DNA of 64,000 nt, taken from Bacteroidota bacterium. Its GTDB lineage: Bacteria > Bacteroidota > Bacteroidia > Chitinophagales > Saprospiraceae. The stretch is taken from positions 4,640 to 68,639 of the forward strand of contig JBCBEC010000022.1 of the NCBI GenBank assembly GCA_038528965.1, in the 5' to 3' direction. Within the stretch, counting starts at the first letter, position 1; each line of letters opens with the position of its first letter. The position numbers and the translations under genes were made by a program. Shown here piece after piece: positions 1 through 64,000 of this stretch. The notes beneath the pieces are model-generated. The model saw only the letters and a list, made by a program, of their open reading frames with translations. It ran no database searches and was not told where the DNA came from.

Positions 1-1211
1 TTATCGATAATTTTGGCTGGACGTTTGATGTAGGTGGTGGCCACATGGAGTCCTTTTCTGAATGGCACCCTACGGTTACTTTCCCAGGCGTGGGCACTTA
101 CGAAGGGCAGTTGATTCTCAACGAGAATACAGATTGTGGGGATACCGCTCGCATCTTCGTGAATATTTTCCCGTCGATTGATGCTAATTTTTCTTTCGCT
201 TACGACACTTGCGTGGCGGGCCCGGTGGCCTTCACGGATTTGTCTACGACTGGCTCTTGTTGCCTAACGGATTGGTCCTGGCAATTTGGGGATGGTAGTT
301 CCTCTATCACGCAAAATCCCGAACACATCTACCAACAGCCAGGAGATATACCCGTAACCTTAACAGTAGAGGACATTAACTCCTGCGAGAGCAGCCTGAC
401 GCAAATTGTACCTTATTATCCGGTACCGTCATTGATCGTTATTGCGCCCAGTGAAGAGACTTCCTGCCAACCCGCCGAAATATTTTTTGATAATCTCTCT
501 TTTCCTATTGATACCACCTACGATATCTTCTGGGACCTGGGAGATGGAGGAAGCAGTACGGAGATAAGCCCGACCTATATCTACGAGAATCCTGGTGTTT
601 ACACCGTGAGTGTAGATATCACTTCGCCGATTGGTTGCCAGACAGATACTGTATTTAATGACTTGATCACCGTTCTACCTTCGCCGGTAGCAGGGTTTTC
701 CTATAGTCCTGACCAGCCCAGTAATCTATTTCCTGAGGTACAGTTTACGGATGAATCCACAGGTGCGGTTCATTGGCGCTGGGATTTTGGTGCTCCGCCG
801 CCCAGTAATACACCAAGTCCTACCTTTGTTTTTCCGGATACGGGCCTGTATCTAGTATCACAAATAGTTACTCATCCGAGTGGCTGTACCGATACTTTGA
901 CAGCCCTGATCGATGTGATCCCTGAAATACGCTATTATCTGCCTAATGCCTTTAGCCCTAATGGAGACGGAGCGAATGATACCTTCAAAGGAAAAGGCTT
1001 TTTGAAAGGGATCAGTGAGTTTCAATTCCGCATCTGGAATCGTTGGGGGGAACCTGTTTTTACTACCACAGATCCAGATCTAGCTTGGAATGGTCAGAAG
1101 AACAATGTGGGTGCTTTAGCCCCGAATGGGGTGTACTTAGTGGTCGTGACATTTAAGGACCCACGTGGTCAGCCCATTGAGATGAAAGGTTACGCAACCT
1201 TAATTCGATAA
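1..1211 (+). CDS. Partial (5'-truncated at the window edge) secreted adhesin-like protein with PKD-like repeats and a gliding-motility/T9SS C-terminal sorting domain
   Basis: Frame is open from nt 3 with no upstream stop, so the ATG at 45 is probably internal. Repeated FGDG/WDFGDG/VxLTV motifs are PKD-like. The C-terminus 'YYLPNAFSPNGDGANDTFKGKG...' matches the Bacteroidetes gliding-motility-associated C-terminal (CHU_C / T9SS type B) domain. Confidence 0.6.
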   Translation, partial: IDNFGWTFDVGGGHMESFSEWHPTVTFPGVGTYEGQLILNENTDCGDTARIFVNIFPSIDANFSFAYDTCVAGPVAFTDLSTTGSCCLTDWSWQFGDGSSSITQNPEHIYQQPGDIPVTLTVEDINSCESSLTQIVPYYPVPSLIVIAPSEETSCQPAEIFFDNLSFPIDTTYDIFWDLGDGGSSTEISPTYIYENPGVYTVSVDITSPIGCQTDTVFNDLITVLPSPVAGFSYSPDQPSNLFPEVQFTDESTGAVHWRWDFGAPPPSNTPSPTFVFPDTGLYLVSQIVTHPSGCTDTLTALIDVIPEIRYYLPNAFSPNGDGANDTFKGKGFLKGISEFQFRIWNRWGEPVFTTTDPDLAWNGQKNNVGALAPNGVYLVVVTFKDPRGQPIEMKGYATLIR

Positions 1212-1250
1212 AAAATAAAACATTATTGTTTGTTTTGTCCTGAAAAGCTT

Positions 1251-1258
1251 TACCTTTG
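1251..1258 (+). promoter_or_regulatory. Candidate Bacteroidetes -7 promoter element (TAnnTTTG) upstream of rplS
   Basis: 'tacctttg' sits 23 nt upstream of the rplS ATG. Bacteroidetes sigmaA promoters use a TAnnTTTG -7 box rather than TATAAT. Confidence 0.3.
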
Positions 1259-1280
1259 CACGGCTAAAAATAGGACAACG

Positions 1281-1631
1281 ATGGACGCCATTAAATTTGT
1301 ACACGAACAACTCACTCCCAAGCCGGAACATCCCTCGTTTCGCGCTGGTGATAACGTTATCGTAAGCTATAGAATCGTGGAAGGTGATAAGGAGCGTATC
1401 CAGGACTTCCGCGGTGATGTAATTCAAGTAAAAGGAGAGGGTGCTACCCGTACTTTCACTGTTCGCAAAATGTCGAACGGTGTAGGTGTAGAGCGTATTT
1501 TCCCGATCTCCTCGCCAAATATTGTAGGCCTCAAAGTGACGAAGCACGGTAAAGTGCGCCGTTCTCGCCTGTATTATCTACGTGACCGTGTAGGTAAGAA
1601 GGCTCGTATCAAAGAGCGTCGTCGTCTCTAA
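1281..1631 (+). CDS. rplS: 50S ribosomal protein L19
   Basis: Translation from the internal Met '[11 protein letters not shown]...[28 protein letters not shown]...[20 protein letters not shown]' has the length and conserved blocks of bL19. The ORF-track start at 1230 adds 17 atypical residues, so 1281 is preferred. Confidence 0.85.
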
Positions 1632-1666
1632 AGCCTAGTTTTCTATTCTAAATAGAAAATCCATTG

Positions 1667-1700
1667 ATCCCGAATACTGCTGGTGTAGTGTTCGGGATTA
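1667..1700 (+). terminator. Stem-loop downstream of rplS (likely intrinsic terminator)
   Basis: Perfect inverted repeat 'atcccgaa...ttcgggat' with a GT-rich loop, followed by a T-rich stretch. It is preceded by a second AT palindrome 'ttttctattctaaatagaaaa' at 1639-1660. Confidence 0.45.
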
Positions 1701-2116
1701 GTTGTTTATGCCCGTAACTTGAGCGAAGAATAAAGAGAAGTGCAGAGCTGAAATAATTTTTCCATTGCTGGTCCGTTAACATACTGCTACGAGAAAGCTA
1801 ATACAGCATCTAGTCAATTTTCATTGGTTACGGAAACCCCCTAAGTGCGTCGTACTGCATGTGCGTCGACGATTTTTCGTGCTAATCCGCCTACGGAGCA
1901 TTGCAGCATAAATTGCCTCCCATTCGTTTTACATTTGTGAAGCTTTGCAATTTTAGCATTTTCCTCAGCTGTGGCTTAGATGTTTTCCCATTCCCAGTTG
2001 GACATTCATCCCTGAAATTGCTTAAATTTCACAAATTATTGCCTAATCGCAACCTGAGGTAGGTCAAACCTGTAGCCTGGTTCAAGCCCTATCCGATTAG
2101 CCGAAACCACCATTAT

Positions 2117-5100
2117 ATGAGAATATCCATCGTCCTTGTCGCTTTAGTTTCGCTTTTTTCGTCCTCCCTTTCACTGCAGGCCCAGGCCTGTGATCAGCAT
2201 ATTGCTGATGACCGGATTATCGCCGGAACCCACATCCTGCGGTCTGTCCAAACTACGATGGTGGTCCGCGGAAACTATTCTTACGCCCTTGCCTTGATGT
2301 CAGATGACAAGGGAATTACTGCTCGGATGGAATCGAGTGGTGGTATTGAGTTCAACCAGGATGATGAAGTCATCTTTATGGACGCTAATCAAGTCCGTCG
2401 TAGTTATCGCTTCATTGGTATGGGAGAGATGGAACGCCAGGGTGGCATTCCCGTTCACACCAACTTGTTGCAATTGGATATGACGGCCTTGCAGTGGTTC
2501 TCTGATAATAATATCACCACTATCTACCTTAAGAACAATATCAGCAACGAGATGCGGAAGTTCACGCTAACTTCCAATCGCTTGCAGGCTTTCAATACGA
2601 TGGCTCGGTGTTTTTACCAGGTTTTAGATCCGAATAAGGTGGTAGACAGGGGAGAAGCTGGATTACTGATTCCGTCGGCGAACCCAGGAGCGAGGACCTC
2701 CTCGGCGGCTTCGTCGGGTAATAGTGGTGCCAATACCGGCAGTCGGCCCGCCGCACCCACCAGTGACGACGAGTTGGTGGATCTTCGTAGACAACTATCG
2801 GAAACCAAGGACCGACTTCGTAACGAGATTGACGCAGAACGCCGGAAGGCCGATCAGATTAAGAGCAATCTGCAAGAAGAAGTCGCCGCAGCTCGTGAGC
2901 AAGCCGCTCAACAAAAGCAGCAGTATGCAGATGAGGTATTAGAAGCTCGTCAGCAAGCACAAAAAGCGATACAAGAGGCACAAGCCTCTTCCGCTGAAGC
3001 GGTACAGGCAGCGCGCCAAAGGGCGGATGATGAAATGAGCGAAATCAATGAAGGGGTTGTCGCCGCTCGGCAAAGAGCTCAAGAGGCCATTCAAACGGCC
3101 CAAGTCGAATCGGCGGAGGCCGTAAAGCAGGCTCGTGACCAGGCTGCTCAGGAGATGGAGCAGGTGCGTCAACGTTTGGATGAGGCCAAGACGGCTTATG
3201 CGGATGAGGTAGCCAGTGCACGGGAAACATCCGATGCCGAGTTGAATCGAATTCGGGATGAGACTGCCGCTTCCATTCAGCGCGCTCGTGAGCAAGCCCA
3301 GGTAGAGCGGGAACGTACGACGGAGGAGGTGGTAGAATCGAAAGAAACCGCAGCTGAGCAAATTCTTCGTGTTCAGGAAGAGACTGCACAAGAGGTGGCT
3401 GCTGCCCGAGAGCGGGGTGTGCAGGAGAAAGAACAAGTAGCCTTTGATGTAGCAGAGGCGCGTCGAAAGGCAGCTGAGCAAAAGGCCTTGGTTGAGCAGC
3501 AAAATTCAGCTGAAATTGCCGAGCTGCGAGAGAACGTAGCCAAAGAAAAAGAAACGGCGACCGTGGCCATTGCTGAGGCCAGAGAACGTGCAGCTGAAGA
3601 AGTAGAAAAAATCAGGGCACAAGTAGAAGAAGAACGCAATAAAGCGGCAGGTGAAGTAAGTGCTACCCAGCAATCATCGGCTGATGCGATTGCGGCCAGT
3701 AGGCAAGCGGTAGCCGATGAGCAAGCTAGTGCCGCAGCCGAAGTACAAGCGGCACGCGAGAGAGCCAGCCAGTCTATTTCCAGTATCAACGAAGAGGAGG
3801 CCGCTGCGGTAGCAGATGCCCGCGAGCGTTCAGCGCAAGAAAAAGAAGAGATTGCAGCAGAGGTGGAAGCTGCAAGAACCCGTGCACGCGAAGAAATTGA
3901 GCGGATTCAGCAAGAAACCCAGGAGGAGTTAGCCGCTTCTCGTGCCCGACAGGAAGAGATCCAAAAAGCTGCGGCAGCTGAGGTTGAGGCGGCTCGCCAA
4001 AAAGCTGAACAAGAAATTGCAGCTGCCAGAACAGCCGCAGAGGAGCAGGTAACCGAAACACAGAGCCAGGCCCAAGCTGCTAAGGATCGCTATGCGGAAG
4101 AGGTAGCGAGTGCCCAACAACAAGCTGCTAAGCGGCAAGAATCCATTGCCGAGGAAGCCGCTGCGGCAATTGCTGAGGCAAAGAGCCGAGAAGAAGAAAT
4201 GCTGAATGCTTCTGCTTCTGAAATACAGGAGGCTCGGGAGCGTTCCGCAAAGGAACTCACTGCCGAACGGGAGCGTGTGGCACAAGAAATTGCTACTGCT
4301 CGCCAGCAAGCCGCTAAGGTGCAGGAAGAAACTGCCACCGAAGTAGCTACTGCTCGCCGGGATGCAGCCGAAGAAATTGCAACTATACGTCAGCAGGAGG
4401 CGGAGAAGGTAAAAGAAGCCAGCGAGCAGGCAGCCATTGAGTTACAAAAGCAAGCCAATAGTCTGGCCGCCGAGCGGGAACGTGTAGCCGCTGAGAAGGC
4501 CAAAATTCAGGAAGGCTTGGCCAATGAGGTGAAGCAAGCTCGCGAAAATGCAGCCCAGGAAAAAGAGCGCCTAGCACTGGATGTACTGGATGCTCGTCAG
4601 GCGTCCTCGGATAAGCTCCAAGAAACCCGTGAGCAGGAAGCAGAAGCAGTAGCAAAGGCCCAGCGGGACGCTAGTGAACGCATTCAACTATCACGGGATC
4701 AGGCGGATAAGGAAGAGAAAGCTTCTGCGGATCGTATTGCCAAGGCTCGCGAAAGAGCCGACCTGGAGATGCAAACGCTACGGGATCGGGTAAGAGCGGA
4801 ACTAGAGCGTACTAATGCCGAAACAGCAGAGAAAAAAGCGAGCTACGCTGCGGATGCAGAAGCCGAACGGGAGCGTTTGCAAGCGGAAGTAGCTGCGGTA
4901 CGTCAAGAAACATCTGAGACGATTTACGAGGCGCGCCGCCAGGCCACAGAGCAGATTACCAAGGTGAAAGAAGATAACGCTTCGGCTATTGCCGTCGAAC
5001 GAGCTAATGCTGAAGAAGCCAAGGAGAGAATCCGCCAACAAGTAACGAGCGGGGAAACTCGTTTGCGCGACTTACAGGAACAGATTAGAGTGGCCGAAGA

Positions 5101-5146
5101 ACGCCTGCGACAATTGGAAAAGCAGAACAATGGGAATGGTAATTAA
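2117..5146 (+). CDS. Secreted 1009-aa protein: signal peptide, ~230-aa globular N-domain, then ~780 aa of Ala/Glu/Gln/Arg-rich coiled coil
   Basis: The N-terminus 'MRISIVLVALVSLFSSSLSLQAQA' is signal-peptide-like. The remainder is low-complexity heptad-like 'AxEARxxAxQE' repeats ending in 'LRQLEKQNNGNGN'. The many antisense ORFs across this span are composition artefacts. Confidence 0.7.
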   Translation: MRISIVLVALVSLFSSSLSLQAQACDQHIADDRIIAGTHILRSVQTTMVVRGNYSYALALMSDDKGITARMESSGGIEFNQDDEVIFMDANQVRRSYRFIGMGEMERQGGIPVHTNLLQLDMTALQWFSDNNITTIYLKNNISNEMRKFTLTSNRLQAFNTMARCFYQVLDPNKVVDRGEAGLLIPSANPGARTSSAASSGNSGANTGSRPAAPTSDDELVDLRRQLSETKDRLRNEIDAERRKADQIKSNLQEEVAAAREQAAQQKQQYADEVLEARQQAQKAIQEAQASSAEAVQAARQRADDEMSEINEGVVAARQRAQEAIQTAQVESAEAVKQARDQAAQEMEQVRQRLDEAKTAYADEVASARETSDAELNRIRDETAASIQRAREQAQVERERTTEEVVESKETAAEQILRVQEETAQEVAAARERGVQEKEQVAFDVAEARRKAAEQKALVEQQNSAEIAELRENVAKEKETATVAIAEARERAAEEVEKIRAQVEEERNKAAGEVSATQQSSADAIAASRQAVADEQASAAAEVQAARERASQSISSINEEEAAAVADARERSAQEKEEIAAEVEAARTRAREEIERIQQETQEELAASRARQEEIQKAAAAEVEAARQKAEQEIAAARTAAEEQVTETQSQAQAAKDRYAEEVASAQQQAAKRQESIAEEAAAAIAEAKSREEEMLNASASEIQEARERSAKELTAERERVAQEIATARQQAAKVQEETATEVATARRDAAEEIATIRQQEAEKVKEASEQAAIELQKQANSLAAERERVAAEKAKIQEGLANEVKQARENAAQEKERLALDVLDARQASSDKLQETREQEAEAVAKAQRDASERIQLSRDQADKEEKASADRIAKARERADLEMQTLRDRVRAELERTNAETAEKKASYAADAEAERERLQAEVAAVRQETSETIYEARRQATEQITKVKEDNASAIAVERANAEEAKERIRQQVTSGETRLRDLQEQIRVAEERLRQLEKQNNGNGN

Positions 5147-5179
5147 TTGGCCATGATCAAGGTTGTTTTGCTAGAGAAG

Positions 5180-5220
5180 AGACCTCCATCGAATTTTTTC
5201 GATGGAGGTCTGTTGTTTTT
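5180..5220 (+). terminator. Rho-independent terminator after the coiled-coil gene
   Basis: A 14-bp perfect stem 'agacctccatcgaa/ttcgatggaggtct' with a tttt loop, followed by 'gttgttttt'. Confidence 0.6.
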
Positions 5221-5397
5221 AAGAGATTGATAGTTAATTGGTTGTGTTTGTTTTAGCCGCTTGAGATTGTAAACAAAAATCGAGTTATTTAATTTTTTCG
5301 ATGAGGATTTTTCAACAGTTAGTGGCATCCAAATTTCTAATACACTACACTTTCTTAAACATGACTTAGGCATGAAACGGCACCGCTCTGATAATCG

Positions 5398-5405
5398 TAT
5401 CTTTG
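5398..5405 (+). promoter_or_regulatory. Candidate -7 promoter element (TAnnTTTG) upstream of the sensor kinase gene
   Basis: 'tatctttg' lies 25 nt upstream of the ATG at 5430. Confidence 0.25.
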
Positions 5406-5429
5406 TAGCCAATATTTGAGCAAAGCCGT

Positions 5430-6437
5430 ATGCGAAATCGCAGATTACAGTTACTGACTTATTTCGTGCTGGGTTATATGACCTTAGCTTTCGTTTGGTG
5501 GTCGGTACTGTTGTGGACAAAGAATCAAGATGCCTACCGGGCCAAAATTGAGTTACAGCAACTTGGAATGGCTGCGGAGGGTGCCATTTCCAGTCCAATG
5601 GATTTTTATACCTCTGAGCGCTATCAGGAGCTGAAGAAGGCTTATCGCCGTCAGGAACGCATGATCTTGGGCGAGACCATCTTTCTGTCGATCAGCTTAT
5701 TAGCCGGTATGTATGTTATTTATTTGGGGTATCGTAGAGAAGTCAAGGCCTCGAGGCAGCAGCGCAATTTCTTGTTATCTATAACCCACGAGCTCAAAAG
5801 CCCAATTGCTGGGATACGACTGGCTCTGGAGACAATTGCTAAACGTGGAGATCAATTGCCAGTGGACAAACGGCAGCAGCTGAGTGAACGTGGTATTAAA
5901 GAAGCAGATCGTTTGAATAAACTAGTTGAGGATTTGCTGCTATCTGCTCGTCTGGAAAACGCCTATCAGTTTCAACAGGAACCTTTGGACTTGACGCAGA
6001 TGGCTAAACGGATTGTCGGGCGGATGAAGCAACAGCGTCCGGATGCGCACATACAACTCGATATTGCACCTGATGTGCCCCAGATTCAGGGTGATCGTCA
6101 GGCGCTTACCTCTGTGTTAATCAATTTGGTGGAAAATGCCTTGAAGTATTCAGGTGGTCAACCTGACGTAAATGTAAAATTGCACACTGCAGCGAACCAA
6201 GAAGTCGTACTGGAAGTAGAAGATCATGGCATTGGCATATCGAATTTAGATAAGGAACGCATCTTTGAAAAGTTCTACCGGGTTGGTAGTGAGGATACTC
6301 GCAGAACAAAAGGTACTGGTTTGGGGTTGTTCATCGTGAAAGAACTGGTTCGTGCCCATCAAGGGCACATCAGTGTGAGTGATAATGAGCCCCAAGGAAC
6401 AATTTTTAAGGTTACCTTACCGGCACTTGCTGCCTGA
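5430..6437 (+). CDS. Two-component sensor histidine kinase (2 TM, HisKA + HATPase_c)
   Basis: Two N-terminal hydrophobic helices. H-box 'SITHELKSPIAGIRLALE'. N/G boxes 'NLVENALKYS...DHGIGI...GTGLGLFIVKELVRAHQGHISV'. Confidence 0.8.
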   Translation: MRNRRLQLLTYFVLGYMTLAFVWWSVLLWTKNQDAYRAKIELQQLGMAAEGAISSPMDFYTSERYQELKKAYRRQERMILGETIFLSISLLAGMYVIYLGYRREVKASRQQRNFLLSITHELKSPIAGIRLALETIAKRGDQLPVDKRQQLSERGIKEADRLNKLVEDLLLSARLENAYQFQQEPLDLTQMAKRIVGRMKQQRPDAHIQLDIAPDVPQIQGDRQALTSVLINLVENALKYSGGQPDVNVKLHTAANQEVVLEVEDHGIGISNLDKERIFEKFYRVGSEDTRRTKGTGLGLFIVKELVRAHQGHISVSDNEPQGTIFKVTLPALAA

Positions 6438-6475
6438 TTTACCCAAGCTGTTCCAGAAAATTTGATCGTAAAACT

Positions 6476-7159
6476 ATGCTAAGAATACTTTTAGTAGAAG
6501 ACGAAGAAAACATCCGCGAGACCGTCAAACTCAACCTAGAGTTGGAAGACTATGAAGTAGTGACTACTGACGATGGTAGACAAGCACTAAAGTATACCCG
6601 CGAACAACACTTCGACCTCCTGATTTTGGATGTGATGCTTCCAGAGGTAGACGGATTCCAAATCTGTGAGCAAGTTCGCTTAACCAATCGTGATGTGCCA
6701 ATTATCTTCCTTACGGCAAAAGATACGGCTCAAGATCGAATCACCGGTTTACGCAAAGGTGCCGATGATTACCTGGTCAAGCCTTTCAATTTGGAAGAAT
6801 TGCTGCTGCGGGTAGAAAAACTGATCCAGCGCACGAGCAAAGCGCCAGAAGTGACCCCTGATATCTACAATTTCGGAGAGAATACGATCAATTTTGCGAC
6901 TTACGAGGCAAATGGAAACCCCGGCACCTTTACGCTTACTAAGAAGGAGGCTATGCTGCTCAAGTTGCTCATTGACCGCAAGGGAGAGGTCGTAAGCCGT
7001 CAGCAGATTTTGCAATCTGTTTGGGGGTATGATGTGTATCCGAGTACACGCACAATTGACAACTTTATCCTTTCCTTCCGCAAATATTTTGAGCAGGAAC
7101 CACGTGATCCTCAGTTCTTCCTTTCGGTACGTGGGGTCGGCTATAAATTTGTTGGGTAG
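6476..7159 (+). CDS. OmpR/PhoB-family response regulator
   Basis: REC domain 'ILLVEDEENI...DLLILDVMLPEVDGF...LTAKD' plus a C-terminal winged-helix 'ILQSVWGYDV...TIDNFILSFRKYF...VRGVGYKF'. Follows the kinase gene after 38 nt. Confidence 0.85.
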   Translation: MLRILLVEDEENIRETVKLNLELEDYEVVTTDDGRQALKYTREQHFDLLILDVMLPEVDGFQICEQVRLTNRDVPIIFLTAKDTAQDRITGLRKGADDYLVKPFNLEELLLRVEKLIQRTSKAPEVTPDIYNFGENTINFATYEANGNPGTFTLTKKEAMLLKLLIDRKGEVVSRQQILQSVWGYDVYPSTRTIDNFILSFRKYFEQEPRDPQFFLSVRGVGYKFVG

Positions 7160-7167
7160 TAGCCGCG

Positions 7168-8292
7168 TTGCTTTTCCGGCAACTTCCCTATCTTAACGGG
7201 GTAAAGTTGGACGATATGCAGCAGGAGTTAAGCAAATACCTGGAAGAGTTATTGTTTTATCATGATCGCTTAAGCGTACCAGGCTTAGGTACGTTTGAGT
7301 TGAGTCATGCACCCGCCTTGATTGATCAGGTGCAGGGCCAGGTAAGTGCGCCCGCCAAGAATATCCAGTTCAACCCTAATTTGGTCATGGACGACGGACT
7401 GTTGACGGATTTTATCCAGCAGCGGTTGGGGTGGTCCCTATCGGAAACCAAGCAGTGGCTGGCCGGGCAAGTGGCGGAAATGAATGCTGCCTTGGATCGC
7501 AAGGAAATTGTGGAGTTGCCAGGAGTAGGTCGCTTTTTCCGAAATTTCGAAAATCAGCTTCAGTTTGTAGCGGAGAACGTGAACTTTAACTTGGATAGCT
7601 ACGGCTTACAAAAAGTGGCTGGTCAGTTAGTCCCTCGCGCTGAGGCCGAAAAGATTCCTGCCTTAAAGAAGAAACTGCCCAACACTCCGCCCACAAAGAG
7701 TGCGACTACTGCTCCTAAACAGGATCTAACTTCTATCATAGCTGCTAATTTGACTTGGGTTCTAGCCGGAGTACTGGTCCTGGTTTTGGTTATGGTATAT
7801 ACTTTCTATCCAAGGAAAGCAGCGGAGGCTCCCAATAATGAGAATATTGCCAATTTACCACAGGAGCGACTCAATGCTAGTCCTTCCAGAGTACCGGAGG
7901 AAGAAACTGCTCCAGCGCCTTCCGGTGAGGATGGTGCTACTAATCCATTAACCGGTACGCCAGAGCGTCCAGTAGATCAAGAAGGCCAGGACGCTACCGA
8001 GAATACGGAAACAGATACAGAAGCTCCAACCTTAGCACCCGAGGAACACTCAGCGGTAATTGCAGTGGGCTTATTTGGTAACCCTGATAATGTTCAGCGA
8101 CTACTAGAACAACTTTCTAAAGAAGGCTACGCACCGATCTCTCGACCAGAGAATGGCAATACTCGGGTTGGAGTAAGCGTACGCTATCAGCAGGAGCGAG
8201 AACTGCAAAATTTCCTACAGGAAATCAGAGACAAATACGCCTCTAGCGCGTTTATCCTAACTCGTGATGGGGAGGAAGTGAATGAGCGCTAG
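7168..8292 (+). CDS. HU-like DNA-binding-domain / SPOR-domain protein with central TM segment
   Basis: The N-terminal 'ELSKYLEELLFYHDRLSVPGLGTFEL' resembles the HU-CCDC81-type domain found in Bacteroidetes. A TM helix sits near residue 190. The C-terminal 'AVIAVGLFGNPDNVQRLLEQLSKEGYAP...GVSVRYQ' is a SPOR-like fold. The true start may be the internal Met at 7216. Confidence 0.55.
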   Translation: MLFRQLPYLNGVKLDDMQQELSKYLEELLFYHDRLSVPGLGTFELSHAPALIDQVQGQVSAPAKNIQFNPNLVMDDGLLTDFIQQRLGWSLSETKQWLAGQVAEMNAALDRKEIVELPGVGRFFRNFENQLQFVAENVNFNLDSYGLQKVAGQLVPRAEAEKIPALKKKLPNTPPTKSATTAPKQDLTSIIAANLTWVLAGVLVLVLVMVYTFYPRKAAEAPNNENIANLPQERLNASPSRVPEEETAPAPSGEDGATNPLTGTPERPVDQEGQDATENTETDTEAPTLAPEEHSAVIAVGLFGNPDNVQRLLEQLSKEGYAPISRPENGNTRVGVSVRYQQERELQNFLQEIRDKYASSAFILTRDGEEVNER

Positions 8293-8324
8293 GTTCCATT
8301 CGTATTAGGAAGGTGTAGAGAGAA

Positions 8325-8370
8325 GTTCTCGGAGACCTCAAGGATCTCCGAGAACCCTATTGTTATTTTT
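8325..8370. terminator. Bidirectional terminator between convergent genes
   Basis: An 11-bp perfect stem 'gttctcggaga/tctccgagaac' with a 9-nt loop, followed by 'cctattgttattttt'. It lies between the HU/SPOR stop (8292) and the pullulanase stop (8363). Confidence 0.55.
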
Positions 8371-10381
8371 CAACGAGTAATAAAGCAGAATTTCGACCTA
8401 CCACCATATCTGTAGCACTGGAATCTCCCATGCCGTCTAGATTAATCTTACCGGCATCAATAATTTTGGTCCAATTACCTGCAGGTACTTCAATCCCTTG
8501 CGCTTCATCAGCACCGTTGAAGGCTACAAAAATACGCTTCCACTCATCACCTACGGCCGCTCCGTTGAGCGTATAGGCTATTAGGAGTTCGCTTTCGGTA
8601 TCCATGAACTGCAGATTTTCCTGAATATCTTCTGTGCTAGTCATTCGGAACGCAGGGTGCGCCTTTCGTAGCGCGATAAGGTCGCGATAGTATTCAAACA
8701 CGTCTTTATATTCCGTCTTGCGGTTCCAGTCAATCTGGTTAATCGCATCCGGGGAGTTAAAGGAGTTTTCTACGCCATCTTTGGTTCGTAACATATCAAC
8801 TCCGGCGTGTAGAAAACTGACACCTTGGCTAGTCAGTACCATGGTTCCGGCCAATTTGTGCATTAGAATACGTTCGGTATCGCTAGCACCTGGGCGAGAG
8901 ATGTTTAGGCGATCCCACAGGGTGTGATTATCATGACAACTCATATAAGTCATGCACTGATCGGGCTTAGGAGCCCAGGCCGCATCCGAGTAATTTATGT
9001 TGCCATAATCTACTTGCGGATGCTGCGTAGCAGCAACGATGCCAAATTTGACACTTTCCTTAAGATCCTTATTTCCACTAATGAATCCAGTAGCATCATG
9101 GGTAAATACGTGTCCTTTAATACCATCCCGAATATCATCGCTAAAAGCCGCTACTCCTTTTAGTTGTGGGGTGTTGGCTTTGAGCGCCAATTGATCATCG
9201 GCTACCGGGCTATCGCCGGCTTTCCAACCTTCACCGTAGATAAAGATGGTAGGGTCAATGCTATGGAGGTCCTCGGCCACTGCGTTCATGGTTTCGATAT
9301 CGTGAATACCCATGAGGTCTACTCGGAAGCCATCCATATGGTATTCTTCTGCCCAATAGCGCATGGATTCCACCATGTACTTGCGGAACATTGCACGCTC
9401 AGAGGCCGTCTCATTGCCACAAGCACTAGCATCAGAGAAGGTGCCATCTCCGCGCTGGCGATAATAGTAACCAGGAACCAGTTGGTTAAAGATGGACTCT
9501 TGCGTTTGTCCAGTATGGTTATATACTACATCCAGAATCACGCGAATACCATTGTCATGGAAAGTCTTCATCATCTGCTTGAATTCACTGATGCGCATTT
9601 GCCCATCGTAAGGATCAGAAGAGAAACTGCCCTCTGGAACATTGTAATTCAGTGGATCGTAGCCCCAATTGTACTGCGGTACATCCAGTTTAGTCTCGTC
9701 GATAGAGCGGTGATCAAATACCGGAATTAAATGTACGTGGGTGATTCCCAACTCCTTCAGGTGATCTAAGCCCGTAGCTTCTCCTTCCGGAGATTTCGTG
9801 CCGGACTCCAACAGCCCATAGTATTCGCCAGGGTATCCGGAGCCAGAAGAGGCGTGAATAGTCATGTCACGTACGTGCAACTCGTAGATGATAACTTCAT
9901 TGAAGTTGTTGAGTGCTGGTCGTGTATCGTCATCCCAAGCTTTGGGGTTAGTTCTATTCATGTCCACTACCTGCCCACGTAAACCATTGACACCTACGGC
10001 CTTCACATAAGGGTCGGTTACTTCTGCGTTCCATGTTCCATTGTACTTGGCCTGGAAAGCGTAATAGCGACCTTCAATATTTCCCTGAACCGTAGTTTCC
10101 CAAACACCCTGTTCACCACGGTCGAGTGCGATAGTTTGGAGAGGATCTCCACCGATACCTTTTTCATAAAGGTGCATTTGCAATGCTTCGGCAGCGGGCG
10201 CCCAAACTTTGAACGTGGATTGTGAGAGACTAAAGGTTAGCCCCAGATCGGTGCCATTGTAGACCGGATAGTCATCGTAAGAGGCGTATTCAGGCACAGT
10301 AGCTTCATTTTGACAGCTTACAAAAGTACTACCCAGGAAAACCATGAGTAGTAAACAGACAGCGGTGGTTTGCAGTTTCAT
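8363..10381 (-). CDS. pulA: Type I pullulanase (GH13) lipoprotein
   Basis: Lipoprotein signal 'MKLQTTAVCLLLMVFLGSTFVSC'. GH13 catalytic blocks 'YELHVRD', 'GYDPLNYNVPEGS', 'GFRVDLMG' and 'YGEGW', plus a pullulanase-type N-terminal region. Confidence 0.8.
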   Translation of the reverse strand: MKLQTTAVCLLLMVFLGSTFVSCQNEATVPEYASYDDYPVYNGTDLGLTFSLSQSTFKVWAPAAEALQMHLYEKGIGGDPLQTIALDRGEQGVWETTVQGNIEGRYYAFQAKYNGTWNAEVTDPYVKAVGVNGLRGQVVDMNRTNPKAWDDDTRPALNNFNEVIIYELHVRDMTIHASSGSGYPGEYYGLLESGTKSPEGEATGLDHLKELGITHVHLIPVFDHRSIDETKLDVPQYNWGYDPLNYNVPEGSFSSDPYDGQMRISEFKQMMKTFHDNGIRVILDVVYNHTGQTQESIFNQLVPGYYYRQRGDGTFSDASACGNETASERAMFRKYMVESMRYWAEEYHMDGFRVDLMGIHDIETMNAVAEDLHSIDPTIFIYGEGWKAGDSPVADDQLALKANTPQLKGVAAFSDDIRDGIKGHVFTHDATGFISGNKDLKESVKFGIVAATQHPQVDYGNINYSDAAWAPKPDQCMTYMSCHDNHTLWDRLNISRPGASDTERILMHKLAGTMVLTSQGVSFLHAGVDMLRTKDGVENSFNSPDAINQIDWNRKTEYKDVFEYYRDLIALRKAHPAFRMTSTEDIQENLQFMDTESELLIAYTLNGAAVGDEWKRIFVAFNGADEAQGIEVPAGNWTKIIDAGKINLDGMGDSSATDMVVGRNSALLLVEK

Positions 10382-11931
10382 ACACGTTTATTATTAATAA
10401 ATTCATGGTACCAATGACCAATCATCTCATTGACCGATTTGGTGAGATCAATTTCTGGCCAAGCCAACTGATTCTGGATGAGTGGAATCAGTTGCTGTAA
10501 GCCGTTAACATCCGTTGTTTCCTGCGCCGGAAGATAGTTTTTGAGCCGTTTTTTCCACTGGGGAGGGAGCCAATTTGTAGGCGATATAGTATTGCCAGTA
10601 GCAGTTTCATCCTCCGGAAATGCAATGTTATGGGGTTTGAACCAATTTTCTCTCAAAACCTGGCGGTAAAGTTCCATGCCCTGGCGTAATTCATTGGGAA
10701 CTTGCTGCCAAAACTGAATAAACTCCAAATCCCATAATGGTAGGTGCCAATGACAGCCAAACCACTCGTAGGCTCTGACTCCATTGACAATGTACTTACT
10801 TACATACTCCCGTAGTACCCAATGCTCAAGTTCACTGATGTATTGTTCTTCATCTTGAATCTCCTTCTTCGGCAATAGTGGAAGCCAGTTCTGGCGGGTA
10901 GTTGGATCAAGTTCCCGTACAAAGCGACTAAGCAGCTGCTCCTGCAAGCGACGAACTCGACTAGGCGGCCAAGGAATTAGAGCATTGGGTAGATAACTTC
11001 CGGCTTGAAAGTCACCGCAATACCCAGGGCAGATGATCTCGCCACCTTTTAGCCAGCCCTTTTTCTTGAGTGCCAGCAGCGAAAAATAGTCTTGCTCTTG
11101 CGGTAATGCCGATCCCTTGCTGGCAAATTCCGCATAGTTGAACCATTCGTTGTCACCAAATTGACCTATTAAGTCAGCAGCGTAGGGTACAAAAGACCAT
11201 TCTATCTGTAATTGCTCCGTGATCTCGCGGGCAATCCGTACTTCCGTGCTATCTGGTAGACCGTAGGTGAAAGCCTTAAGGTTGGCAAATCCTTTATGGT
11301 GTAGAGCAGCCAATAAGACCCTAGAATCATAACCACCACTAAGTGGAATAATGATCGTCCGCTCACCCGCGAAACTAATGAGTCGATCGATACTGTTCTC
11401 TAAAACCTGATGGAAGCTTTCGGCCCATTGCTGGCTGGTGCGCTGTGGGCTAGGGGGCCGCCGATGTGGGAAATAGTTGTGCAGATAGCACAAACTGCCC
11501 TTTACTTCCAGTATTTCCCCGGCTTGAATTTGCTGCCATCCGTACCAAAGGGTGGCATGACCGGGAATAAATTCTGCATTAGCCAGGGCTTTACTGGCCT
11601 GCCATACATTTGCGACTCCAGGGTCAAGAATAGGTTGATCGCTTAGAGTGACTTGTTCTGGTTCTACCCGCCAAAATAGCGGAATAGACCGCGCAATATC
11701 CGTAGCTGCTAGGTGGAGGTCACCATTAGACCACAATAAAGCAAAATGTCCATTCCAGTGTTTAAGCAGGCTTGCTAGATCGGTAGCAGACTGTACAGTT
11801 TGGAGCACTTGGTCGATCTCCTCGGTATCAAGCCAATGTCCATCAGTGAAGACCTGCCCAGTCCACCAACCTGCAGATAGGGGCTGCCAAGAGCGGGGTG
11901 ACTCTTGCTGTACTTGTAGCTGTACTTGCAT
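10378..11931 (-). CDS. Asparagine-synthase-family (PP-loop) amidotransferase-like protein, lacking N-terminal Cys glutaminase start
   Basis: PP-loop 'IIIPLSGGYDSRVLLAALH' typical of AsnB-like ATP pyrophosphatases. The stop overlaps the pulA start by 4 nt. The ORF-track start at 12111 adds 60 implausible residues, so the internal Met 'MQVQLQ' at 11931 is preferred. Confidence 0.55.
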   Translation of the reverse strand: MQVQLQVQQESPRSWQPLSAGWWTGQVFTDGHWLDTEEIDQVLQTVQSATDLASLLKHWNGHFALLWSNGDLHLAATDIARSIPLFWRVEPEQVTLSDQPILDPGVANVWQASKALANAEFIPGHATLWYGWQQIQAGEILEVKGSLCYLHNYFPHRRPPSPQRTSQQWAESFHQVLENSIDRLISFAGERTIIIPLSGGYDSRVLLAALHHKGFANLKAFTYGLPDSTEVRIAREITEQLQIEWSFVPYAADLIGQFGDNEWFNYAEFASKGSALPQEQDYFSLLALKKKGWLKGGEIICPGYCGDFQAGSYLPNALIPWPPSRVRRLQEQLLSRFVRELDPTTRQNWLPLLPKKEIQDEEQYISELEHWVLREYVSKYIVNGVRAYEWFGCHWHLPLWDLEFIQFWQQVPNELRQGMELYRQVLRENWFKPHNIAFPEDETATGNTISPTNWLPPQWKKRLKNYLPAQETTDVNGLQQLIPLIQNQLAWPEIDLTKSVNEMIGHWYHEFINNKRV

Positions 11932-12299
11932 AGAGGAGGTAAAATACGATGTATTGGGAAAAGGGGGAGGGCCGATGTATAGAATTATACTAATTAGGAG
12001 TGTATACGGGAGTGTTTTGAGCACGGCCCGCACGGCGGGACCCACCCTAATCGCCAGGTCCAGCAACCACCCATTCTGTCTGAGAACAGGCAGCAGGATC
12101 ACACCCCTCACAATGTAACTACATTGTAAGGGCCAACAACATCCTAAGCAAAACAGAAAAACTGGGAATAAATAACGCTGACTAGTTTACCACCTGAGCT
12201 CAGTAATGGTAAGGGAATACGGAAACTCTGATTGAGCGCTTTTCTGTAATTATAAAACAAAAATAATAAAAATATTTTAAAAATAAAATTTAAGTGTCA

Positions 12300-12884
12300 T
12301 TAAGCTCTTGGGCACCAACGGAGTGGTGTAAGATTATCCAACAGTATATTGCCACTGTAGCGGAATTGCCCCTCCTGGTGAAAAGCCTCCAAAATGAGGT
12401 AGCGGATAGGGCGTTCGGCTTTTACCTCCACTCGGTACGACTGCCAATAGGTATGTTCGATCAAGGGCGACTCATAGAGCAGTTGGTCTTTGCTACAGCG
12501 GTCTGTACTGCCCCAGACGCGGAGCTTGAGTGGGCTGTTGTAACCACTGTAGGTAGGGCCACGGGCCAGGTCAATCTGAAAAACGTAGCAGTCCTCTATT
12601 TCGATGGTGCGCTCCAGGCGTTGCGTAATGCTTTCCCAGGTGCCATTGGCTCTAGTAATGAGGCCAACGAAGGTATCGCCATCGCTGGGTTCTTGATAAA
12701 TGCCCCAGAAACCAGGGAGAATATCAGGGGTAGTGAGGGGTTCGCAGCCAATCCAGCCAATGGGAACGGTTGCATCAGCAGGCTCGCCTTCAAAAGAGGG
12801 GTTTTGCCAGAATATCGGTGGCGGGATGTCTTGGGTGGCGGCGAAGAAAGGTAAAAAGAAAAGGAATAAAGCTAGTCGGTACAT
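12300..12884 (-). CDS. Secreted hypothetical protein
   Basis: Start taken at internal 'MYRLALFLFFLPFFAATQ', a signal peptide. Preferred over the overlapping + strand ORF 12294..12854, which has no recognisable features. Confidence 0.4.
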   Translation of the reverse strand: MYRLALFLFFLPFFAATQDIPPPIFWQNPSFEGEPADATVPIGWIGCEPLTTPDILPGFWGIYQEPSDGDTFVGLITRANGTWESITQRLERTIEIEDCYVFQIDLARGPTYSGYNSPLKLRVWGSTDRCSKDQLLYESPLIEHTYWQSYRVEVKAERPIRYLILEAFHQEGQFRYSGNILLDNLTPLRWCPRA

Positions 12885-13165
12885 TGGGGTGATGTTGTCG
12901 AAGTTGAAAAAAGAAAAGCACTCTAAGCGCAAATCGGCTGAAGGTTTACATTAATGTTAACTCTTCAAAGTTATAGAATTTGTTGGCGCCGAGGGGAGGA
13001 TTTGGGAGGTATATTGTATGCCATTGGCAGGCGAGGACGTAGCGCCACGCCTCCGGCGTGGAGTCCGCACGAGAATTGTATACATGTCATCCTACCAGAA
13101 GCCAATTTTTTGATCTGCCAGAAATTAGTGATGTTTACACTTGGTAAAAATAGCCGCAAAAGCAA

Positions 13166-14638
13166 ATGGGAGTAATCCAACGGCAGAGTATCAAACGCTC
13201 GCTGGTGTCGTACATTGGGGTAGGGGTGGGCATGATCAGCACACTCTTTATTTATCCGCTGGAGAGTACTTTGTACGGCCGGATTCAGTTTGTGTTGAGT
13301 GTGGCCTTGCTGCTGTCGCCGGTTTTTTCCCTGGGGGTGAAAAGTTTGGCGGTACGGTTTTATCCGGAGTTTTCTGAACAAGCCGAGCATGATCGTGGGC
13401 TGTTTCGGTTACTGCTCCTCCTTACGGTTGCCATATACCTGATAGTTGGTGGCGGACTTTACCTGAGTCAGGATTGGTGGTTGGATGTGCTGAGTATTTC
13501 CAGGCAATCGAAATTCTACCAGTACGCTGATGTGATTTGGCCATTGGCCTTGCTATACAGCCTGGTAGATCTATCTACCCTCTATACCTCTAATTATCAG
13601 CGGATAACGGTTCCGGAGATTTTTACGAATCTGTTCTTGAAGCTAGCGGTGCCTACTCTGATTTTGGGCTACCATTTTCAATACTGGACGAGCACCATTG
13701 CACTGTATGCTTTGTGGCTGGTCTATGCCATTATTCTGCTAAGTTTGCTGGTGTACTTACATCAGCAAGGGCAGCGGTTTGTGAAGGTCGACTGGAGCTT
13801 CCTGACGGCGGAGCGGAGGAAAGGTATGCTTTCGTATGCCCTTTTTGGAGTTTTAGCCTCGTTGGGTACCCACCTGGCCTTTCGATTGGATAACATCATG
13901 ACCACCGAGTATCTTGGGGAAACCGCCAATGGGTTTTACAACATAGCCCTGTTTATTTCCAATACGATTGCGATTCCATACAACGCGTTGATTGCGATCG
14001 TTTCGCCCTTTATATCCGGTTACTGGCAAAAAAATGATCTGGCCAATATCCAGGATGTGTACCGACGGTCTAGCTTAAATTTGCTGATGGCAGGGTTGTT
14101 CTTATTCGGTCTGATATTCTTGTTGTTGGACGATATCATCAGTGTTTCTACCGATTCTGCGGGGATGGAAACGGTGCGGAATGTGATTATCATCCTGGGC
14201 ATCGCGAAGGTGATTGATGTGACGGCGGGGGTGAATTCGGCCATTATCTCCTTTAGTAAAGCTTACCGCTTCAATTTTGTGGTGATCTCCATTCTCGGCC
14301 TGCTTAATATTGGTTTGAATCTGTGGTTGATCCCTATTTTCCAAGTAACAGGTGTTGCTTTGGCGACACTGATTTCGCTGGTGTTATTCAACCTCATTAA
14401 GCTGGTTTTTATCTACTGGAGGTTCGGCATTCACCTCTTCACCTGGCGCTTGCTGTGGGCGTTCTTGTTGGGAAGTGGCCTGATATTTCTGGTGAATTTA
14501 CTGCCGCGCTTTGCCGACTGGTGGTGGAATGTACCAGTCATTGGTGGCGTCTTTACTTTAGTTCTGGGAGGTGCCTTTGTTTTGACTGGACTGGTGCCTA
14601 AGCCTCACGAATTATGGGAGATGCTCCGCAATCGTTAA
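13166..14638 (+). CDS. Polysaccharide biosynthesis protein / Wzx-like flippase (MOP superfamily, multi-TM)
   Basis: 490 aa and hydrophobic throughout, with roughly 12-14 predicted helices, which is the Wzx/MATE-like topology. It sits in a glycan-modification neighbourhood. Confidence 0.65.
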   Translation: MGVIQRQSIKRSLVSYIGVGVGMISTLFIYPLESTLYGRIQFVLSVALLLSPVFSLGVKSLAVRFYPEFSEQAEHDRGLFRLLLLLTVAIYLIVGGGLYLSQDWWLDVLSISRQSKFYQYADVIWPLALLYSLVDLSTLYTSNYQRITVPEIFTNLFLKLAVPTLILGYHFQYWTSTIALYALWLVYAIILLSLLVYLHQQGQRFVKVDWSFLTAERRKGMLSYALFGVLASLGTHLAFRLDNIMTTEYLGETANGFYNIALFISNTIAIPYNALIAIVSPFISGYWQKNDLANIQDVYRRSSLNLLMAGLFLFGLIFLLLDDIISVSTDSAGMETVRNVIIILGIAKVIDVTAGVNSAIISFSKAYRFNFVVISILGLLNIGLNLWLIPIFQVTGVALATLISLVLFNLIKLVFIYWRFGIHLFTWRLLWAFLLGSGLIFLVNLLPRFADWWWNVPVIGGVFTLVLGGAFVLTGLVPKPHELWEMLRNR

Positions 14639-14679
14639 GCCAGGCTTTGTACCTTTGCCACACAATAGAATAGACTGAA

Positions 14680-15321
14680 ATGAGGGTATTTATATTGGGA
14701 ACCGGCCGGAACGGCTCAAGTACCATTATTAAGGCTTGTCAGCATATTACCAATTTTACCAGCAGCCATGAATCGCGCACCAAGCGCATCGGGCCGGAGC
14801 GGTTGGCGTACCCCGATGACCATATTGAAGCGGATAATCGCTTGAGCTGGCACACCGGTGAATTGGACCAGTTGTATGGGCAGGCGGCCTTCTATGTGTA
14901 CCTGAAGCGGGAGCGGAAGAAAGTGGCAGCAAGCAGCATGCGCCGCTATTATCAACCTATTAGCATCATCGACAGCTACTGTGGTGGGATTAAGATGATT
15001 CCGCCAGAAAAGCTGAATCGTGAAGAGCGGTTACAAGCTTGTTATGACTATGTAGACACCGTGAATGCGAATATCGAGCTCTTTCTCAAAGATAAACCCC
15101 ACCAGTTTATCGTCAATCTGGAAACCATCAGCGCCGATTTTGAGCAACTCTGGGAGCGGATCGGAGCAGCAGGGGATAAAGCTGCTGCACTGGCAGAGTT
15201 TGAGCATGCTTACAATGCCTCCGCTAAGCGTCGGCCGCTTAACCTGTTCTATCGACTTAAATTACTCGTTATTCGTGAAGTACGTCATTGGTCAATGGTC
15301 TTGGGCTTAGATGTGAACTAA
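14680..15321 (+). CDS. Sulfotransferase-family-like protein
   Basis: N-terminal 'VFILGTGRNGSSTI' resembles the PAPS 5'-phosphosulfate-binding loop of bacterial sulfotransferases. Confidence 0.4.
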   Translation: MRVFILGTGRNGSSTIIKACQHITNFTSSHESRTKRIGPERLAYPDDHIEADNRLSWHTGELDQLYGQAAFYVYLKRERKKVAASSMRRYYQPISIIDSYCGGIKMIPPEKLNREERLQACYDYVDTVNANIELFLKDKPHQFIVNLETISADFEQLWERIGAAGDKAAALAEFEHAYNASAKRRPLNLFYRLKLLVIREVRHWSMVLGLDVN

Positions 15322-15573
15322 GCACTACCAAGTATCCATCTCTTAGACCTGTGGCCTTGCGTTACATAACGTACTACCCGATTTATGCAACAACACATGT
15401 CAATGTCAACAATTTATTAGATTTGCAGAACATTTTTGCAAGCTAGTTTTTTGCCAAATAACGAAAGCTGTAGTGTACGGGAATTAACATTAACGATACC
15501 GAAAAAGTACACTGAGGCAAAATGACATCATTATCCCGATTCTTGAGATGGAAAGGAGGTAAAAAAAGGAAGC

Positions 15574-16434
15574 ATGATTCATGTCATGACAGTACACTGG
15601 TTGGATAGTCGTTGGATTGATATTCAACTGTCCTATCTAAAGAAAAATATTGATCGCCCTTATCTAACCTATGCTTTTCTGAATGGAATAAGTACAGAGC
15701 ATTACGACAAATTCCACTATGTTTCTGATGAAAACATTAAACAGCACGCAGTTAAGTTGAATCTGTTGGCAGATATGGCCTGTTTTAATGCCGAATCGGA
15801 TGATGACTGGCTATTCTTTATTGATGGTGATGCTTTTCCAATTGCTTCTGTGGATCAATACGCACAGCCAAAATTGGAGAAGAACCCCCTGATTGCTGTT
15901 CAAAGAAAGGAGAATTTCGCTGATATTCAGCCGCACCCATCCTTTTGTATCACCACTGTTGGTTTTTGGAAGCAAATAAGGGGCGACTGGAAAAGTGGCT
16001 ATACCTGGAATAATGCAAGAGGAGAAAGTGTGACAGATGTCGGAGGGAATTTGTTGGGAATACTGAATGAAAAAGGCTTTGATTGGTATCCTGTCTTACG
16101 CTCCAATATTATCGACTTGCATCCTTTGTCCTTCGGTTTGTACGGCGATGTGCTGTATCATCATGGTGCGGGCTTTCGAGAACACATTTCCCGAGTGGAT
16201 TTAGAGGGAAAAGGCATCCGGATGAACTCACTCTACTTTAAGGTATTGAGTAGTTTGCCAAAAAAGCTCAACAGATTGTGGAATCCTGCCCGAATTATTG
16301 CCCGTAAAAATGAACGCCTGAGCGAAAAGATATTTCAGTGGATATTAAAAGATGAAACTTTTTTTGCAGCCTTGAACTCTTCGACTAAAAGCTGGCCAGA
16401 AGACATCCGGGCTTTACTTTCTACAGATAAGTAG
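15574..16434 (+). CDS. Hypothetical protein (possible DxD-type transferase)
   Basis: Long ORF with a 'FFIDGDAFP' acidic motif. No confident family. Confidence 0.4.
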   Translation: MIHVMTVHWLDSRWIDIQLSYLKKNIDRPYLTYAFLNGISTEHYDKFHYVSDENIKQHAVKLNLLADMACFNAESDDDWLFFIDGDAFPIASVDQYAQPKLEKNPLIAVQRKENFADIQPHPSFCITTVGFWKQIRGDWKSGYTWNNARGESVTDVGGNLLGILNEKGFDWYPVLRSNIIDLHPLSFGLYGDVLYHHGAGFREHISRVDLEGKGIRMNSLYFKVLSSLPKKLNRLWNPARIIARKNERLSEKIFQWILKDETFFAALNSSTKSWPEDIRALLSTDK

Positions 16435-16504
16435 CTTCTTAGGTTAGTTGAGACCGATGTTTTGACAACATTCGAAGAACAAGTATAAAATGTTGTAGGT
16501 ACTC

Positions 16505-17299
16505 TTACTTTCTTGTCCTATTCTTTAAGGTCTGAAAATCAATTAGATTCAAAAGTTTCTCTCTGTTTTCAGCTAACATATAGAATTCAAAAAAAGGATT
16601 AAGTTCAGCAATATGATTCCCAATTTGATGCTTTTTTGCCAATATGCCCACCCCCCAATCAGAGTCAACACAGCAAGAGTAAACAGAAGCATTACAGCGC
16701 CATTTTAGAAATGCCTTCCAAGTTGTTCCATTCCAAAAACTACGCGCTGGAGTATACCGGTAATTATGTTGTTCTCTTGCATGCCATTCACTAGGCGGGT
16801 TACAATCGTGAAGAACTATGAAGCCGTCTTCTTTAACATATTTTAGTGCATTCTCAATATCTCTATCTACTTGTTCAGCAAGGTGCAGTCCATCGATAAA
16901 GATCACATCGAATTTGATGTCATTAGATAAAACTTCGTTTTTGGATAATTTTTGAAAAAAGACATCACTCGTCATTGTGAAATCTACGGGATTCGCTTTA
17001 AACGCAATGCCAGGGTCAACACTGTATTTTTTGTCTGCTATGATATGGTTGAAATTATGGTCAGGGTTCCGAACTCCTATTTCCAAATAGGATGTGTCAC
17101 CTTTGGTAAGCGATAGTAAAAAATTAATAATTTCAGTTCGTGACGGGCTTTTAGAATACTCTGAATTGCTTTTCTTTTGGATGTCTACATAATGAGGATC
17201 ATTTAAGAACTCCTTTCCTGTAACATAGTATTTGATCGGTGTTATTTTTAGTAACAGCTCTTTAATTTTCATATTCTTCAATGTAAAAGGGGTAATCAA
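16505..17299 (-). CDS. Class I SAM-dependent methyltransferase-like protein
   Basis: 'YLEIGVRNPDHNF' is a motif I-like segment and 'FDVIFIDGLH' resembles the post-II motif of TylF/CmcI-type methyltransferases. Confidence 0.5.
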   Translation of the reverse strand: MITPFTLKNMKIKELLLKITPIKYYVTGKEFLNDPHYVDIQKKSNSEYSKSPSRTEIINFLLSLTKGDTSYLEIGVRNPDHNFNHIIADKKYSVDPGIAFKANPVDFTMTSDVFFQKLSKNEVLSNDIKFDVIFIDGLHLAEQVDRDIENALKYVKEDGFIVLHDCNPPSEWHAREQHNYRYTPARSFWNGTTWKAFLKWRCNASVYSCCVDSDWGVGILAKKHQIGNHIAELNPFFEFYMLAENREKLLNLIDFQTLKNRTRK

Positions 17300-17562
17300 A
17301 TAGCATTCGCTTTACTAAGGCTGGTCACCAAGCTAGCACACCAGGGAAGTTGTATCCCAAGCCTCCCACAGCGCCTTACGTGATAGTCTCCCATCAGATG
17401 CGGACGCTGTAGCCTCAGCATAAGCGTTACGGCCCCTCCTTTTCTGAAGAATCAGGCCGTTTAGTCGCCTTTGCTCCAACGGTAAAATAACTTAAGTCTT
17501 TCCTCCGGCAATTTACACAAAAAAACCACCGCTTGTCACTGTGATTTACCATATCGCTTAAG

Positions 17563-17631
17563 CGGCTTGCTTCCGCTAAAGCCACACTATGCCTCCTGTG
17601 GAAGGTTCGCAAAGATAGCGGAAGCAAGCCG
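17563..17631. terminator. Long inverted repeat immediately downstream of the minus-strand kinase gene
   Basis: A 16-bp perfect inverted repeat 'cggcttgcttccgcta ... tagcggaagcaagccg' separated by 37 nt. It ends 5 nt from the kinase stop at 17636. Confidence 0.4.
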
Positions 17632-17635
17632 AACC

Positions 17636-20635
17636 TTACAGCGTCAATTCTACTGTTGTGCCGATTACCATGCCCATTTCGTTTTTGGGTTCAAAAATTC
17701 GCACGCTACAAGCGGGACTAGAAAGCAGTTCGAGTCTTTTCTGGGTGATGGTCATACCCGCAGAGCGGTGCTTGAATTTACTCTTACTAGCGGCTTTGAG
17801 TGCTTTGGTGTAGGAAATACCGGGGCCGTTGTCCTCGATGGTAATTTTGAGTTGTTCCGCCAGTTGTTGATAGGTGATGGTGATTTTACCGTCTCCATCT
17901 TTGTGTTCCATTCCATGAAGGACCGCATTTTCAACGTAAGGTTGAACCAGCATAGGGGGAATTGTCTGCCAGTCCAGATCAATCGATGGATCAATGCTGA
18001 AGTGAAAGTCGAAGCGATTGCTGAAGCGTTGTTGCTCTAGTTGAAGATATCTTTTCAGTAGGTTGATTTCATCCTTTAGCACCACTTGATCCCGCCTTGA
18101 GGACTCTAATGCGTAACGTATCAGCTGAGAAAAACTGGCGATTAGACGCACTGCTTTGTCTTTATCGGCCTCCTCACCAATGATCATGCCCTGAATAGTA
18201 CCCAGACAATTGAAAATAAAGTGTGGGTTCATTTGTGCCCGGTAAGCTTGTTGTTTGAGTTGACCAATTTCCTCCTGTAGAGCTAGGTTTTCCTTTTGAC
18301 GTGAGAGGTTTCTTATCCGTTGACGAAAAATTAAATAAATAATTAATAAACCCGCGGTAAGCACCAAAAATATAAACCACAATCTCTTATGTAGAGGTGG
18401 GGTAACGCCCAATAAAATGCTCGTTGAAGCACTCCAGCTTGCACTATTTTGCAGGGTTTGAATTTCCAATTGGTAGTTGCCTGGCGTTAGGTCTACAAAG
18501 TTAAGTTCCGGATTATTGGTCTCAATCCAATGGTTCTTGGGGTTAAGTCGATACCGATACCTGTTTTTTTGATTCGCTACATAATTCTGGGCAGTAAGCA
18601 CAAGGCGAAGCTCATGGTTATGTGGAATATTTCTCAACTCCTCTACCGGCATTTCTTGACCATTAAGAGTAACGGTTTTGGTTTTAACTTGTGTAGAAGG
18701 CTTAGACTTATGAAAGTCCAGAGGAATGCCGATAATCTGCTTTGGAGTGCTGATCCAACATTGGTTCTGCCAAAATGTTAGATCATTAATCGTATTTGAT
18801 GGGAGTCCAGTGAGGCTAGAAAATGTACCTTCAATTACAAGCTCATTTTGAGTAGCTATTTTGTAAAGTCCGTTATTGGTTACGGCCCAAATAGTGCCAG
18901 TTTGATCAATTTTGACTTGAGTAACTATTAATTGGTCTAATATCGATTCCGTGGTACCCGTTTTATCAAAGTACCTTAAGAGCCCGCCTCCCTTTGTAGC
19001 AATGAGTAAAGACTGGTCTGGTAATAATGCTAGGTCATTAATCTGCAACTTCGTAAATGCCGTGTCTGAATGTACCGTATTTCCATACTTGTCTAACTCT
19101 GTCAGCACTGTTCCAGAGCGGGTACCAAACCAGTAGGTATTGGGCTTGAGCTGCAGTCCACAGAGGACGACTTTATTTTTTATTGCCTCGCTGACGTCCG
19201 TATGGAGTTTTAGGATAAAAGGTGGCTTGCTGGATAGCTTATACAATGCCCCTGTTCTTAAAAAGAAAAGGGTTGAATCAGGATCTGTCCCTTTAAGAAT
19301 TCCATTTATCAATACTGTGTTGTAGCGTTTACCATTGGCGTGGTTCTGGGCGGCATTTTCCCAATTGTTTCCGTTTAGAAACGCCACTGGATTGTAGGCG
19401 ACTACTTGGTTTCGGGCAGAAACGTACCCCAACCCAAGTATCTCATAAAGCTGATCATTATTGAGGATTTCCCGAACCGTTTCATCAGCACCAACTTGGA
19501 GGAGTCGACCACTGCGTGTACTGATCCACAATTCATCATTTAAGCTTAACAATGATCCGTAGTCTCCTGTATTACCTAAGTCGACTAAGCTTCGATATTC
19601 TGGATGTGGTATGTAGTATATTCCATTTTCCGTACATGTGGCCCAAATGCCGCCACTCCGATCCTGTTTAATTTGGGATATGGTTCGCTTATAAAACAAT
19701 TGCTTGCTCGGAGCGCCGTATTGTAATTGTTCCAAATCATCAAACCAGAGCATTCCCCTCTTTTCGTGTAGACCCAATAGTATATTGCCATTGTCGAGTA
19801 TTTCAAAAGAGTTAATTGCTCCGTAAGAAAAGGTTCGGTGATGAGCCAGATTAAAGTCTTGGTCAAAAAAGAGTACGTAATTCCGTCGCTGGACTAGATA
19901 GTATTTACCGATATTGAAAACTGAGACATAGTCTTTGCCACTAATGCGCGTTAAATCACCAGTTAATTCTTGGGGCACTTCTATGACCTGAGTCTTTTGA
20001 GGCGCCCAATTTTGATAGACATCCAGCGTGAAGCCATTGTAGCTATCCAGGTCCGCATTGATTTTACTCACTCGTAACACCTCTTCCCCCAGGCAATAAA
20101 CGCCATTCTGAAAGCGATGCCGTCCGCTTAGATCCATAGCCTTTGAGACGTGGCCTCGGTCATTGACGGTAACTATTGCATAGCCTTCTAAGGATGCATG
20201 TAGTGTTCCCTGTTCATCAACGATGAACTCGTGGATAAGATCGAATTCTTCTCTAATTTGCTGAAAAGCGTGGTTGTAGGGAAAGGCGGCAATCGTATCT
20301 CCACGATAAATATAGAAATTGCCCTTCATGCTATTCATCCAGATCCACCCTCGATGATCTTCCTGTAAGCTAAAGATGGTTTTATCTTGTAGGCCTTGAG
20401 CTTCGCCAAAGTGTTCGAACTTGTGCCCATCATAGCGGGTAATTCCGTTATCGGTAGAGATCCAAATGTAGCCTTGTTGATCTTGTAGGACATCGTAGCA
20501 TTCTGAACTAGGCAGGCCATCATCAACGGTGTAATTAAAAGATAAGGGTTGTATCACTTGGGCTGCAACAGGCAGCGGTGGCGTAAGGATGAGCAAGAGA
20601 ATAAACGTAACTAGTAGAGAGGCCAAGTTTTTCAT
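17636..20635 (-). CDS. Sensor histidine kinase with periplasmic two-component-regulator propeller repeats, Y_Y_Y domain, TM, LytS/YehU-type His_kinase and HATPase_c
   Basis: Signal peptide, multiple beta-propeller-like repeats, then TM 'LWFIFLVLTAGLLIIYLIF'. H-box 'QMNPHFIFNCLGTIQGMI' is the LytS family. The C-terminal 'ITIEDNGPGI' is an ATPase. Confidence 0.8.
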   Translation of the reverse strand: MKNLASLLVTFILLLILTPPLPVAAQVIQPLSFNYTVDDGLPSSECYDVLQDQQGYIWISTDNGITRYDGHKFEHFGEAQGLQDKTIFSLQEDHRGWIWMNSMKGNFYIYRGDTIAAFPYNHAFQQIREEFDLIHEFIVDEQGTLHASLEGYAIVTVNDRGHVSKAMDLSGRHRFQNGVYCLGEEVLRVSKINADLDSYNGFTLDVYQNWAPQKTQVIEVPQELTGDLTRISGKDYVSVFNIGKYYLVQRRNYVLFFDQDFNLAHHRTFSYGAINSFEILDNGNILLGLHEKRGMLWFDDLEQLQYGAPSKQLFYKRTISQIKQDRSGGIWATCTENGIYYIPHPEYRSLVDLGNTGDYGSLLSLNDELWISTRSGRLLQVGADETVREILNNDQLYEILGLGYVSARNQVVAYNPVAFLNGNNWENAAQNHANGKRYNTVLINGILKGTDPDSTLFFLRTGALYKLSSKPPFILKLHTDVSEAIKNKVVLCGLQLKPNTYWFGTRSGTVLTELDKYGNTVHSDTAFTKLQINDLALLPDQSLLIATKGGGLLRYFDKTGTTESILDQLIVTQVKIDQTGTIWAVTNNGLYKIATQNELVIEGTFSSLTGLPSNTINDLTFWQNQCWISTPKQIIGIPLDFHKSKPSTQVKTKTVTLNGQEMPVEELRNIPHNHELRLVLTAQNYVANQKNRYRYRLNPKNHWIETNNPELNFVDLTPGNYQLEIQTLQNSASWSASTSILLGVTPPLHKRLWFIFLVLTAGLLIIYLIFRQRIRNLSRQKENLALQEEIGQLKQQAYRAQMNPHFIFNCLGTIQGMIIGEEADKDKAVRLIASFSQLIRYALESSRRDQVVLKDEINLLKRYLQLEQQRFSNRFDFHFSIDPSIDLDWQTIPPMLVQPYVENAVLHGMEHKDGDGKITITYQQLAEQLKITIEDNGPGISYTKALKAASKSKFKHRSAGMTITQKRLELLSSPACSVRIFEPKNEMGMVIGTTVELTL

Positions 20636-20979
20636 GAGTACCCTTAAAAGGAGTAGTTTGCAGAGGTTCTGAAGTTTAAGATAAGTAGAGTTTTTAGATT
20701 GAAAAACTACCTGTTTCGATATACCGCAAGGGTGTTTCCAAATTCAAGATGAAAACATCCAAATTCGGGATCAGAGCCCCCAAATTGCAGATGATAAAAA
20801 TTAAGATTTTTTTGGCAACTATATTTGAATTAATTCAATATGGAACTATGTAAAACTGGCATTTGCTTCCAATGGATTAAAAACGCGCTTTCTCTAAAAA
20901 TAGCAACACTTATTACCCGCTAAGGGTATCGAGCAAGAATCGGAATATTCCTTCCCGTTTCTTGCTTTTTTATTGAGAT

Positions 20980-21732
20980 TTATTGGGAATTCTTCAGTTT
21001 GGCCAGGAACAGGTCTTTGCGAGCACGAGCGAGTGGAATAGCTGCCTGGTCTTTTGTAATGATTGTCCCCCCATCTTGAAATAGATAGCTTGATATCCAG
21101 CTCATGTTGATAAGATGGGATTGGTGGCAACGGAAAAAGTTAGAGTCAGGGAGCAATTGAACATATTTACCCAGATTGCGCGCCACGGATATGTCTGCCT
21201 GACCATTGATGTGAAAGGTTGTGACCCCCTTATCAGAACTCAAACGAATGAGGTCTTTAATGGATATGAAGTGGTAGCCCTGATCATTATTGACCACAAT
21301 TACCTCTGGGTTCTTTTTTTGCCATTGTTGTTCTACATTTTGTAGACGATCTGCCAATTGTACGCTTTGTTCATTTTTACAACGATTAACCACTTCAAGA
21401 AGACGATCCGGGTCAATGGGTTTCAGCAGATAATCCAAAGCACTGTATTCAAAGGCTTGTAGAGCGTACTCATCGTAAGCAGTTACAAAGATGAGATGAA
21501 ACTGAGGATTAGGGAGCATTTCTAGCAGATCAAAGCCGGTATACTTTCCAATGCGAATATCCAGGAAAACGATATCCGGTTGGTTTTGTCCAATAAGTTT
21601 AGCTGCATTTACGACATTGTCAGCCTCTGCAATGATCTCAATTTCAGGGCAATACATTCCCAAGATTCGGCTAAGGGTTACACGCGCATTTTTTTCATCA
21701 TCCACTAGGATGGCCCTGAGGGAGTGGTCCAT
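20980..21732 (-). CDS. LytTR-family response regulator
   Basis: Internal start 'MDHSLRAILVDDE...' gives a REC domain, and the C-terminus has a LytTR-like DNA-binding region 'ISIKDLIRLSSDKGVTTFHI'. It is the cognate partner of the LytS-type kinase. Confidence 0.8.
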   Translation of the reverse strand: MDHSLRAILVDDEKNARVTLSRILGMYCPEIEIIAEADNVVNAAKLIGQNQPDIVFLDIRIGKYTGFDLLEMLPNPQFHLIFVTAYDEYALQAFEYSALDYLLKPIDPDRLLEVVNRCKNEQSVQLADRLQNVEQQWQKKNPEVIVVNNDQGYHFISIKDLIRLSSDKGVTTFHINGQADISVARNLGKYVQLLPDSNFFRCHQSHLINMSWISSYLFQDGGTIITKDQAAIPLARARKDLFLAKLKNSQ

Positions 21733-21840
21733 AAAATAAAACGTAAGTGTTTTTGTGTGTAGTAGTATTTGTTCTAGTAACGATATAATCACCATAGGGA
21801 TTCACCGAGCGGAGAAATATAGGCGATTTTCGGAAAAGAG

Positions 21841-22539
21841 TCAACCGTTGTCTGAGAAGGAGAGAAGCTCACAATAACCAAAGAAACGGCCACGGCGATC
21901 AAATACCTCGCGGCGAACAATTCCTACCCCAGGCGAGAACCAATCTCGTAAGCGGAATCGTTTGCGAACCACTTGTGTTACCCATAGTTCGTAGGCCATT
22001 GCCACACAACCAAAGCCACCAGCTGGTGTAGAAAGGTCTTCCTGGTCCAGTATTAGTACGGGGCCAATGGCTAGGTCCAGGTCAATGATTTTGCTATCGC
22101 CGCTATAGCCACTAATGTGAGAATAAGACTGTGGAATACTATCCCCCGGCTGTAAGCCAGTAGGCAGGAGCCAGCCGCTTTCATCGGTGCGCAAGTCCAG
22201 GCCTGTCAGGGATTGTAGCATATCCGGCGTGAGCTTCGATAGCAGATCTTGTTGTAGCCCGTCGGTGGTACACTGTACTTCATACTGCCCTTGGTAGACG
22301 GTATCCTGGAAACTATTTACAATGGTGAGTTCAACCATTCGCTCAGCTCCTGTTGACGATTGTACAGGGACGTAATGCTTAGTCGTGAACGAGGGCTTTT
22401 GGTTAGCTCCGTACCATTGATAAATCCATTGTCGACCAGCAGGATACTCTAGCACATCTCCACAGGAAATTTCCTCCTGTGCTAATGCTTGGAAGGCAAG
22501 CAAAAAGACTAAAGGAAGTGTAAGGATGACTTTGTGCAC
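21841..22539 (-). CDS. Secreted hypothetical protein
   Basis: Signal peptide 'MHKVILTLPLVFLLAFQALAQ'. No recognisable motifs. Confidence 0.45.
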   Translation of the reverse strand: MHKVILTLPLVFLLAFQALAQEEISCGDVLEYPAGRQWIYQWYGANQKPSFTTKHYVPVQSSTGAERMVELTIVNSFQDTVYQGQYEVQCTTDGLQQDLLSKLTPDMLQSLTGLDLRTDESGWLLPTGLQPGDSIPQSYSHISGYSGDSKIIDLDLAIGPVLILDQEDLSTPAGGFGCVAMAYELWVTQVVRKRFRLRDWFSPGVGIVRREVFDRRGRFFGYCELLSFSDNG

Positions 22540-22872
22540 GTGATCAGATATTTACTGCTGCAAAAGTAAGGATTCAGCGCCAATGTATTTTGCATGACAT
22601 ATTCCATCACTTACCGCGATTGCAAAGCACGCCATCTGTCCACCCTTGAAGTGCAATTAATAAGGTAGGGTAGGGCTATTTTCGTAAAGTCAATATTTTT
22701 TAACAAGGAGCGATTCCATTCTTTCAAATCCCCAAACTAAAGCCTATCTTTGCGTCCGCCGCAATTGGAACTAAGTTTGCGGCACGGGTGTTAGAAATCA
22801 ACAAAGATGATAGCTTACGCCAATGCGGCAACTTTCACTATCGTTTTTACTTCTAACTTTCACCCAATCCCC

Positions 22873-22944
22873 GGTCCCGTAGTACAACGGATAGTATGTA
22901 GGTTTCCGGAGCCTGAGATGGAGGTTCGATTCCTCCCGGGACCA
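22873..22944 (+). tRNA. tRNA-Arg (anticodon CCG)
   Basis: Manual fold: acceptor GGTCCCG/CGGGACC, D-arm GTAC-AACGGATA-GTAT, anticodon stem TAGGT/GCCTG with loop TTCCGGA (anticodon CCG), T-arm GGAGG-TTCGATT-CCTCC. CCA is not encoded. Confidence 0.85.
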
Positions 22945-23683
22945 CTTCTCTTATTTCAGCCTTGCTGATAATCAGTGGATTAGAACAACAAAAATCCGCG
23001 AGTTGTCGGCAGCGTTGACGCTTTACATGAGGAAGATACGAAAAGGTCAGATTTCTTTGGAGGTCTGGCCTTTTGCGATTTTAGACCCTATGAAGAAGAA
23101 AAACGATAGCTGTTAAGTGGGTGTAAGGAAAGCCAGTCAAGTTTGTTCTTGACTGACTTTTCGTTTTATACCAGTTTGTGATATACTGAAATTAATCTTG
23201 CTTATAGAATAGATGTTTTTTCCCAAGAGGCCTGCTTTGTTCAATATCCTTCAATTGTATTGAGTTTATTTATGTGGTATGATTACATGTGTTCTGCGTA
23301 CATCAAAACTTTTAGATTTTGATTAGGGATATACCTTATAGATTTACGAAAGCCTAAGCAAACATAGTGATAGTTGAAATTCACATAGAGGATTCAGTAG
23401 TCTACTATGGTTCCTATGCTTTCTTGTTTTTCAAAAAATGATAGAATCATAATTTTTACCGATTTAACCTCCCTAAAAATGACTAAGTATGCTATCTTAA
23501 AACTCTATTGTTTTGTCTGAAAGCAGATAGATAGTTTAATGATTTCATAATCATGTAACTAAAAACGGTTCCTAAAAAGTTGATTTGGTTCTCGCTCTGC
23601 AATTATTGTAGTATAGGACTACAACTATCATTTTACTTCTAATTAGAGCATTTGGTGATGCTGGAAACACACGTGCTATTCAT

Positions 23684-25615
23684 ATGAATTTTTTTGTTTT
23701 ACTAGTTGCAATTGATACCTATTCGGACCCTTCCATGTCATTAGCTGGTTGTGTCAATGATTTGAATGCAATGCACAGCTTTTTAATCACTCACCTTGAT
23801 CAATCAAAAAACAAAGTTTTTATTAAAACCCTTATTAATGAGCAAGCAACTCGGAAAAATCTAATTAGCACCTTTGTAGAACATTTTGACCAAGCCAGTA
23901 ATGAGGATTGCTGCTTATTTTACTTTGCTGGTCACGGTTCTAGAATCCCAGCCCCAAGAGGGTTCTATCATCTTTCAAATAATACGAAATTACAATCTAT
24001 TGTTTGCTACGATAGTCGCGCGCATAATGGTTACGATTTAGCGGATAAAGAAATATCTTATTTGATTTGGCAAGTCGTTAAGGATAAGAATATTCATTTT
24101 TTAAACATAATGGATTGTTGTTATTCACATACAAATACACGCAGCGTCGAAAAAATTAGAATGCAAAATCCTGAAAAAAGGTCTCGTCCTAAAGATCTTT
24201 TTATTGGCCATTCATCTTATTATCAAGATGACGCTGGTCATATTAAGGCTCCAGTCGGACGACATATTTCTATATCTGCGTGCAATATTGATGAAACCGC
24301 TAAAGAAATCTCCTGTGCTAATGATCAAACTCGAGGAGCCTTTACCTTTACTTTGCTAAAAACTCTTAGAGAACATGGGCTTCGACATTCCTATTCTAAC
24401 CTAGTACAACGTGTGCGACTCAATTTAAGACTACTAAATATACATCAATCACCACAACTAATGGTTGTTGATAATGCTGATGCTAATAGCTCTTTTTTGT
24501 TGCTAGATGATATAATTGGACACAAGCCTTATTACGTTTACTTTGATCAATGGGAAAAAGAGTGGATGATCAACTGTGGTGAAATTAATGGCATCACTAT
24601 GGGAGAAGCCTCATTTCCGACCCTGTTTACAGTTTTAGAAGGGAAGGTTAAGTTGGAAGTGAAATATATATATCCTGATAGGAGTATTGTAACATCAATG
24701 CCTAAGGGAATCGATAAAGATCGTGTATACACAGCTCATTTACTTCAACAATACTCAGGTAAGCTATCCATAGCTATTGATGAACGTACTAAAGAACCAT
24801 TCAAACAGCAACTAATTGATTTTTTAAGCAAGAGATCTTCAGATTGCTTTCAACTATTCATAGAAGGGAAACTGACTAAATATAAAATTTACCCGACTAC
24901 AAAGGGACTGAATTTAACCAGTGGTAACCGTCATCGAGAATTAATGCAGATCGATAGAAGCTGGGATAAAAGAGGAATTGCCGATCTTATCAATCGCTTA
25001 AATCAAATAGCTATTTGGGAGCAACTCTACAAATTAGAGCGACCGACTAGTACTATTACTCGGCAGCATTATCAAATAAGCATGAACCGAGTGGTTGCTA
25101 TCGACAGTCAGCGCGATAATGCTATGACTGAATTATTGGATATCGATTTCCCGATTGATTTGTCTTATTACCTGCATAACGACCAATGGCAGGAACCTGC
25201 TTTTCAGTTAGAACTCAAAAATACAAGTGACCAACCCTTGTGGTTTGCCGTTATATATCTAGATGACCGGTACGGAATAACTACTCTGAGAGCGAGTGAA
25301 TTAATTGGAGAAGGCGAAGCATCCTACCTGATTAATAGATACAGTGACTTTGACTTTATTACTCACCATGTTTGTGTGGAAGATAGCTATCTGGAGGTTG
25401 GAGTGAACAAGATTAGCGACTATCTGAAAGTAATTATCAGTACTCACCAAATTTCACAAATTATCGAATTTGATCAAACTCCAATGAAGTTTGACACTTA
25501 TATTGAAACATATAAGTCTTCACCGAATCGCCCGCGCATCAAAAGTGATGATTTTACCACTGAGCTGATAGAGCTTCGTATTACACGCCCTTTAACGTCA
25601 TTCCCGACTTCCTGA
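23684..25615 (+). CDS. Caspase-like (peptidase C14) protein with ~400-aa uncharacterised C-terminal domain
   Basis: The N-terminal ~170 aa carry the caspase catalytic dyad in its canonical context: 'CLFYFAGHGS' (His) then 'LNIMDCCYSH' (Cys) about 60 aa later. The rest has no recognisable motifs. Confidence 0.6.
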   Translation: MNFFVLLVAIDTYSDPSMSLAGCVNDLNAMHSFLITHLDQSKNKVFIKTLINEQATRKNLISTFVEHFDQASNEDCCLFYFAGHGSRIPAPRGFYHLSNNTKLQSIVCYDSRAHNGYDLADKEISYLIWQVVKDKNIHFLNIMDCCYSHTNTRSVEKIRMQNPEKRSRPKDLFIGHSSYYQDDAGHIKAPVGRHISISACNIDETAKEISCANDQTRGAFTFTLLKTLREHGLRHSYSNLVQRVRLNLRLLNIHQSPQLMVVDNADANSSFLLLDDIIGHKPYYVYFDQWEKEWMINCGEINGITMGEASFPTLFTVLEGKVKLEVKYIYPDRSIVTSMPKGIDKDRVYTAHLLQQYSGKLSIAIDERTKEPFKQQLIDFLSKRSSDCFQLFIEGKLTKYKIYPTTKGLNLTSGNRHRELMQIDRSWDKRGIADLINRLNQIAIWEQLYKLERPTSTITRQHYQISMNRVVAIDSQRDNAMTELLDIDFPIDLSYYLHNDQWQEPAFQLELKNTSDQPLWFAVIYLDDRYGITTLRASELIGEGEASYLINRYSDFDFITHHVCVEDSYLEVGVNKISDYLKVIISTHQISQIIEFDQTPMKFDTYIETYKSSPNRPRIKSDDFTTELIELRITRPLTSFPTS

Positions 25616-25847
25616 CAGTAAGAGTGCTTATTTCTCAAGATTGTTTTACTCATTTTTTAGTAGGTAGACTTCCTTTATTGTAAGGAATAGACCGAAGCTC
25701 AAAGAACTGAACTTTGCATTATCAATACTTCATAACTCCATGAAATTGGGTTGTTCAAGCCAATCTTTTTGTAAGGATAGTCCCACTGGTGTTAGAAAAT
25801 TGACTACAACAATTCTATCAATACATAAAGCCCTTTACGGCTAAAAA

Positions 25848-26246
25848 TTGACACTTATGACAATCGGTAAACCAATCGTGCATTTGAAAAAAAGAACGAA
25901 ATATGATGGTACTAAAATCTATTTCCTGCATTGCATAACCTATTTTTATAAGACAAATATCATAGCAGATGGACATTTGCCCATCAGTACAGAACTAGAT
26001 GATAACCAAATAATGACGGTCGTTCTAAGGGTGAGAGAAGATGCAACACTCCCTATGTTAAATCGAGTGCTGACGCCTGTTGTACACACTATAGAATTAG
26101 GAGTATTACCCTTCGCAGATGAATATAGTGGTCTTATTAGAGTTGTAGTTCAACAAGATGGACGCTCATCTGATAAACCAAATGAAAGCAGTGTAAGTCC
26201 TGCTGATGGCGATGAGGATGATCGTCCGATAGGAGAAGGGCGTTGA
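25848..26246 (+). CDS. Hypothetical small protein
   Basis: ORF only. Acidic C-terminal tail. Confidence 0.3.
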   Translation: MTLMTIGKPIVHLKKRTKYDGTKIYFLHCITYFYKTNIIADGHLPISTELDDNQIMTVVLRVREDATLPMLNRVLTPVVHTIELGVLPFADEYSGLIRVVVQQDGRSSDKPNESSVSPADGDEDDRPIGEGR

Positions 26247-26289
26247 TCAAATCATCAGCGAGCTACTCTTCAAAACTACGCACATTATA

Positions 26290-28455
26290 ATGAAGTTTCT
26301 ACTGTGTTCTTTGTTATCAATTATAGTTATTGGTAATCCTCTTCTTGGTCAGAGCAATCCCAATGCTGAATTTCTGCAAAAATTATCGGTGGATAGTTTG
26401 GAGAAACGTTTAGCATTTGTGCGAGGCGAAGAAGAAAAAGTTAATATTCTAAACGAATTGGCTTTCAGGTTGCGTTATCGCGAACGAACACAAGCCTTGG
26501 AATACGCCAAGACTGCTTATGGTATAGCTGTGCAGCACGGTTTCATTGAGGGAGAAGGAGATAGTCACATGCGCTTAGGCGTCATTTATAAAAATTTAGG
26601 TCAGCACCAACTGTCTTTAGACCACTATCAGCGGGCAGCTACTATCCGAGTAGAATTAGGAAATGTTGCCGGAGCGGCTCTGGCTTACAGCCAAATGGGA
26701 AAGGCCTCTAAGACACAGGGCAAGATAGAAGAGGCAAAGATGTACTACCAAAGGGGGCTGGACCTATTGGAGCCACCAGATGGATACCTTAAAGAGAAAG
26801 GGAGAATATTGCTTGGCCTTTCTAATCTGTATAGAGACGAGAAAAATTACCGCAAGGCTCTGGAGTTGCTAGAGTCGAGACGAATGATTTCCGAGAAGCT
26901 CGCTGACAAAAAAGGGTTGGCTACCGTTTACTTGCAACAAGGTATTCTCTATGATTACTTGGAAAACCACGGATTGAGTAAGGAGAGCTTTGAAGAAAGT
27001 CTTCAGCTATACGAAGGTTTGAAGGATAGTACTGGGATCGCCAATTGCAACGTCAATTTAGGAAATAATGCTTTTCACCGAGAAAACTACGACGAGGCCC
27101 ATGAATTCTTCCTAACGGCTTTTTCATTATTGCAGTTTCTGAATAAAGATAATCAAGGAGTTTTATTGACCAATTTGGGAGCTACATGCTCAAAGCAAAA
27201 TAATTATGACAAGGCCTTAAGCTATTACGATCAGGCTCTTACTTATTTTGAAGACGGAGAAAATCAGTCACAGCTGGCTTCTATCTACCATCAATTAGGT
27301 GAATTATTCAATGTCCAGGAGAATCACGAACGAGCTATCAGCTACTTAAATAAAGGATTGACAATTGTTGAGCAAATTGATCGTAAAGGGCTAGAGTTAA
27401 AGTTGCGGTTTCAACTCTTTCAAGCCTACACAAAGAGTGGGCAATCGGCTGCTGCAACCTCAGTAATGCAAGGTTATCACCAATTGAGAGACAGTATTGT
27501 CAAAGGCTATGAAGAAGCAACCAACTACAAATTAGATTTAGAAAGGGAAAGAGTTGAGCAAGTGCAAGCCAAGGCAGAGTTCGAACTAGCTACCGCTAGC
27601 TTGAAGAATCGCAATATCACTTATCTATCCGCTTTTTTGATATTGCTACTAGTTTCTTTAAGTGTGGGCATTTATTCTTTTATCAATCAGCAGCGTAAAC
27701 GTGCCGAAATGAGACACCTAGAGACGGAGCAAAAAATAGATCAACTACTGCAAAATCAGGAATTACAGTTTACATATGCTAAGCTCGCTGGTCAAGATAT
27801 GGAAAGGAAAAGAGTTGCACAGGATCTTCATGATCGAGTGGGGAGTACTCTAGCTGCTGTAAAGCTGCATCTCGATAAGATTGAAAAAAGTATAAGTGCT
27901 ATTGAATTTCAAGGCAGACCCATTGAGACAGCTAATCAACTCTTAGACCATGCTTGTAATGAAGTACGAAGTATTTCTCAAAACTTGCAATCTAGTACAA
28001 TCTTAAAGTTTGGACTCTTGTCGCAAGTGAGAAACTTGGTAGACTCTATTAATGCGGCGGACCAACTACAGGTAAAGTTGAATGTTTTTGGTTTCGGAGA
28101 AGAGCGATTGGCTCTCAATAAAGAGATTGAAATCTACCGAATTCTACAGGAACTTTCTAGTAATACTATGAAACATGCCCAGGCCAAAATACTTACAATT
28201 CAGTTAAATAAATTCAAAGATGTACTGAATGTAATCGTAGAAGATGATGGGATAGGATTTATGAAAAGCGAAATCAAAGATAAATCTGGCATGGGACTTC
28301 ATAACGTTCAATCAAGAGTTATTAACCTAAAAGGGAAAATTCTTATTGACTCTGTTAAAGGGAGGGGAACCTCTGTAAGCATTGATCTTCCGTTGTCTGG
28401 TCAGCTATTATCAGATGAAACACAGAGCGAAGATTTGGAAGAAATAATTAACTAA
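26290..28455 (+). CDS. Sensor histidine kinase with signal peptide, periplasmic TPR repeats, one TM, HisKA_3 dimerisation and HATPase_c (NarL-partner type)
   Basis: Signal 'MKFLLCSLLSIIVIGNPLLG'. Numerous TPR-like 'A..Y...G..Y...G.Y..A...Y..AL' repeats. TM 'ITYLSAFLILLLVSLSVGIYSF'. H-box 'AQDLHDRVGSTLAAVKLHL' is HisKA_3. 'IVEDDGIGF...GMGLHNVQSRV' is the ATPase. Confidence 0.75.
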   Translation: MKFLLCSLLSIIVIGNPLLGQSNPNAEFLQKLSVDSLEKRLAFVRGEEEKVNILNELAFRLRYRERTQALEYAKTAYGIAVQHGFIEGEGDSHMRLGVIYKNLGQHQLSLDHYQRAATIRVELGNVAGAALAYSQMGKASKTQGKIEEAKMYYQRGLDLLEPPDGYLKEKGRILLGLSNLYRDEKNYRKALELLESRRMISEKLADKKGLATVYLQQGILYDYLENHGLSKESFEESLQLYEGLKDSTGIANCNVNLGNNAFHRENYDEAHEFFLTAFSLLQFLNKDNQGVLLTNLGATCSKQNNYDKALSYYDQALTYFEDGENQSQLASIYHQLGELFNVQENHERAISYLNKGLTIVEQIDRKGLELKLRFQLFQAYTKSGQSAAATSVMQGYHQLRDSIVKGYEEATNYKLDLERERVEQVQAKAEFELATASLKNRNITYLSAFLILLLVSLSVGIYSFINQQRKRAEMRHLETEQKIDQLLQNQELQFTYAKLAGQDMERKRVAQDLHDRVGSTLAAVKLHLDKIEKSISAIEFQGRPIETANQLLDHACNEVRSISQNLQSSTILKFGLLSQVRNLVDSINAADQLQVKLNVFGFGEERLALNKEIEIYRILQELSSNTMKHAQAKILTIQLNKFKDVLNVIVEDDGIGFMKSEIKDKSGMGLHNVQSRVINLKGKILIDSVKGRGTSVSIDLPLSGQLLSDETQSEDLEEIIN

Positions 28456-28511
28456 GGGCTGCTTGAATGTACTCTATCGTACAAAGAAGCTAACTACAAT
28501 AATTAACAGGC

Positions 28512-29141
28512 ATGATTAGGGTTCTGATAGCAGATGATCATCAAATGTTCCTAGATGGGATAGAATCTTTTTTGGATGAAGATCCTAACATTGAGGTCGT
28601 GGCACAAGCGAATAATGGGAATGAAGTTATAGCGAAGTTGAAACAGGTTAAAGTCGATGTGTTGGTTCTTGATATCGACATGGGAACGCCTAATGGTGTT
28701 GATACTGCAGCTATCATTAGGAAGCAGTATCCATCTATAAAAATTCTCATGCTTAGCATGTATAATAGGAGAGAATACCTATTGGAAATAATGAAAATTG
28801 GTGCAATGGGTTATGTGCTTAAGGATAAAAGTAAAGAACAACTTATTCACGCTATCCATCAAGTATATAGAGGTACCGTGTACTATGGGCTGGAGATTCT
28901 AAATGAATTGCAAACAGCCAGACTGGTCAAAGCAACCGATGAGCCAGAGCTAACAGATAGAGAAAAAGACGTGTTAACCGAAATTGGTAATGGCTTATCG
29001 ACTAAACAGATTTCTAAAAAACTTGAAATTGAAGAAACAACTGTGAATACGCACAAACGTAACTTAAGACACAAATTGGAGGCAGATAACGAAAAGCACT
29101 TAGTACGGTACGCAATCAAGCATGGGTATTCGAAGCTTTGA
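28512..29141 (+). CDS. NarL/FixJ (LuxR)-family response regulator
   Basis: REC 'MIRVLIADDHQMF...VLVLDIDMG' plus C-terminal LuxR HTH 'LTDREKDVLTEIGNGLSTKQISKKLEIEETTVNTHKRNLRHKL'. Confidence 0.85.
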   Translation: MIRVLIADDHQMFLDGIESFLDEDPNIEVVAQANNGNEVIAKLKQVKVDVLVLDIDMGTPNGVDTAAIIRKQYPSIKILMLSMYNRREYLLEIMKIGAMGYVLKDKSKEQLIHAIHQVYRGTVYYGLEILNELQTARLVKATDEPELTDREKDVLTEIGNGLSTKQISKKLEIEETTVNTHKRNLRHKLEADNEKHLVRYAIKHGYSKL

Positions 29142-29199
29142 TTAGGTGATTTACTGTTACTATTCTAGGATACCTAACATATCGTTAAAATGTGATTAA

Positions 29200-30729
29200 A
29201 TGCCAGATTTTGCCAACGGAAGATCTCGTGGTATTTCTCAGCAGTTTGCTGAAAAATATACTAGAGTGTCAAAAAGTAAGAACTATATATTGGGAATAGG
29301 TATCGATAACTATCAATATCTCAGGAGACTCCACAATGCTGTATTGGATGTGGACAGTATTTTGTCTGTATTGGTCAAGCAGTATCAATTTCAAAATGCA
29401 GAGATCACTAAAATTTACAATGAAAAATGCACCCGGAGTAATATTCTCCGTCAGTTGAGATATTTAGTTCAGCGGGTAAAAGAAACTGACAATCTCATCA
29501 TTTATTATTCGGGACATGGCATATTTGATGAACAACTAATGGAGGGTTATTGGGTGCCAGTTGATGCTCGATCTAAGGAAGAAACTATCGGTGAGTATAT
29601 AAGTAACGCTGACATCCAAAAACACCTTAGCCGTATAAAAAGTCGGCATACAATCCTATTTAATGATAGTTGTTTTTCAGGATCGATCTTTGGCGTTGAT
29701 AGAAATATTCAACAAGAGAAGCAGGAGGTATTACCATCAAGGTGGGCCTTTACTTCTGGCCGTAAGGAAGTTGTACAAGATGGTGTCCCTGGAGAGCACA
29801 GTCCGTTTGCTAAGAGTATCCTTAGAGTTTTGGAAGAGAACCGAAGGGAAAAACTATTCTTATCAGAACTTGTGAATTTGGTAACACTGGATGTAGATCG
29901 AAATACCAATCAAACCCCGAGGGGTAGTTACTTACAGAACACGGGCGACCGTGGAGGAAATTTCGCCTTTTACTCACGAGATCAAGAAGAAAGGTTTTGG
30001 AAAAAGCAATTGAGTCAGCCATCTCCTGAAGGACTCATTGCTTATCAACGCTATTATCCGTTGGGAAGCTATATAAATGAATCTGTTGACCGAATAAAAC
30101 GCTTGGTTCCTCCCGGAAAAGGATTAAATCCACTAGGACGCCCAGTATATACCCAAAGTGAAGTCACTGAAGTGTCTTCCAATCAAGATTGGCAGTGGTT
30201 AGTCCCGATTCAAAAAACAAGCTCAGCCACATCGTGGTCGCTGACGCAACTAGAAACATTTCTGAATAGCTCGGACTATCGAAAAGCCGACATAGAAACC
30301 TCTGCTATTATATTGAAATATAGTGGTTTGAAGTCGAGTGATTGGATGGGTGAGTCAGATGTTGCCTTGTTACCAAAGCTCCTTGTTGAAGAGTTGAGTA
30401 TGCTATGGGAGAATTATTCTGATGGGCGTTTTGGCTTCCGAAAACAGTATAGCATTTGGAAATATCTCGAAGAGACGGGAGGCAAAAATGCTAATAAGTC
30501 TTTACTCTTTGAAGAGTTCTCTCAACGGGTGGGATGGGCTACCACTACAAATGCAGAACTTATTTACGACTATGAGCAATTGCAATTCTCGCTGGATGCA
30601 CCAGAAGGGCATTTTCCGACGCTCCGGTTCGCTCACGCTACAAGCGATTTAGGTATTGGCTGGGGTAAGTATTGGGAGTCAATATTTTATAGTCTGATTA
30701 ACCGAATTGAAGCACTCATAAAAAAATAA
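29200..30729 (+). CDS. Caspase-like (peptidase C14) domain fused to a C-terminal GUN4-like domain
   Basis: Dyad 'LIIYYSGHGI' and 'ILFNDSCFSGS'. The C-terminal region 'SDGRFGFRKQYSIWK...FSQRVGWA' resembles the conserved GUN4 core (GRFGFS..Q..IW....F...VGW). Confidence 0.55.
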   Translation: MPDFANGRSRGISQQFAEKYTRVSKSKNYILGIGIDNYQYLRRLHNAVLDVDSILSVLVKQYQFQNAEITKIYNEKCTRSNILRQLRYLVQRVKETDNLIIYYSGHGIFDEQLMEGYWVPVDARSKEETIGEYISNADIQKHLSRIKSRHTILFNDSCFSGSIFGVDRNIQQEKQEVLPSRWAFTSGRKEVVQDGVPGEHSPFAKSILRVLEENRREKLFLSELVNLVTLDVDRNTNQTPRGSYLQNTGDRGGNFAFYSRDQEERFWKKQLSQPSPEGLIAYQRYYPLGSYINESVDRIKRLVPPGKGLNPLGRPVYTQSEVTEVSSNQDWQWLVPIQKTSSATSWSLTQLETFLNSSDYRKADIETSAIILKYSGLKSSDWMGESDVALLPKLLVEELSMLWENYSDGRFGFRKQYSIWKYLEETGGKNANKSLLFEEFSQRVGWATTTNAELIYDYEQLQFSLDAPEGHFPTLRFAHATSDLGIGWGKYWESIFYSLINRIEALIKK

Positions 30730-30734
30730 AACAA

Positions 30735-33266
30735 ATGGTAACTTATCTGGTTTCATTGGCAGTCGTTCTAGCTTCCTTATATATAGTCTATCGCTTACTA
30801 TTTACTGTAGTAAGAGTTCCTTATGATCACGTGATTGTTCTTGAGCGCAAGGCACTTGGAGTATCTCCTGTCAATCAGCCATCACCTGAAATGCACGGTG
30901 TGGCTGTTAAAGAAAATCAGCCCGGAATATTGCCGGAAGTTATGATTTATGGTGAAAAGCGAAAAATCTTGTTTAAACCGCTGTGGAAAATTAATCCTCC
31001 TACGAAAGTCATAAAGGTGAAGGAGGGAAATATTGGCCTAGTAACTGCACTGAAGGGAAATAACAGGGCAGATCACAATACTCCTGAACCTATATCGAGT
31101 GATTTGTTTTCATATGCTCAAGCCTTCTTACTTCAAGGCGGGGAAGCAGGTATCCAGTGTGAATTCCTGACACCTAACGAGTATCCCAAAATAAATCCCC
31201 ACGTTTTTGATGTCAAAATGATTGATGTAATTGATGTGCCAAAAGGGAAAATAGGCCTTGTCTACGCAAAAAAGGGGCGCTTCAATGCGAATAGTTTTCC
31301 CCCAAAGGTAGTACCATGCAAAAATTATAGTAGTGCATCCCTATTTATTGAAAATGGCGGATACATGGGCTTACAACGAGACTATCTAACTCCTGGACAA
31401 CATGCTATTAATACAGAATTCTTCGAAATTAAGTTGGAAGATCAGACCGTTGTTCCGGACGGAGAGATTGCCATTGTCTTTTCAAAGTATGGTCGGGTTC
31501 TTGATCAAGGTCAAAGACTTGGGAGAAAAATAGAATGTGAATCCTTTGAAAAGGCTGATTTGTTCCTTAATAATGGGGGGCAAAGAGGTCCGCAAAGGTC
31601 CCATCTTACAGGAGGTGTTTACTTCATCAACACCGAAATATTCACGATTGTTACATCGAGAGAGTTGGAAAGTGATGAGCTTCAGTCCAAGATTAAAAAC
31701 GAGTACGGATTTCAGTTGCATCCGATACAGTTGAGGCCCATCGTTATTCAAAACGACGAAGTAGGTATCGTAACAACTCGAATTGGGAAGCCTCTTTTAG
31801 ATGATGACATAGCAGCACCAAAACTAAAAGACCTCAGCACGGATATTACTGTATTTCAAGATGCAGAAATGTTTGTTGAAGTTGGAGGATACAGTGGACT
31901 TCAACTGGAGCTACTCATGGCTGGCACATATTATATTAACCCCTTGTTTGCCACGGTAGAAAAAGCAAAGTTTGAATATGTTCCTGAAGACAAAGTCGGA
32001 GTCTTAATATCAAGTTATGGCAAGAATTTAGGTAGCGAACTGGAAAAGGAAGTAGCTCTAAATGAAGGCAGTTTTTCGACCAAAGTAATTAATGATCTAG
32101 AAGATGAGGTCGTGGGCCTACAAACTGATGAACAAGCTACAAAACAACGACAACTAGCCCTAGATAATCTCGGCAAAATGAGAAATAAATTAGTGCAACT
32201 GGGCTCTAGGGGCGTACTAAGCAATACGCTACCGACGGGTTATCACCCCATTAACACGAAGGTATTCAAAGTAGAAACAGTTCCTACCAATGAAATCATT
32301 TTGGAGTGGACAAACAAAGAAAAACCTCCTACCAATTATGATGCAGGACTAAATGCAATTGAGATATTTACCAAAGACAAATATAAGCTACAAGTCGAGG
32401 TTACACAGTCTATTAAGATTAATGAAGAAAATGCACCGGTAATGGTGGTCATGGTTGGAGCACAGGGAGAAGAAGATGCCACAGACGGTAGTATAAATAA
32501 TAAGTCTAAATCGATTAAAAGTCTAGTCTCAAAAGTCTTGGCAAGTTCCGTCCAACAGTTTTTTGTAAATGCAGCTGCGGCGTTCACTGCTTATGAATTT
32601 ATTGAAGCTGAGCAGGAAAAAATTCGGCACATTATTGCTCGCGATATCAAGACAGCCCTAATTGCTAGAGGGGTTACAGCCCTTAATACAACCTTTTCAG
32701 TTCTTGGTGATAGTATTCCCGAAGCTTTACAAGAACGGATAGCAGCTGAACAGGAGAATATTAATGAGATTGAAAATCTCAAATTAGAGTCCATAAAAAT
32801 TAAGCAAGAAGAAGAAACAGAAGTAGAACGACATCGCCTACAACGTCTTAAAGATCGTAATGAGTTGGAGGCCAAGAAAGACCAACAGAAAAAAACTGAT
32901 TTCATTATCGAAAGCGAGCTAAAAGAAAAACGGATTCGCGAAGAGTTAAGAATAGCTCTTGAGAAAGAAGACATTCAATTGGAAATGAATAAACTCAAAA
33001 CGGAAATAGAATTAAAAGGCGGCCCTGCACTCATGTCTCTGCCTGATATACTTAAGAATTTTCCCAAACAGCTAGAACATGTGCAAAATTTAGTGATTAG
33101 TGGAAGTGAGCTAAAGGGGATTACTGAGTTTTCAAATAATTTTGGCTTGCTACAAATGCTTCTACAGCAATTTAACATTCCTTATCAGTTTAACAACGAT
33201 TCATTGTCTGCACGGGAGACTATCAGTGATAGTAGTTCTGCTTCCACAGGTCCTAAAGATGCCTGA
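30735..33266 (+). CDS. Membrane-anchored protein with ~6 tandem SPFH-like repeat units and a Glu/Lys-rich flotillin-like coiled-coil C-terminus
   Basis: N-terminal TM 'VTYLVSLAVVLASLYIVYRLLF'. A repeated module 'F...GG..G.Q...LTPG.Y.IN...F.......V..G.IG.V.S.YG' occurs about 6 times. The motifs 'VVPDGEIAIVFSKYGRV' and 'L.PG.H.IN' echo the SPFH/band-7 N-terminal motifs. The C-terminus is E/K-rich coiled coil. Confidence 0.55.
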   Translation: MVTYLVSLAVVLASLYIVYRLLFTVVRVPYDHVIVLERKALGVSPVNQPSPEMHGVAVKENQPGILPEVMIYGEKRKILFKPLWKINPPTKVIKVKEGNIGLVTALKGNNRADHNTPEPISSDLFSYAQAFLLQGGEAGIQCEFLTPNEYPKINPHVFDVKMIDVIDVPKGKIGLVYAKKGRFNANSFPPKVVPCKNYSSASLFIENGGYMGLQRDYLTPGQHAINTEFFEIKLEDQTVVPDGEIAIVFSKYGRVLDQGQRLGRKIECESFEKADLFLNNGGQRGPQRSHLTGGVYFINTEIFTIVTSRELESDELQSKIKNEYGFQLHPIQLRPIVIQNDEVGIVTTRIGKPLLDDDIAAPKLKDLSTDITVFQDAEMFVEVGGYSGLQLELLMAGTYYINPLFATVEKAKFEYVPEDKVGVLISSYGKNLGSELEKEVALNEGSFSTKVINDLEDEVVGLQTDEQATKQRQLALDNLGKMRNKLVQLGSRGVLSNTLPTGYHPINTKVFKVETVPTNEIILEWTNKEKPPTNYDAGLNAIEIFTKDKYKLQVEVTQSIKINEENAPVMVVMVGAQGEEDATDGSINNKSKSIKSLVSKVLASSVQQFFVNAAAAFTAYEFIEAEQEKIRHIIARDIKTALIARGVTALNTTFSVLGDSIPEALQERIAAEQENINEIENLKLESIKIKQEEETEVERHRLQRLKDRNELEAKKDQQKKTDFIIESELKEKRIREELRIALEKEDIQLEMNKLKTEIELKGGPALMSLPDILKNFPKQLEHVQNLVISGSELKGITEFSNNFGLLQMLLQQFNIPYQFNNDSLSARETISDSSSASTGPKDA

Positions 33267-33547
33267 CTTAGCAAACTGAGGAGAAGAATCAGAAAGCACC
33301 ACTTCATCTAATGATTCACACGGGCGGCTGACTAGTAAATAATTCCATTTACAGTATTTAGAAAGATCACAACTATACTCTCTGCTGGTACGCATTGTTA
33401 TTTGTGTCGTTCCAGTATGCCAGGTTACTTGAGGTGTTTCCCGATGGCAAACTAACTATGTGGGACCGTTATTTATTTCGTCCTGTTAACTCTTACATGA
33501 TGGAATCAATAGGTTTCTGAATTTTAAAAATATCTAAAATAATAACT

Positions 33548-34918
33548 GTGTTTTCCAGAGTAATTAAGATCGATGATATCATTGCTGTTTCGGTGATTCT
33601 TGGCGGAGTCGTATTTCTCGTTTTTCGGGAAATGAGTCTTGGTATTCTCTCTTCTGGCCTTTTTATGGGAATCAGTCTCCTTATTAAATTCAGTGCTCGT
33701 AGGAAGAGCCTAGTCTTGGATTCAAATGCTGATTTTGCCGACGTTGAAGCAAGAGATATTTCAAGCTTTACAAGTTTTGTTTGTGAACTTGCAGGCGTAG
33801 ATCCATTACCCTTGAAGCAATACTTTCCGTATGAAATATCTAAGTACTTTGCTCTTGGGATGACAATCGTATTCACGGGAATTCTTGCTGCGGTTTCGGG
33901 AGGATATGCGATTTACAAAATATTTGATAACATCTATGCTAGTCTTTTGGTAGGGGTGCTTTGGGGGGCTTTAGTTGCTAATATTGATAGGGTAATGGTG
34001 ATGTCTATATCGAAATATCATTCACTTTTGGGGCAATTTATTCGTGCAATTCCTAGGATTCTGTTAGCTATCATCATTGCACTAGTGATCTCTAAGCCGA
34101 TTGAAGTTCGTTTTTTTGAAAACCGACTTCGAGCTGATCTAACTAAAATGAAAAGCCTTATTGATAGTACTAATATTAATAAGGCAACTAGTACTTTCAG
34201 GGTGGATGAAACTAGTCGTAGTCGTTCAATAGCACTGCAGGAAGTAAATGACATTAGGCAACAGCAACCCGATATTCCTGCTTTATTAAGCGATGAATTA
34301 GCCTTACAGCAAGGGGAATATAACCGGATAAGTCGAGATGTGCGATTTATCAGAAGCGAGCTACTCAAGCTACGAGGGGCTGATTCTCTTGGAAGGCAAC
34401 AGTATTCTAAAGTTCAAAATGAAATAGCCGACTATCAAGAGAGGTTAGGCCGTGAAGAGATAAGGCTTGGTAAGATAAATGATAGAATACTACAGATTCA
34501 AACCGAAGTTAAAGACATAATAAGCGCATTTAGAATTGATAATGAAAAAAAACTGACTGAAGCATCGCGTAGATTAGATTATTATGAAAAGGAAAAGTTC
34601 CGAATAGATTCTCTATTGAGCGGAGAAATAGGAACCATAAAAGCCAATAGTGCAGCTTTGTTTTCTAAAGGGACTTTTATGCTGGAGTTATTACTTTTAG
34701 AAGATTTAAAAAGGGAGGATAAATCGATTTTCTGGGTAAGTCTAGCTATATCACTATTGATGATCGCTGTAGAGACTATGCCAATTTTTGCTAAGCTATT
34801 GGCCCCAGCTGGGAGTTATGATTATTACCAAAAGTTTTTAACTGATCGTGTTAAAGCAGAAGCCAAAAGGCGCATCGAAGAATCTTGGCAACCACGACCC
34901 GACGAGGAGGAAGAATGA
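33548..34918 (+). CDS. Multi-TM membrane protein with long coiled-coil (DUF4407-like)
   Basis: Four N-terminal hydrophobic helices including 'LLVGVLWGALVANIDRVMVM', then ~250 aa of coiled coil and a C-terminal TM. Confidence 0.5.
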   Translation: MFSRVIKIDDIIAVSVILGGVVFLVFREMSLGILSSGLFMGISLLIKFSARRKSLVLDSNADFADVEARDISSFTSFVCELAGVDPLPLKQYFPYEISKYFALGMTIVFTGILAAVSGGYAIYKIFDNIYASLLVGVLWGALVANIDRVMVMSISKYHSLLGQFIRAIPRILLAIIIALVISKPIEVRFFENRLRADLTKMKSLIDSTNINKATSTFRVDETSRSRSIALQEVNDIRQQQPDIPALLSDELALQQGEYNRISRDVRFIRSELLKLRGADSLGRQQYSKVQNEIADYQERLGREEIRLGKINDRILQIQTEVKDIISAFRIDNEKKLTEASRRLDYYEKEKFRIDSLLSGEIGTIKANSAALFSKGTFMLELLLLEDLKREDKSIFWVSLAISLLMIAVETMPIFAKLLAPAGSYDYYQKFLTDRVKAEAKRRIEESWQPRPDEEEE

Positions 34919-35069
34919 ACAATGGACATTGTTAGCCTTGATGGTAAGTAGGTAAGGGCTGCCTCATCATTTTTAGTGAAGCATCTACATATAAATGACT
35001 AGAGACCGGTGCCTGGAACCCTCCTAAATTGCATTCCATAAATCACTCATTAATCTAAAATTTGATTTA

Positions 35070-37196
35070 ATGGAAGGTAATGGTCAATTGGAGAAGGGAT
35101 TTTTAGCGGATGCCGCTATGCTCCACGATAAATTTAATCGGCTAGAACGTTGTTTTGAGGTTGCTGCTGATTACATTGAAAATAGCGAGGATATAGCATT
35201 ACTTTTTGCCAGTAGCGATAATCGGGCTTTGATCAATTCACTAGCAGAACCTGAATTTCAGGTAGGGATTGCGGGCTGGTATTCTGCTGGGAAATCGACG
35301 CTTATAAATGCAATTTTCAAAAAGAAGAAATTCTTGCCAGAAGGGACTGCTCCAACTACAGCTTTTCCAACCTTTATCAGGAAATCTACTAATGGGAAGG
35401 AGCGTGCAAAAGTGACCTATCTTAGTGAATCAGATCGTAATAACTTAAAGCGAGAGTACGTCACTAATATTTTTGAAACATTAGCCTTGCCTAAAAATCA
35501 TCTAGAGCAACTGCTAGCATTACCGAATAAAGAAATGTTAGCAGGACTGGAAAAAATGATCGCTAGTAAAGGGGGAGAAAAGGCCCACAATAATTCTTTA
35601 CAGTGTCTGAAAGTACTCATCAAGCACTATGAGTCCGAACTTGACACGAACCCTGATCCTGTACCTATCGATAAGGCGTTACAAATTGATGAGAGTCATG
35701 ACAATAGTACAATCATTAAGCAAGTAGACATCTACCTAAATGATTTGCCCTATGATGACTATGTTGTTTTAGTAGATCTGCCGGGATTAGGCTCTAACAA
35801 CATTCGTCATGAACAGATTACTCGAGATATTGCTTTTCAGAGTGCTACTAAGTCTTTTGTTTTTGTATTTGCTGCCACGGGTACGGCTAACGGGGAATTA
35901 GAGGATTTTATTATAAGTTTAAACAATGAAAAGCTACCAATAAGCGATTCTTTTTGGGTGATTAATAAATGGACTGAGCAAGCTGCTAGTGAGCAAGTTC
36001 AAGAAAATTTTTTCCGGGATTGGCGTAAACGACAAGTAAAGATTCAGTCGGACCGCTTTTTTACTATCCCATACAGTGAACAGTTATTGGAAGATCCCAA
36101 TTTTGTGCGAAAGGTAGAGCTTTTCAAAGAACAGCTCTTTAGTTTTCTAATGCGGCAGGCCCAACGTGAATTTCTGGGTAAAGCAGAAAATCTGTACCAG
36201 CGCATTTCCAGTAAGATCGGTACAGCTTTGGTAAAAACAGAGCTACCAAAGAATGTGGACGATGATGTCTATATTTTCAACGAGAGTTCAAAATATTTTG
36301 ACCACTGGATCTCATTATTAGAATTCACCATTGATAGCGCATTAAAAAAGGCTTTCAAGAATGCAGATCTACCGGCATTCGACTTGCTCAAAACACCTGA
36401 TATAGAACAAATTGGAGTAGAAATTGAGCAGCAGTTTGACCTAGACGAGGCGGCGGAATTGGTTTTACTATCACGGCTGGTCAAACAAAGTGTTAATACT
36501 CCAGATTTTGTCAATATCTTGAGGGAAGTGCTGAATAAAGTAGACCCTGCCCAACTAGTGCGGGAACATTTGCAAAGTGATACTGCGCAAGCACTCATTC
36601 ACGAACTGTTCCAGCCTTTTACCGCTCTGACCAACCAAACCATAGCCATTGGTAGTAAGCAGCTTCCATTGTCAGACTTTATTCACAGAAGACTAGAAGA
36701 AATCATTAATGTGAATAGTATCCTATTCCGTATTGACGGAGTTGTGGACGCAGTGTACGTTCAGGTAGTCGATGAACTCATTGTTTTCTTAGCAGAGAAA
36801 TTCTTAACGGAGTTTATTAATGGTTCTACAACAGAAGCAACTGACAATACAAATACGACTCCGGCCATTTCCTCTGGGGTATATGAAGAGCGTACTAAGG
36901 CTATACTACAGGAAATACCTCGTTACATTGTTCGCTACCTTAAAGACAAACAGACTAATGTTAATCTACAACTCCGTAATACCCAACAAACCCACTTTAA
37001 ATACGTCAAATCACGCTTAGATCAACTTCTGAGAGAAGAAAGTTTTCGATCTACTGTTCGTATGATGATCATGGAAATCGTTAGGGCTGATGCCGCCCAT
37101 TATCTTGATTTAGACGATGCCAAGAAAAAAATTGATGCCATCCACGAACTCCAAAGCCTGGTGGCAAAGCGGGAACCTAACTTATCTCACACCTAA
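35070..37196 (+). CDS. Bacterial dynamin-like GTPase
   Basis: G1 'GIAGWYSAGKSTLINAIF', G2 region 'TAPTTAFPT', G3 'VLVDLPGLGS' (the dynamin DLPG), G4-like 'VINKWTE'. The 708-aa length with a long helical stalk is typical of BDLP/DynA-type proteins. Confidence 0.7.
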   Translation: MEGNGQLEKGFLADAAMLHDKFNRLERCFEVAADYIENSEDIALLFASSDNRALINSLAEPEFQVGIAGWYSAGKSTLINAIFKKKKFLPEGTAPTTAFPTFIRKSTNGKERAKVTYLSESDRNNLKREYVTNIFETLALPKNHLEQLLALPNKEMLAGLEKMIASKGGEKAHNNSLQCLKVLIKHYESELDTNPDPVPIDKALQIDESHDNSTIIKQVDIYLNDLPYDDYVVLVDLPGLGSNNIRHEQITRDIAFQSATKSFVFVFAATGTANGELEDFIISLNNEKLPISDSFWVINKWTEQAASEQVQENFFRDWRKRQVKIQSDRFFTIPYSEQLLEDPNFVRKVELFKEQLFSFLMRQAQREFLGKAENLYQRISSKIGTALVKTELPKNVDDDVYIFNESSKYFDHWISLLEFTIDSALKKAFKNADLPAFDLLKTPDIEQIGVEIEQQFDLDEAAELVLLSRLVKQSVNTPDFVNILREVLNKVDPAQLVREHLQSDTAQALIHELFQPFTALTNQTIAIGSKQLPLSDFIHRRLEEIINVNSILFRIDGVVDAVYVQVVDELIVFLAEKFLTEFINGSTTEATDNTNTTPAISSGVYEERTKAILQEIPRYIVRYLKDKQTNVNLQLRNTQQTHFKYVKSRLDQLLREESFRSTVRMMIMEIVRADAAHYLDLDDAKKKIDAIHELQSLVAKREPNLSHT

Positions 37197-37209
37197 AAAA
37201 ATAACACTT

Positions 37210-38106
37210 ATGTGGGTATGCAGTAATGATGCCACTCATCAGTTTCCAGAACGGACTGAAGATGGGTTTTGTCCGCATTGCAGTTTTCGGGGTACGCTAA
37301 TTCCCGAAGCCATCGACAAATTAGATGATCAACCGCAAGGAACAGTACCCAAAGGAGAGCAGGGGGAACAAAGAGATGTAGGCCTTTGCATTTTGTTGAT
37401 GGATGCTTCAGGTTCTATGTCAGAAAAACCATTTTCCAATGCTGAGTCTACTAAGGCAGAGTTGATTGCACGCTCAGCAGCTCGCGGCATCTTTGATCTA
37501 GAAAGCATGACCATGACTCAGAATGCTTACCTCTGTATTATCATGTTCGATGCTAACGTGAAGCAGATTGCTTTCGACACTGTATCTAATCTACTCAGAA
37601 AACACCACCGGGATCCTATTCGCTTTGAGCAGTTTTTACTGTCTAAACTGAAAGAAATGGGAGGAATGACTGATTTAAACAAGGCTTTACTAGCCGCCGA
37701 AGCACTAGCGAATAAGTTCTTGAACAAGTCTATTCCCTCTTTTCAGGACTACACAGTCATGAAGCATCGTATTATGAAAAAGGATGCGAAAACCATCAGT
37801 GTGCCCAATGTCCGTGTACTCCTCTACACAGATGGACATCACAATGCCACTGGAGAGGTTGTGGTAAACCCATTTCAGGGACAATCACCAGACTTACTAA
37901 TGGGAGCCTATTTTGGAGCAGCCTCAGATAAGGGCAATCAGCAATTAACGGCTATCCTAAGTGAATGCCCAGTACACGAAGGTGTTTTGCAACATTTCTT
38001 GTTTGATGACCCGACCAATGTGGGCTCCTTGCGTCATTTATTTAGGATGGCCTCTAACACTTCCGGTTTTTGTCCCAAGTGTATGAATATATCGGCAAGT
38101 GTATGA
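37210..38106 (+). CDS. von Willebrand factor A (vWA) domain protein with N-terminal zinc-ribbon
   Basis: N-terminal 'WVCSNDATHQ...FCPHCSF' is a Cys4-like ribbon. The MIDAS motif 'ILLMDASGSMSE' plus downstream 'LYTDGHHN' make up the vWA fold. It starts 14 nt after the dynamin-like gene. The ORF-track start at 37117 lies inside that gene and is rejected. Confidence 0.65.
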   Translation: MWVCSNDATHQFPERTEDGFCPHCSFRGTLIPEAIDKLDDQPQGTVPKGEQGEQRDVGLCILLMDASGSMSEKPFSNAESTKAELIARSAARGIFDLESMTMTQNAYLCIIMFDANVKQIAFDTVSNLLRKHHRDPIRFEQFLLSKLKEMGGMTDLNKALLAAEALANKFLNKSIPSFQDYTVMKHRIMKKDAKTISVPNVRVLLYTDGHHNATGEVVVNPFQGQSPDLLMGAYFGAASDKGNQQLTAILSECPVHEGVLQHFLFDDPTNVGSLRHLFRMASNTSGFCPKCMNISASV

Positions 38107-39791
38107 GAAAGCTATTATTTTTCCTCCCGCTGTGTATAAGCACAATTGGTACTGTGACGGCTCAAGCATACTACCAACTCCAATTGGATTATCAGACTGA
38201 TGTTTGGGTATATGAATACCTAGTGGGTAAGGATACCATTTATCTTCATCACAACGAGATCTTTTTAGCAAAAGAAGAAGAGCAAAGACAGGATACTATC
38301 TGCCTGCAATTTGCTCAAGAGTTTATCTGTATACCCGATAGCCTACTGAAGGAAATACACCCGAGATTATCGGCTACTGAATTTCGTGTTGACATAGATA
38401 CAATACAAGTTGGTGATGAAATTCATTTAGACTTCAGCGACATCCTCAGTGAAAGAACTCCTACCATCTGGATTTTACCTTACGGCGAGAGAAGTGCCTG
38501 GAAACGGTCATATAATGGCAGTAAAAGCTGCAATCTGACCAATACTCCATCTTGTAGAATATGGGCAAGGGGACTACCCTCTCTGTTCTATGAAAATGAC
38601 TCCCTTTTTATTCCGAAGACGGAAACAGTAAGCGTAGATTCAAATAGCCTAATTGAGCAGGAGCACCTTGAGCATCAATTGAACGCAACTCAGATTATCG
38701 TAAGCGACCTAGAAAAAGCATTGGAACAGAAAGAAAATCAGAGTAAAAAAGAACATCTTTTCTTCGTCTTACTTCTAGCGACCTCACTGTTTGGCTGTTA
38801 TTTTTTGTTTCAAAAAGTGGATCAACTCCGTATAGTCAATCGTGACCTACAGGCAGTAATAGCGGGGGTAAAGACTAATTATAGTAAAGAAATCCTTAAA
38901 CCGATAGCATTAACAGAACAAGTAACTTCAAAACGAACTTTCGGTATGGAAATACTTGTTTCGGCAGGCCCCCGAAAAATGTTCAGTACCGAGGATAATG
39001 ATCTTGACTTGGGAGAAGATATTGGGGGGTGCCTGCAGTTAGGCGATAGGCTATATTTCTGGGTGTTAGATGGGACGAGTCAGAGTGCTATTTTGCGCAA
39101 TTCCAAGCAAGAAGATCTGTTTTCGAGCCGCTATCTAGCGCAAAGTATTGCGGCTTTTCTTCAACAATCACTCCGACGTACTAATGGCCAATTACCAGTA
39201 CGTACTGCCTTGCTGGAGAGTATTGAAGGGGTTCGTCAGGAGTGGGAAAAAAACATCAACGCCTTGACGGAAGAGCGCAAAACAAAGATTCTCAATTTCT
39301 TAATTGACAATATTCACGCAACCTGTTCAACAACCGTACTGGTGGGGTGCCTAACTCTGGAGGGAGAACTGAAGTGCTGCCGTATTGGCGATTCCTTCCT
39401 GTTTGCCTACGACAAAAATGATGGTCTCGTACCCTCTGCTCTCTCCACCAAACCTGGAACCGAGCGCTATGATCGCCAATTTTTCCGATTACAGCGCACA
39501 ATTGGGGAAGACCAGGTAAAAGTTGTTAGCAATGAAATACAGCCTGAGTTTTGGTCCATTACGGATATTCAAAGGGTAGTTGTTGTTTCCGATGGAGTGG
39601 GAATATCAACCCGTACTTGGTTGAAGCATCTAGACGCCCTAAATAATCCGCAGAACTACCGATCAATTGTCGGTAAGATCCCGCAAGCAACCCAGGATGA
39701 CAAAACCTTTTTAATAGTGGAGATTATAGAACAACCCAACGAATCAGAATCGCTAAAGGTAGAACCTAATCATGAAAGTCAGGATATTTGA
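38103..39791 (+). CDS. Membrane-associated PP2C/SpoIIE-like serine/threonine phosphatase-domain protein
   Basis: Start taken at 'MRKLLFFLPLCISTIGTVTAQA' (signal). Its ATG overlaps the vWA stop (ATGA). There is a mid-protein TM 'LFFVLLLATSLFGCYFLF'. The C-terminal 'YFWVLDGTSQSA...VVVVSDGVG' resembles the PP2C metal-binding DG/SDG motifs. Confidence 0.5.
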   Translation: MRKLLFFLPLCISTIGTVTAQAYYQLQLDYQTDVWVYEYLVGKDTIYLHHNEIFLAKEEEQRQDTICLQFAQEFICIPDSLLKEIHPRLSATEFRVDIDTIQVGDEIHLDFSDILSERTPTIWILPYGERSAWKRSYNGSKSCNLTNTPSCRIWARGLPSLFYENDSLFIPKTETVSVDSNSLIEQEHLEHQLNATQIIVSDLEKALEQKENQSKKEHLFFVLLLATSLFGCYFLFQKVDQLRIVNRDLQAVIAGVKTNYSKEILKPIALTEQVTSKRTFGMEILVSAGPRKMFSTEDNDLDLGEDIGGCLQLGDRLYFWVLDGTSQSAILRNSKQEDLFSSRYLAQSIAAFLQQSLRRTNGQLPVRTALLESIEGVRQEWEKNINALTEERKTKILNFLIDNIHATCSTTVLVGCLTLEGELKCCRIGDSFLFAYDKNDGLVPSALSTKPGTERYDRQFFRLQRTIGEDQVKVVSNEIQPEFWSITDIQRVVVVSDGVGISTRTWLKHLDALNNPQNYRSIVGKIPQATQDDKTFLIVEIIEQPNESESLKVEPNHESQDI

Positions 39792-41007
39792 TAAAGAATA
39801 CAACTACACTTCTGATTACACTACGAATAGCGATAATTGGAAATTTCAGAACCGCGATGATTTTACGATTACGCCTGTCAAAATTGGCGGATACCCCTGC
39901 TTTATCAAGCGCTTTGAGCAGGAGCCACCGGGTATTAGCGGATTAAAACTATTAAGAGGTAAGTTTATCGAGAACCTGCCCATTGTGCATGATGTAGTGA
40001 CGGATCAGGAAGATAATAGGCCAGTCACCTATTTGTTTTTAGAATATCATCCTGGAAGGACCTTGACGGAACAGTTGCGAGAAGGCCTAGAAATTAGGCC
40101 ACAGGTTTTAGTAGAAGATTTGTATCAGGCACTCGCTGACTTGCACGAACTGGGTTTCTGGCATACTGATTTTTGCGAAAAAAATATCTACTATTCTTCG
40201 CGTGCCAAGCGATTCATAATCATTGACCTGGATAGTATAGAACACGTTTCTAATCTGCCAACACCTATTCCCCATGAGCCAGGTGGTTTACTAAATCAGG
40301 ATTTCGCCATCGTAGCTAGAAGTTTTCTCAACGAGTACATAGGCACCGACCACAAGTTGAACAAAGATCTATCTGGAGTGACGTTAAATTACTTTCAATT
40401 ACTCGTGCTGATCGCTAAACTTGGCTTTTATATCGAGCAAAAGCAATTGAATACAACCTTTAAGTATACTCTTAGTAATTTCGATGATTTGCACCATTAC
40501 ATGCACCATAAAGTATCAAAACCTGGCCAAGCCATTTTTAAAGCGGGAATCGCTCGGGAAGGAGGGAAACTGAGACGCAAAGAAGTGTTAGCTTTTGCGG
40601 ATGAAATACTTCCGTTAGGTACAGTATACATTCTATCAACGCGTAATCGGAAGGAAGTGATCTCCTCTCCTCAGATTCTATCTTTTTTAGCCAATGGTCA
40701 AAGCGGTAGAGTTAAGGTTCGGAGAGGTAAAAAAATACGAATATCCTGGAGTGTAAAATACGCTGATGAAGTACAATTCAATGAACAGGCTTATCACCAA
40801 TTGTGTCATCACATTAATATACCCGTACAACAGAATATGGAGCTGAATCTAATGGTAACGGGGACTGTAAATGGTGAATCCATTACGAATAAACAAACGA
40901 TTGTCGTGGAGATCAAACTTCCCTCAACTGGTACTTACTTATTGATCTTTTGTACCGTATTCATCCTGTTATTAATACTTTGGCTAGTTTTTTCTCCAAT
41001 AATTTAG
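39772..41007 (+). CDS. Ser/Thr protein-kinase-like protein with C-terminal TM anchor
   Basis: Catalytic-loop-like 'HTDFCEKNIYY' (HxDxxxxN) followed by 'IIIDLDS' (a DFG-equivalent). C-terminal hydrophobic 'LLIFCTVFILLLILWLVF'. Overlaps the upstream gene by 20 nt. Confidence 0.5.
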   Translation: MKVRIFDKEYNYTSDYTTNSDNWKFQNRDDFTITPVKIGGYPCFIKRFEQEPPGISGLKLLRGKFIENLPIVHDVVTDQEDNRPVTYLFLEYHPGRTLTEQLREGLEIRPQVLVEDLYQALADLHELGFWHTDFCEKNIYYSSRAKRFIIIDLDSIEHVSNLPTPIPHEPGGLLNQDFAIVARSFLNEYIGTDHKLNKDLSGVTLNYFQLLVLIAKLGFYIEQKQLNTTFKYTLSNFDDLHHYMHHKVSKPGQAIFKAGIAREGGKLRRKEVLAFADEILPLGTVYILSTRNRKEVISSPQILSFLANGQSGRVKVRRGKKIRISWSVKYADEVQFNEQAYHQLCHHINIPVQQNMELNLMVTGTVNGESITNKQTIVVEIKLPSTGTYLLIFCTVFILLLILWLVFSPII

Positions 41008-41014
41008 TCCGTAG

Positions 41015-44000
41015 ATGTCCAATCAACTTCTACAACCTTATTTTTCCAGGCACCTTGCTTTTTTGATTGGTGTTCAGGAGTATCAATATCTGAATGACTT
41101 GGAAACGCCGCTTAATGACGTGCACGATTTAGCGGAAGTGCTGAAAAAAGAGCATGGATTTCAAGTAGAAAATCCCTTACTTAACCCTGATAAAGCGAGC
41201 TTAGAAGCATATATCCGAGATTATATTCCCCAAAAGGTAAAAGAGGAAAAAAATGATCGAGTCGTAATTTATTTTGCGGGTCACGGAGAAGCGGATATAA
41301 ATGAGGAGGGTTCGCCACAAGGCTACCTCCTACCCTCTGATGCGCTCTCTGGTAATACAAGTAGTTCTGTTCCCATGTCGCTGCTGCACAGTGTAGTAGA
41401 AGCTTTACCATGCCAACACCTACTACTTATTCTTGACTGTTGCTTTGCTGGTGCTTTCCAGTGGGATGTCAAGAAACGTGGATATTCTAAATCTCAAATG
41501 GGGAATAGATTATTTCGCGCTTATTTTGCTAGGAATGCTGAGAAAAAAGCCCGACAGGTCATTGTGTCCACCGGTGATGACCAGAAAGCAGTAGACATTT
41601 TGGACCGCCGTTTAGATCGGAATTCCCCCTTTGCTGCTGGTCTTATCAAGGGTCTACAGGGACTGGCTGATAATCCCAAAAATGGTTTTATATCGATAAG
41701 TAAGCTGGTAGGCTATGTGGATACATCATTGGAGGTAACGCTTTCAGGTAATGGTGAAGTAATCAGGCAAAAAGCTTTTGCGTATACGCTAAATAATCAT
41801 GAGCACGGAGAATTTTTCTTCTGCTCTCCATATACTAAAATCAGCCTTTGGGATGATGATTATCGTATTAATCCTTTTAAGGGCTGGGCGGCTTATGAAG
41901 AGGCTGACGCCTATCGTTTCTATGGAAGAGACGAAGACATGGAGCAGTTACTGGATACACTAGAGCAACATAAATATACCTTTCTACATGGTAGTACTTA
42001 CACTGGGAAAAAATCTGTAGTTACAGCGGGACTATTACCGGAGCTCAAGAGTCGTAATCTATCAGTATGCCGATTAATAGTAGGACAAATTGATCAGGTG
42101 GAGTTCGTTAAGCAGATCGAGAGGTATCATCGTGTTATAGTTATTTGCCCATCAGATGTTCATCTGCAAGTCGCTCGGGAAAACATTAAAACGGTGTTGG
42201 AGGCAACAGCCAAGCGTAGTGATATCCATGTTTTGTGCTGTGCAGATACGCATTTGTACGAGCAATTGCCTATAGGCGATTGGGCTAAGTTTGGCCCTAT
42301 TGAAAGCCTGAAACTAAAATCACTCACGCGCCTATCACTGCGAGATATGATTGAAAACCCACTGGTTTTCAGGGGCTTTGGCTTTGAACCGGCTAAACTA
42401 CCCGAGATTATACTGGAGGAGTTACGACCTACTCTAGCACCGCTACCCCTTTTATCTGCGACGATGCACGCTACGTTCCAAGACTTTATTGCAGAAGGCC
42501 GGCCCACCCGCATGATTACCCTGCAAAATTTCCAGCGAACAGGCGGTGTACAAGGGGTTTTTATTAAACAGTTTAAGACGGCGCTAGAGCAGCTAGACTC
42601 AGATGCCAGGCAGTGGGTAATGCTACTTTTAAGTCGTTTCATACAGCAAAGTGACCATCTTGTGCTAAGCCGGGACGTACAATTGCAGGAGCTAGAGTAT
42701 GAAGACCCAACAATTACAACACACATACTCGCCCTACTGGACCATCTACACAAGGCGGGTGTACTATTTCGGAAGAGGAATACTTACCAATTTGCCTATC
42801 CGCTTCCTATCAGTAGCTGGCCACCCTTGCAGACCTGGTTGCTGTCTATTGGTCAGGATAAAATTGATCTGCAACGCGAATTGTGGCTTGCTACTACTAA
42901 ATATGAGCGTTCAAAGCAAAATGAAGTTCGGATAGTAGGAAAGGAGAATAGCGAAACCGCTGAAGGCCTTTGGGGGTCACACTTAGAGCTTGCTAAGGCG
43001 CTTACACTTATGCATAGTCAACCGTACTTTTTCAATTCACAGGAAAAAGCATTTTTGACAGAGAGCCAAGCACAAAGAGAGAGCATATTAGTAGAAAAAT
43101 CTCTAGTCGGAGCAAAAAGTATAGCAAAGCATAGTCCAAATTTTGCTTTGCGGCTGTTGGAAAACTTGCACCGTAAACACCCTAAGAAAAAGTCTATCCT
43201 GAACGCTCTGGAAGAGTTGCTTTCTAACAGTTTGTTCTATGGGGTATTTGCTAACCCGCCAGTCACAAGTGAAGCCAAGCAATTTTGTTTTCATCCCTCG
43301 GGAAAATATCTTTTCCTGCTTAAAGATCAATTCTTAGAAGTAGTCAATTGGATCACGGGTCAGAAAAATACCCTTTCGCTATCTACTGCTCCCATCCAGA
43401 TGCAAGCTTATCGAGAAGCCGAAGCAATCTTGCTCTTGCTACCTGGGAAGTTACACTGTTTAGATGCAATGCTGGCTACCGAATGGACTAAGGAAATACC
43501 AGAAGATATTACGAGCTTCGCAATCGGTGAGACTACTGGTCATGTATATTTAATGAGTCAATTGGGGGTAGTATCTTGGATAACTACTGAAGGAGGAGTT
43601 TATGGGCAACAGACTATCGAGGCCCTCAAAGTAGGAAAGTTTCTTCAGGTAGACCCGAAGGAAGAATACTTGCTTATGGGAGGGCAAGTAGGAGCAAGCG
43701 TAGCCCATGGTCAGCTGGGGTTATTCCTAATTAAGGACGGACATTCTAGATGGGCACTTCAGCAGAAAAAAAAGATAAACCTCTTGCAAAAGTTATCTAC
43801 TCGAAATATTGGTTTACAGGCTATTGCCTTTTCACCTGATAGCCAAATAATTGCCGTAGGGCTAGGTAGTGAACAGATCATTTTTTCACGTACTAAGAAA
43901 AAATACGGAGAAGTCGTTTTGTATGATCTCTCTGGCCAACAATTAGCACTTTTAGAAGGATTTAAGGGAAATGTTTTAGCGCTAGCCTGGAGTTCTCACG

Positions 44001-45229
44001 AACAATGGCTGGCCACATCTAGTGATACCCGAGTTATCATCTGGAATATAAAAGGGGAACAATTACTTACGATACAGTGTAAGCATCCGGTATTGCAATT
44101 GGCCTTTATTCCCAATCGAGACGATTTCCTCTACTGCCTGGATCAGACAGGAACATTATTCTATGTTAAATTGACCCGTTTACAGTTACCCAATCTGTCT
44201 GCTGGTGTTATTAAAGAAGGGCTGCGTTCGATTGTTTCGAATGGGGAATACCAAGGAAATTATCACTTTGTGGGTGTAGAAATGCCACACCGACAGCAGC
44301 GACTCTACTATTGGGTAGCAGATCATACCAGGATTGTTCAAACTAGAGAATGGACAGTTCCCATGCCGATGAATGCTATCATTCCGCTGTCAAAATTAGG
44401 TATGTTAGCAGCGGCGGGTACAGATGGGAATATCTACTTCCTTAATTTGACAGACAAAGATAACTTCACAATAACTCCTCGGGCCCCACAATTAGCTCCC
44501 ATCTCTACTCTAGTTACGGATCAGCAACAGGACTGGTTAGCGTGGGCCTCAGCTCCAAAAACTGATTTACGCTTCAAGACCAGTGACCCAACTATCAACT
44601 TCATGCGATTCAACAATAAGACAGCAAAGAGTTGTCCCGTGGTATTGTATCATCTCGATACCAGAAAAAGTAGAGTGTTAGCCAGTTTCCCTGAAAATGT
44701 TATCCAATTACTATTCCACCCCAAGGAAGAACAAATTCTTATTGCATTAGAAAATGGCCTGATACAGCTCGTTGATTTTCAAGGTGTAATTCACTGGGAT
44801 TCAAAAAAGGATGGTTACCAATTCGGGCAGATCGATAAGATAGCGATCAGCAAAGATGGTAGGCGGTTGCTGATCGGAGGTGAGAAGTTGATTCTCATAA
44901 ACGATTTCAAAGACTTGGATCAACTCACAGCGGCAAAAGAAGGTGTAACCGCTATCGCACATGATCCCACCGGTGGGTATTTCGCCACTGGTTCAAAAGA
45001 TGGTTACCTACAAATATGGGCTGTCGATGGTACGCTATTAATCACATTTTTGAATGGAGAAAGCAACCGCCCAGTAACCTGCCTATCCTTTACTCCAGAT
45101 GGTAAATATCTAGTGGCCAGCCAAGATTATCAAGGGAGCTTTAAATGCTGGCATTCTCTAAAAGGAATGTTTGACACAGTGTTCATTCCTAAGCTTCCTA
45201 TTAGTAATAACAGTAATGCAAATATTTGA
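41015..45229 (+). CDS. Tripartite caspase-like protease / STAND-type NTPase / WD40-repeat protein (1404 aa)
   Basis: Caspase dyad 'VVIYFAGHGE' and 'LILDCCFAGAF'. P-loop 'FLHGSTYTGKKSV' in a ~350-aa NACHT/NB-ARC-like module. The C-terminal ~600 aa has WD40-like units ('FSPDGKYLVASQDYQGSFKCW', 'IAHDPTGGYFATGSKDGYLQIWAVDG', 'LAWSSHEQWLATSSDTRVIIWN'). Starts 8 nt after the kinase-like gene. Confidence 0.75.
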   Translation: MSNQLLQPYFSRHLAFLIGVQEYQYLNDLETPLNDVHDLAEVLKKEHGFQVENPLLNPDKASLEAYIRDYIPQKVKEEKNDRVVIYFAGHGEADINEEGSPQGYLLPSDALSGNTSSSVPMSLLHSVVEALPCQHLLLILDCCFAGAFQWDVKKRGYSKSQMGNRLFRAYFARNAEKKARQVIVSTGDDQKAVDILDRRLDRNSPFAAGLIKGLQGLADNPKNGFISISKLVGYVDTSLEVTLSGNGEVIRQKAFAYTLNNHEHGEFFFCSPYTKISLWDDDYRINPFKGWAAYEEADAYRFYGRDEDMEQLLDTLEQHKYTFLHGSTYTGKKSVVTAGLLPELKSRNLSVCRLIVGQIDQVEFVKQIERYHRVIVICPSDVHLQVARENIKTVLEATAKRSDIHVLCCADTHLYEQLPIGDWAKFGPIESLKLKSLTRLSLRDMIENPLVFRGFGFEPAKLPEIILEELRPTLAPLPLLSATMHATFQDFIAEGRPTRMITLQNFQRTGGVQGVFIKQFKTALEQLDSDARQWVMLLLSRFIQQSDHLVLSRDVQLQELEYEDPTITTHILALLDHLHKAGVLFRKRNTYQFAYPLPISSWPPLQTWLLSIGQDKIDLQRELWLATTKYERSKQNEVRIVGKENSETAEGLWGSHLELAKALTLMHSQPYFFNSQEKAFLTESQAQRESILVEKSLVGAKSIAKHSPNFALRLLENLHRKHPKKKSILNALEELLSNSLFYGVFANPPVTSEAKQFCFHPSGKYLFLLKDQFLEVVNWITGQKNTLSLSTAPIQMQAYREAEAILLLLPGKLHCLDAMLATEWTKEIPEDITSFAIGETTGHVYLMSQLGVVSWITTEGGVYGQQTIEALKVGKFLQVDPKEEYLLMGGQVGASVAHGQLGLFLIKDGHSRWALQQKKKINLLQKLSTRNIGLQAIAFSPDSQIIAVGLGSEQIIFSRTKKKYGEVVLYDLSGQQLALLEGFKGNVLALAWSSHEQWLATSSDTRVIIWNIKGEQLLTIQCKHPVLQLAFIPNRDDFLYCLDQTGTLFYVKLTRLQLPNLSAGVIKEGLRSIVSNGEYQGNYHFVGVEMPHRQQRLYYWVADHTRIVQTREWTVPMPMNAIIPLSKLGMLAAAGTDGNIYFLNLTDKDNFTITPRAPQLAPISTLVTDQQQDWLAWASAPKTDLRFKTSDPTINFMRFNNKTAKSCPVVLYHLDTRKSRVLASFPENVIQLLFHPKEEQILIALENGLIQLVDFQGVIHWDSKKDGYQFGQIDKIAISKDGRRLLIGGEKLILINDFKDLDQLTAAKEGVTAIAHDPTGGYFATGSKDGYLQIWAVDGTLLITFLNGESNRPVTCLSFTPDGKYLVASQDYQGSFKCWHSLKGMFDTVFIPKLPISNNSNANI

Positions 45230-45342
45230 TAACCGTATGTCGGCTCCTATTTACTCCTCATAACGTTACTTCCCGAATAGAGGTAGGCTTTTCTCAGATT
45301 GCTTTTTGTTATCTTTGTTCGCGAGTTTATATACAATTAAAA

Positions 45343-45627
45343 ATGGCAGACCAATCGGCAAAACTTCTGGAAATTTGTTTAGAAAATCCTTTGCTACAGA
45401 ACCTAGTTAAGGCTTTGGCAGAGGAGCTTAAAACAAGTAGTAATGATGAAGATGATTGGATTACAGCTGGGGAGGCAATGACAATACTTCAAATTTCATC
45501 TGCAACAACATTGAAGAAGTACAGAGAACAGAACGAGATCAAGTATAGCAAGCCTTCTGGTATGAAGCGTATCTTCTACAGTAGAAGTTCCATTCTCAAA
45601 TTCTTAGAAAAAAAATCTAATCATTAA
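45343..45627 (+). CDS. Small helix-turn-helix DNA-binding protein (excisionase/HTH_17-like, common on Bacteroidetes mobile elements)
   Basis: Internal start 'MADQSAKLLE...'. HTH-like 'WITAGEAMTILQISSATTLKKYREQNEIKYSK'. Lies at the cargo/backbone junction. Confidence 0.45.
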   Translation: MADQSAKLLEICLENPLLQNLVKALAEELKTSSNDEDDWITAGEAMTILQISSATTLKKYREQNEIKYSKPSGMKRIFYSRSSILKFLEKKSNH

Positions 45628-45631
45628 GATC

Positions 45632-45904
45632 ATGACTTATTCTGGTGACGCTGTATTAGAAGGTTTCAATTCTGGTTATGCTATTGAAAAATATAGGCCT
45701 GATATTGCATCTCAGATAAACAATTCTATTGGAGAAAGTCAGATTGATTTTTTTCGGGGCTTCGTCGCTGGAAGTCAACAGTACATCAAAGAACGTACCC
45801 AATCTAAAACTATCGGTAAGCTTCGTGATATTACCCGGCAAATACCTCGTCCCACTCAGAAGGGTAAGGACAGGCCCGATAAGGGCTTTGAGATAGATCG
45901 TTAA
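45632..45904 (+). CDS. Hypothetical protein
   Basis: ORF only. Confidence 0.3.
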   Translation: MTYSGDAVLEGFNSGYAIEKYRPDIASQINNSIGESQIDFFRGFVAGSQQYIKERTQSKTIGKLRDITRQIPRPTQKGKDRPDKGFEIDR

Positions 45905-45905
45905 C

Positions 45906-46952
45906 CTATGGCCTTTCTCGTAGTTTCTTTTTCACAAAGTTGACGAAAGCCCCATCTGCCTTTTCTGGGTTAAATCCATTCATAAGCTCATATGAAAACT
46001 GCGTGTGTAAGTTATCAAAGGACCAAGCCGTTCCTGATTGTTCGACCATCTGTCTCACCTTTTGTAGGGTTTCTGGCTTGATACTTGGAAGGTCCTTTAG
46101 CTTCATGACCGGTCTAAGTAAGCCAAATTCTACCTTGTCCTGTTCGTTTAATCGTAGCCAATAATCGGGTAAATGATCGTCCTTCTCGATCTGGCGAATG
46201 AAGTAGCGGAACTTCTTCAGCGAAGAAGTAGAACCAGTCTTTTCTTTGAGCTTTGTTAGCGAAATACTCCAGCTTTCCTGTTTGCCACAGTGCTTTCGAG
46301 CAATCTCATACAAGCGTCGCTCTAGCGCTTTTCCGAGCCAAAAATAACGACGACTTATAGTGAGTACCTCTTTACCGATGATAGAATTGAAGAACCATTC
46401 GGATAGGGTGATTTCCAAGCGGAGCATCCGGTTTTTTACCCTACTGCTTTCAATGATTTCGTAACTATCAATCAGACCAAAAGCGGAAGTGATTTCTCGT
46501 TTATCGGTCTTAATATTCGTTTTGATACTTACCCCTTGTAAGCGATCTAATGCCTTTTTGAGGAGGCCGTAGCCTTTGCCATTGGTTGGGCGGTTTGTAG
46601 CTACTAGGAGATCGTGACTGGATATTCTTAGTGTTCGTTTTGGTGTATTTCCTCTATTGATTGCATCCATAAGTAAAGACGCACAGTAGAGCAATACGTC
46701 TTTATCGAAAATAGTGGGTAGGCCCAATACGCTAGGAGCTATTCGTAAGGTGCTAGTACCATTGGTGTATTCCAATGTCCTAACATCCCGATTTTTGGAT
46801 AGCGAGAAAATGGGATGTTCCATTGAAGCAATGTCATCCTTAAGCGGCAGATTGTCAAAAATATCGGCGATGAAGAAGTCCTTGGTGGGGTGCCTTTCTG
46901 GAGCGAGTGTTGGCTTTACGGGCTTTAATTCTAGTGATTGCTGCATAGTCAT
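45906..46952 (-). CDS. repA: Replication initiator protein (RepA-family of Bacteroidetes plasmids/mobilisable elements)
   Basis: N-terminal 'FFIADIFDNLPLKDDIASMEHPIFSLSK' is characteristic of the replication-initiator-A family. Iteron-like direct repeats lie immediately upstream. Confidence 0.55.
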   Translation of the reverse strand: MTMQQSLELKPVKPTLAPERHPTKDFFIADIFDNLPLKDDIASMEHPIFSLSKNRDVRTLEYTNGTSTLRIAPSVLGLPTIFDKDVLLYCASLLMDAINRGNTPKRTLRISSHDLLVATNRPTNGKGYGLLKKALDRLQGVSIKTNIKTDKREITSAFGLIDSYEIIESSRVKNRMLRLEITLSEWFFNSIIGKEVLTISRRYFWLGKALERRLYEIARKHCGKQESWSISLTKLKEKTGSTSSLKKFRYFIRQIEKDDHLPDYWLRLNEQDKVEFGLLRPVMKLKDLPSIKPETLQKVRQMVEQSGTAWSFDNLHTQFSYELMNGFNPEKADGAFVNFVKKKLRERP

Positions 46953-46954
46953 TC

Positions 46955-47125
46955 TTCGTAACTTCGAGAACTAGCATAGCAGCTAGAATATCTTTGGCAA
47001 TATCAATTCGCAACTTCGAGAACCATCCCCAAAAGCGTTCGGAACTCTAGGAACCGATGTACGGAACTTCGGGAACTTTGGTTCGATACTTTAAGAACCT
47101 TCGTACGGAACTTTAGGAACCGCCC
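46955..47125. repeat. Iteron-like direct repeats upstream of repA (candidate origin)
   Basis: 'aacttcgagaac' appears twice (46960, 47012). 'ggaactctaggaacc', 'cggaacttcgggaac' and 'cggaactttaggaacc' (47041-47121) are variants of GGAACTNNNGGAAC. Confidence 0.5.
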
Positions 47126-47312
47126 AGTTGCGAAAAGTCAGGCTGAGCCTGGGTTTTAACGGGTGATTTCGTGCCGTAACACTACACTAACACACTATAT
47201 AACGTAAGTTATAACACTAGCAAAAGTGGCGGGTGCTTCGCACTGATTTAATAAGGAATTCGCTGACGCGAATCAGTTTTGGTATTTGCTATTGAAAGGA
47301 AAAAAGAAGAGG

Positions 47313-47912
47313 TTAGCCAAAGAAGTAGACAATGCCTATGATGAGCGTCACCATAATAACTGCAACAGCAAAGAATTTCAAAACATCGCCGATTTCCTTG
47401 ATTAGTGATGATCGGGAACCCTTCGTTTTTTCTTTTGGGCTGCGATGATCTTCCAGGAGTCGAGTATGTTGCGAAATGCTTTTGGTCAGTTCACCTACCT
47501 GTTGCTGCATAAGATGTTCACGCGCCTCTGCTTTACTGTCTCGATCTTGCGCCTCTAGTCGTTCTCGTATGCGTTCAGATTTCTCTTGTTCCAGTTGGGA
47601 CTCCAAGGATTCGATTTTATGCTGAAGTAGGGCAGCATTCACCATGTTTTGAGTTGTGCGCGGCTGTATTTTTGTGCTAGTTTTAGCTATTGTATTTGCG
47701 GCATTGCTCTTGTTAGACAGTATTTCCTGCATACGATCTGGGAACACCCGCTGCAATTCTATCAGGCGAATAACCTTATTTCCATTCTCATCTTTTTCAA
47801 AAGAGATACCGTCATTTCCAGCCGTTTTAGTACGCTTGTTAAGGGTACTGCGTGACTTGAATCCAAGTAGCTGCGTAGCCTCTGAAATGGTATATTTTTC
47901 CTTCATTTCCAT
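47313..47912 (-). CDS. Hypothetical coiled-coil protein with C-terminal TM; possible N-terminal HTH
   Basis: Start 'MEMKEKYTISEATQLLGF' is preceded by AGGAGG on the minus strand. Basic and coiled-coil middle, TM 'FFAVAVIMVTLIIGIVYFF' at the end. Divergent from the primase gene. Confidence 0.45.
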   Translation of the reverse strand: MEMKEKYTISEATQLLGFKSRSTLNKRTKTAGNDGISFEKDENGNKVIRLIELQRVFPDRMQEILSNKSNAANTIAKTSTKIQPRTTQNMVNAALLQHKIESLESQLEQEKSERIRERLEAQDRDSKAEAREHLMQQQVGELTKSISQHTRLLEDHRSPKEKTKGSRSSLIKEIGDVLKFFAVAVIMVTLIIGIVYFFG

Positions 47913-48046
47913 CTGTATCCTCCTGTGCTTTGGCATTATGTATTGATACAGGCAGTGTATTCTTACACCTTGCAAAGCGCAAGCTCTTTTTGCTTGTATT
48001 GCTGTACTAGAAGGGATAAGTTGTACTATAAGGTTAAGGAAAGGAT

Positions 48047-49042
48047 ATGCCAGCAAAAGTCATCAATAATACACAGTGGGCAAAGGAGAATATTTCTATG
48101 CCAGAGTTGCTGAGTCGCTTTGGCCATGAACCAGTACAGGCAGCTAAGAGTGGAAATGAGCTATGGTATATTTCTCCGTTTCGCTACGAAAAAGAACCTA
48201 GCTTTCATACCTCCTATTTGGGAGGAAAATGGATATGGAATGATTTTGGCCGAGGTGATGTACAAGGGAAAGGGACGGTAATTGGGTTCTTGGAACTTCA
48301 TGAAAATGTAGACATCAGCGAAGCACTCCAAATTCTGAAGAATCTGTTTCCACATAGGGGGACACCCGCTTCGATGGATGTGCTTAAGCGATTACCACTT
48401 TTCAAAGACATCGTACTTCATCAGCCGATGGAAGAGAAAGAAAAGGACTCCCTCGCTCTAGAAGTTTTGGATGTCAAAGAACAGATTTGGGACAGGAATT
48501 TGATTGGTTACCTATCAGGGGAACGGTGCATCAATCATCAACTGGCCCTACCTTACTTGCAGTGCATTAAATACAGGAATGTACGGACTGACAAAACCTA
48601 CCAAACCCTAGGCTTTGTCAATCTTTCGGGAGATTATGAGTGTAGAGATAAGTATTTCAAGGGCATACTGAGAGCACCCGATGCACAAGGCAGAAATACA
48701 ATTAAAGACATCTCCTTTGTACAAGGAACAAGCCAAGATGAAGTAGCCGTATTTGAGGGCTTCATGGATTTTTTGACGGTATTGACAATCAAGGATGTTC
48801 CAGTGCTCCCAGTGGACGTGGTTGTTCTGAACATGGTAAATATGAGACAGAGAGCGATGGAGTTTATCCGCTCGCAGAAGTACAAAACCGTATACACCTT
48901 TTTTGATAACGATAATGCAGGAGAGAAAACGACTCAACTATTTCAAGACAAGTTAGGAGAAGTAGTGAAACCTCAGAACCATCTTTATCAAGGCTACAAG
49001 GATTACAACCAGTACTATCAGGAACAAAAGAGAACGAGCTAG
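48047..49042 (+). CDS. Toprim-domain DNA primase-like protein
   Basis: C-terminal 'VYTFFDNDNAGEKT' is the Toprim acidic motif. The N-terminal region resembles primases of Bacteroidetes conjugative transposons. Confidence 0.55.
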   Translation: MPAKVINNTQWAKENISMPELLSRFGHEPVQAAKSGNELWYISPFRYEKEPSFHTSYLGGKWIWNDFGRGDVQGKGTVIGFLELHENVDISEALQILKNLFPHRGTPASMDVLKRLPLFKDIVLHQPMEEKEKDSLALEVLDVKEQIWDRNLIGYLSGERCINHQLALPYLQCIKYRNVRTDKTYQTLGFVNLSGDYECRDKYFKGILRAPDAQGRNTIKDISFVQGTSQDEVAVFEGFMDFLTVLTIKDVPVLPVDVVVLNMVNMRQRAMEFIRSQKYKTVYTFFDNDNAGEKTTQLFQDKLGEVVKPQNHLYQGYKDYNQYYQEQKRTS

Positions 49043-49062
49043 TTTTTTCTTTTCAACAGCAC

Positions 49063-49530
49063 TTACTCGGTTACATACCAATCGGAATTCTCAAAAATAA
49101 CCTCTACGTCAGCTTTGAATGCTTCATGGTCGAACGAACTAGTGATATCGTGCTCACCAATTGTATCAATCCCTTCTAGTAGTGCCTTCTCCATCAGCTT
49201 AATGACAGTTTCTTCATCAGCTTCAACAACGTCCTGAAAAGGGATTCGTATGCCAATATCGACACTGGCTTTGTCTGGATAGTAGTCGCTACCCACCCAA
49301 TTAGAAAAGTTAGGAGTGATTTTTTCCAAGACAACGAAGGTGAAGTAGAACTTGGTAATTCCTTCGCCGTAGTTGCGCAAGTCAATTTGCTCACGAAGTA
49401 CCTTCAAAAACAGACCAGGGTCTACTTTTGGGTACAACTCATGCCAGATACGACCAGAAATGAACAGTTGTTGTTCACCAGCCAAATCCTGAATGGGCGC
49501 AGTTTGTATTTGATCCTGATTAACTGTCAT
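49063..49530 (-). CDS. Hypothetical acidic protein
   Basis: ORF. Overlaps the upstream minus-strand gene by 11 nt. Confidence 0.4.
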   Translation of the reverse strand: MTVNQDQIQTAPIQDLAGEQQLFISGRIWHELYPKVDPGLFLKVLREQIDLRNYGEGITKFYFTFVVLEKITPNFSNWVGSDYYPDKASVDIGIRIPFQDVVEADEETVIKLMEKALLEGIDTIGEHDITSSFDHEAFKADVEVIFENSDWYVTE

Positions 49531-50161
49531 ATTTATTTCCTGGTGGTCGTGCTAAAATAACTTCTCGTGCTGTCGCTTCGGGCAGTAAGGGGTAATTATA
49601 GATCAACCGTTTCTCTTCCTTTAGGCATTCGCTGTACGTTCCATAGAACATTGGAAGGAATAACAAATTCTCGGCTCCATAGTTCCCTCCTGGGTATCGC
49701 TCGGCTTCTCCCTTGCGCGTTATTCCGTACTTCCAGACATTGCCTTTGTATAAATATATGGTCTTCAGCCCAAAAGGGCAAGATAAGCAAGGGTATTCAC
49801 CATTATACGAAGCGATCAGGGCATATTGGGTAGCATTATCTATCTCTTCCAGTTCTCGATCTAGTTTTGCTTGCCTTTCAGGAGAAAGGGTAATCTCGCC
49901 ATCAGGTGTTTCTATGATGCCAGGAGCAACCTTCTTACTGCTATTCAAAAAATGATAACCGGATAGAATTAAGGCGAACAAGAGTAACATGGCGATCCAC
50001 TTATGCCCTCTGGGGGCATTACCACTGTTTTTGTTGGAAACCACTCTTAGCCTTGTACGAGATAAAGTCCCGCTTTTTTTAGCGGGAGATGAGCTAGCCA
50101 TGACGCTATTTGGTTGGTGGATAGCATTCAAAGCTACGGCAAAGTGTTGATACTCACCCAA
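49520..50161 (-). CDS. Hypothetical membrane-anchored protein
   Basis: TM 'WIAMLLLFALILSGYHFL' and a Cys-containing C-domain. No family assignable. Confidence 0.4.
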   Translation of the reverse strand: MGEYQHFAVALNAIHQPNSVMASSSPAKKSGTLSRTRLRVVSNKNSGNAPRGHKWIAMLLLFALILSGYHFLNSSKKVAPGIIETPDGEITLSPERQAKLDRELEEIDNATQYALIASYNGEYPCLSCPFGLKTIYLYKGNVWKYGITRKGEAERYPGGNYGAENLLFLPMFYGTYSECLKEEKRLIYNYPLLPEATAREVILARPPGNKYDS

Positions 50162-50369
50162 GGATTTAGGTTAAAAAATAAGGTTTTATGCTAAGGGTTT
50201 CACCCTCGCGCCCAGCAATAAAAATAGGCTGCGACCGTGTGGTACGCCTTTAGCGTACTGCCCGCACCACTCTCGCCGATTTTTCTTTGTAGTTGCTACC
50301 CAATCCTCGCCGGAGGGCAGAAGGGTATAGCAGATAGCTATAGCCCTTCAGTAACTAAGGAGAAAAAAG

Positions 50370-50588
50370 ATGGACATGAAAACCTGTCGTGATTTAATCT
50401 GGGAACAGCTTGACTTGGAAAATTCGGCCTGTCTCATATTTCTTGATGGAGAAAAGCATTCAATCTGGAATAATCCAGCAGATGTACTCCGTCAAGTACG
50501 CATGTTAGAGGAGCAGTATGATCCTTCGTGCATTTCAATAGAAGTACTTCCCAATGTGAATTGCATCGATGGAGGATACTTCTTCTAA
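50370..50588 (+). CDS. Hypothetical small protein
   Basis: ORF preceded by 'taaggag'. Confidence 0.3.
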   Translation: MDMKTCRDLIWEQLDLENSACLIFLDGEKHSIWNNPADVLRQVRMLEEQYDPSCISIEVLPNVNCIDGGYFF

Positions 50589-50649
50589 AGGCACTTGCCT
50601 TTTTCCTCAATTTGAGGATGATTAACAACAACCAATTAAGGAGAATAAA

Positions 50650-51009
50650 ATGGCTTATAACAATAACGTAAAACTAACTGGCAACCTTGGAGGAGAAGCT
50701 AAGATCATCGAAGGCGAAAACAAAACCTTTGCTGCTCTACGCCTTGCCACAACTGATACCTATAAAGACAAAGAAACGGATGAGTGGAAAGACAAGGCGA
50801 CTATTTGGCATGATGTCATTGTCTTCAACCCTGCTCTGATCGAGGAAGTAAAAGCCTACAAGAAAGGTGTACGATTAGAGATTGACGGTAGCCTTTCTTA
50901 TCGTGAATTTCTAGTTAGTATAAACGGTAAGGAGGTCACTAAAAGGGAAGCATCTATTCTTGCTCACAAGATTGAACAAGCCCCTTTAGTGAAAAAAGAT
51001 AAAGCATAG
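50650..51009 (+). CDS. Single-stranded DNA-binding (SSB-like, OB-fold) protein
   Basis: 'VKLTGNLGGEAKI...FAALRLATTDTYKDKETDEWKDKATIWHDVIVFN...LEIDGSL' follows the SSB OB-fold pattern. Preceded by 'aaggagaat'. Confidence 0.5.
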   Translation: MAYNNNVKLTGNLGGEAKIIEGENKTFAALRLATTDTYKDKETDEWKDKATIWHDVIVFNPALIEEVKAYKKGVRLEIDGSLSYREFLVSINGKEVTKREASILAHKIEQAPLVKKDKA

Positions 51010-51103
51010 TAGGCTTGGATTCGAGGGCTTTTCCGGTCCTCGATTTCCATATACAAGCCCGATAATCTATGATAGGATAATTAAGCAATTAAGGAGAATT
51101 GTA

Positions 51104-51304
51104 ATGTCTTTAATGATGGGAAGTTTATACAATGCTTTAGTCCAAGCTGGAGTAGGACAAGACGAAGCGGCAAAGGCTGCCGAAGAAGTAGCCTCCTACG
51201 AAAATCGCATTGCGAAAATTGAGGTTGATCTGGCGGTACTTAAGTGGATGGTCGGCTTCAATATTGCGACAACAGTAACCATTCTGGTGCGTAGTTTCTT
51301 CTAG
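51104..51304 (+). CDS. Hypothetical small membrane-associated protein
   Basis: ORF with SD 'aaggagaat'. C-terminal hydrophobic segment. Confidence 0.3.
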   Translation: MSLMMGSLYNALVQAGVGQDEAAKAAEEVASYENRIAKIEVDLAVLKWMVGFNIATTVTILVRSFF

Positions 51305-51305
51305 C

Positions 51306-51698
51306 CTACTGTGTAGTCTCAAATCGAATAGAAGTGATTTCTACTTCTCCCTTTTTAACTTCAGTGAAAGAAGCCTCGGGCTCTTTGATCCAGAGAACGC
51401 GATGATGGATGATGTTATCGAAGAGAGATTGTAAGTTCTTGCCAATGATAGTGACCTGTATTCTCGTTGTACATAATTGTATTTCGGTGTCTCCATCGTA
51501 GTCCATTGGGGATACAAGGTCGTGGTAGTGGATTGCCCGTTGCTCTCCCAAAGCAGTTGTGAACTTAACGGCTACCGCCATACCATCCCGTTCGTGAGCC
51601 AGGCCAAAGAAAGGGTTGTTCCCAAGTCCTTTGAACGCAGAGGAACCTTGCTTGTAGCGGATGAACTCTGGAATACTACTTTGTTCGGACTGGGACAT
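51306..51698 (-). CDS. Hypothetical protein
   Basis: ORF directly downstream of the relaxase gene on the same strand. Confidence 0.35.
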   Translation of the reverse strand: MSQSEQSSIPEFIRYKQGSSAFKGLGNNPFFGLAHERDGMAVAVKFTTALGEQRAIHYHDLVSPMDYDGDTEIQLCTTRIQVTIIGKNLQSLFDNIIHHRVLWIKEPEASFTEVKKGEVEITSIRFETTQ

Positions 51699-54501
51699 GC
51701 TTTACGGGTTGTGGAGGTTTCGAAACAATACTGATAATGTCGTCTTTCTTTTTTTGCCACTTTTCGCCCAGGTTTGCAACCTTAGATTTACCGGTGCGGT
51801 AGATGGCACCAATCACCTTGAGCTTTGCCTTTATACCTTGTTCTTGCTGTTCTACGGATGAAGCTAGCTCGGAAGCAGTCATGCGTTGGCTAGAACGCTG
51901 TACGGCTTCCATCAACCCTTGCTTATCATCGGTGTGAATGGAGATCGAGAACTTCCCCCGTGAGACAGAAACATAGAACTGTTCCTTACTCGCCGCCCGC
52001 CCCGTCATAGCCGATTGCATCACAATGACACGGTTGACAGACTTTCCCTGCGAAGCGGGAGAGGTCGTGTAATAACCATGTGTCAGATTCCCGAAATGAC
52101 GACCTAGAGTAACCTCATTGCGTCCAGTAGAAGCACGGATATTTCCCTTTTTGTCAAAACCAGTTACCGTCAGGATATTACCGTTGTTAAGGCGTTTTTT
52201 TTCGTTTGAAAAACCATTATCGGTGATACGAACTTGATCACCTACAGCTAAAGAAGTTTGCGTTGTCCGATAGACCGAAAAATGCTTGGCTGCGCCAAGG
52301 GGCAATGTTCTTTCTTCTGTTTTACCTACTGTCGCAATACGTATTTCACCGTTTTCGGTTTTACCCAAAACCTGGTACTTAGTGCCACGTTTTAAGCCAC
52401 CCTTCAAATTTTGGGTAAATTGCACGACCATTCCCTCTTGATAGCGAGTTGGGTCTTGCTTTTCGGCATCGGTGAAAGAAAGGTTTTGCTGGGTTTTGAA
52501 AATGCGCTCTTTACCACGAATTATACCTTCTTCCCGAAGCTTTTCGCGAATGGTTTCAGTTACTGCTTTCCCTTGCTTGTGCGTGGTGGCTACAATGAGT
52601 ACATTTTCCTTTTGCTGTATTGCAGATGTGTATTCAGCTGCTACTCGTTCGCGGGCTTCGTCAAAGCTATCCGCTTCTTTGACAGCCCCCATTTGATCCA
52701 GCGTTTCCAAACCACTTTCTAGGTTTCCACTGGAAATGGATTTGACAACACTTCGATAAGCATCGTTTTTCTGGCGTTGTATCTTCGTTATGGTAGCAGC
52801 TTTGATACCACCAAACTGTTCAATAATGCGTAGTGCATCCCCTCGTTCTACGGAGCCATGCTGCTTAATATCCCCCGTCAGCAGAATACGAGCATTTTGT
52901 TCTTCGGCTACTTTGATAATCCGATTCATAGTTGGATTGCCAACCATCCCCGCTTCATCAATCCAGATAACGCCATCTTTGACACTAGCTTGCAGCTTAT
53001 CACTTTGCAGTAGTTCGGCAATGGTAGTGGCATTTTCAAAGCCATCGCCTCGCTGTACTTCACGAGAAGCAGCTGAGGATGGTGCAAAGGCACCAAAAGC
53101 GATGCCTTGTTCACGTACACCTTCGGCTACTTCTTTGATCGACCAAGTTTTTCCGGTACCTGCCCCGCCTGCTACGACTGTGATGAAATCGCGCGAGTTG
53201 AGTACATGCTGTACAGCTCCCGCTTGTTCTCGGGTTAGCTGTGGGTTTTTAATCTCATAGCCTGGATTCAACGGCTGAAATGCACCTCTGCCTTGACGTG
53301 CCTTATCACGTAAAAGCTTTTCTTCTCTAACCGAATCGCGAGTGGTATAGATGGTTTCTTGAGTTCTATTATCGGTGCCTTTGAGTAAATCATCACGACT
53401 CTCCAGCGATACCCGGATGGTTTCGGGAGTAGTTGACCCTATGCTCCGCTTAAGAGCTAGGATCATCAGCTCTTTATCGGTAGCTACAGACTTTCTTTCT
53501 AGCGCATGATTGAGCGCATAGCTGACGGCCTCATCGGGGGGCATCTCTTTTTTCTTTTCAATAGCATTCGCCCTTTCGGGCGTAATTGCACTTCCACTAG
53601 AGGTATCTTGCTTAGCGTTGTGTATTAAATCCAGTTCAGACTCATTGAGTCGACTGGTCCATTCCTGGTGTAGCTCTTCACGATTATATCCGGTGCGCTT
53701 TCCTGCTCTGGTTTTGGCACCAAGCTCTGCTTTATCCTCCTCGTAGGTCAGGCCTAGTTCAGCAGCTTTCTCATTAATCAGGCGCGTTCGATTGGAAAAT
53801 TTGTCAATGGTGGAACGACCAAACCCAGCCAGTTCAAAGTCTCGTTCATTGCGTTCAACCTGGTATCCCATAGCCTGCAAATTGGCCGCTAATCGGGAGT
53901 TGAAAACTGTCTCGAAATAGGACGCATTACGTTTGATGTCACCAAATTGAGCAGCCTTGATTCGTCTTTCTTTTTCATCATAAGTAGCATTGAATACAAA
54001 TACATGTTGATGTAGATGTGGGTCAGGAATGCCACCAACTGGCCGTGCATCTGTGTGCGTGAATGTACCCCAGAGTAGATTTTCTGTGCTCCGATTTGTA
54101 TTCTTTCCTCCTGCTCTTACCCGTGTAGCGGCGTTTTGCTCGATTTCCAGCATAGTTGTATTCACCGCAGTATCAAATGCACGGAGAATGTCATTATCTT
54201 TAGTTTGCGCATAAACAATTGAGACGGATTTGGGTACTGAGAAAGTGAAGTCATAGCCCACCCGTCGCGAGCTGGAATGCCGTGCAGTAAGTTGTTCGCC
54301 AGAGACCGGATTTTGGTTCTGAGCGATAGCTGCAAAGTCGTCTCTTTCTACGTCCCCACTCAGGCCGATTCGCTCTGCTAATCGACCATGCCACTGGCCG
54401 ATTATTTCGCCCTTTTCGGCGTAATAATCCGATTTGGTCAAACCTTCGCTAAAGTACTTGGTAGCACCAGATGCTGACTTACTAACGGTAATTCTAAGCA
54501 T
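51676..54501 (-). CDS. MobF-family conjugative relaxase fused to TraA/TrwC-type helicase
   Basis: N-terminal 'MLRITVSKSASGATKYFSEG...YYAEKGEIIGQWHGRLAERIGL' is the TrwC relaxase start. The metal-binding 'HTDARPVGGIPDPHLHQHVFVFN' is the 3-His motif. Helicase Walker A 'VVAGGAGTGKT' is followed by C-terminal AAA_30/UvrD-like blocks. Confidence 0.8.
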   Translation of the reverse strand: MLRITVSKSASGATKYFSEGLTKSDYYAEKGEIIGQWHGRLAERIGLSGDVERDDFAAIAQNQNPVSGEQLTARHSSSRRVGYDFTFSVPKSVSIVYAQTKDNDILRAFDTAVNTTMLEIEQNAATRVRAGGKNTNRSTENLLWGTFTHTDARPVGGIPDPHLHQHVFVFNATYDEKERRIKAAQFGDIKRNASYFETVFNSRLAANLQAMGYQVERNERDFELAGFGRSTIDKFSNRTRLINEKAAELGLTYEEDKAELGAKTRAGKRTGYNREELHQEWTSRLNESELDLIHNAKQDTSSGSAITPERANAIEKKKEMPPDEAVSYALNHALERKSVATDKELMILALKRSIGSTTPETIRVSLESRDDLLKGTDNRTQETIYTTRDSVREEKLLRDKARQGRGAFQPLNPGYEIKNPQLTREQAGAVQHVLNSRDFITVVAGGAGTGKTWSIKEVAEGVREQGIAFGAFAPSSAASREVQRGDGFENATTIAELLQSDKLQASVKDGVIWIDEAGMVGNPTMNRIIKVAEEQNARILLTGDIKQHGSVERGDALRIIEQFGGIKAATITKIQRQKNDAYRSVVKSISSGNLESGLETLDQMGAVKEADSFDEARERVAAEYTSAIQQKENVLIVATTHKQGKAVTETIREKLREEGIIRGKERIFKTQQNLSFTDAEKQDPTRYQEGMVVQFTQNLKGGLKRGTKYQVLGKTENGEIRIATVGKTEERTLPLGAAKHFSVYRTTQTSLAVGDQVRITDNGFSNEKKRLNNGNILTVTGFDKKGNIRASTGRNEVTLGRHFGNLTHGYYTTSPASQGKSVNRVIVMQSAMTGRAASKEQFYVSVSRGKFSISIHTDDKQGLMEAVQRSSQRMTASELASSVEQQEQGIKAKLKVIGAIYRTGKSKVANLGEKWQKKKDDIISIVSKPPQPVKHVPVRTK

Positions 54502-54729
54502 GTTTTAGCTCGTTTTGACTGGTTTAATTATAGTTACAGGCGTCTCCCCTTAGCACAGCTAGAGGACTTATAGGCAAGGTAGCAGCGATTGGAAATCAAT
54601 GCAATAGGAGGTTTTTGGAAAACCCGGGAAAACTGAAATGGTGCCGGTTAGATCGTGCCATTTCAAACACTGTAAAGAGTAGATTTGGCACTGGGCATTT
54701 GCTATTGAAAAGAAAAAGCGTTAGAAAAA

Positions 54730-56217
54730 ATGAATAGTAGTATCGGTAAAAAGGTTACCAACCTTGATCATCCATTAATCAGTTTTTCGAATCATCCGGA
54801 TGACACTTGGACTGTTCGCGATGCAGTTCGAGGAGTACAAATCTTTGGTGGTATTGGATCAGGTAAAACTTCAGGCAGTGGGCGAGCGCTTGCAATGGCT
54901 TTTTTACGGTCTGGTTTTGGTGGAATTATTCTCACTGGTAAAGTTGACGAGACGAAGCTTTGGATAGAATATGCAAAGAAAACGGGACGAAGTAAAGACC
55001 TGTTGGTTTTCAGTGAGAATAGCAAGTACCGATTTAATCCTTTAGAATACGAATTAACTAGGGAGGGTGAAGGAGCAGGTCAGACTGAAAATATTGTAGC
55101 TCTCTTTACGTCCCTTGCAAAAATGGGTAATCGCCTTAGCGGATCGGGAGGTGGAAGTGGTGATGATCCATTTTGGGACATGGCTCTTCAACGCTGTATC
55201 AAAGCAGCGGTTGATTTGCTGAAATTATCGAAGCAAGATATTACCGTTGCTAATATGGCTCGCTTGATACGAGAGGCACCAACTGGCGAGAACTACCTCT
55301 ATCAGTATTATGAACTTAGTCGCCTTGCCAATGAAGGCAATGAAGAAGCTTACCAGGAACTCAATAAATGGGCACAACAGAGTTTTGCAGTTCACTGCAT
55401 GGTCTGGGCCGAGTCTTATGAATTAAAAGGTCAGGATTTAAAGGCATTTGAAGTAGTTTCTAGCTATTTCTTAAGCGACTTTGCAACCTTGGCTGAAAAG
55501 ACAAGAAGTTCCATAGCAGAATACTTCTACGCTTTTGCTAATCCATTTCGTTCAGGTCTACTAGCAGAGTTCTTTGCTGGCGGCACGACTAAGGACATAT
55601 TGCCAGAAGTAACCTTCAAAGGGAAAATTATCATTTTGGATTTCCCCGTCAAGAAGTATTTACAATTAGGTATCTACGCTCAAGCGATTTACAAGCGTAT
55701 ATGGCAGCAAGCAGTGGAAGTACGAGATGTCAAGCGAAATCCAGTACCCGTTTTTATGTGGGTAGATGAAGCACAATATTTCCTAAATGAAGAGGATATG
55801 ATGTTTCAGACTACAGCCAGGAGTTCCAAAGCTTGTACAGTGATGCTATCGCAAAACATTTCTAATTACTACGCTACTATTGGTGGTAAGAATCCAAAGG
55901 AGCGCGTTAATTCACTACTCGGTAATCTAGCTACAAAAATATTCCACGCGAATAATGATTACGTAACCAATGAGTGGGCTGCCAATACTATTGGAAAGAC
56001 CTTTCAATCAAGAACATCCTCTAGTGTCGGTAAGTATGACTCTGTTTCGGTTTCCGAATCATTGAACTATCAGGTAGAGCCACAAGAATTTACGGTCCTT
56101 TTATCCGGTTCGGTGATCAATGATTTTGACGTGGAAGGAGTTGTAACTGTTGCAGGGAAGAAGTGGAGTAATGGGAAGAACTTTATCAAAGTAGCCTTTA
56201 ATCAAAAAGCAATATGA
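54730..56217 (+). CDS. VirD4/TraG/TraD-family type IV coupling-protein-like ATPase (no N-terminal TM)
   Basis: Walker A 'IFGGIGSGKTSGSG' and Walker B 'VFMWVDEAQYF'. Length and order match T4CP/MobC-like ATPases. Divergent from the relaxase gene. Confidence 0.55.
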   Translation: MNSSIGKKVTNLDHPLISFSNHPDDTWTVRDAVRGVQIFGGIGSGKTSGSGRALAMAFLRSGFGGIILTGKVDETKLWIEYAKKTGRSKDLLVFSENSKYRFNPLEYELTREGEGAGQTENIVALFTSLAKMGNRLSGSGGGSGDDPFWDMALQRCIKAAVDLLKLSKQDITVANMARLIREAPTGENYLYQYYELSRLANEGNEEAYQELNKWAQQSFAVHCMVWAESYELKGQDLKAFEVVSSYFLSDFATLAEKTRSSIAEYFYAFANPFRSGLLAEFFAGGTTKDILPEVTFKGKIIILDFPVKKYLQLGIYAQAIYKRIWQQAVEVRDVKRNPVPVFMWVDEAQYFLNEEDMMFQTTARSSKACTVMLSQNISNYYATIGGKNPKERVNSLLGNLATKIFHANNDYVTNEWAANTIGKTFQSRTSSSVGKYDSVSVSESLNYQVEPQEFTVLLSGSVINDFDVEGVVTVAGKKWSNGKNFIKVAFNQKAI

Positions 56218-57173
56218 AGTACAGAACTAGGACGGGTAAAGTACTATCCGATCAAAGTTTATTGTCTGATCTTGGACAAACAGGTAAGGGGTTACTTCAG
56301 AGTACCCCATCTAGTATAAGTAATTTTTTTTCCGCTCTTCTCCAGTATTTCATAGGAGCACTCGCATTCTTAAGCCGGGGAGTTCTGCGTTCGAACCTTG
56401 GGGAAAGAACGTTTGGTGTCTTAACCCTGATTTCGATAATTTTCTTTGTTGGTCTTACACTTGTCTTTCCGTCCGCTTATAAAGTTACATATTCTTGGAT
56501 GTGGGGAGATGGGGGAAATATGAATGGATATTTGGATGAGATATATACCTTCTTTCTAACGTTCCTTTATCCTTTCTTTATAGTGCTGATTGGTAGCCTT
56601 GATAAAGAGTTGACCTTAGCGGAATATTTCAAGGAATTGAGTTTTGTTCCGTCAATTCCGTTACTATGTTTCATCGCTTTTACCTTAATAATTACTCTTG
56701 GGCATCTTGCAGAGGTGCACAATAGAAGATCCCAAAAAGTGGTTGTGCATTCGTTTTATCGAGGTGATAGTCTCTTGTTTAAATGGTTAGAAGGTAAAAG
56801 TATATTGGGTGTACAGTTTTCAAAACTCCGTATTTGGATGCTTCTTGAACCTCTCTTTGTTTTAATCGTAGCATTTCTATTCGACAATATCCTCAACTAT
56901 GAACAAGTGGCGCTTTTACTGACAGTAAGTGCGTGTTGTCTATTTGTTGAGGAATTTCGTGTGTATCAGGAGAATAGACGTTTTGAACTGGATATGCTCG
57001 ATGGACAATTAGATGCAGTCTATGCTTCCGAACTGCAAAGGGAATACCAGGCAAGTCTAGATGAAGCTAAAGACGAAAGCCCAAAGACTTTTCAGTCAGT
57101 CTTCGGGCAATCAGGGGTAAGTCAAAGAGAGAATAAGGGAAGCTCAACAACCTTTAGAGCTAAAATCCATTAA
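56214..57173 (+). CDS. Multi-TM membrane protein (hypothetical)
   Basis: ATGA overlap with the upstream T4CP-like gene. About 6 hydrophobic helices. Confidence 0.5.
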   Translation: MKYRTRTGKVLSDQSLLSDLGQTGKGLLQSTPSSISNFFSALLQYFIGALAFLSRGVLRSNLGERTFGVLTLISIIFFVGLTLVFPSAYKVTYSWMWGDGGNMNGYLDEIYTFFLTFLYPFFIVLIGSLDKELTLAEYFKELSFVPSIPLLCFIAFTLIITLGHLAEVHNRRSQKVVVHSFYRGDSLLFKWLEGKSILGVQFSKLRIWMLLEPLFVLIVAFLFDNILNYEQVALLLTVSACCLFVEEFRVYQENRRFELDMLDGQLDAVYASELQREYQASLDEAKDESPKTFQSVFGQSGVSQRENKGSSTTFRAKIH

Positions 57174-57603
57174 CGGATTAGATCTCTTGAGTCTCTACTG
57201 CTAACTCGCCCTCGTTGATTTTGAGAGGGAGTCGGAACTCGGGATTGTTGTACTTTTTGTACCATACTTTGAGCTTTACCTCTTGCCAGAGTTGTTACTT
57301 GAGGTTTACTTGGTCCTCGATTAACAATTGCTTTCACTGTCTTCCCAATATTCCGACGTGGGGGAATAACGACTCTTCCTTTTGCCATAATGGATGGTAT
57401 TTAATGAACGATATATTGTCCAAATATCCATCCTTTGTGGCTTAACATCAGAGGCGTTAACCATTGGCTTTCCAGTATTCCTGCGTTTTCCCAAAATCAA
57501 TACATGGAAATTCAGCAAATTACCGTTACTCGATATTTTTAATTTTTATTAACCATTTCTTTACCATTCTATGCTAGAATGTACTCAACTAAGGAGAATA
57601 AAA

Positions 57604-58140
57604 GTGGAACGAACACAGGAAGAATTACGGCAGATTTATGAAGACCTACTTGCTTTAAAGGAAGTTCAGAATCAACTCCATGATATAGGTCAACTACTCC
57701 CGATTCCTTTAAATGGAAAGAGTTGGGAGGAAGAAAAGGCGGAATATTATGATAAAGGGGTTAGCCTTTATGATGGATTATTGTCGTCCCAAGTCAAGTC
57801 TTGTGAGATAAAAACACAATGTGAAGAGAATTATAACTGGATAAGATCAAAAAGGGAAGAAAGCGGATTTTGGAATCATGTTAATTATCGTTTTTTCAAC
57901 TCTTCAGAATACATAATTACCAGTGGAGGTATTTCACTCGAAGACATGATAACACTAACGAATCAAATTATAAAAGGGAAGGCTACAACTGAATCAATAG
58001 AATATTTCGACCAAATTCTCAATGGAATTGGTACATCTGCTTGTAATCCACGAGCTAGTCTTGATCTAGACTCCATAGAATGGAATCCTAATAATAATTC
58101 ATTATACAACGCTCATAATCCGAGTAATTCTAGAGGATAA
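57604..58140 (+). CDS. Hypothetical protein (GTG start)
   Basis: 'ctaaggagaataaaaGTG' gives a strong SD plus GTG. Preferred over the ATG at 57571, which has no SD. Confidence 0.35.
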   Translation: MERTQEELRQIYEDLLALKEVQNQLHDIGQLLPIPLNGKSWEEEKAEYYDKGVSLYDGLLSSQVKSCEIKTQCEENYNWIRSKREESGFWNHVNYRFFNSSEYIITSGGISLEDMITLTNQIIKGKATTESIEYFDQILNGIGTSACNPRASLDLDSIEWNPNNNSLYNAHNPSNSRG

Positions 58141-58166
58141 ATTGTTCTCTAAAAAAAACACCATAT

Positions 58167-59867
58167 ATGCTTCTCTTAGATACTTTGGGAGGTCACGATA
58201 GGACAACCTCAATTCTCTTTATGCTTGTACTATTATTCGTTGTCTGGCGAATAACTGTTGCTGTTGTCAGAGCATTCAAAAATTCAAATCCAGATCCCAA
58301 AACTATTCAGTCAAATAAAAAGTACAGTTGGCGAATATCAAGAAGGAGCATTCTCCGATTTTTTGGACTAATACACTATCCTAATATCCGGTACACTTCT
58401 AAGGAGTCTACAAGTACTTTTTGGGCGGGAATTAGAAATAGTTTTGCTGGAGATACTGGTATCAGTGGGATTACTTTTTTTATGGTATTCATCAGTATTG
58501 TATTTGTTCTAGTTAAATGGCTATGGCACGGTTGGAGAAGCGCATTTCCTCTGAAAACGCTCCTTGTATTTTTAATTGTAACTCTAGGATTAATATTAGG
58601 CTACGTTCTACTCTATTGCCTCACATTTGTGATTCTCAAGGATTTTCGTTTTCTGCTTGAAGCGCAGTTGTTGCATACGGCCTTAGAGGATTATTGGGCG
58701 AAAAGAACTGCTCTTCAAAAAGCAGTTAAGATTTACCCTTCAGAATTCGCATTTACCAAGCTAGGAGAAGTTCAAAAGGAAATCACTTCTAGTGAGGAAA
58801 GAAGAGATAGTCGGTTTTATTATGAGCGTGACTATTCCAAAAGTCACCAATATTTTGACGAAGCGATACAGATTGACAAAAACGAAAAAGCTCCATATCT
58901 CGCTAAAGCCAAACTATATAGATACACAAAAGATTACGCAAATGCGCTCGACTCCTACCGTGAAATTCAAGAACTTGAAGCAGAATCTAAGCCACCAAAA
59001 AATAGGACTATTGGCGATTTTTCTTTTGCTAGAGTTTATGCAGATTGGGGAAAAGACTTATTGATAGCGGGTGAATATCATGAATCCATAGATAGATTGG
59101 ATCATGCAATTGAATTGTATAGTGGCGAAGATAGCTGTCATCTCCGATGGGCATACTGGGATCGTTCTAAGGCATATTTGGCAATGGGAGAACTAGAGCG
59201 TGCGAAAGACGATTTATTGGCTACTTTTAGAATGACAGTTCAATGCTATACAACATCTTTAAAGAGGAATTATTCCCAAGGTGAAATACAACATTTTTTT
59301 AAGCGAAATAACTGGCCAAAAGCCTTTGATGATTTAATTGATTATGCTTTTTGGGTCTTCAAGGCCCTAGAGGACCAAGTTAGTGCTGAACTACTATTAA
59401 AAGAATATCTTGAAGATAACTCGAGCTTACATTTTCCTGTTTTTCTAAAGCGTCTTATCCTTCTTTTGGTTTCTTCGGGTAGAACAGACGAGGCAAAAAC
59501 ATATTATGATAGACACAGGGCATACCTGCTAGATGCAGAAGAAATTAAAAAGAAATTTGACCCTGCTAAGGGATATCGTGATAAATCAGAATTTGAAGAT
59601 ATCTCAATTGAGCAGTTAAATCAAATTGGAAATCTCTTAAAGGTCATCAATTCAGCCCTGGATATAGGCTATTTTGATATGGCTCTTAAATATCTGAAGC
59701 GTCTCGAAGAACGAGCACAGGCATCAGTTCATTATAGAATCTTGTACTGTTCTTATATGGGGAGATTATTAGAACAAGAATGGCGTTTTACAGATGCTTT
59801 AAAGTACTACGTCGAACTATTCCAAATTAGTGACGAGCAAGAGACTGATGAACTCGTTATTGCTTAA
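58167..59867 (+). CDS. Membrane-anchored TPR-like repeat protein, apparently interrupted by an in-frame TAA
   Basis: Three N-terminal TMs then TPR-like helical repeats. The frame stays open for 82 more TPR-like codons after the TAA at 59865-59867, ending at 60114. Confidence 0.5.
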   Translation: MLLLDTLGGHDRTTSILFMLVLLFVVWRITVAVVRAFKNSNPDPKTIQSNKKYSWRISRRSILRFFGLIHYPNIRYTSKESTSTFWAGIRNSFAGDTGISGITFFMVFISIVFVLVKWLWHGWRSAFPLKTLLVFLIVTLGLILGYVLLYCLTFVILKDFRFLLEAQLLHTALEDYWAKRTALQKAVKIYPSEFAFTKLGEVQKEITSSEERRDSRFYYERDYSKSHQYFDEAIQIDKNEKAPYLAKAKLYRYTKDYANALDSYREIQELEAESKPPKNRTIGDFSFARVYADWGKDLLIAGEYHESIDRLDHAIELYSGEDSCHLRWAYWDRSKAYLAMGELERAKDDLLATFRMTVQCYTTSLKRNYSQGEIQHFFKRNNWPKAFDDLIDYAFWVFKALEDQVSAELLLKEYLEDNSSLHFPVFLKRLILLLVSSGRTDEAKTYYDRHRAYLLDAEEIKKKFDPAKGYRDKSEFEDISIEQLNQIGNLLKVINSALDIGYFDMALKYLKRLEERAQASVHYRILYCSYMGRLLEQEWRFTDALKYYVELFQISDEQETDELVIA

Positions 59868-60415
59868 ATTAAATTCTTCCAACGAGATTTTGAGCAAGCT
59901 ACTGACGCGTACGAAGGGTATTTCTCCGCACTAAAGAATGCGGGTAAACCAGTTCCTCATCAACACATTATTGACTATGCTTACCTAAAAGAGTTGGCAA
60001 GTGATTATTCGGGTGCAATGGAAATTTTGTCATGTGAATCACAGAACACTAATAGGTGTTTTGAGTTGAGAAAAAAGCAAGGTATTAAGCGGCATATGCT
60101 TAGGTTTCATTGATCGGAGAGCATTATTATTGTTCTCCTCATCTACGAGATATTGCATATCAATTTGTACGGAGTTTTACTGTTTCTGACGATGGTTGTC
60201 CCTCAAGTTTCTATTGGGTCAATCCTCCCTTTTTCAGCTACACCAAGATACAGCTTGTCTCACCCTCTGCAAGTCACGCTTCGACTTAGATCAACAATTT
60301 TTTGAGACAAGCCGCAATAAATGGCTGCTCTAGACTGGCACAGGTCTCTCCTGCACTGAATACAGGTTCCGCAAAAAGGGCAGATGCCCAATTAACAACT
60401 TTAAGAAAAGGAACC

Positions 60416-60952
60416 ATGACTAAGCAGAAAAATACATCCACCGACACTTACCAAATATATGTAGCCTCTCTCTCCGATTACAATGCAGGCATCCTTCACG
60501 GCGAATGGATAGAACTTGAAGGCCTCAACACAGATGAAATCCAGGAAGAGATTAACCAAATTCTCCAATCCAGCCCATACGCCAAGCAGTACGGCGAAGC
60601 AGCCGAAGAATGGGCGATACACGACTTTGAACTTGGCGGTATCCGCATCTCTGAATATGAAAGTCTAGACACGATTGTCAGCATAGTAGAAGCACTCACC
60701 GAGCACGGTGAAGCCTTTGCGATCTATTACAACAATGTAGATGACCTGGAATTTGCCAATACCCACTTTGCAGATGCCTACGCAGGTGAATACGATTCTT
60801 TTCTAGACTATGCTACCGAGACCTTTGACGAACTCTACGCCCACTCCATTCCAGAAGGCTTACGTATTTACATTGACTATGCTGCCTTTGCCCGCGACCT
60901 GGATGCTGAAGGGTACTTCCTTGAAGATGGTTATGTCTTCCGTCCTGTTTAG
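60416..60952 (+). CDS. ardA: Antirestriction protein ArdA
   Basis: 'YQIYVASLSDYNAGILHGEWIEL...EEWAIHDFELGG' matches the ArdA signature (YVasLadYNnG.lhG.Wi.l ... EEw.ihDyE). Highly acidic. The internal Met at 60416 is taken as the start. Confidence 0.7.
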   Translation: MTKQKNTSTDTYQIYVASLSDYNAGILHGEWIELEGLNTDEIQEEINQILQSSPYAKQYGEAAEEWAIHDFELGGIRISEYESLDTIVSIVEALTEHGEAFAIYYNNVDDLEFANTHFADAYAGEYDSFLDYATETFDELYAHSIPEGLRIYIDYAAFARDLDAEGYFLEDGYVFRPV

Positions 60953-60990
60953 GGCGGTTATTCCTTCTGAGTCGTAACTTCTACAGAAAA

Positions 60991-61023
60991 TCGTTCGCCT
61001 TCTGATGACCAGAAGGCGAACGA
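60991..61023. repeat. 14-bp perfect-stem hairpin (copy 1 of a repeated hairpin element); bidirectional terminator candidate
   Basis: 'tcgttcgccttctg-atgac-cagaaggcgaacga', between the convergent ardA and ORF 61093..61833. A degenerate second copy lies at 61884-61912. Confidence 0.5.
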
Positions 61024-61092
61024 AAGCCAAAAGGTCAGCTTTCTTAGCAGTGGAAAGAGGCAGCCCATCGATAATGATTTGAATGGGGAGTG

Positions 61093-61833
61093 TTATCGAA
61101 TTACCTCTAATGTTTCCTCTAACATTTGTTTTTCACCTGTAACCTTACGGATTGCATATTTCCAGCCTATTTCAGTTGTTTTTTTATAAACTGTTGTTGA
61201 TCTGTACTGCATGGGATATTCAAGTTCTCCGTAGTCTCTATTGACCTCTCTTAAATCATCAAATCTATCATCACGATACTGATCTTCTTTGACAGTTTCC
61301 CAGGATAATAGCTTGTACGGCCCCTCTCTACTTATACCCTCTTTAAGGCTGTAAGCTAACGATGAGAGGTATGCGTTTTTATACTTTTCAAATTCCTCAA
61401 GAGATTTTTTCTTCCACCGTGATGCGTTTACAGTTTCATCGAAAGAGTAGTAAATCAGTGCAATTAAAGCTGAAGTCTCAATAGCTTTTAGCCATGCAGA
61501 ATCTGAAAACTTGACTCTTTTTTCATCCGAGAATATTAGCCAGCCTTCAACATATTTCTTTTCTTTATATGCAAGAAGTATGTTATGCGCATCTCTCAGA
61601 TGTCCTAGTCCGCTCCTTAGTTCGTGGTTCGGGCTTCTACTATTTAGTACGGCTTCAAAAGCTTGTTCGGCAGATTTAAGATGGGATTTTGCTATGTCAT
61701 AGTAAACTTGCTCTATTTCGTCCTTTAAATTACGAGTAAATGTGAAGAGTACTTTGTAAAGAGTTACTCCCCCTTTGAGCATGCTGTATGTTTCAACTAG
61801 AGGCATTTTTTTCTTTAAAAGAACGTAGAACAA
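61093..61833 (-). CDS. Hypothetical protein
   Basis: ORF flanked by the two hairpin repeat copies. No family assignable. Confidence 0.4.
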   Translation of the reverse strand: MFYVLLKKKMPLVETYSMLKGGVTLYKVLFTFTRNLKDEIEQVYYDIAKSHLKSAEQAFEAVLNSRSPNHELRSGLGHLRDAHNILLAYKEKKYVEGWLIFSDEKRVKFSDSAWLKAIETSALIALIYYSFDETVNASRWKKKSLEEFEKYKNAYLSSLAYSLKEGISREGPYKLLSWETVKEDQYRDDRFDDLREVNRDYGELEYPMQYRSTTVYKKTTEIGWKYAIRKVTGEKQMLEETLEVIR

Positions 61834-61883
61834 ACCAATTCACATGGGGAATTCGATAGAACTTTGGTATACGTAGACTAACT

Positions 61884-61912
61884 GTTCGCCTTCCGGTGGC
61901 CAGAAAGCGAAC
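61884..61912. repeat. Hairpin element copy 2 (degenerate)
   Basis: 'gttcgccttccgg-tgg-ccagaaagcgaac', pairing 11 of 13 stem positions (C:A mismatches at 61890:61906 and 61894:61902), and followed by 'gaaaacac'. Compare 'gaaagcc' after copy 1. Same orientation as copy 1. Confidence 0.4.
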
Positions 61913-62170
61913 GAAAACACACTAAATCCTTCAATTCGCTAGAACTTCAAATCGATTTCACTCAGATTCCTTCGTATTACATACGAAATGCGAACAGTCA
62001 TTATGCGTGTGGTAAATGGGTTTTCTGCGTCCACCAAAACGACCGTTTTCTCGAACACTATCTCCCCAACCTCCATTTTCCACTTTTTCTTTCAATAGCC
62101 GTACAAAAAACTGGTCTACTAAATCAAAGTATGATAAAGCCGATAGTGAACCCTTTTAGGAGACGCTATA

Positions 62171-62728
62171 GTGAAAATCGGATATGCAAGAGTAAGTACC
62201 AAAGACCAAAACCTCTCTTTACAGAAAGATGCGCTCCAAAAAGAAGGCTGCGAACTCATCTTTGAAGAAAAAGCGAGTGGGACCAAATCCGACCGACCGG
62301 AATTGCGCCGAATGATCGACCAACTCCGCAAAGGTGATCTGATTATTATTTGGAAACTGGATAGACTTGGGAGGTCACTTCGTGATTTAGTCAACCTCGT
62401 GACCGAAATACAAGATAAAGGAGCAGGGCTAAAATCGCTCAATGACTCCATTGATACCACTACGCCACAAGGCAAGCTGACCTTTCATCTATTCGCGGCA
62501 CTAGCCGAATTCGAGCGAGATATTATCAGTGAGCGGACCAAGGCAGGATTAGAAGCGGCTCGTGCCCGTGGGCGAAAAGGTGGTCGTCCAAAAGGGCTTT
62601 CAAAGGAGGCACAGGATAAGGTGATCATTGCTAAATCACTCTACGCACAGCAAGAAATGTCTGTGACGGAGATTTGTCGGTATTTAGGTATTGTACGGAG
62701 CACATTTTATAAATACCTACGCAGCTAG
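62171..62728 (+). CDS. Small serine recombinase (resolvase/invertase, Hin/Gin-like)
   Basis: GTG start after 'taggag'. 'KIGYARVSTKDQNLSLQ' carries the catalytic Ser. 'LIIWKLDRLGRSLRDL' and a C-terminal HTH 'VTEICRYLGIVRSTFYKYL' complete the pattern. Confidence 0.85.
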   Translation: MKIGYARVSTKDQNLSLQKDALQKEGCELIFEEKASGTKSDRPELRRMIDQLRKGDLIIIWKLDRLGRSLRDLVNLVTEIQDKGAGLKSLNDSIDTTTPQGKLTFHLFAALAEFERDIISERTKAGLEAARARGRKGGRPKGLSKEAQDKVIIAKSLYAQQEMSVTEICRYLGIVRSTFYKYLRS

Positions 62729-62789
62729 ACTTACTTCCAATTTTACAGTTGATTCGGTTAATCGGTAGTACTTCTCTGCTGGGCATGCA

Positions 62790-63632
62790 TCATGCATCAG
62801 TTTTCGCGCATTCCTCAAACTGAGCCATCTGCTCTCTGAATACATCCACTAATAATACGTTGACTACTAAGTAAAATTTCGCAATCGCATCCAGATCATT
62901 CGCAACGCGTCGTTGCTGCCGTTTGATCTTGTCAGAAACATCGCCTTCCAGGTGCTCACGATATACTTCCGTTTTTGCTTCTTCTGATGGTAGGTAGTCA
63001 AGTATTTCCAATTGGGCTTTAACACTAAGCAGGTCTTCATCTACGAAATCTCCTTTATGCGCAATCGCATTTCGTACCGTACGAGCCTTGCTTAGCCTTT
63101 CATAAAAGTCGGCTAGTAAGTCTAATATTTTGGTGCCTTCTAACACTGGTGACCTCTTGACTTGATTATAAAACACCTTGTCTCCTGGTTCAGCGATGCG
63201 GTGGACAAGTTGAACCAAATCCACAACCTGGTCAAATAAAAGCGTGAGTCGTAAGAAATGATTTTCGATATGATATTGTAAGTAGTCTGGATAGTGGATG
63301 TCCGTACGTTCCCGATAACTAGGGTCTGGGACTTCTTCTAGGAATTTTCCTACTAACTCAAATTGGCGCAGGGTCTTCATAATAGCGTCATGCCGGCGGA
63401 ATAGAGCAAGTACGTACTGGTCCTTTTCAGATAGGGGTTCCCGTGTAGTGAAGCCTTTACCTTTGGACCTCGGTTGAATCCCACGGGCAGCAAACACCTG
63501 GCCTAGTTCTTTTTGAACTACTTTATGAAGTAAATCTGAGTCGAGAGGCGTGGATTCGCTATTCATGGTTGGTGTTGTCTTGTCTGATGGTTGTAACTTT
63601 TTCCACTTATGAAAAGGCTTAGCGCCACCCAT
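62790..63632 (-). CDS. HEPN-motif (Rx4H) Abi-like hypothetical protein adjacent to type I R-M
   Basis: 'TVRNAIAHKGDF' contains the R-x4-H HEPN signature. Abi/HEPN genes are commonly embedded in hsd loci. The start could be the internal Met at 63566. Confidence 0.4.
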   Translation of the reverse strand: MGGAKPFHKWKKLQPSDKTTPTMNSESTPLDSDLLHKVVQKELGQVFAARGIQPRSKGKGFTTREPLSEKDQYVLALFRRHDAIMKTLRQFELVGKFLEEVPDPSYRERTDIHYPDYLQYHIENHFLRLTLLFDQVVDLVQLVHRIAEPGDKVFYNQVKRSPVLEGTKILDLLADFYERLSKARTVRNAIAHKGDFVDEDLLSVKAQLEILDYLPSEEAKTEVYREHLEGDVSDKIKRQQRRVANDLDAIAKFYLVVNVLLVDVFREQMAQFEECAKTDA

Positions 63633-63764
63633 TAGTTCCCATTCAAGTATTTATCATCAATCAAGGTGGAAGTTGAGCATAAATTCCTAACTTTCCATTC
63701 ACCGCTTCGTAAAAGGAAGCATTAGCTTTAATTTTCATAGTCGCTCAAATAGCTCAACCAACAT

Positions 63765-64000
63765 ATGGATCACAGCCAGCATAACCAGATTGTCAACTTT
63801 ATCTGGTCAATTGCCGATGATGTTTTACGGGATGTCTACACGCGGGGCAAATACCGCGATATTATTCTGCCCTTTACCGTCTTGCGTAGGCTAGACGCGC
63901 TACTCGAAGACACCAAAGACAAGGTACTTGAGACGAATGAGAAGCTCGAAGAGCTGAACATTGACAATCGCGGCCCACAATTGCGCCGGGCTTCAGGCTA
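63765..64000 (+). CDS. hsdM: Type I restriction-modification methyltransferase subunit (HsdM), 3'-truncated by window end
   Basis: 'NQIVNFIWSIADDVLRDVYTRGKYRDIILPFTVLRRLDALLE' is the HsdM N-terminal domain signature. Confidence 0.7.
   Translation, partial: MDHSQHNQIVNFIWSIADDVLRDVYTRGKYRDIILPFTVLRRLDALLEDTKDKVLETNEKLEELNIDNRGPQLRRASG

Follow-up and report, generated by a model that had tools for sequence, protein, structure and literature searches.

A probable iteron-type replication module in a mobilizable element integrated at tRNA-Arg in a Bacteroidota chromosome

The repA gene and its upstream region

The 64-kb stretch of Bacteroidota DNA analyzed here (the window) carries on its minus strand a full-length open reading frame of 348 aa counted from the first ATG (Table 1). 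The start annotated by NCBI lies two codons downstream, at 46946, which gives a protein of 346 aa, and the sequence is identical to that of a Bacteroidota MAG protein which NCBI names replication initiator protein A. The original prediction of a RepA-type initiator was borne out by Pfam, where the RPA model (PF10134) matched the protein over its full profile (positions 1-228 of 228) with an E-value of 1.5e-83 and a score of 280.3 bits against a cut-off of 27; NCBIfam returned no meaningful match to RepA or to the 199-aa protein encoded on the other side of the intergenic region. All family-invariant residues are retained in RepA, and comparison with its 87% relative at locus L007 yielded a dN of 0.079 and a dS of 1.72 (dN/dS about 0.05). 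These sequence comparisons indicate that repA is intact and under strong purifying selection.

A sequence search of the PDB did not find a RepA relative, and a predicted structure was therefore used together with Foldseek. The AF2 model of RepA is of moderate confidence (mean pLDDT 72.5); its top match was to domains 2-3 of RctB (E-value 3.6e-7, probability 1.0), with further matches to RepE54 in its iteron DNA complex (E-value 5e-4) and to a Rep WH1 domain. TM-scores were low (0.28-0.35), and the fold assignment leans mainly on the Foldseek probability. RepA, a member of the RPA family, is predicted with moderate confidence to have the tandem winged-helix initiator fold, in keeping with the inclusion of RPA among the winged-helix initiator families (bioRxiv 10.1101/2024.09.03.610885). 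The best structural matches, RepE of F and RctB of Vibrio chromosome 2, act through direct-repeat iterons and autorepression (reviewed in PMC4980987, PMC6090056). They share no detectable sequence similarity with RepA, and RPA proteins have an extra C-terminal helical region.

Upstream of repA, the iteron core GTTCYYRRAGTWNCG occurs in six copies between 46957 and 47120, all of them on the repA strand. About five direct repeats had been predicted here; the repeats are present, with a count of six, and the two motifs originally noted, GGAACTNNNGGAAC and AACTTCGAGAAC, are real and represent the plus-strand view of this one iteron family. Four cores are arranged in tandem (47106-47120, 47084-47098, 47062-47076, and 47040-47054) with a start-to-start spacing of exactly 22 bp, equal to two helical turns, and the remaining two lie closer to the gene. 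A search of both strands of the window returned these six matches only, against 0.01 expected from 100 shuffles, an expectation to be read in light of the search pattern having been drawn from the six copies themselves. An iteron-type oriV is recognized by at least three helix-phased direct repeats of about 17-22 bp beside a rep gene; found here were four 22-bp units and two proximal copies.

The sigma-70-like site between iterons 5 and 6 is a candidate autoregulated repA promoter, as judged against the sigma-70 consensus, from which Bacteroidota promoters differ. Further upstream, the block with three GTGTTA motifs, although its AT enrichment is modest, is a candidate DNA-unwinding element. 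No DnaA box (TTATCCACA, allowing at most one mismatch) was found in 46950-47320. Such boxes are not universal among iteron origins. The 13-mer at the outer edge of the region has a second exact copy at 54698-54710, 20 nt upstream of the start of the coupling protein gene. It was considered as a possible shared regulatory site; some copies, however, lie inside the TrwC coding sequence.

Table 1. Features of the replication module and of the surrounding element (coordinates are those of the window).
Feature	Coordinates	Strand	Evidence or remark
tRNA-Arg(CCG)	22873..22945	+	Left junction (attL) at 3' end
HTH_17 (excisionase/AlpA-like) DNA-binding protein	45226..45627	+	Convergent on repA; conserved neighbor
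90-aa ORF	45632..45904		Conserved neighbor convergent on repA, paired with HTH_17
repA, predicted winged-helix replication initiator	45906..46952	-	Pfam RPA PF10134, dN/dS, AF2 model
Iteron 6, proximal	46957..46971	-	Directly downstream of -10-like hexamer; ends 4 nt before first ATG
Sigma-70-like match TTGCCA-16-TATGCT, TG extension	46973..47000	-	Between iterons 5 and 6; candidate promoter
Iteron 5, proximal	47009..47023	-	Directly upstream of the candidate promoter (-35-like hexamer)
Iterons 1-4, four tandem 22-bp units	47033..47120	-	GGTTCCTAAAGTTCCGTACGAA type
AT-rich block (about 70% AT), three GTGTTA motifs (TAGTGTTATAAC...TAGTGTAGTGTTACGG)	47175..47222	-	Conserved; candidate DNA-unwinding element
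Palindrome GATTCGCG-TCA-GCGAATTC	47257..47275	.	Conserved; outer edge of origin region
13-mer TTTGCTATTGAAA	47285..47297	+	Invariant there in all aligned relatives
199-aa protein AAFP77_18195	47313..47912	-	Upstream of origin, co-directional with repA
Toprim/CHC2 zinc-ribbon primase	48047..49042	+	Conserved neighbor in L007, L008, L009, L095
Single-strand DNA-binding protein (SSB)	50650..51009	+	Conserved in relatives
TrwC-type (MOBF) relaxase-helicase	51676..54501	-	TrwC E-value 2.7e-69
Type IV coupling protein-like ATPase (T4CP)	54730..56217	+	TraG-D_C; TrwB_AAD_bind borderline
ArdA anti-restriction protein	60302..60952	+	Establishment function of transferred DNA
Small serine recombinase (resolvase)	62171..62728	+	Present in relative too

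Boundaries and gene content of the element

The placement of this module within an integrated element, as originally proposed, was confirmed by three features: the site is empty in a conspecific, the att sequence is duplicated, and a tyrosine integrase marks the far end. The empty site is seen in L092, a conspecific contig recovered from another sample, which shares 99.8% identity with positions 18640-22945 of the window and departs from it exactly past the 3' end of tRNA-Arg. Beyond that point L092 continues with a terminator and then with a PilO-like operon, which belongs to the right flank. From the element-bearing sample, contig L093 contains the same right flank, then a 15-bp repeat of the tRNA end, and then the gene for a 439-aa tyrosine integrase (Phage_integrase), which adjoins attR beyond the window. 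The att core is the last 15 nt of tRNA-Arg (TCCTCCCGGGACCAC, 22931-22945), with its second copy at the L093 junction. Probes of 21-23 nt did not detect the tRNA 3' end a second time, either in the window or in L010, as the att core is only 15 nt long and attR lies outside the window; attR was located through the empty-site contig. GC content showed no sharp mark at the element boundary. Consecutive NCBI accessions place RepA (..932), RadC (..955), the integrase (..959), and a flank gene (..961) on one 110-kb contig, and a count based on these accessions gives about 42 genes in an element of about 56-59 kb, of which about 1-4 kb, comprising one gene entirely and two more in part, is unseen. Taken together, these sequence comparisons show the element integrated in the tRNA-Arg 3' end of a Bacteroidota (Saprospiria-like) chromosome. 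Its cargo is rich in conflict and defense genes, and its presence in one sample and absence in another suggests recent mobility of this large cargo.

The relaxase and coupling protein genes that had been claimed for the element were both recovered by Pfam (Table 1), the relaxase gene lying 4.5 kb from the iteron array with its own intergenic region. A Pfam search for type IV secretion and mating-pair genes (VirB4-type ATPase and others) found none in ORFs of at least 100 aa of the element within the window, nor among the L010 genes, with three of the about 42 genes not fully seen. With a relaxase and a coupling protein but no type IV secretion genes found, the element is classed as mobilizable (IME) rather than self-conjugative (ICE). 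The serine recombinase is a candidate for multimer resolution of a circular form.

The sequence of the 199-aa protein reads as having an HTH-like segment at its N terminus, a coiled coil, and a transmembrane helix at its C terminus, and the protein occupies the position where relatives have parA and a small parB-like gene. Neither Pfam nor PHROG gave a match to it, and the same two collections yielded no match to the small hypothetical proteins of the element. Unlike in those relatives, a ParA/parB-like pair was not found beside the origin in the element, which makes stable plasmid-like maintenance less likely than transient replication.

Conservation of the origin and related modules

One point on which the original prediction stood or fell was conservation of the repeats at the loci of repA homologues. 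They are conserved there: close relatives have this very sequence upstream of repA, and the 22-bp architecture extends across the family. A best lag of 22 bp upstream of repA was found at 69 of 74 homologous loci (43-88% RepA identity), compared with 3 of 74 coding controls. Close relatives of RepA were drawn from the protein database and a metagenome scan; a protein search of genome contigs with RepA alone returned only alphaproteobacterial relatives of about 46% identity. The same iterons are present at L007, L008, L009, and L011, and L095 has an altered second half-site. Identity to L007 and L011 is 92-94% in the iterons and 88% in the GTGTTA block, against 54% in the spacer; iterons and AT-rich block are conserved while synonymous sites of repA are saturated. 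The copy equivalent to iteron 6 is found next to the start codon in every aligned relative, and across the family the repeat sequence shifts with RepA clade. In relatives bearing ParA, this intergenic region also contains a separate family of repeats (TTTCGTGC), which adjoin parA.

A close match in origin plan comes from the RPA-type iteron plasmids of Proteobacteria, such as the small RepA plasmids of Rhodobacterales, as exemplified by Roseivivax pTHAF197b_e (NZ_CP045323.1), a complete 4.6-kb circular plasmid on which RepA is the only annotated replication gene. Its RepA belongs to the same Pfam family with about 47% identity to that of the element, and its origin follows the same plan, with a recognizable AT-rich GTGTTA block, 3-6 tandem 22-bp iterons starting GGTTCC, and two proximal copies abutting the start codon, the start-proximal one corresponding to iteron 6. 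The two origins differ in the second half of the iteron and in a DnaA-box-like TATCCACA, which is present in the plasmid and not in the element. Plasmids with RPA-type RepA and iterons are free replicons of Alpha- and Gammaproteobacteria, whereas the replicon described here is integrated at a tRNA gene in a Bacteroidota chromosome. The RPA-type plan of conserved GTGTTA block, 22-bp iterons, and a promoter-proximal pair of copies is conserved between the mini-plasmids of Alphaproteobacteria and the islands of Bacteroidota.

Related modules also occur in an integrated context. A Saprospiraceae MAG has the same backbone (integrase, resolvase, T4CP, TrwC, SSB, primase, RepA, and HTH_17) at tRNA-Met, RepA, HTH_17, parA, and primase adjoin tRNA-Gln in an 8.87-Mb contig of another relative, and a further module sits within a 3.2-Mb contig. 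Additionally, a 6.5-kb circular contig encodes a RepA 67% identical to that of the element. The recurrence of the backbone at tRNA-Met and beside tRNA-Gln argues against a one-off plasmid capture. Of the two possibilities raised together at the outset, these gene arrangements favor an element dedicated to integration, with the replicon in its core, over a captured plasmid.

Among described elements, the Tn4371-family ICEs of Betaproteobacteria (Cupriavidus, Ralstonia, and Delftia) carry a pVS1-like repA-parA-parB proposed to stabilize or replicate the excised form, are self-conjugative through trb/traG mating-pair genes, and integrate with an 8-bp att site (PMC2789088). By description they resemble the present element in being integrated and encoding a plasmid RepA, which in their case is pVS1-related and accompanied by ParA; the element differs in its MOBF relaxase, its lack of a secretion system, and its tRNA att site. 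As neither trb/T4SS genes nor parA were found in it, the element is an analogue of the Tn4371 family and not a member. The functional model is SGI1, an IME whose excised form replicates from a rep gene and an iteron oriV (PMC7433901, PMC5704250) by means of a theta-type initiator, although that initiator belongs to the Rep_3 superfamily and not to RPA (PMC5704250). SGI1 further differs in its gammaproteobacterial host, its dependence on IncA/IncC helpers, and its unrelated sequence and backbone.

Function of the replication module

We consider positions 45906-47300 to be probably the vegetative replication module (repA and an iteron-type oriV) of a mobilizable element integrated at tRNA-Arg(CCG). 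By analogy with the iteron replicons of the RepE, pi, TrfA, and RctB type, we infer that the element replicates autonomously after excision. The integrase and the HTH_17 protein would excise the element, whereupon RepA monomers would bind iterons 1-4, open the AT-rich block next to them, and load the helicase of the host. The excised circle would then undergo theta replication, in which the primase and SSB of the element may assist. Such replication would protect the excised form from loss at cell division, and the replicated circle would be the template for mobilization via the secretion system of a helper. RepA bound to iterons 5 and 6 would repress the repA promoter, and autorepression together with iteron pairing (handcuffing) would restrain firing of the origin at low copy number, also in the integrated state.

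The main competitor to this interpretation is that the replicon does not support autonomous replication, being instead a regulatory or stabilization module or a recently silenced plasmid remnant, with the element persisting only by integration and by relaxase-driven rolling-circle copying in transfer. There is precedent, in that repA-parA-parB of the Tn4371 family has been described only as a putative stabilization system of unproven replication role (PMC2789088) and ICEs such as ICEBs1 replicate from oriT using their relaxase (PMC5812530); the absence of ParA from the element points the same way, as does L009, which has the look of a reduced module, a relaxase being absent from the 10 kb on either side of repA. 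We nevertheless regard this explanation as unlikely, since purifying selection on RepA and the conservation of iterons and AT-rich block against saturated synonymous sites speak against a silent replicon, as does the presence of the full architecture seen in small plasmids that must replicate with it, and a phased 22-bp array with a conserved AT-rich block at its side is arranged as in an origin and not as in a simple operator. Considerably less probable is firing of the origin in place, as a secondary chromosomal origin or for local amplification of the island and its defense cargo, before or without excision. Nothing in the sequence would bar RepA from acting on the integrated origin, repA has its own promoter-like site, and a defense-rich cargo could gain from higher dosage; yet the layout of iterons and autorepression is standard for plasmids of limited copy number, and the integrase, the excisionase-like HTH_17 gene, and the resolvase are what would be expected if the excised circle replicates.

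Since relaxase, coupling protein, and two HTH genes lie nearby, one could suppose that the repeats are not RepA iterons at all and serve as an oriT or relaxosome site, a partition centromere, or an operator for an HTH protein, and the TTTCGTGC repeats of ParA-bearing relatives in the same intergenic region could be taken in the same sense. This is very improbable, and oriT and centromere were rejected, given that in 69 of 74 loci, irrespective of neighboring genes, the 22-bp arrays accompany the RepA gene, that one is present on the non-mobilizable pTHAF197b_e with no annotated relaxase or partition gene, and that the repeats change with RepA clade while the ParA-associated repeats stand apart and the relaxase gene is distant. 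Least credible of all is the notion that the window derives from a large plasmid and not from a chromosome with an integrated element. The source is a 110-kb MAG contig and the left flank has no universal essential gene, but the conspecific contig joins left flank directly to right flank at an intact tRNA-Arg and terminator, the 15-bp att duplication and the integrase mark the far junction, and homologous modules lie within megabase-sized contigs (3.2 and 8.87 Mb); the whole contig as a plasmid was rejected on the empty site, the att duplication, and the integrase.

With the module read as the replication system of an integrative mobilizable element, the finding leaves current concepts unchanged, as it is already established that ICEs and IMEs commonly encode replicases, theta-type ones being present in many ICEs (about 40%) and various IMEs (PMC6107060, PMC5704250). 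An integrated element keeping a plasmid replicon is here a real but ordinary case. Its value lies in being a clean and delimited one on the continuum between plasmids and integrated elements, with its integrase, its two att junctions, and the corresponding empty site all identified, in a phylum, Bacteroidota, for which few descriptions of such hybrids exist. The 1.4-kb repA-oriV fragment may in addition serve as the replicon of vectors for Saprospiria-like Bacteroidota. More tentatively, and with the odds in our estimate somewhat against it, the element may represent a widespread and apparently undescribed Saprospiria/Bacteroidota family that integrates at tRNA genes, is mobilizable (MOBF and coupling protein), carries defense cargo, and possesses a fully functional RPA/iteron replicon shared with small free plasmids of the same clade, switching between plasmid and integrated lifestyles. 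The origin architecture of GTGTTA block and GGTTCC-type 22-bp iterons, which alphaproteobacterial plasmids have as well, would then point to a replicon of unusually broad host range. If this is true, the replicon of the family could seed genetic tools for bacteria that are hard to manipulate.

Replication initiator and probable origin

The repA gene encodes a protein of 348 aa (346 aa in the NCBI call, which begins at codon 3 and labels this Bacteroidota MAG product 'replication initiator protein A'). RepA matched the Pfam RPA profile (PF10134) from end to end with 280 bits (E 1.5e-83), confirming the RepA-type initiator of the original prediction, and it retains all invariant columns of a 70-sequence alignment. 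Comparison with the homologue in L007, a locus from a relative, gave dN 0.079, dS 1.72 and dN/dS ~0.05, with synonymous sites near saturation. No relatives were found in the PDB by sequence; the AlphaFold model (mean pLDDT 72.5, N-terminus disordered) matched RctB domains 2-3 (E 3.6e-7), iteron-DNA-bound RepE54 (E 5e-4) and a Rep WH1 domain there, and a recent survey counts RPA among the winged-helix initiators (bioRxiv 10.1101/2024.09.03.610885). Taken together, these results show that the replication module is intact, conserved and under selection, and they support its fold class.

Six copies of GTTCYYRRAGTWNCG lie within 360 nt upstream of repA on the repA strand; the location and repeat motifs had been predicted correctly, but their number had been put at about five. 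The iteron pattern gave exactly 6 matches on both strands of the 64-kb window against 0.01 expected from shuffles, and as it was built from the six copies themselves, the informative part is the absence of anything similar elsewhere in the window. Iterons 1-4 are 92% identical between the window and L007 and the AT-rich GTGTTA block 88%, compared with 54% for the spacer between them. A sigma-70-like site (TTGCCA-16-TATGCT; Bacteroidota promoters depart from the sigma-70 consensus) is flanked by iterons 5 and 6, and this putative promoter thereby has the classic arrangement for autorepression.

The palindrome GATTCGCG-TCA-GCGAATTC is kept in L007, L011 and L009 and partly in L008 and L095 (all loci of relatives with RepA homologues), and was flagged as terminator-like on the + strand. 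The 13-mer TTTGCTATTGAAA occurs in two exact copies, one invariant across all aligned relatives and the other 20 nt upstream of the coupling-protein start, and may be a shared regulatory site. Related elements have its core TGCTATTGAAA at further places, among them the stretch immediately preceding the gene that follows the integrase in L096, a locus from a Saprospiraceae relative, but copies also fall within the TrwC coding sequence.

Features of the element (window coordinates)
Feature	Position	Strand	Remark
tRNA-Arg(CCG)	22873-22945		follows left-flank genes
Region just inside attL	22946-23683		~740 nt
Cargo	23684-45229		~22 kb, between attL and backbone
repA	45906-46952	-	348 aa
Iteron 6	46957-46971	-	same core
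Iteron 5	47009-47023	-	same core
Iterons 4, 3, 2, 1 (cores)	47040-47054, 47062-47076, 47084-47098, 47106-47120	-	tandem, spacing exactly 22 bp
GTGTTA block	47175-47222		AT-rich
Palindrome	47257-47275		between 13-mer and AT-rich block
13-mer, copy 1	47285-47297	+	outer edge of origin
199-aa protein	47313-47912	-	beside origin
130-aa ORF	51306-51698	-	directly after TrwC gene
13-mer, copy 2	54698-54710	+	
ArdA anti-restriction	60302-60952		
HEPN (Cthe_2314-like) protein	62790-63632	-	adjoins resolvase

Integration site and gene content

Ordinary genes of Bacteroidota (CHU_C/PKD proteins, pullulanase, two-component systems, a LytTR regulator) occupy the leftmost 22.5 kb of the window. L092, a conspecific contig from sample SRR22824299 retrieved by the exact sequence of the LytTR regulator, matches window 18640-22945 at 99.8% identity and departs from it immediately past the last tRNA base, continuing into a terminator hairpin and a PilO-like operon. 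The element-bearing sample SRR22824309 contains the 318-aa protein of this operon as well; there, contig L093 has the same flank and terminator and, beyond them, 15 nt copied from the tRNA end (TCCTCCCGGGACCAC), followed by a tyrosine integrase of 439 aa. This empty site and these junctions show that the element is integrated at tRNA-Arg, in agreement with the integrated element originally predicted. NCBI accessions of the source MAG are consecutive on one 110,024-bp contig, from the SPFH protein (..923) through a 90-aa ORF (..931), RepA (..932), the 199-aa ORF (..933), a 319-aa ORF (..943), RadC (..955) and the integrase (..959) to the flank gene (..961), and the contigs continuing the window rightward (L010 and L100) carry HsdM/S/R, a NACHT protein, RadC and a repeat-rich secreted protein. 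From the junctions, the accession order and these contigs, the element therefore begins at 22946 and ends at roughly 78-82 kb of the window coordinates (~56-59 kb, ~42 genes, three of them incompletely seen). Sample SRR22824309 has the element, whereas in SRR22824299 the tRNA-Arg site lacks it; the two samples are 99.8% identical in the left flank (L092 against the window) but only 95% in the right flank (L093 against L092). The locus may thus have gained or lost the element recently, or have recombined between strains. The region just inside attL has no ORF of at least 100 aa and shows several hairpin-like stretches by eye; it is a candidate that may hold arm-type sites for the integrase.

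The predicted relaxase and coupling-protein genes are both present, the relaxase being a MOBF-type TrwC. No VirB4-type ATPase or other mating-pore family was found in the window part of the element and L010 (three genes incompletely seen), and by gene content the element is classed as integrative and mobilizable, with its own relaxase and coupling protein, and not as a self-conjugative ICE. The 130-aa ORF, which has no family match, slightly overlaps the end of the TrwC gene, and a similar-sized ORF occupies the same position in L007, L008 and L095.

Three cargo proteins are caspase-like (Peptidase_C14): one of them carries a GUN4 fusion, and another is joined to a STAND NTPase and WD40 repeats (1404 aa). 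The cargo also includes a TPR histidine kinase with a LuxR-type regulator, an SPFH-domain protein, DUF4407, a dynamin-like GTPase, a PP2C phosphatase and a kinase-like protein. PADLOC returned generic models only (caspase, TPR, PD-T4-6), and the region looks like a conflict or defence island. Past the window end, L010 1-9868 encodes a complete type I restriction-modification system along with the NACHT NTPase and RadC; with ArdA, the element has restriction as well as anti-restriction functions.

The replicon among relatives

RepA homologues form more than 100 clusters at 60-87% identity in the protein database, and DNA around close relatives was fetched for comparison of upstream repeats. The iteron GTTCCTRAAGTTCCG recurs in identical layout in L007 (RepA 87% identical), L011 (88%), L008 (72%) and L009 (68%); L095 (64%) keeps the first half-site GTTCCTRAA and has ACCACG as the second. 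De novo repeat search recovered 3-6 tandem 22-bp units, then 1-2 wider-spaced proximal copies, at nearly every locus, with repeat sequence varying by clade. Within 400 nt upstream, the best self-similarity fell at exactly 22 bp in 69 of 74 loci, compared with 3 of 74 size-matched coding controls. The same plan is found on pTHAF197b_e of Roseivivax, a complete 4.6-kb circular plasmid whose RepA (47% identical) is its sole annotated replication gene: a TAGTGTTAATAGTGTTAC...GTTACGG block, GGTTCCGAAAGGTGCGAA in three units of 22 bp, and two proximal copies directly against the ATG. This plasmid carries a DnaA-box-like TATCCACA, whereas no DnaA box was found in the window origin at ≤1 mismatch. The repeats are therefore conserved upstream of repA homologues, on which the original prediction had depended, and by sequence comparison the 22-bp array is the conserved origin architecture of the RepA family.

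RPA-type plasmids of Proteobacteria (~47% identity) are the closest sequence relatives of known lifestyle. A RepA 67% identical to that of the window is encoded on L021, a 6513-bp contig whose 127-bp terminal overlap indicates a circle and which is probably a plasmid; its iterons are 22 bp of different sequence (GGTGTATCTAAA), and its other genes encode a MobC/NikA-like protein, an IS1595 transposase and a Gp49-like toxin. With this circle in the same RepA clade, plasmid and integrated forms would coexist within it.

The original prediction had also offered a captured plasmid as an alternative. A 223.8-kb Saprospiraceae MAG contig has an integrase 58% identical to that of the element and, 28 kb away, a RepA with 64% identity; the genes between the two and on either side run in the order RadC, ArdC, resolvase, T4CP, TrwC, SSB, primase, parB-like, parA, origin, RepA, HTH_17, tRNA-Met. 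HTH_17 and RepA stand directly beside tRNA-Gln on an 8.87-Mb contig, the same module lies mid-contig on one of 3.2 Mb, and the longest contigs with integrase and RepA homologues are equally long in four cluster pairs. This recurrence of a conserved backbone at different tRNA genes is unlike a single capture event and argues for an integrative-element family with the replicon as a core part. In L096, two tyrosine integrase genes (391 and 441 aa) lie back to back at 8447-11326, the first being followed by a BsuBI/PstI-type restriction-modification pair; they may represent two elements in tandem at one site.

In L008, L009 and L095 the origin is adjoined by parA and a small parB-like gene, and the stretch from parA to the origin holds multiple TTTCGTGC(T/C)A repeats (L008 9440-9590, L009 9480-9580, L095 9310-9380) that resemble a partition centromere or operator. 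The window element has neither these genes nor these repeats, and in the window and L007 the 199-aa protein stands in the place of ParA/ParB. Its sequence, read by eye, starts with an HTH-like segment, continues as a long coiled coil and closes with a transmembrane helix at the C-terminus, and has no meaningful family match in Pfam, PHROG or NCBIfam; such a predicted membrane-anchored DNA-binding protein adjoining an origin is unusual.

Proposed replication and significance

From knowledge of iteron replicons (reviewed in PMC4980987, PMC6090056) and of ICE/IME biology (PMC5812530, PMC5704250, PMC7433901), we infer that after excision RepA monomers would bind iterons 1-4, open the adjoining GTGTTA block and bring in the host helicase to start theta replication. 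The element's primase and SSB may help replication or serve transfer instead, RepA would be autorepressed through iterons 5 and 6, and multimers would be resolved by the element's resolvase. Because there is no ParA, transient rather than stable plasmid maintenance appears more likely here.

The plasmid-type replicon in an integrated element is real, and its original interpretation was correct. Surveys report replicases for ~40% of ICEs (PMC6107060) and for various IMEs (PMC5704250). In concept the element stands closest to ICEs of the Tn4371 family, with their pVS1-like repA-parA-parB set (PMC2789088), and to the IME SGI1, which has rep and an iteron oriV and has been shown to replicate once excised (PMC7433901). 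A limited literature search found no description of this Bacteroidota element family; the element adds to the already known kind of replicon-bearing integrated elements.
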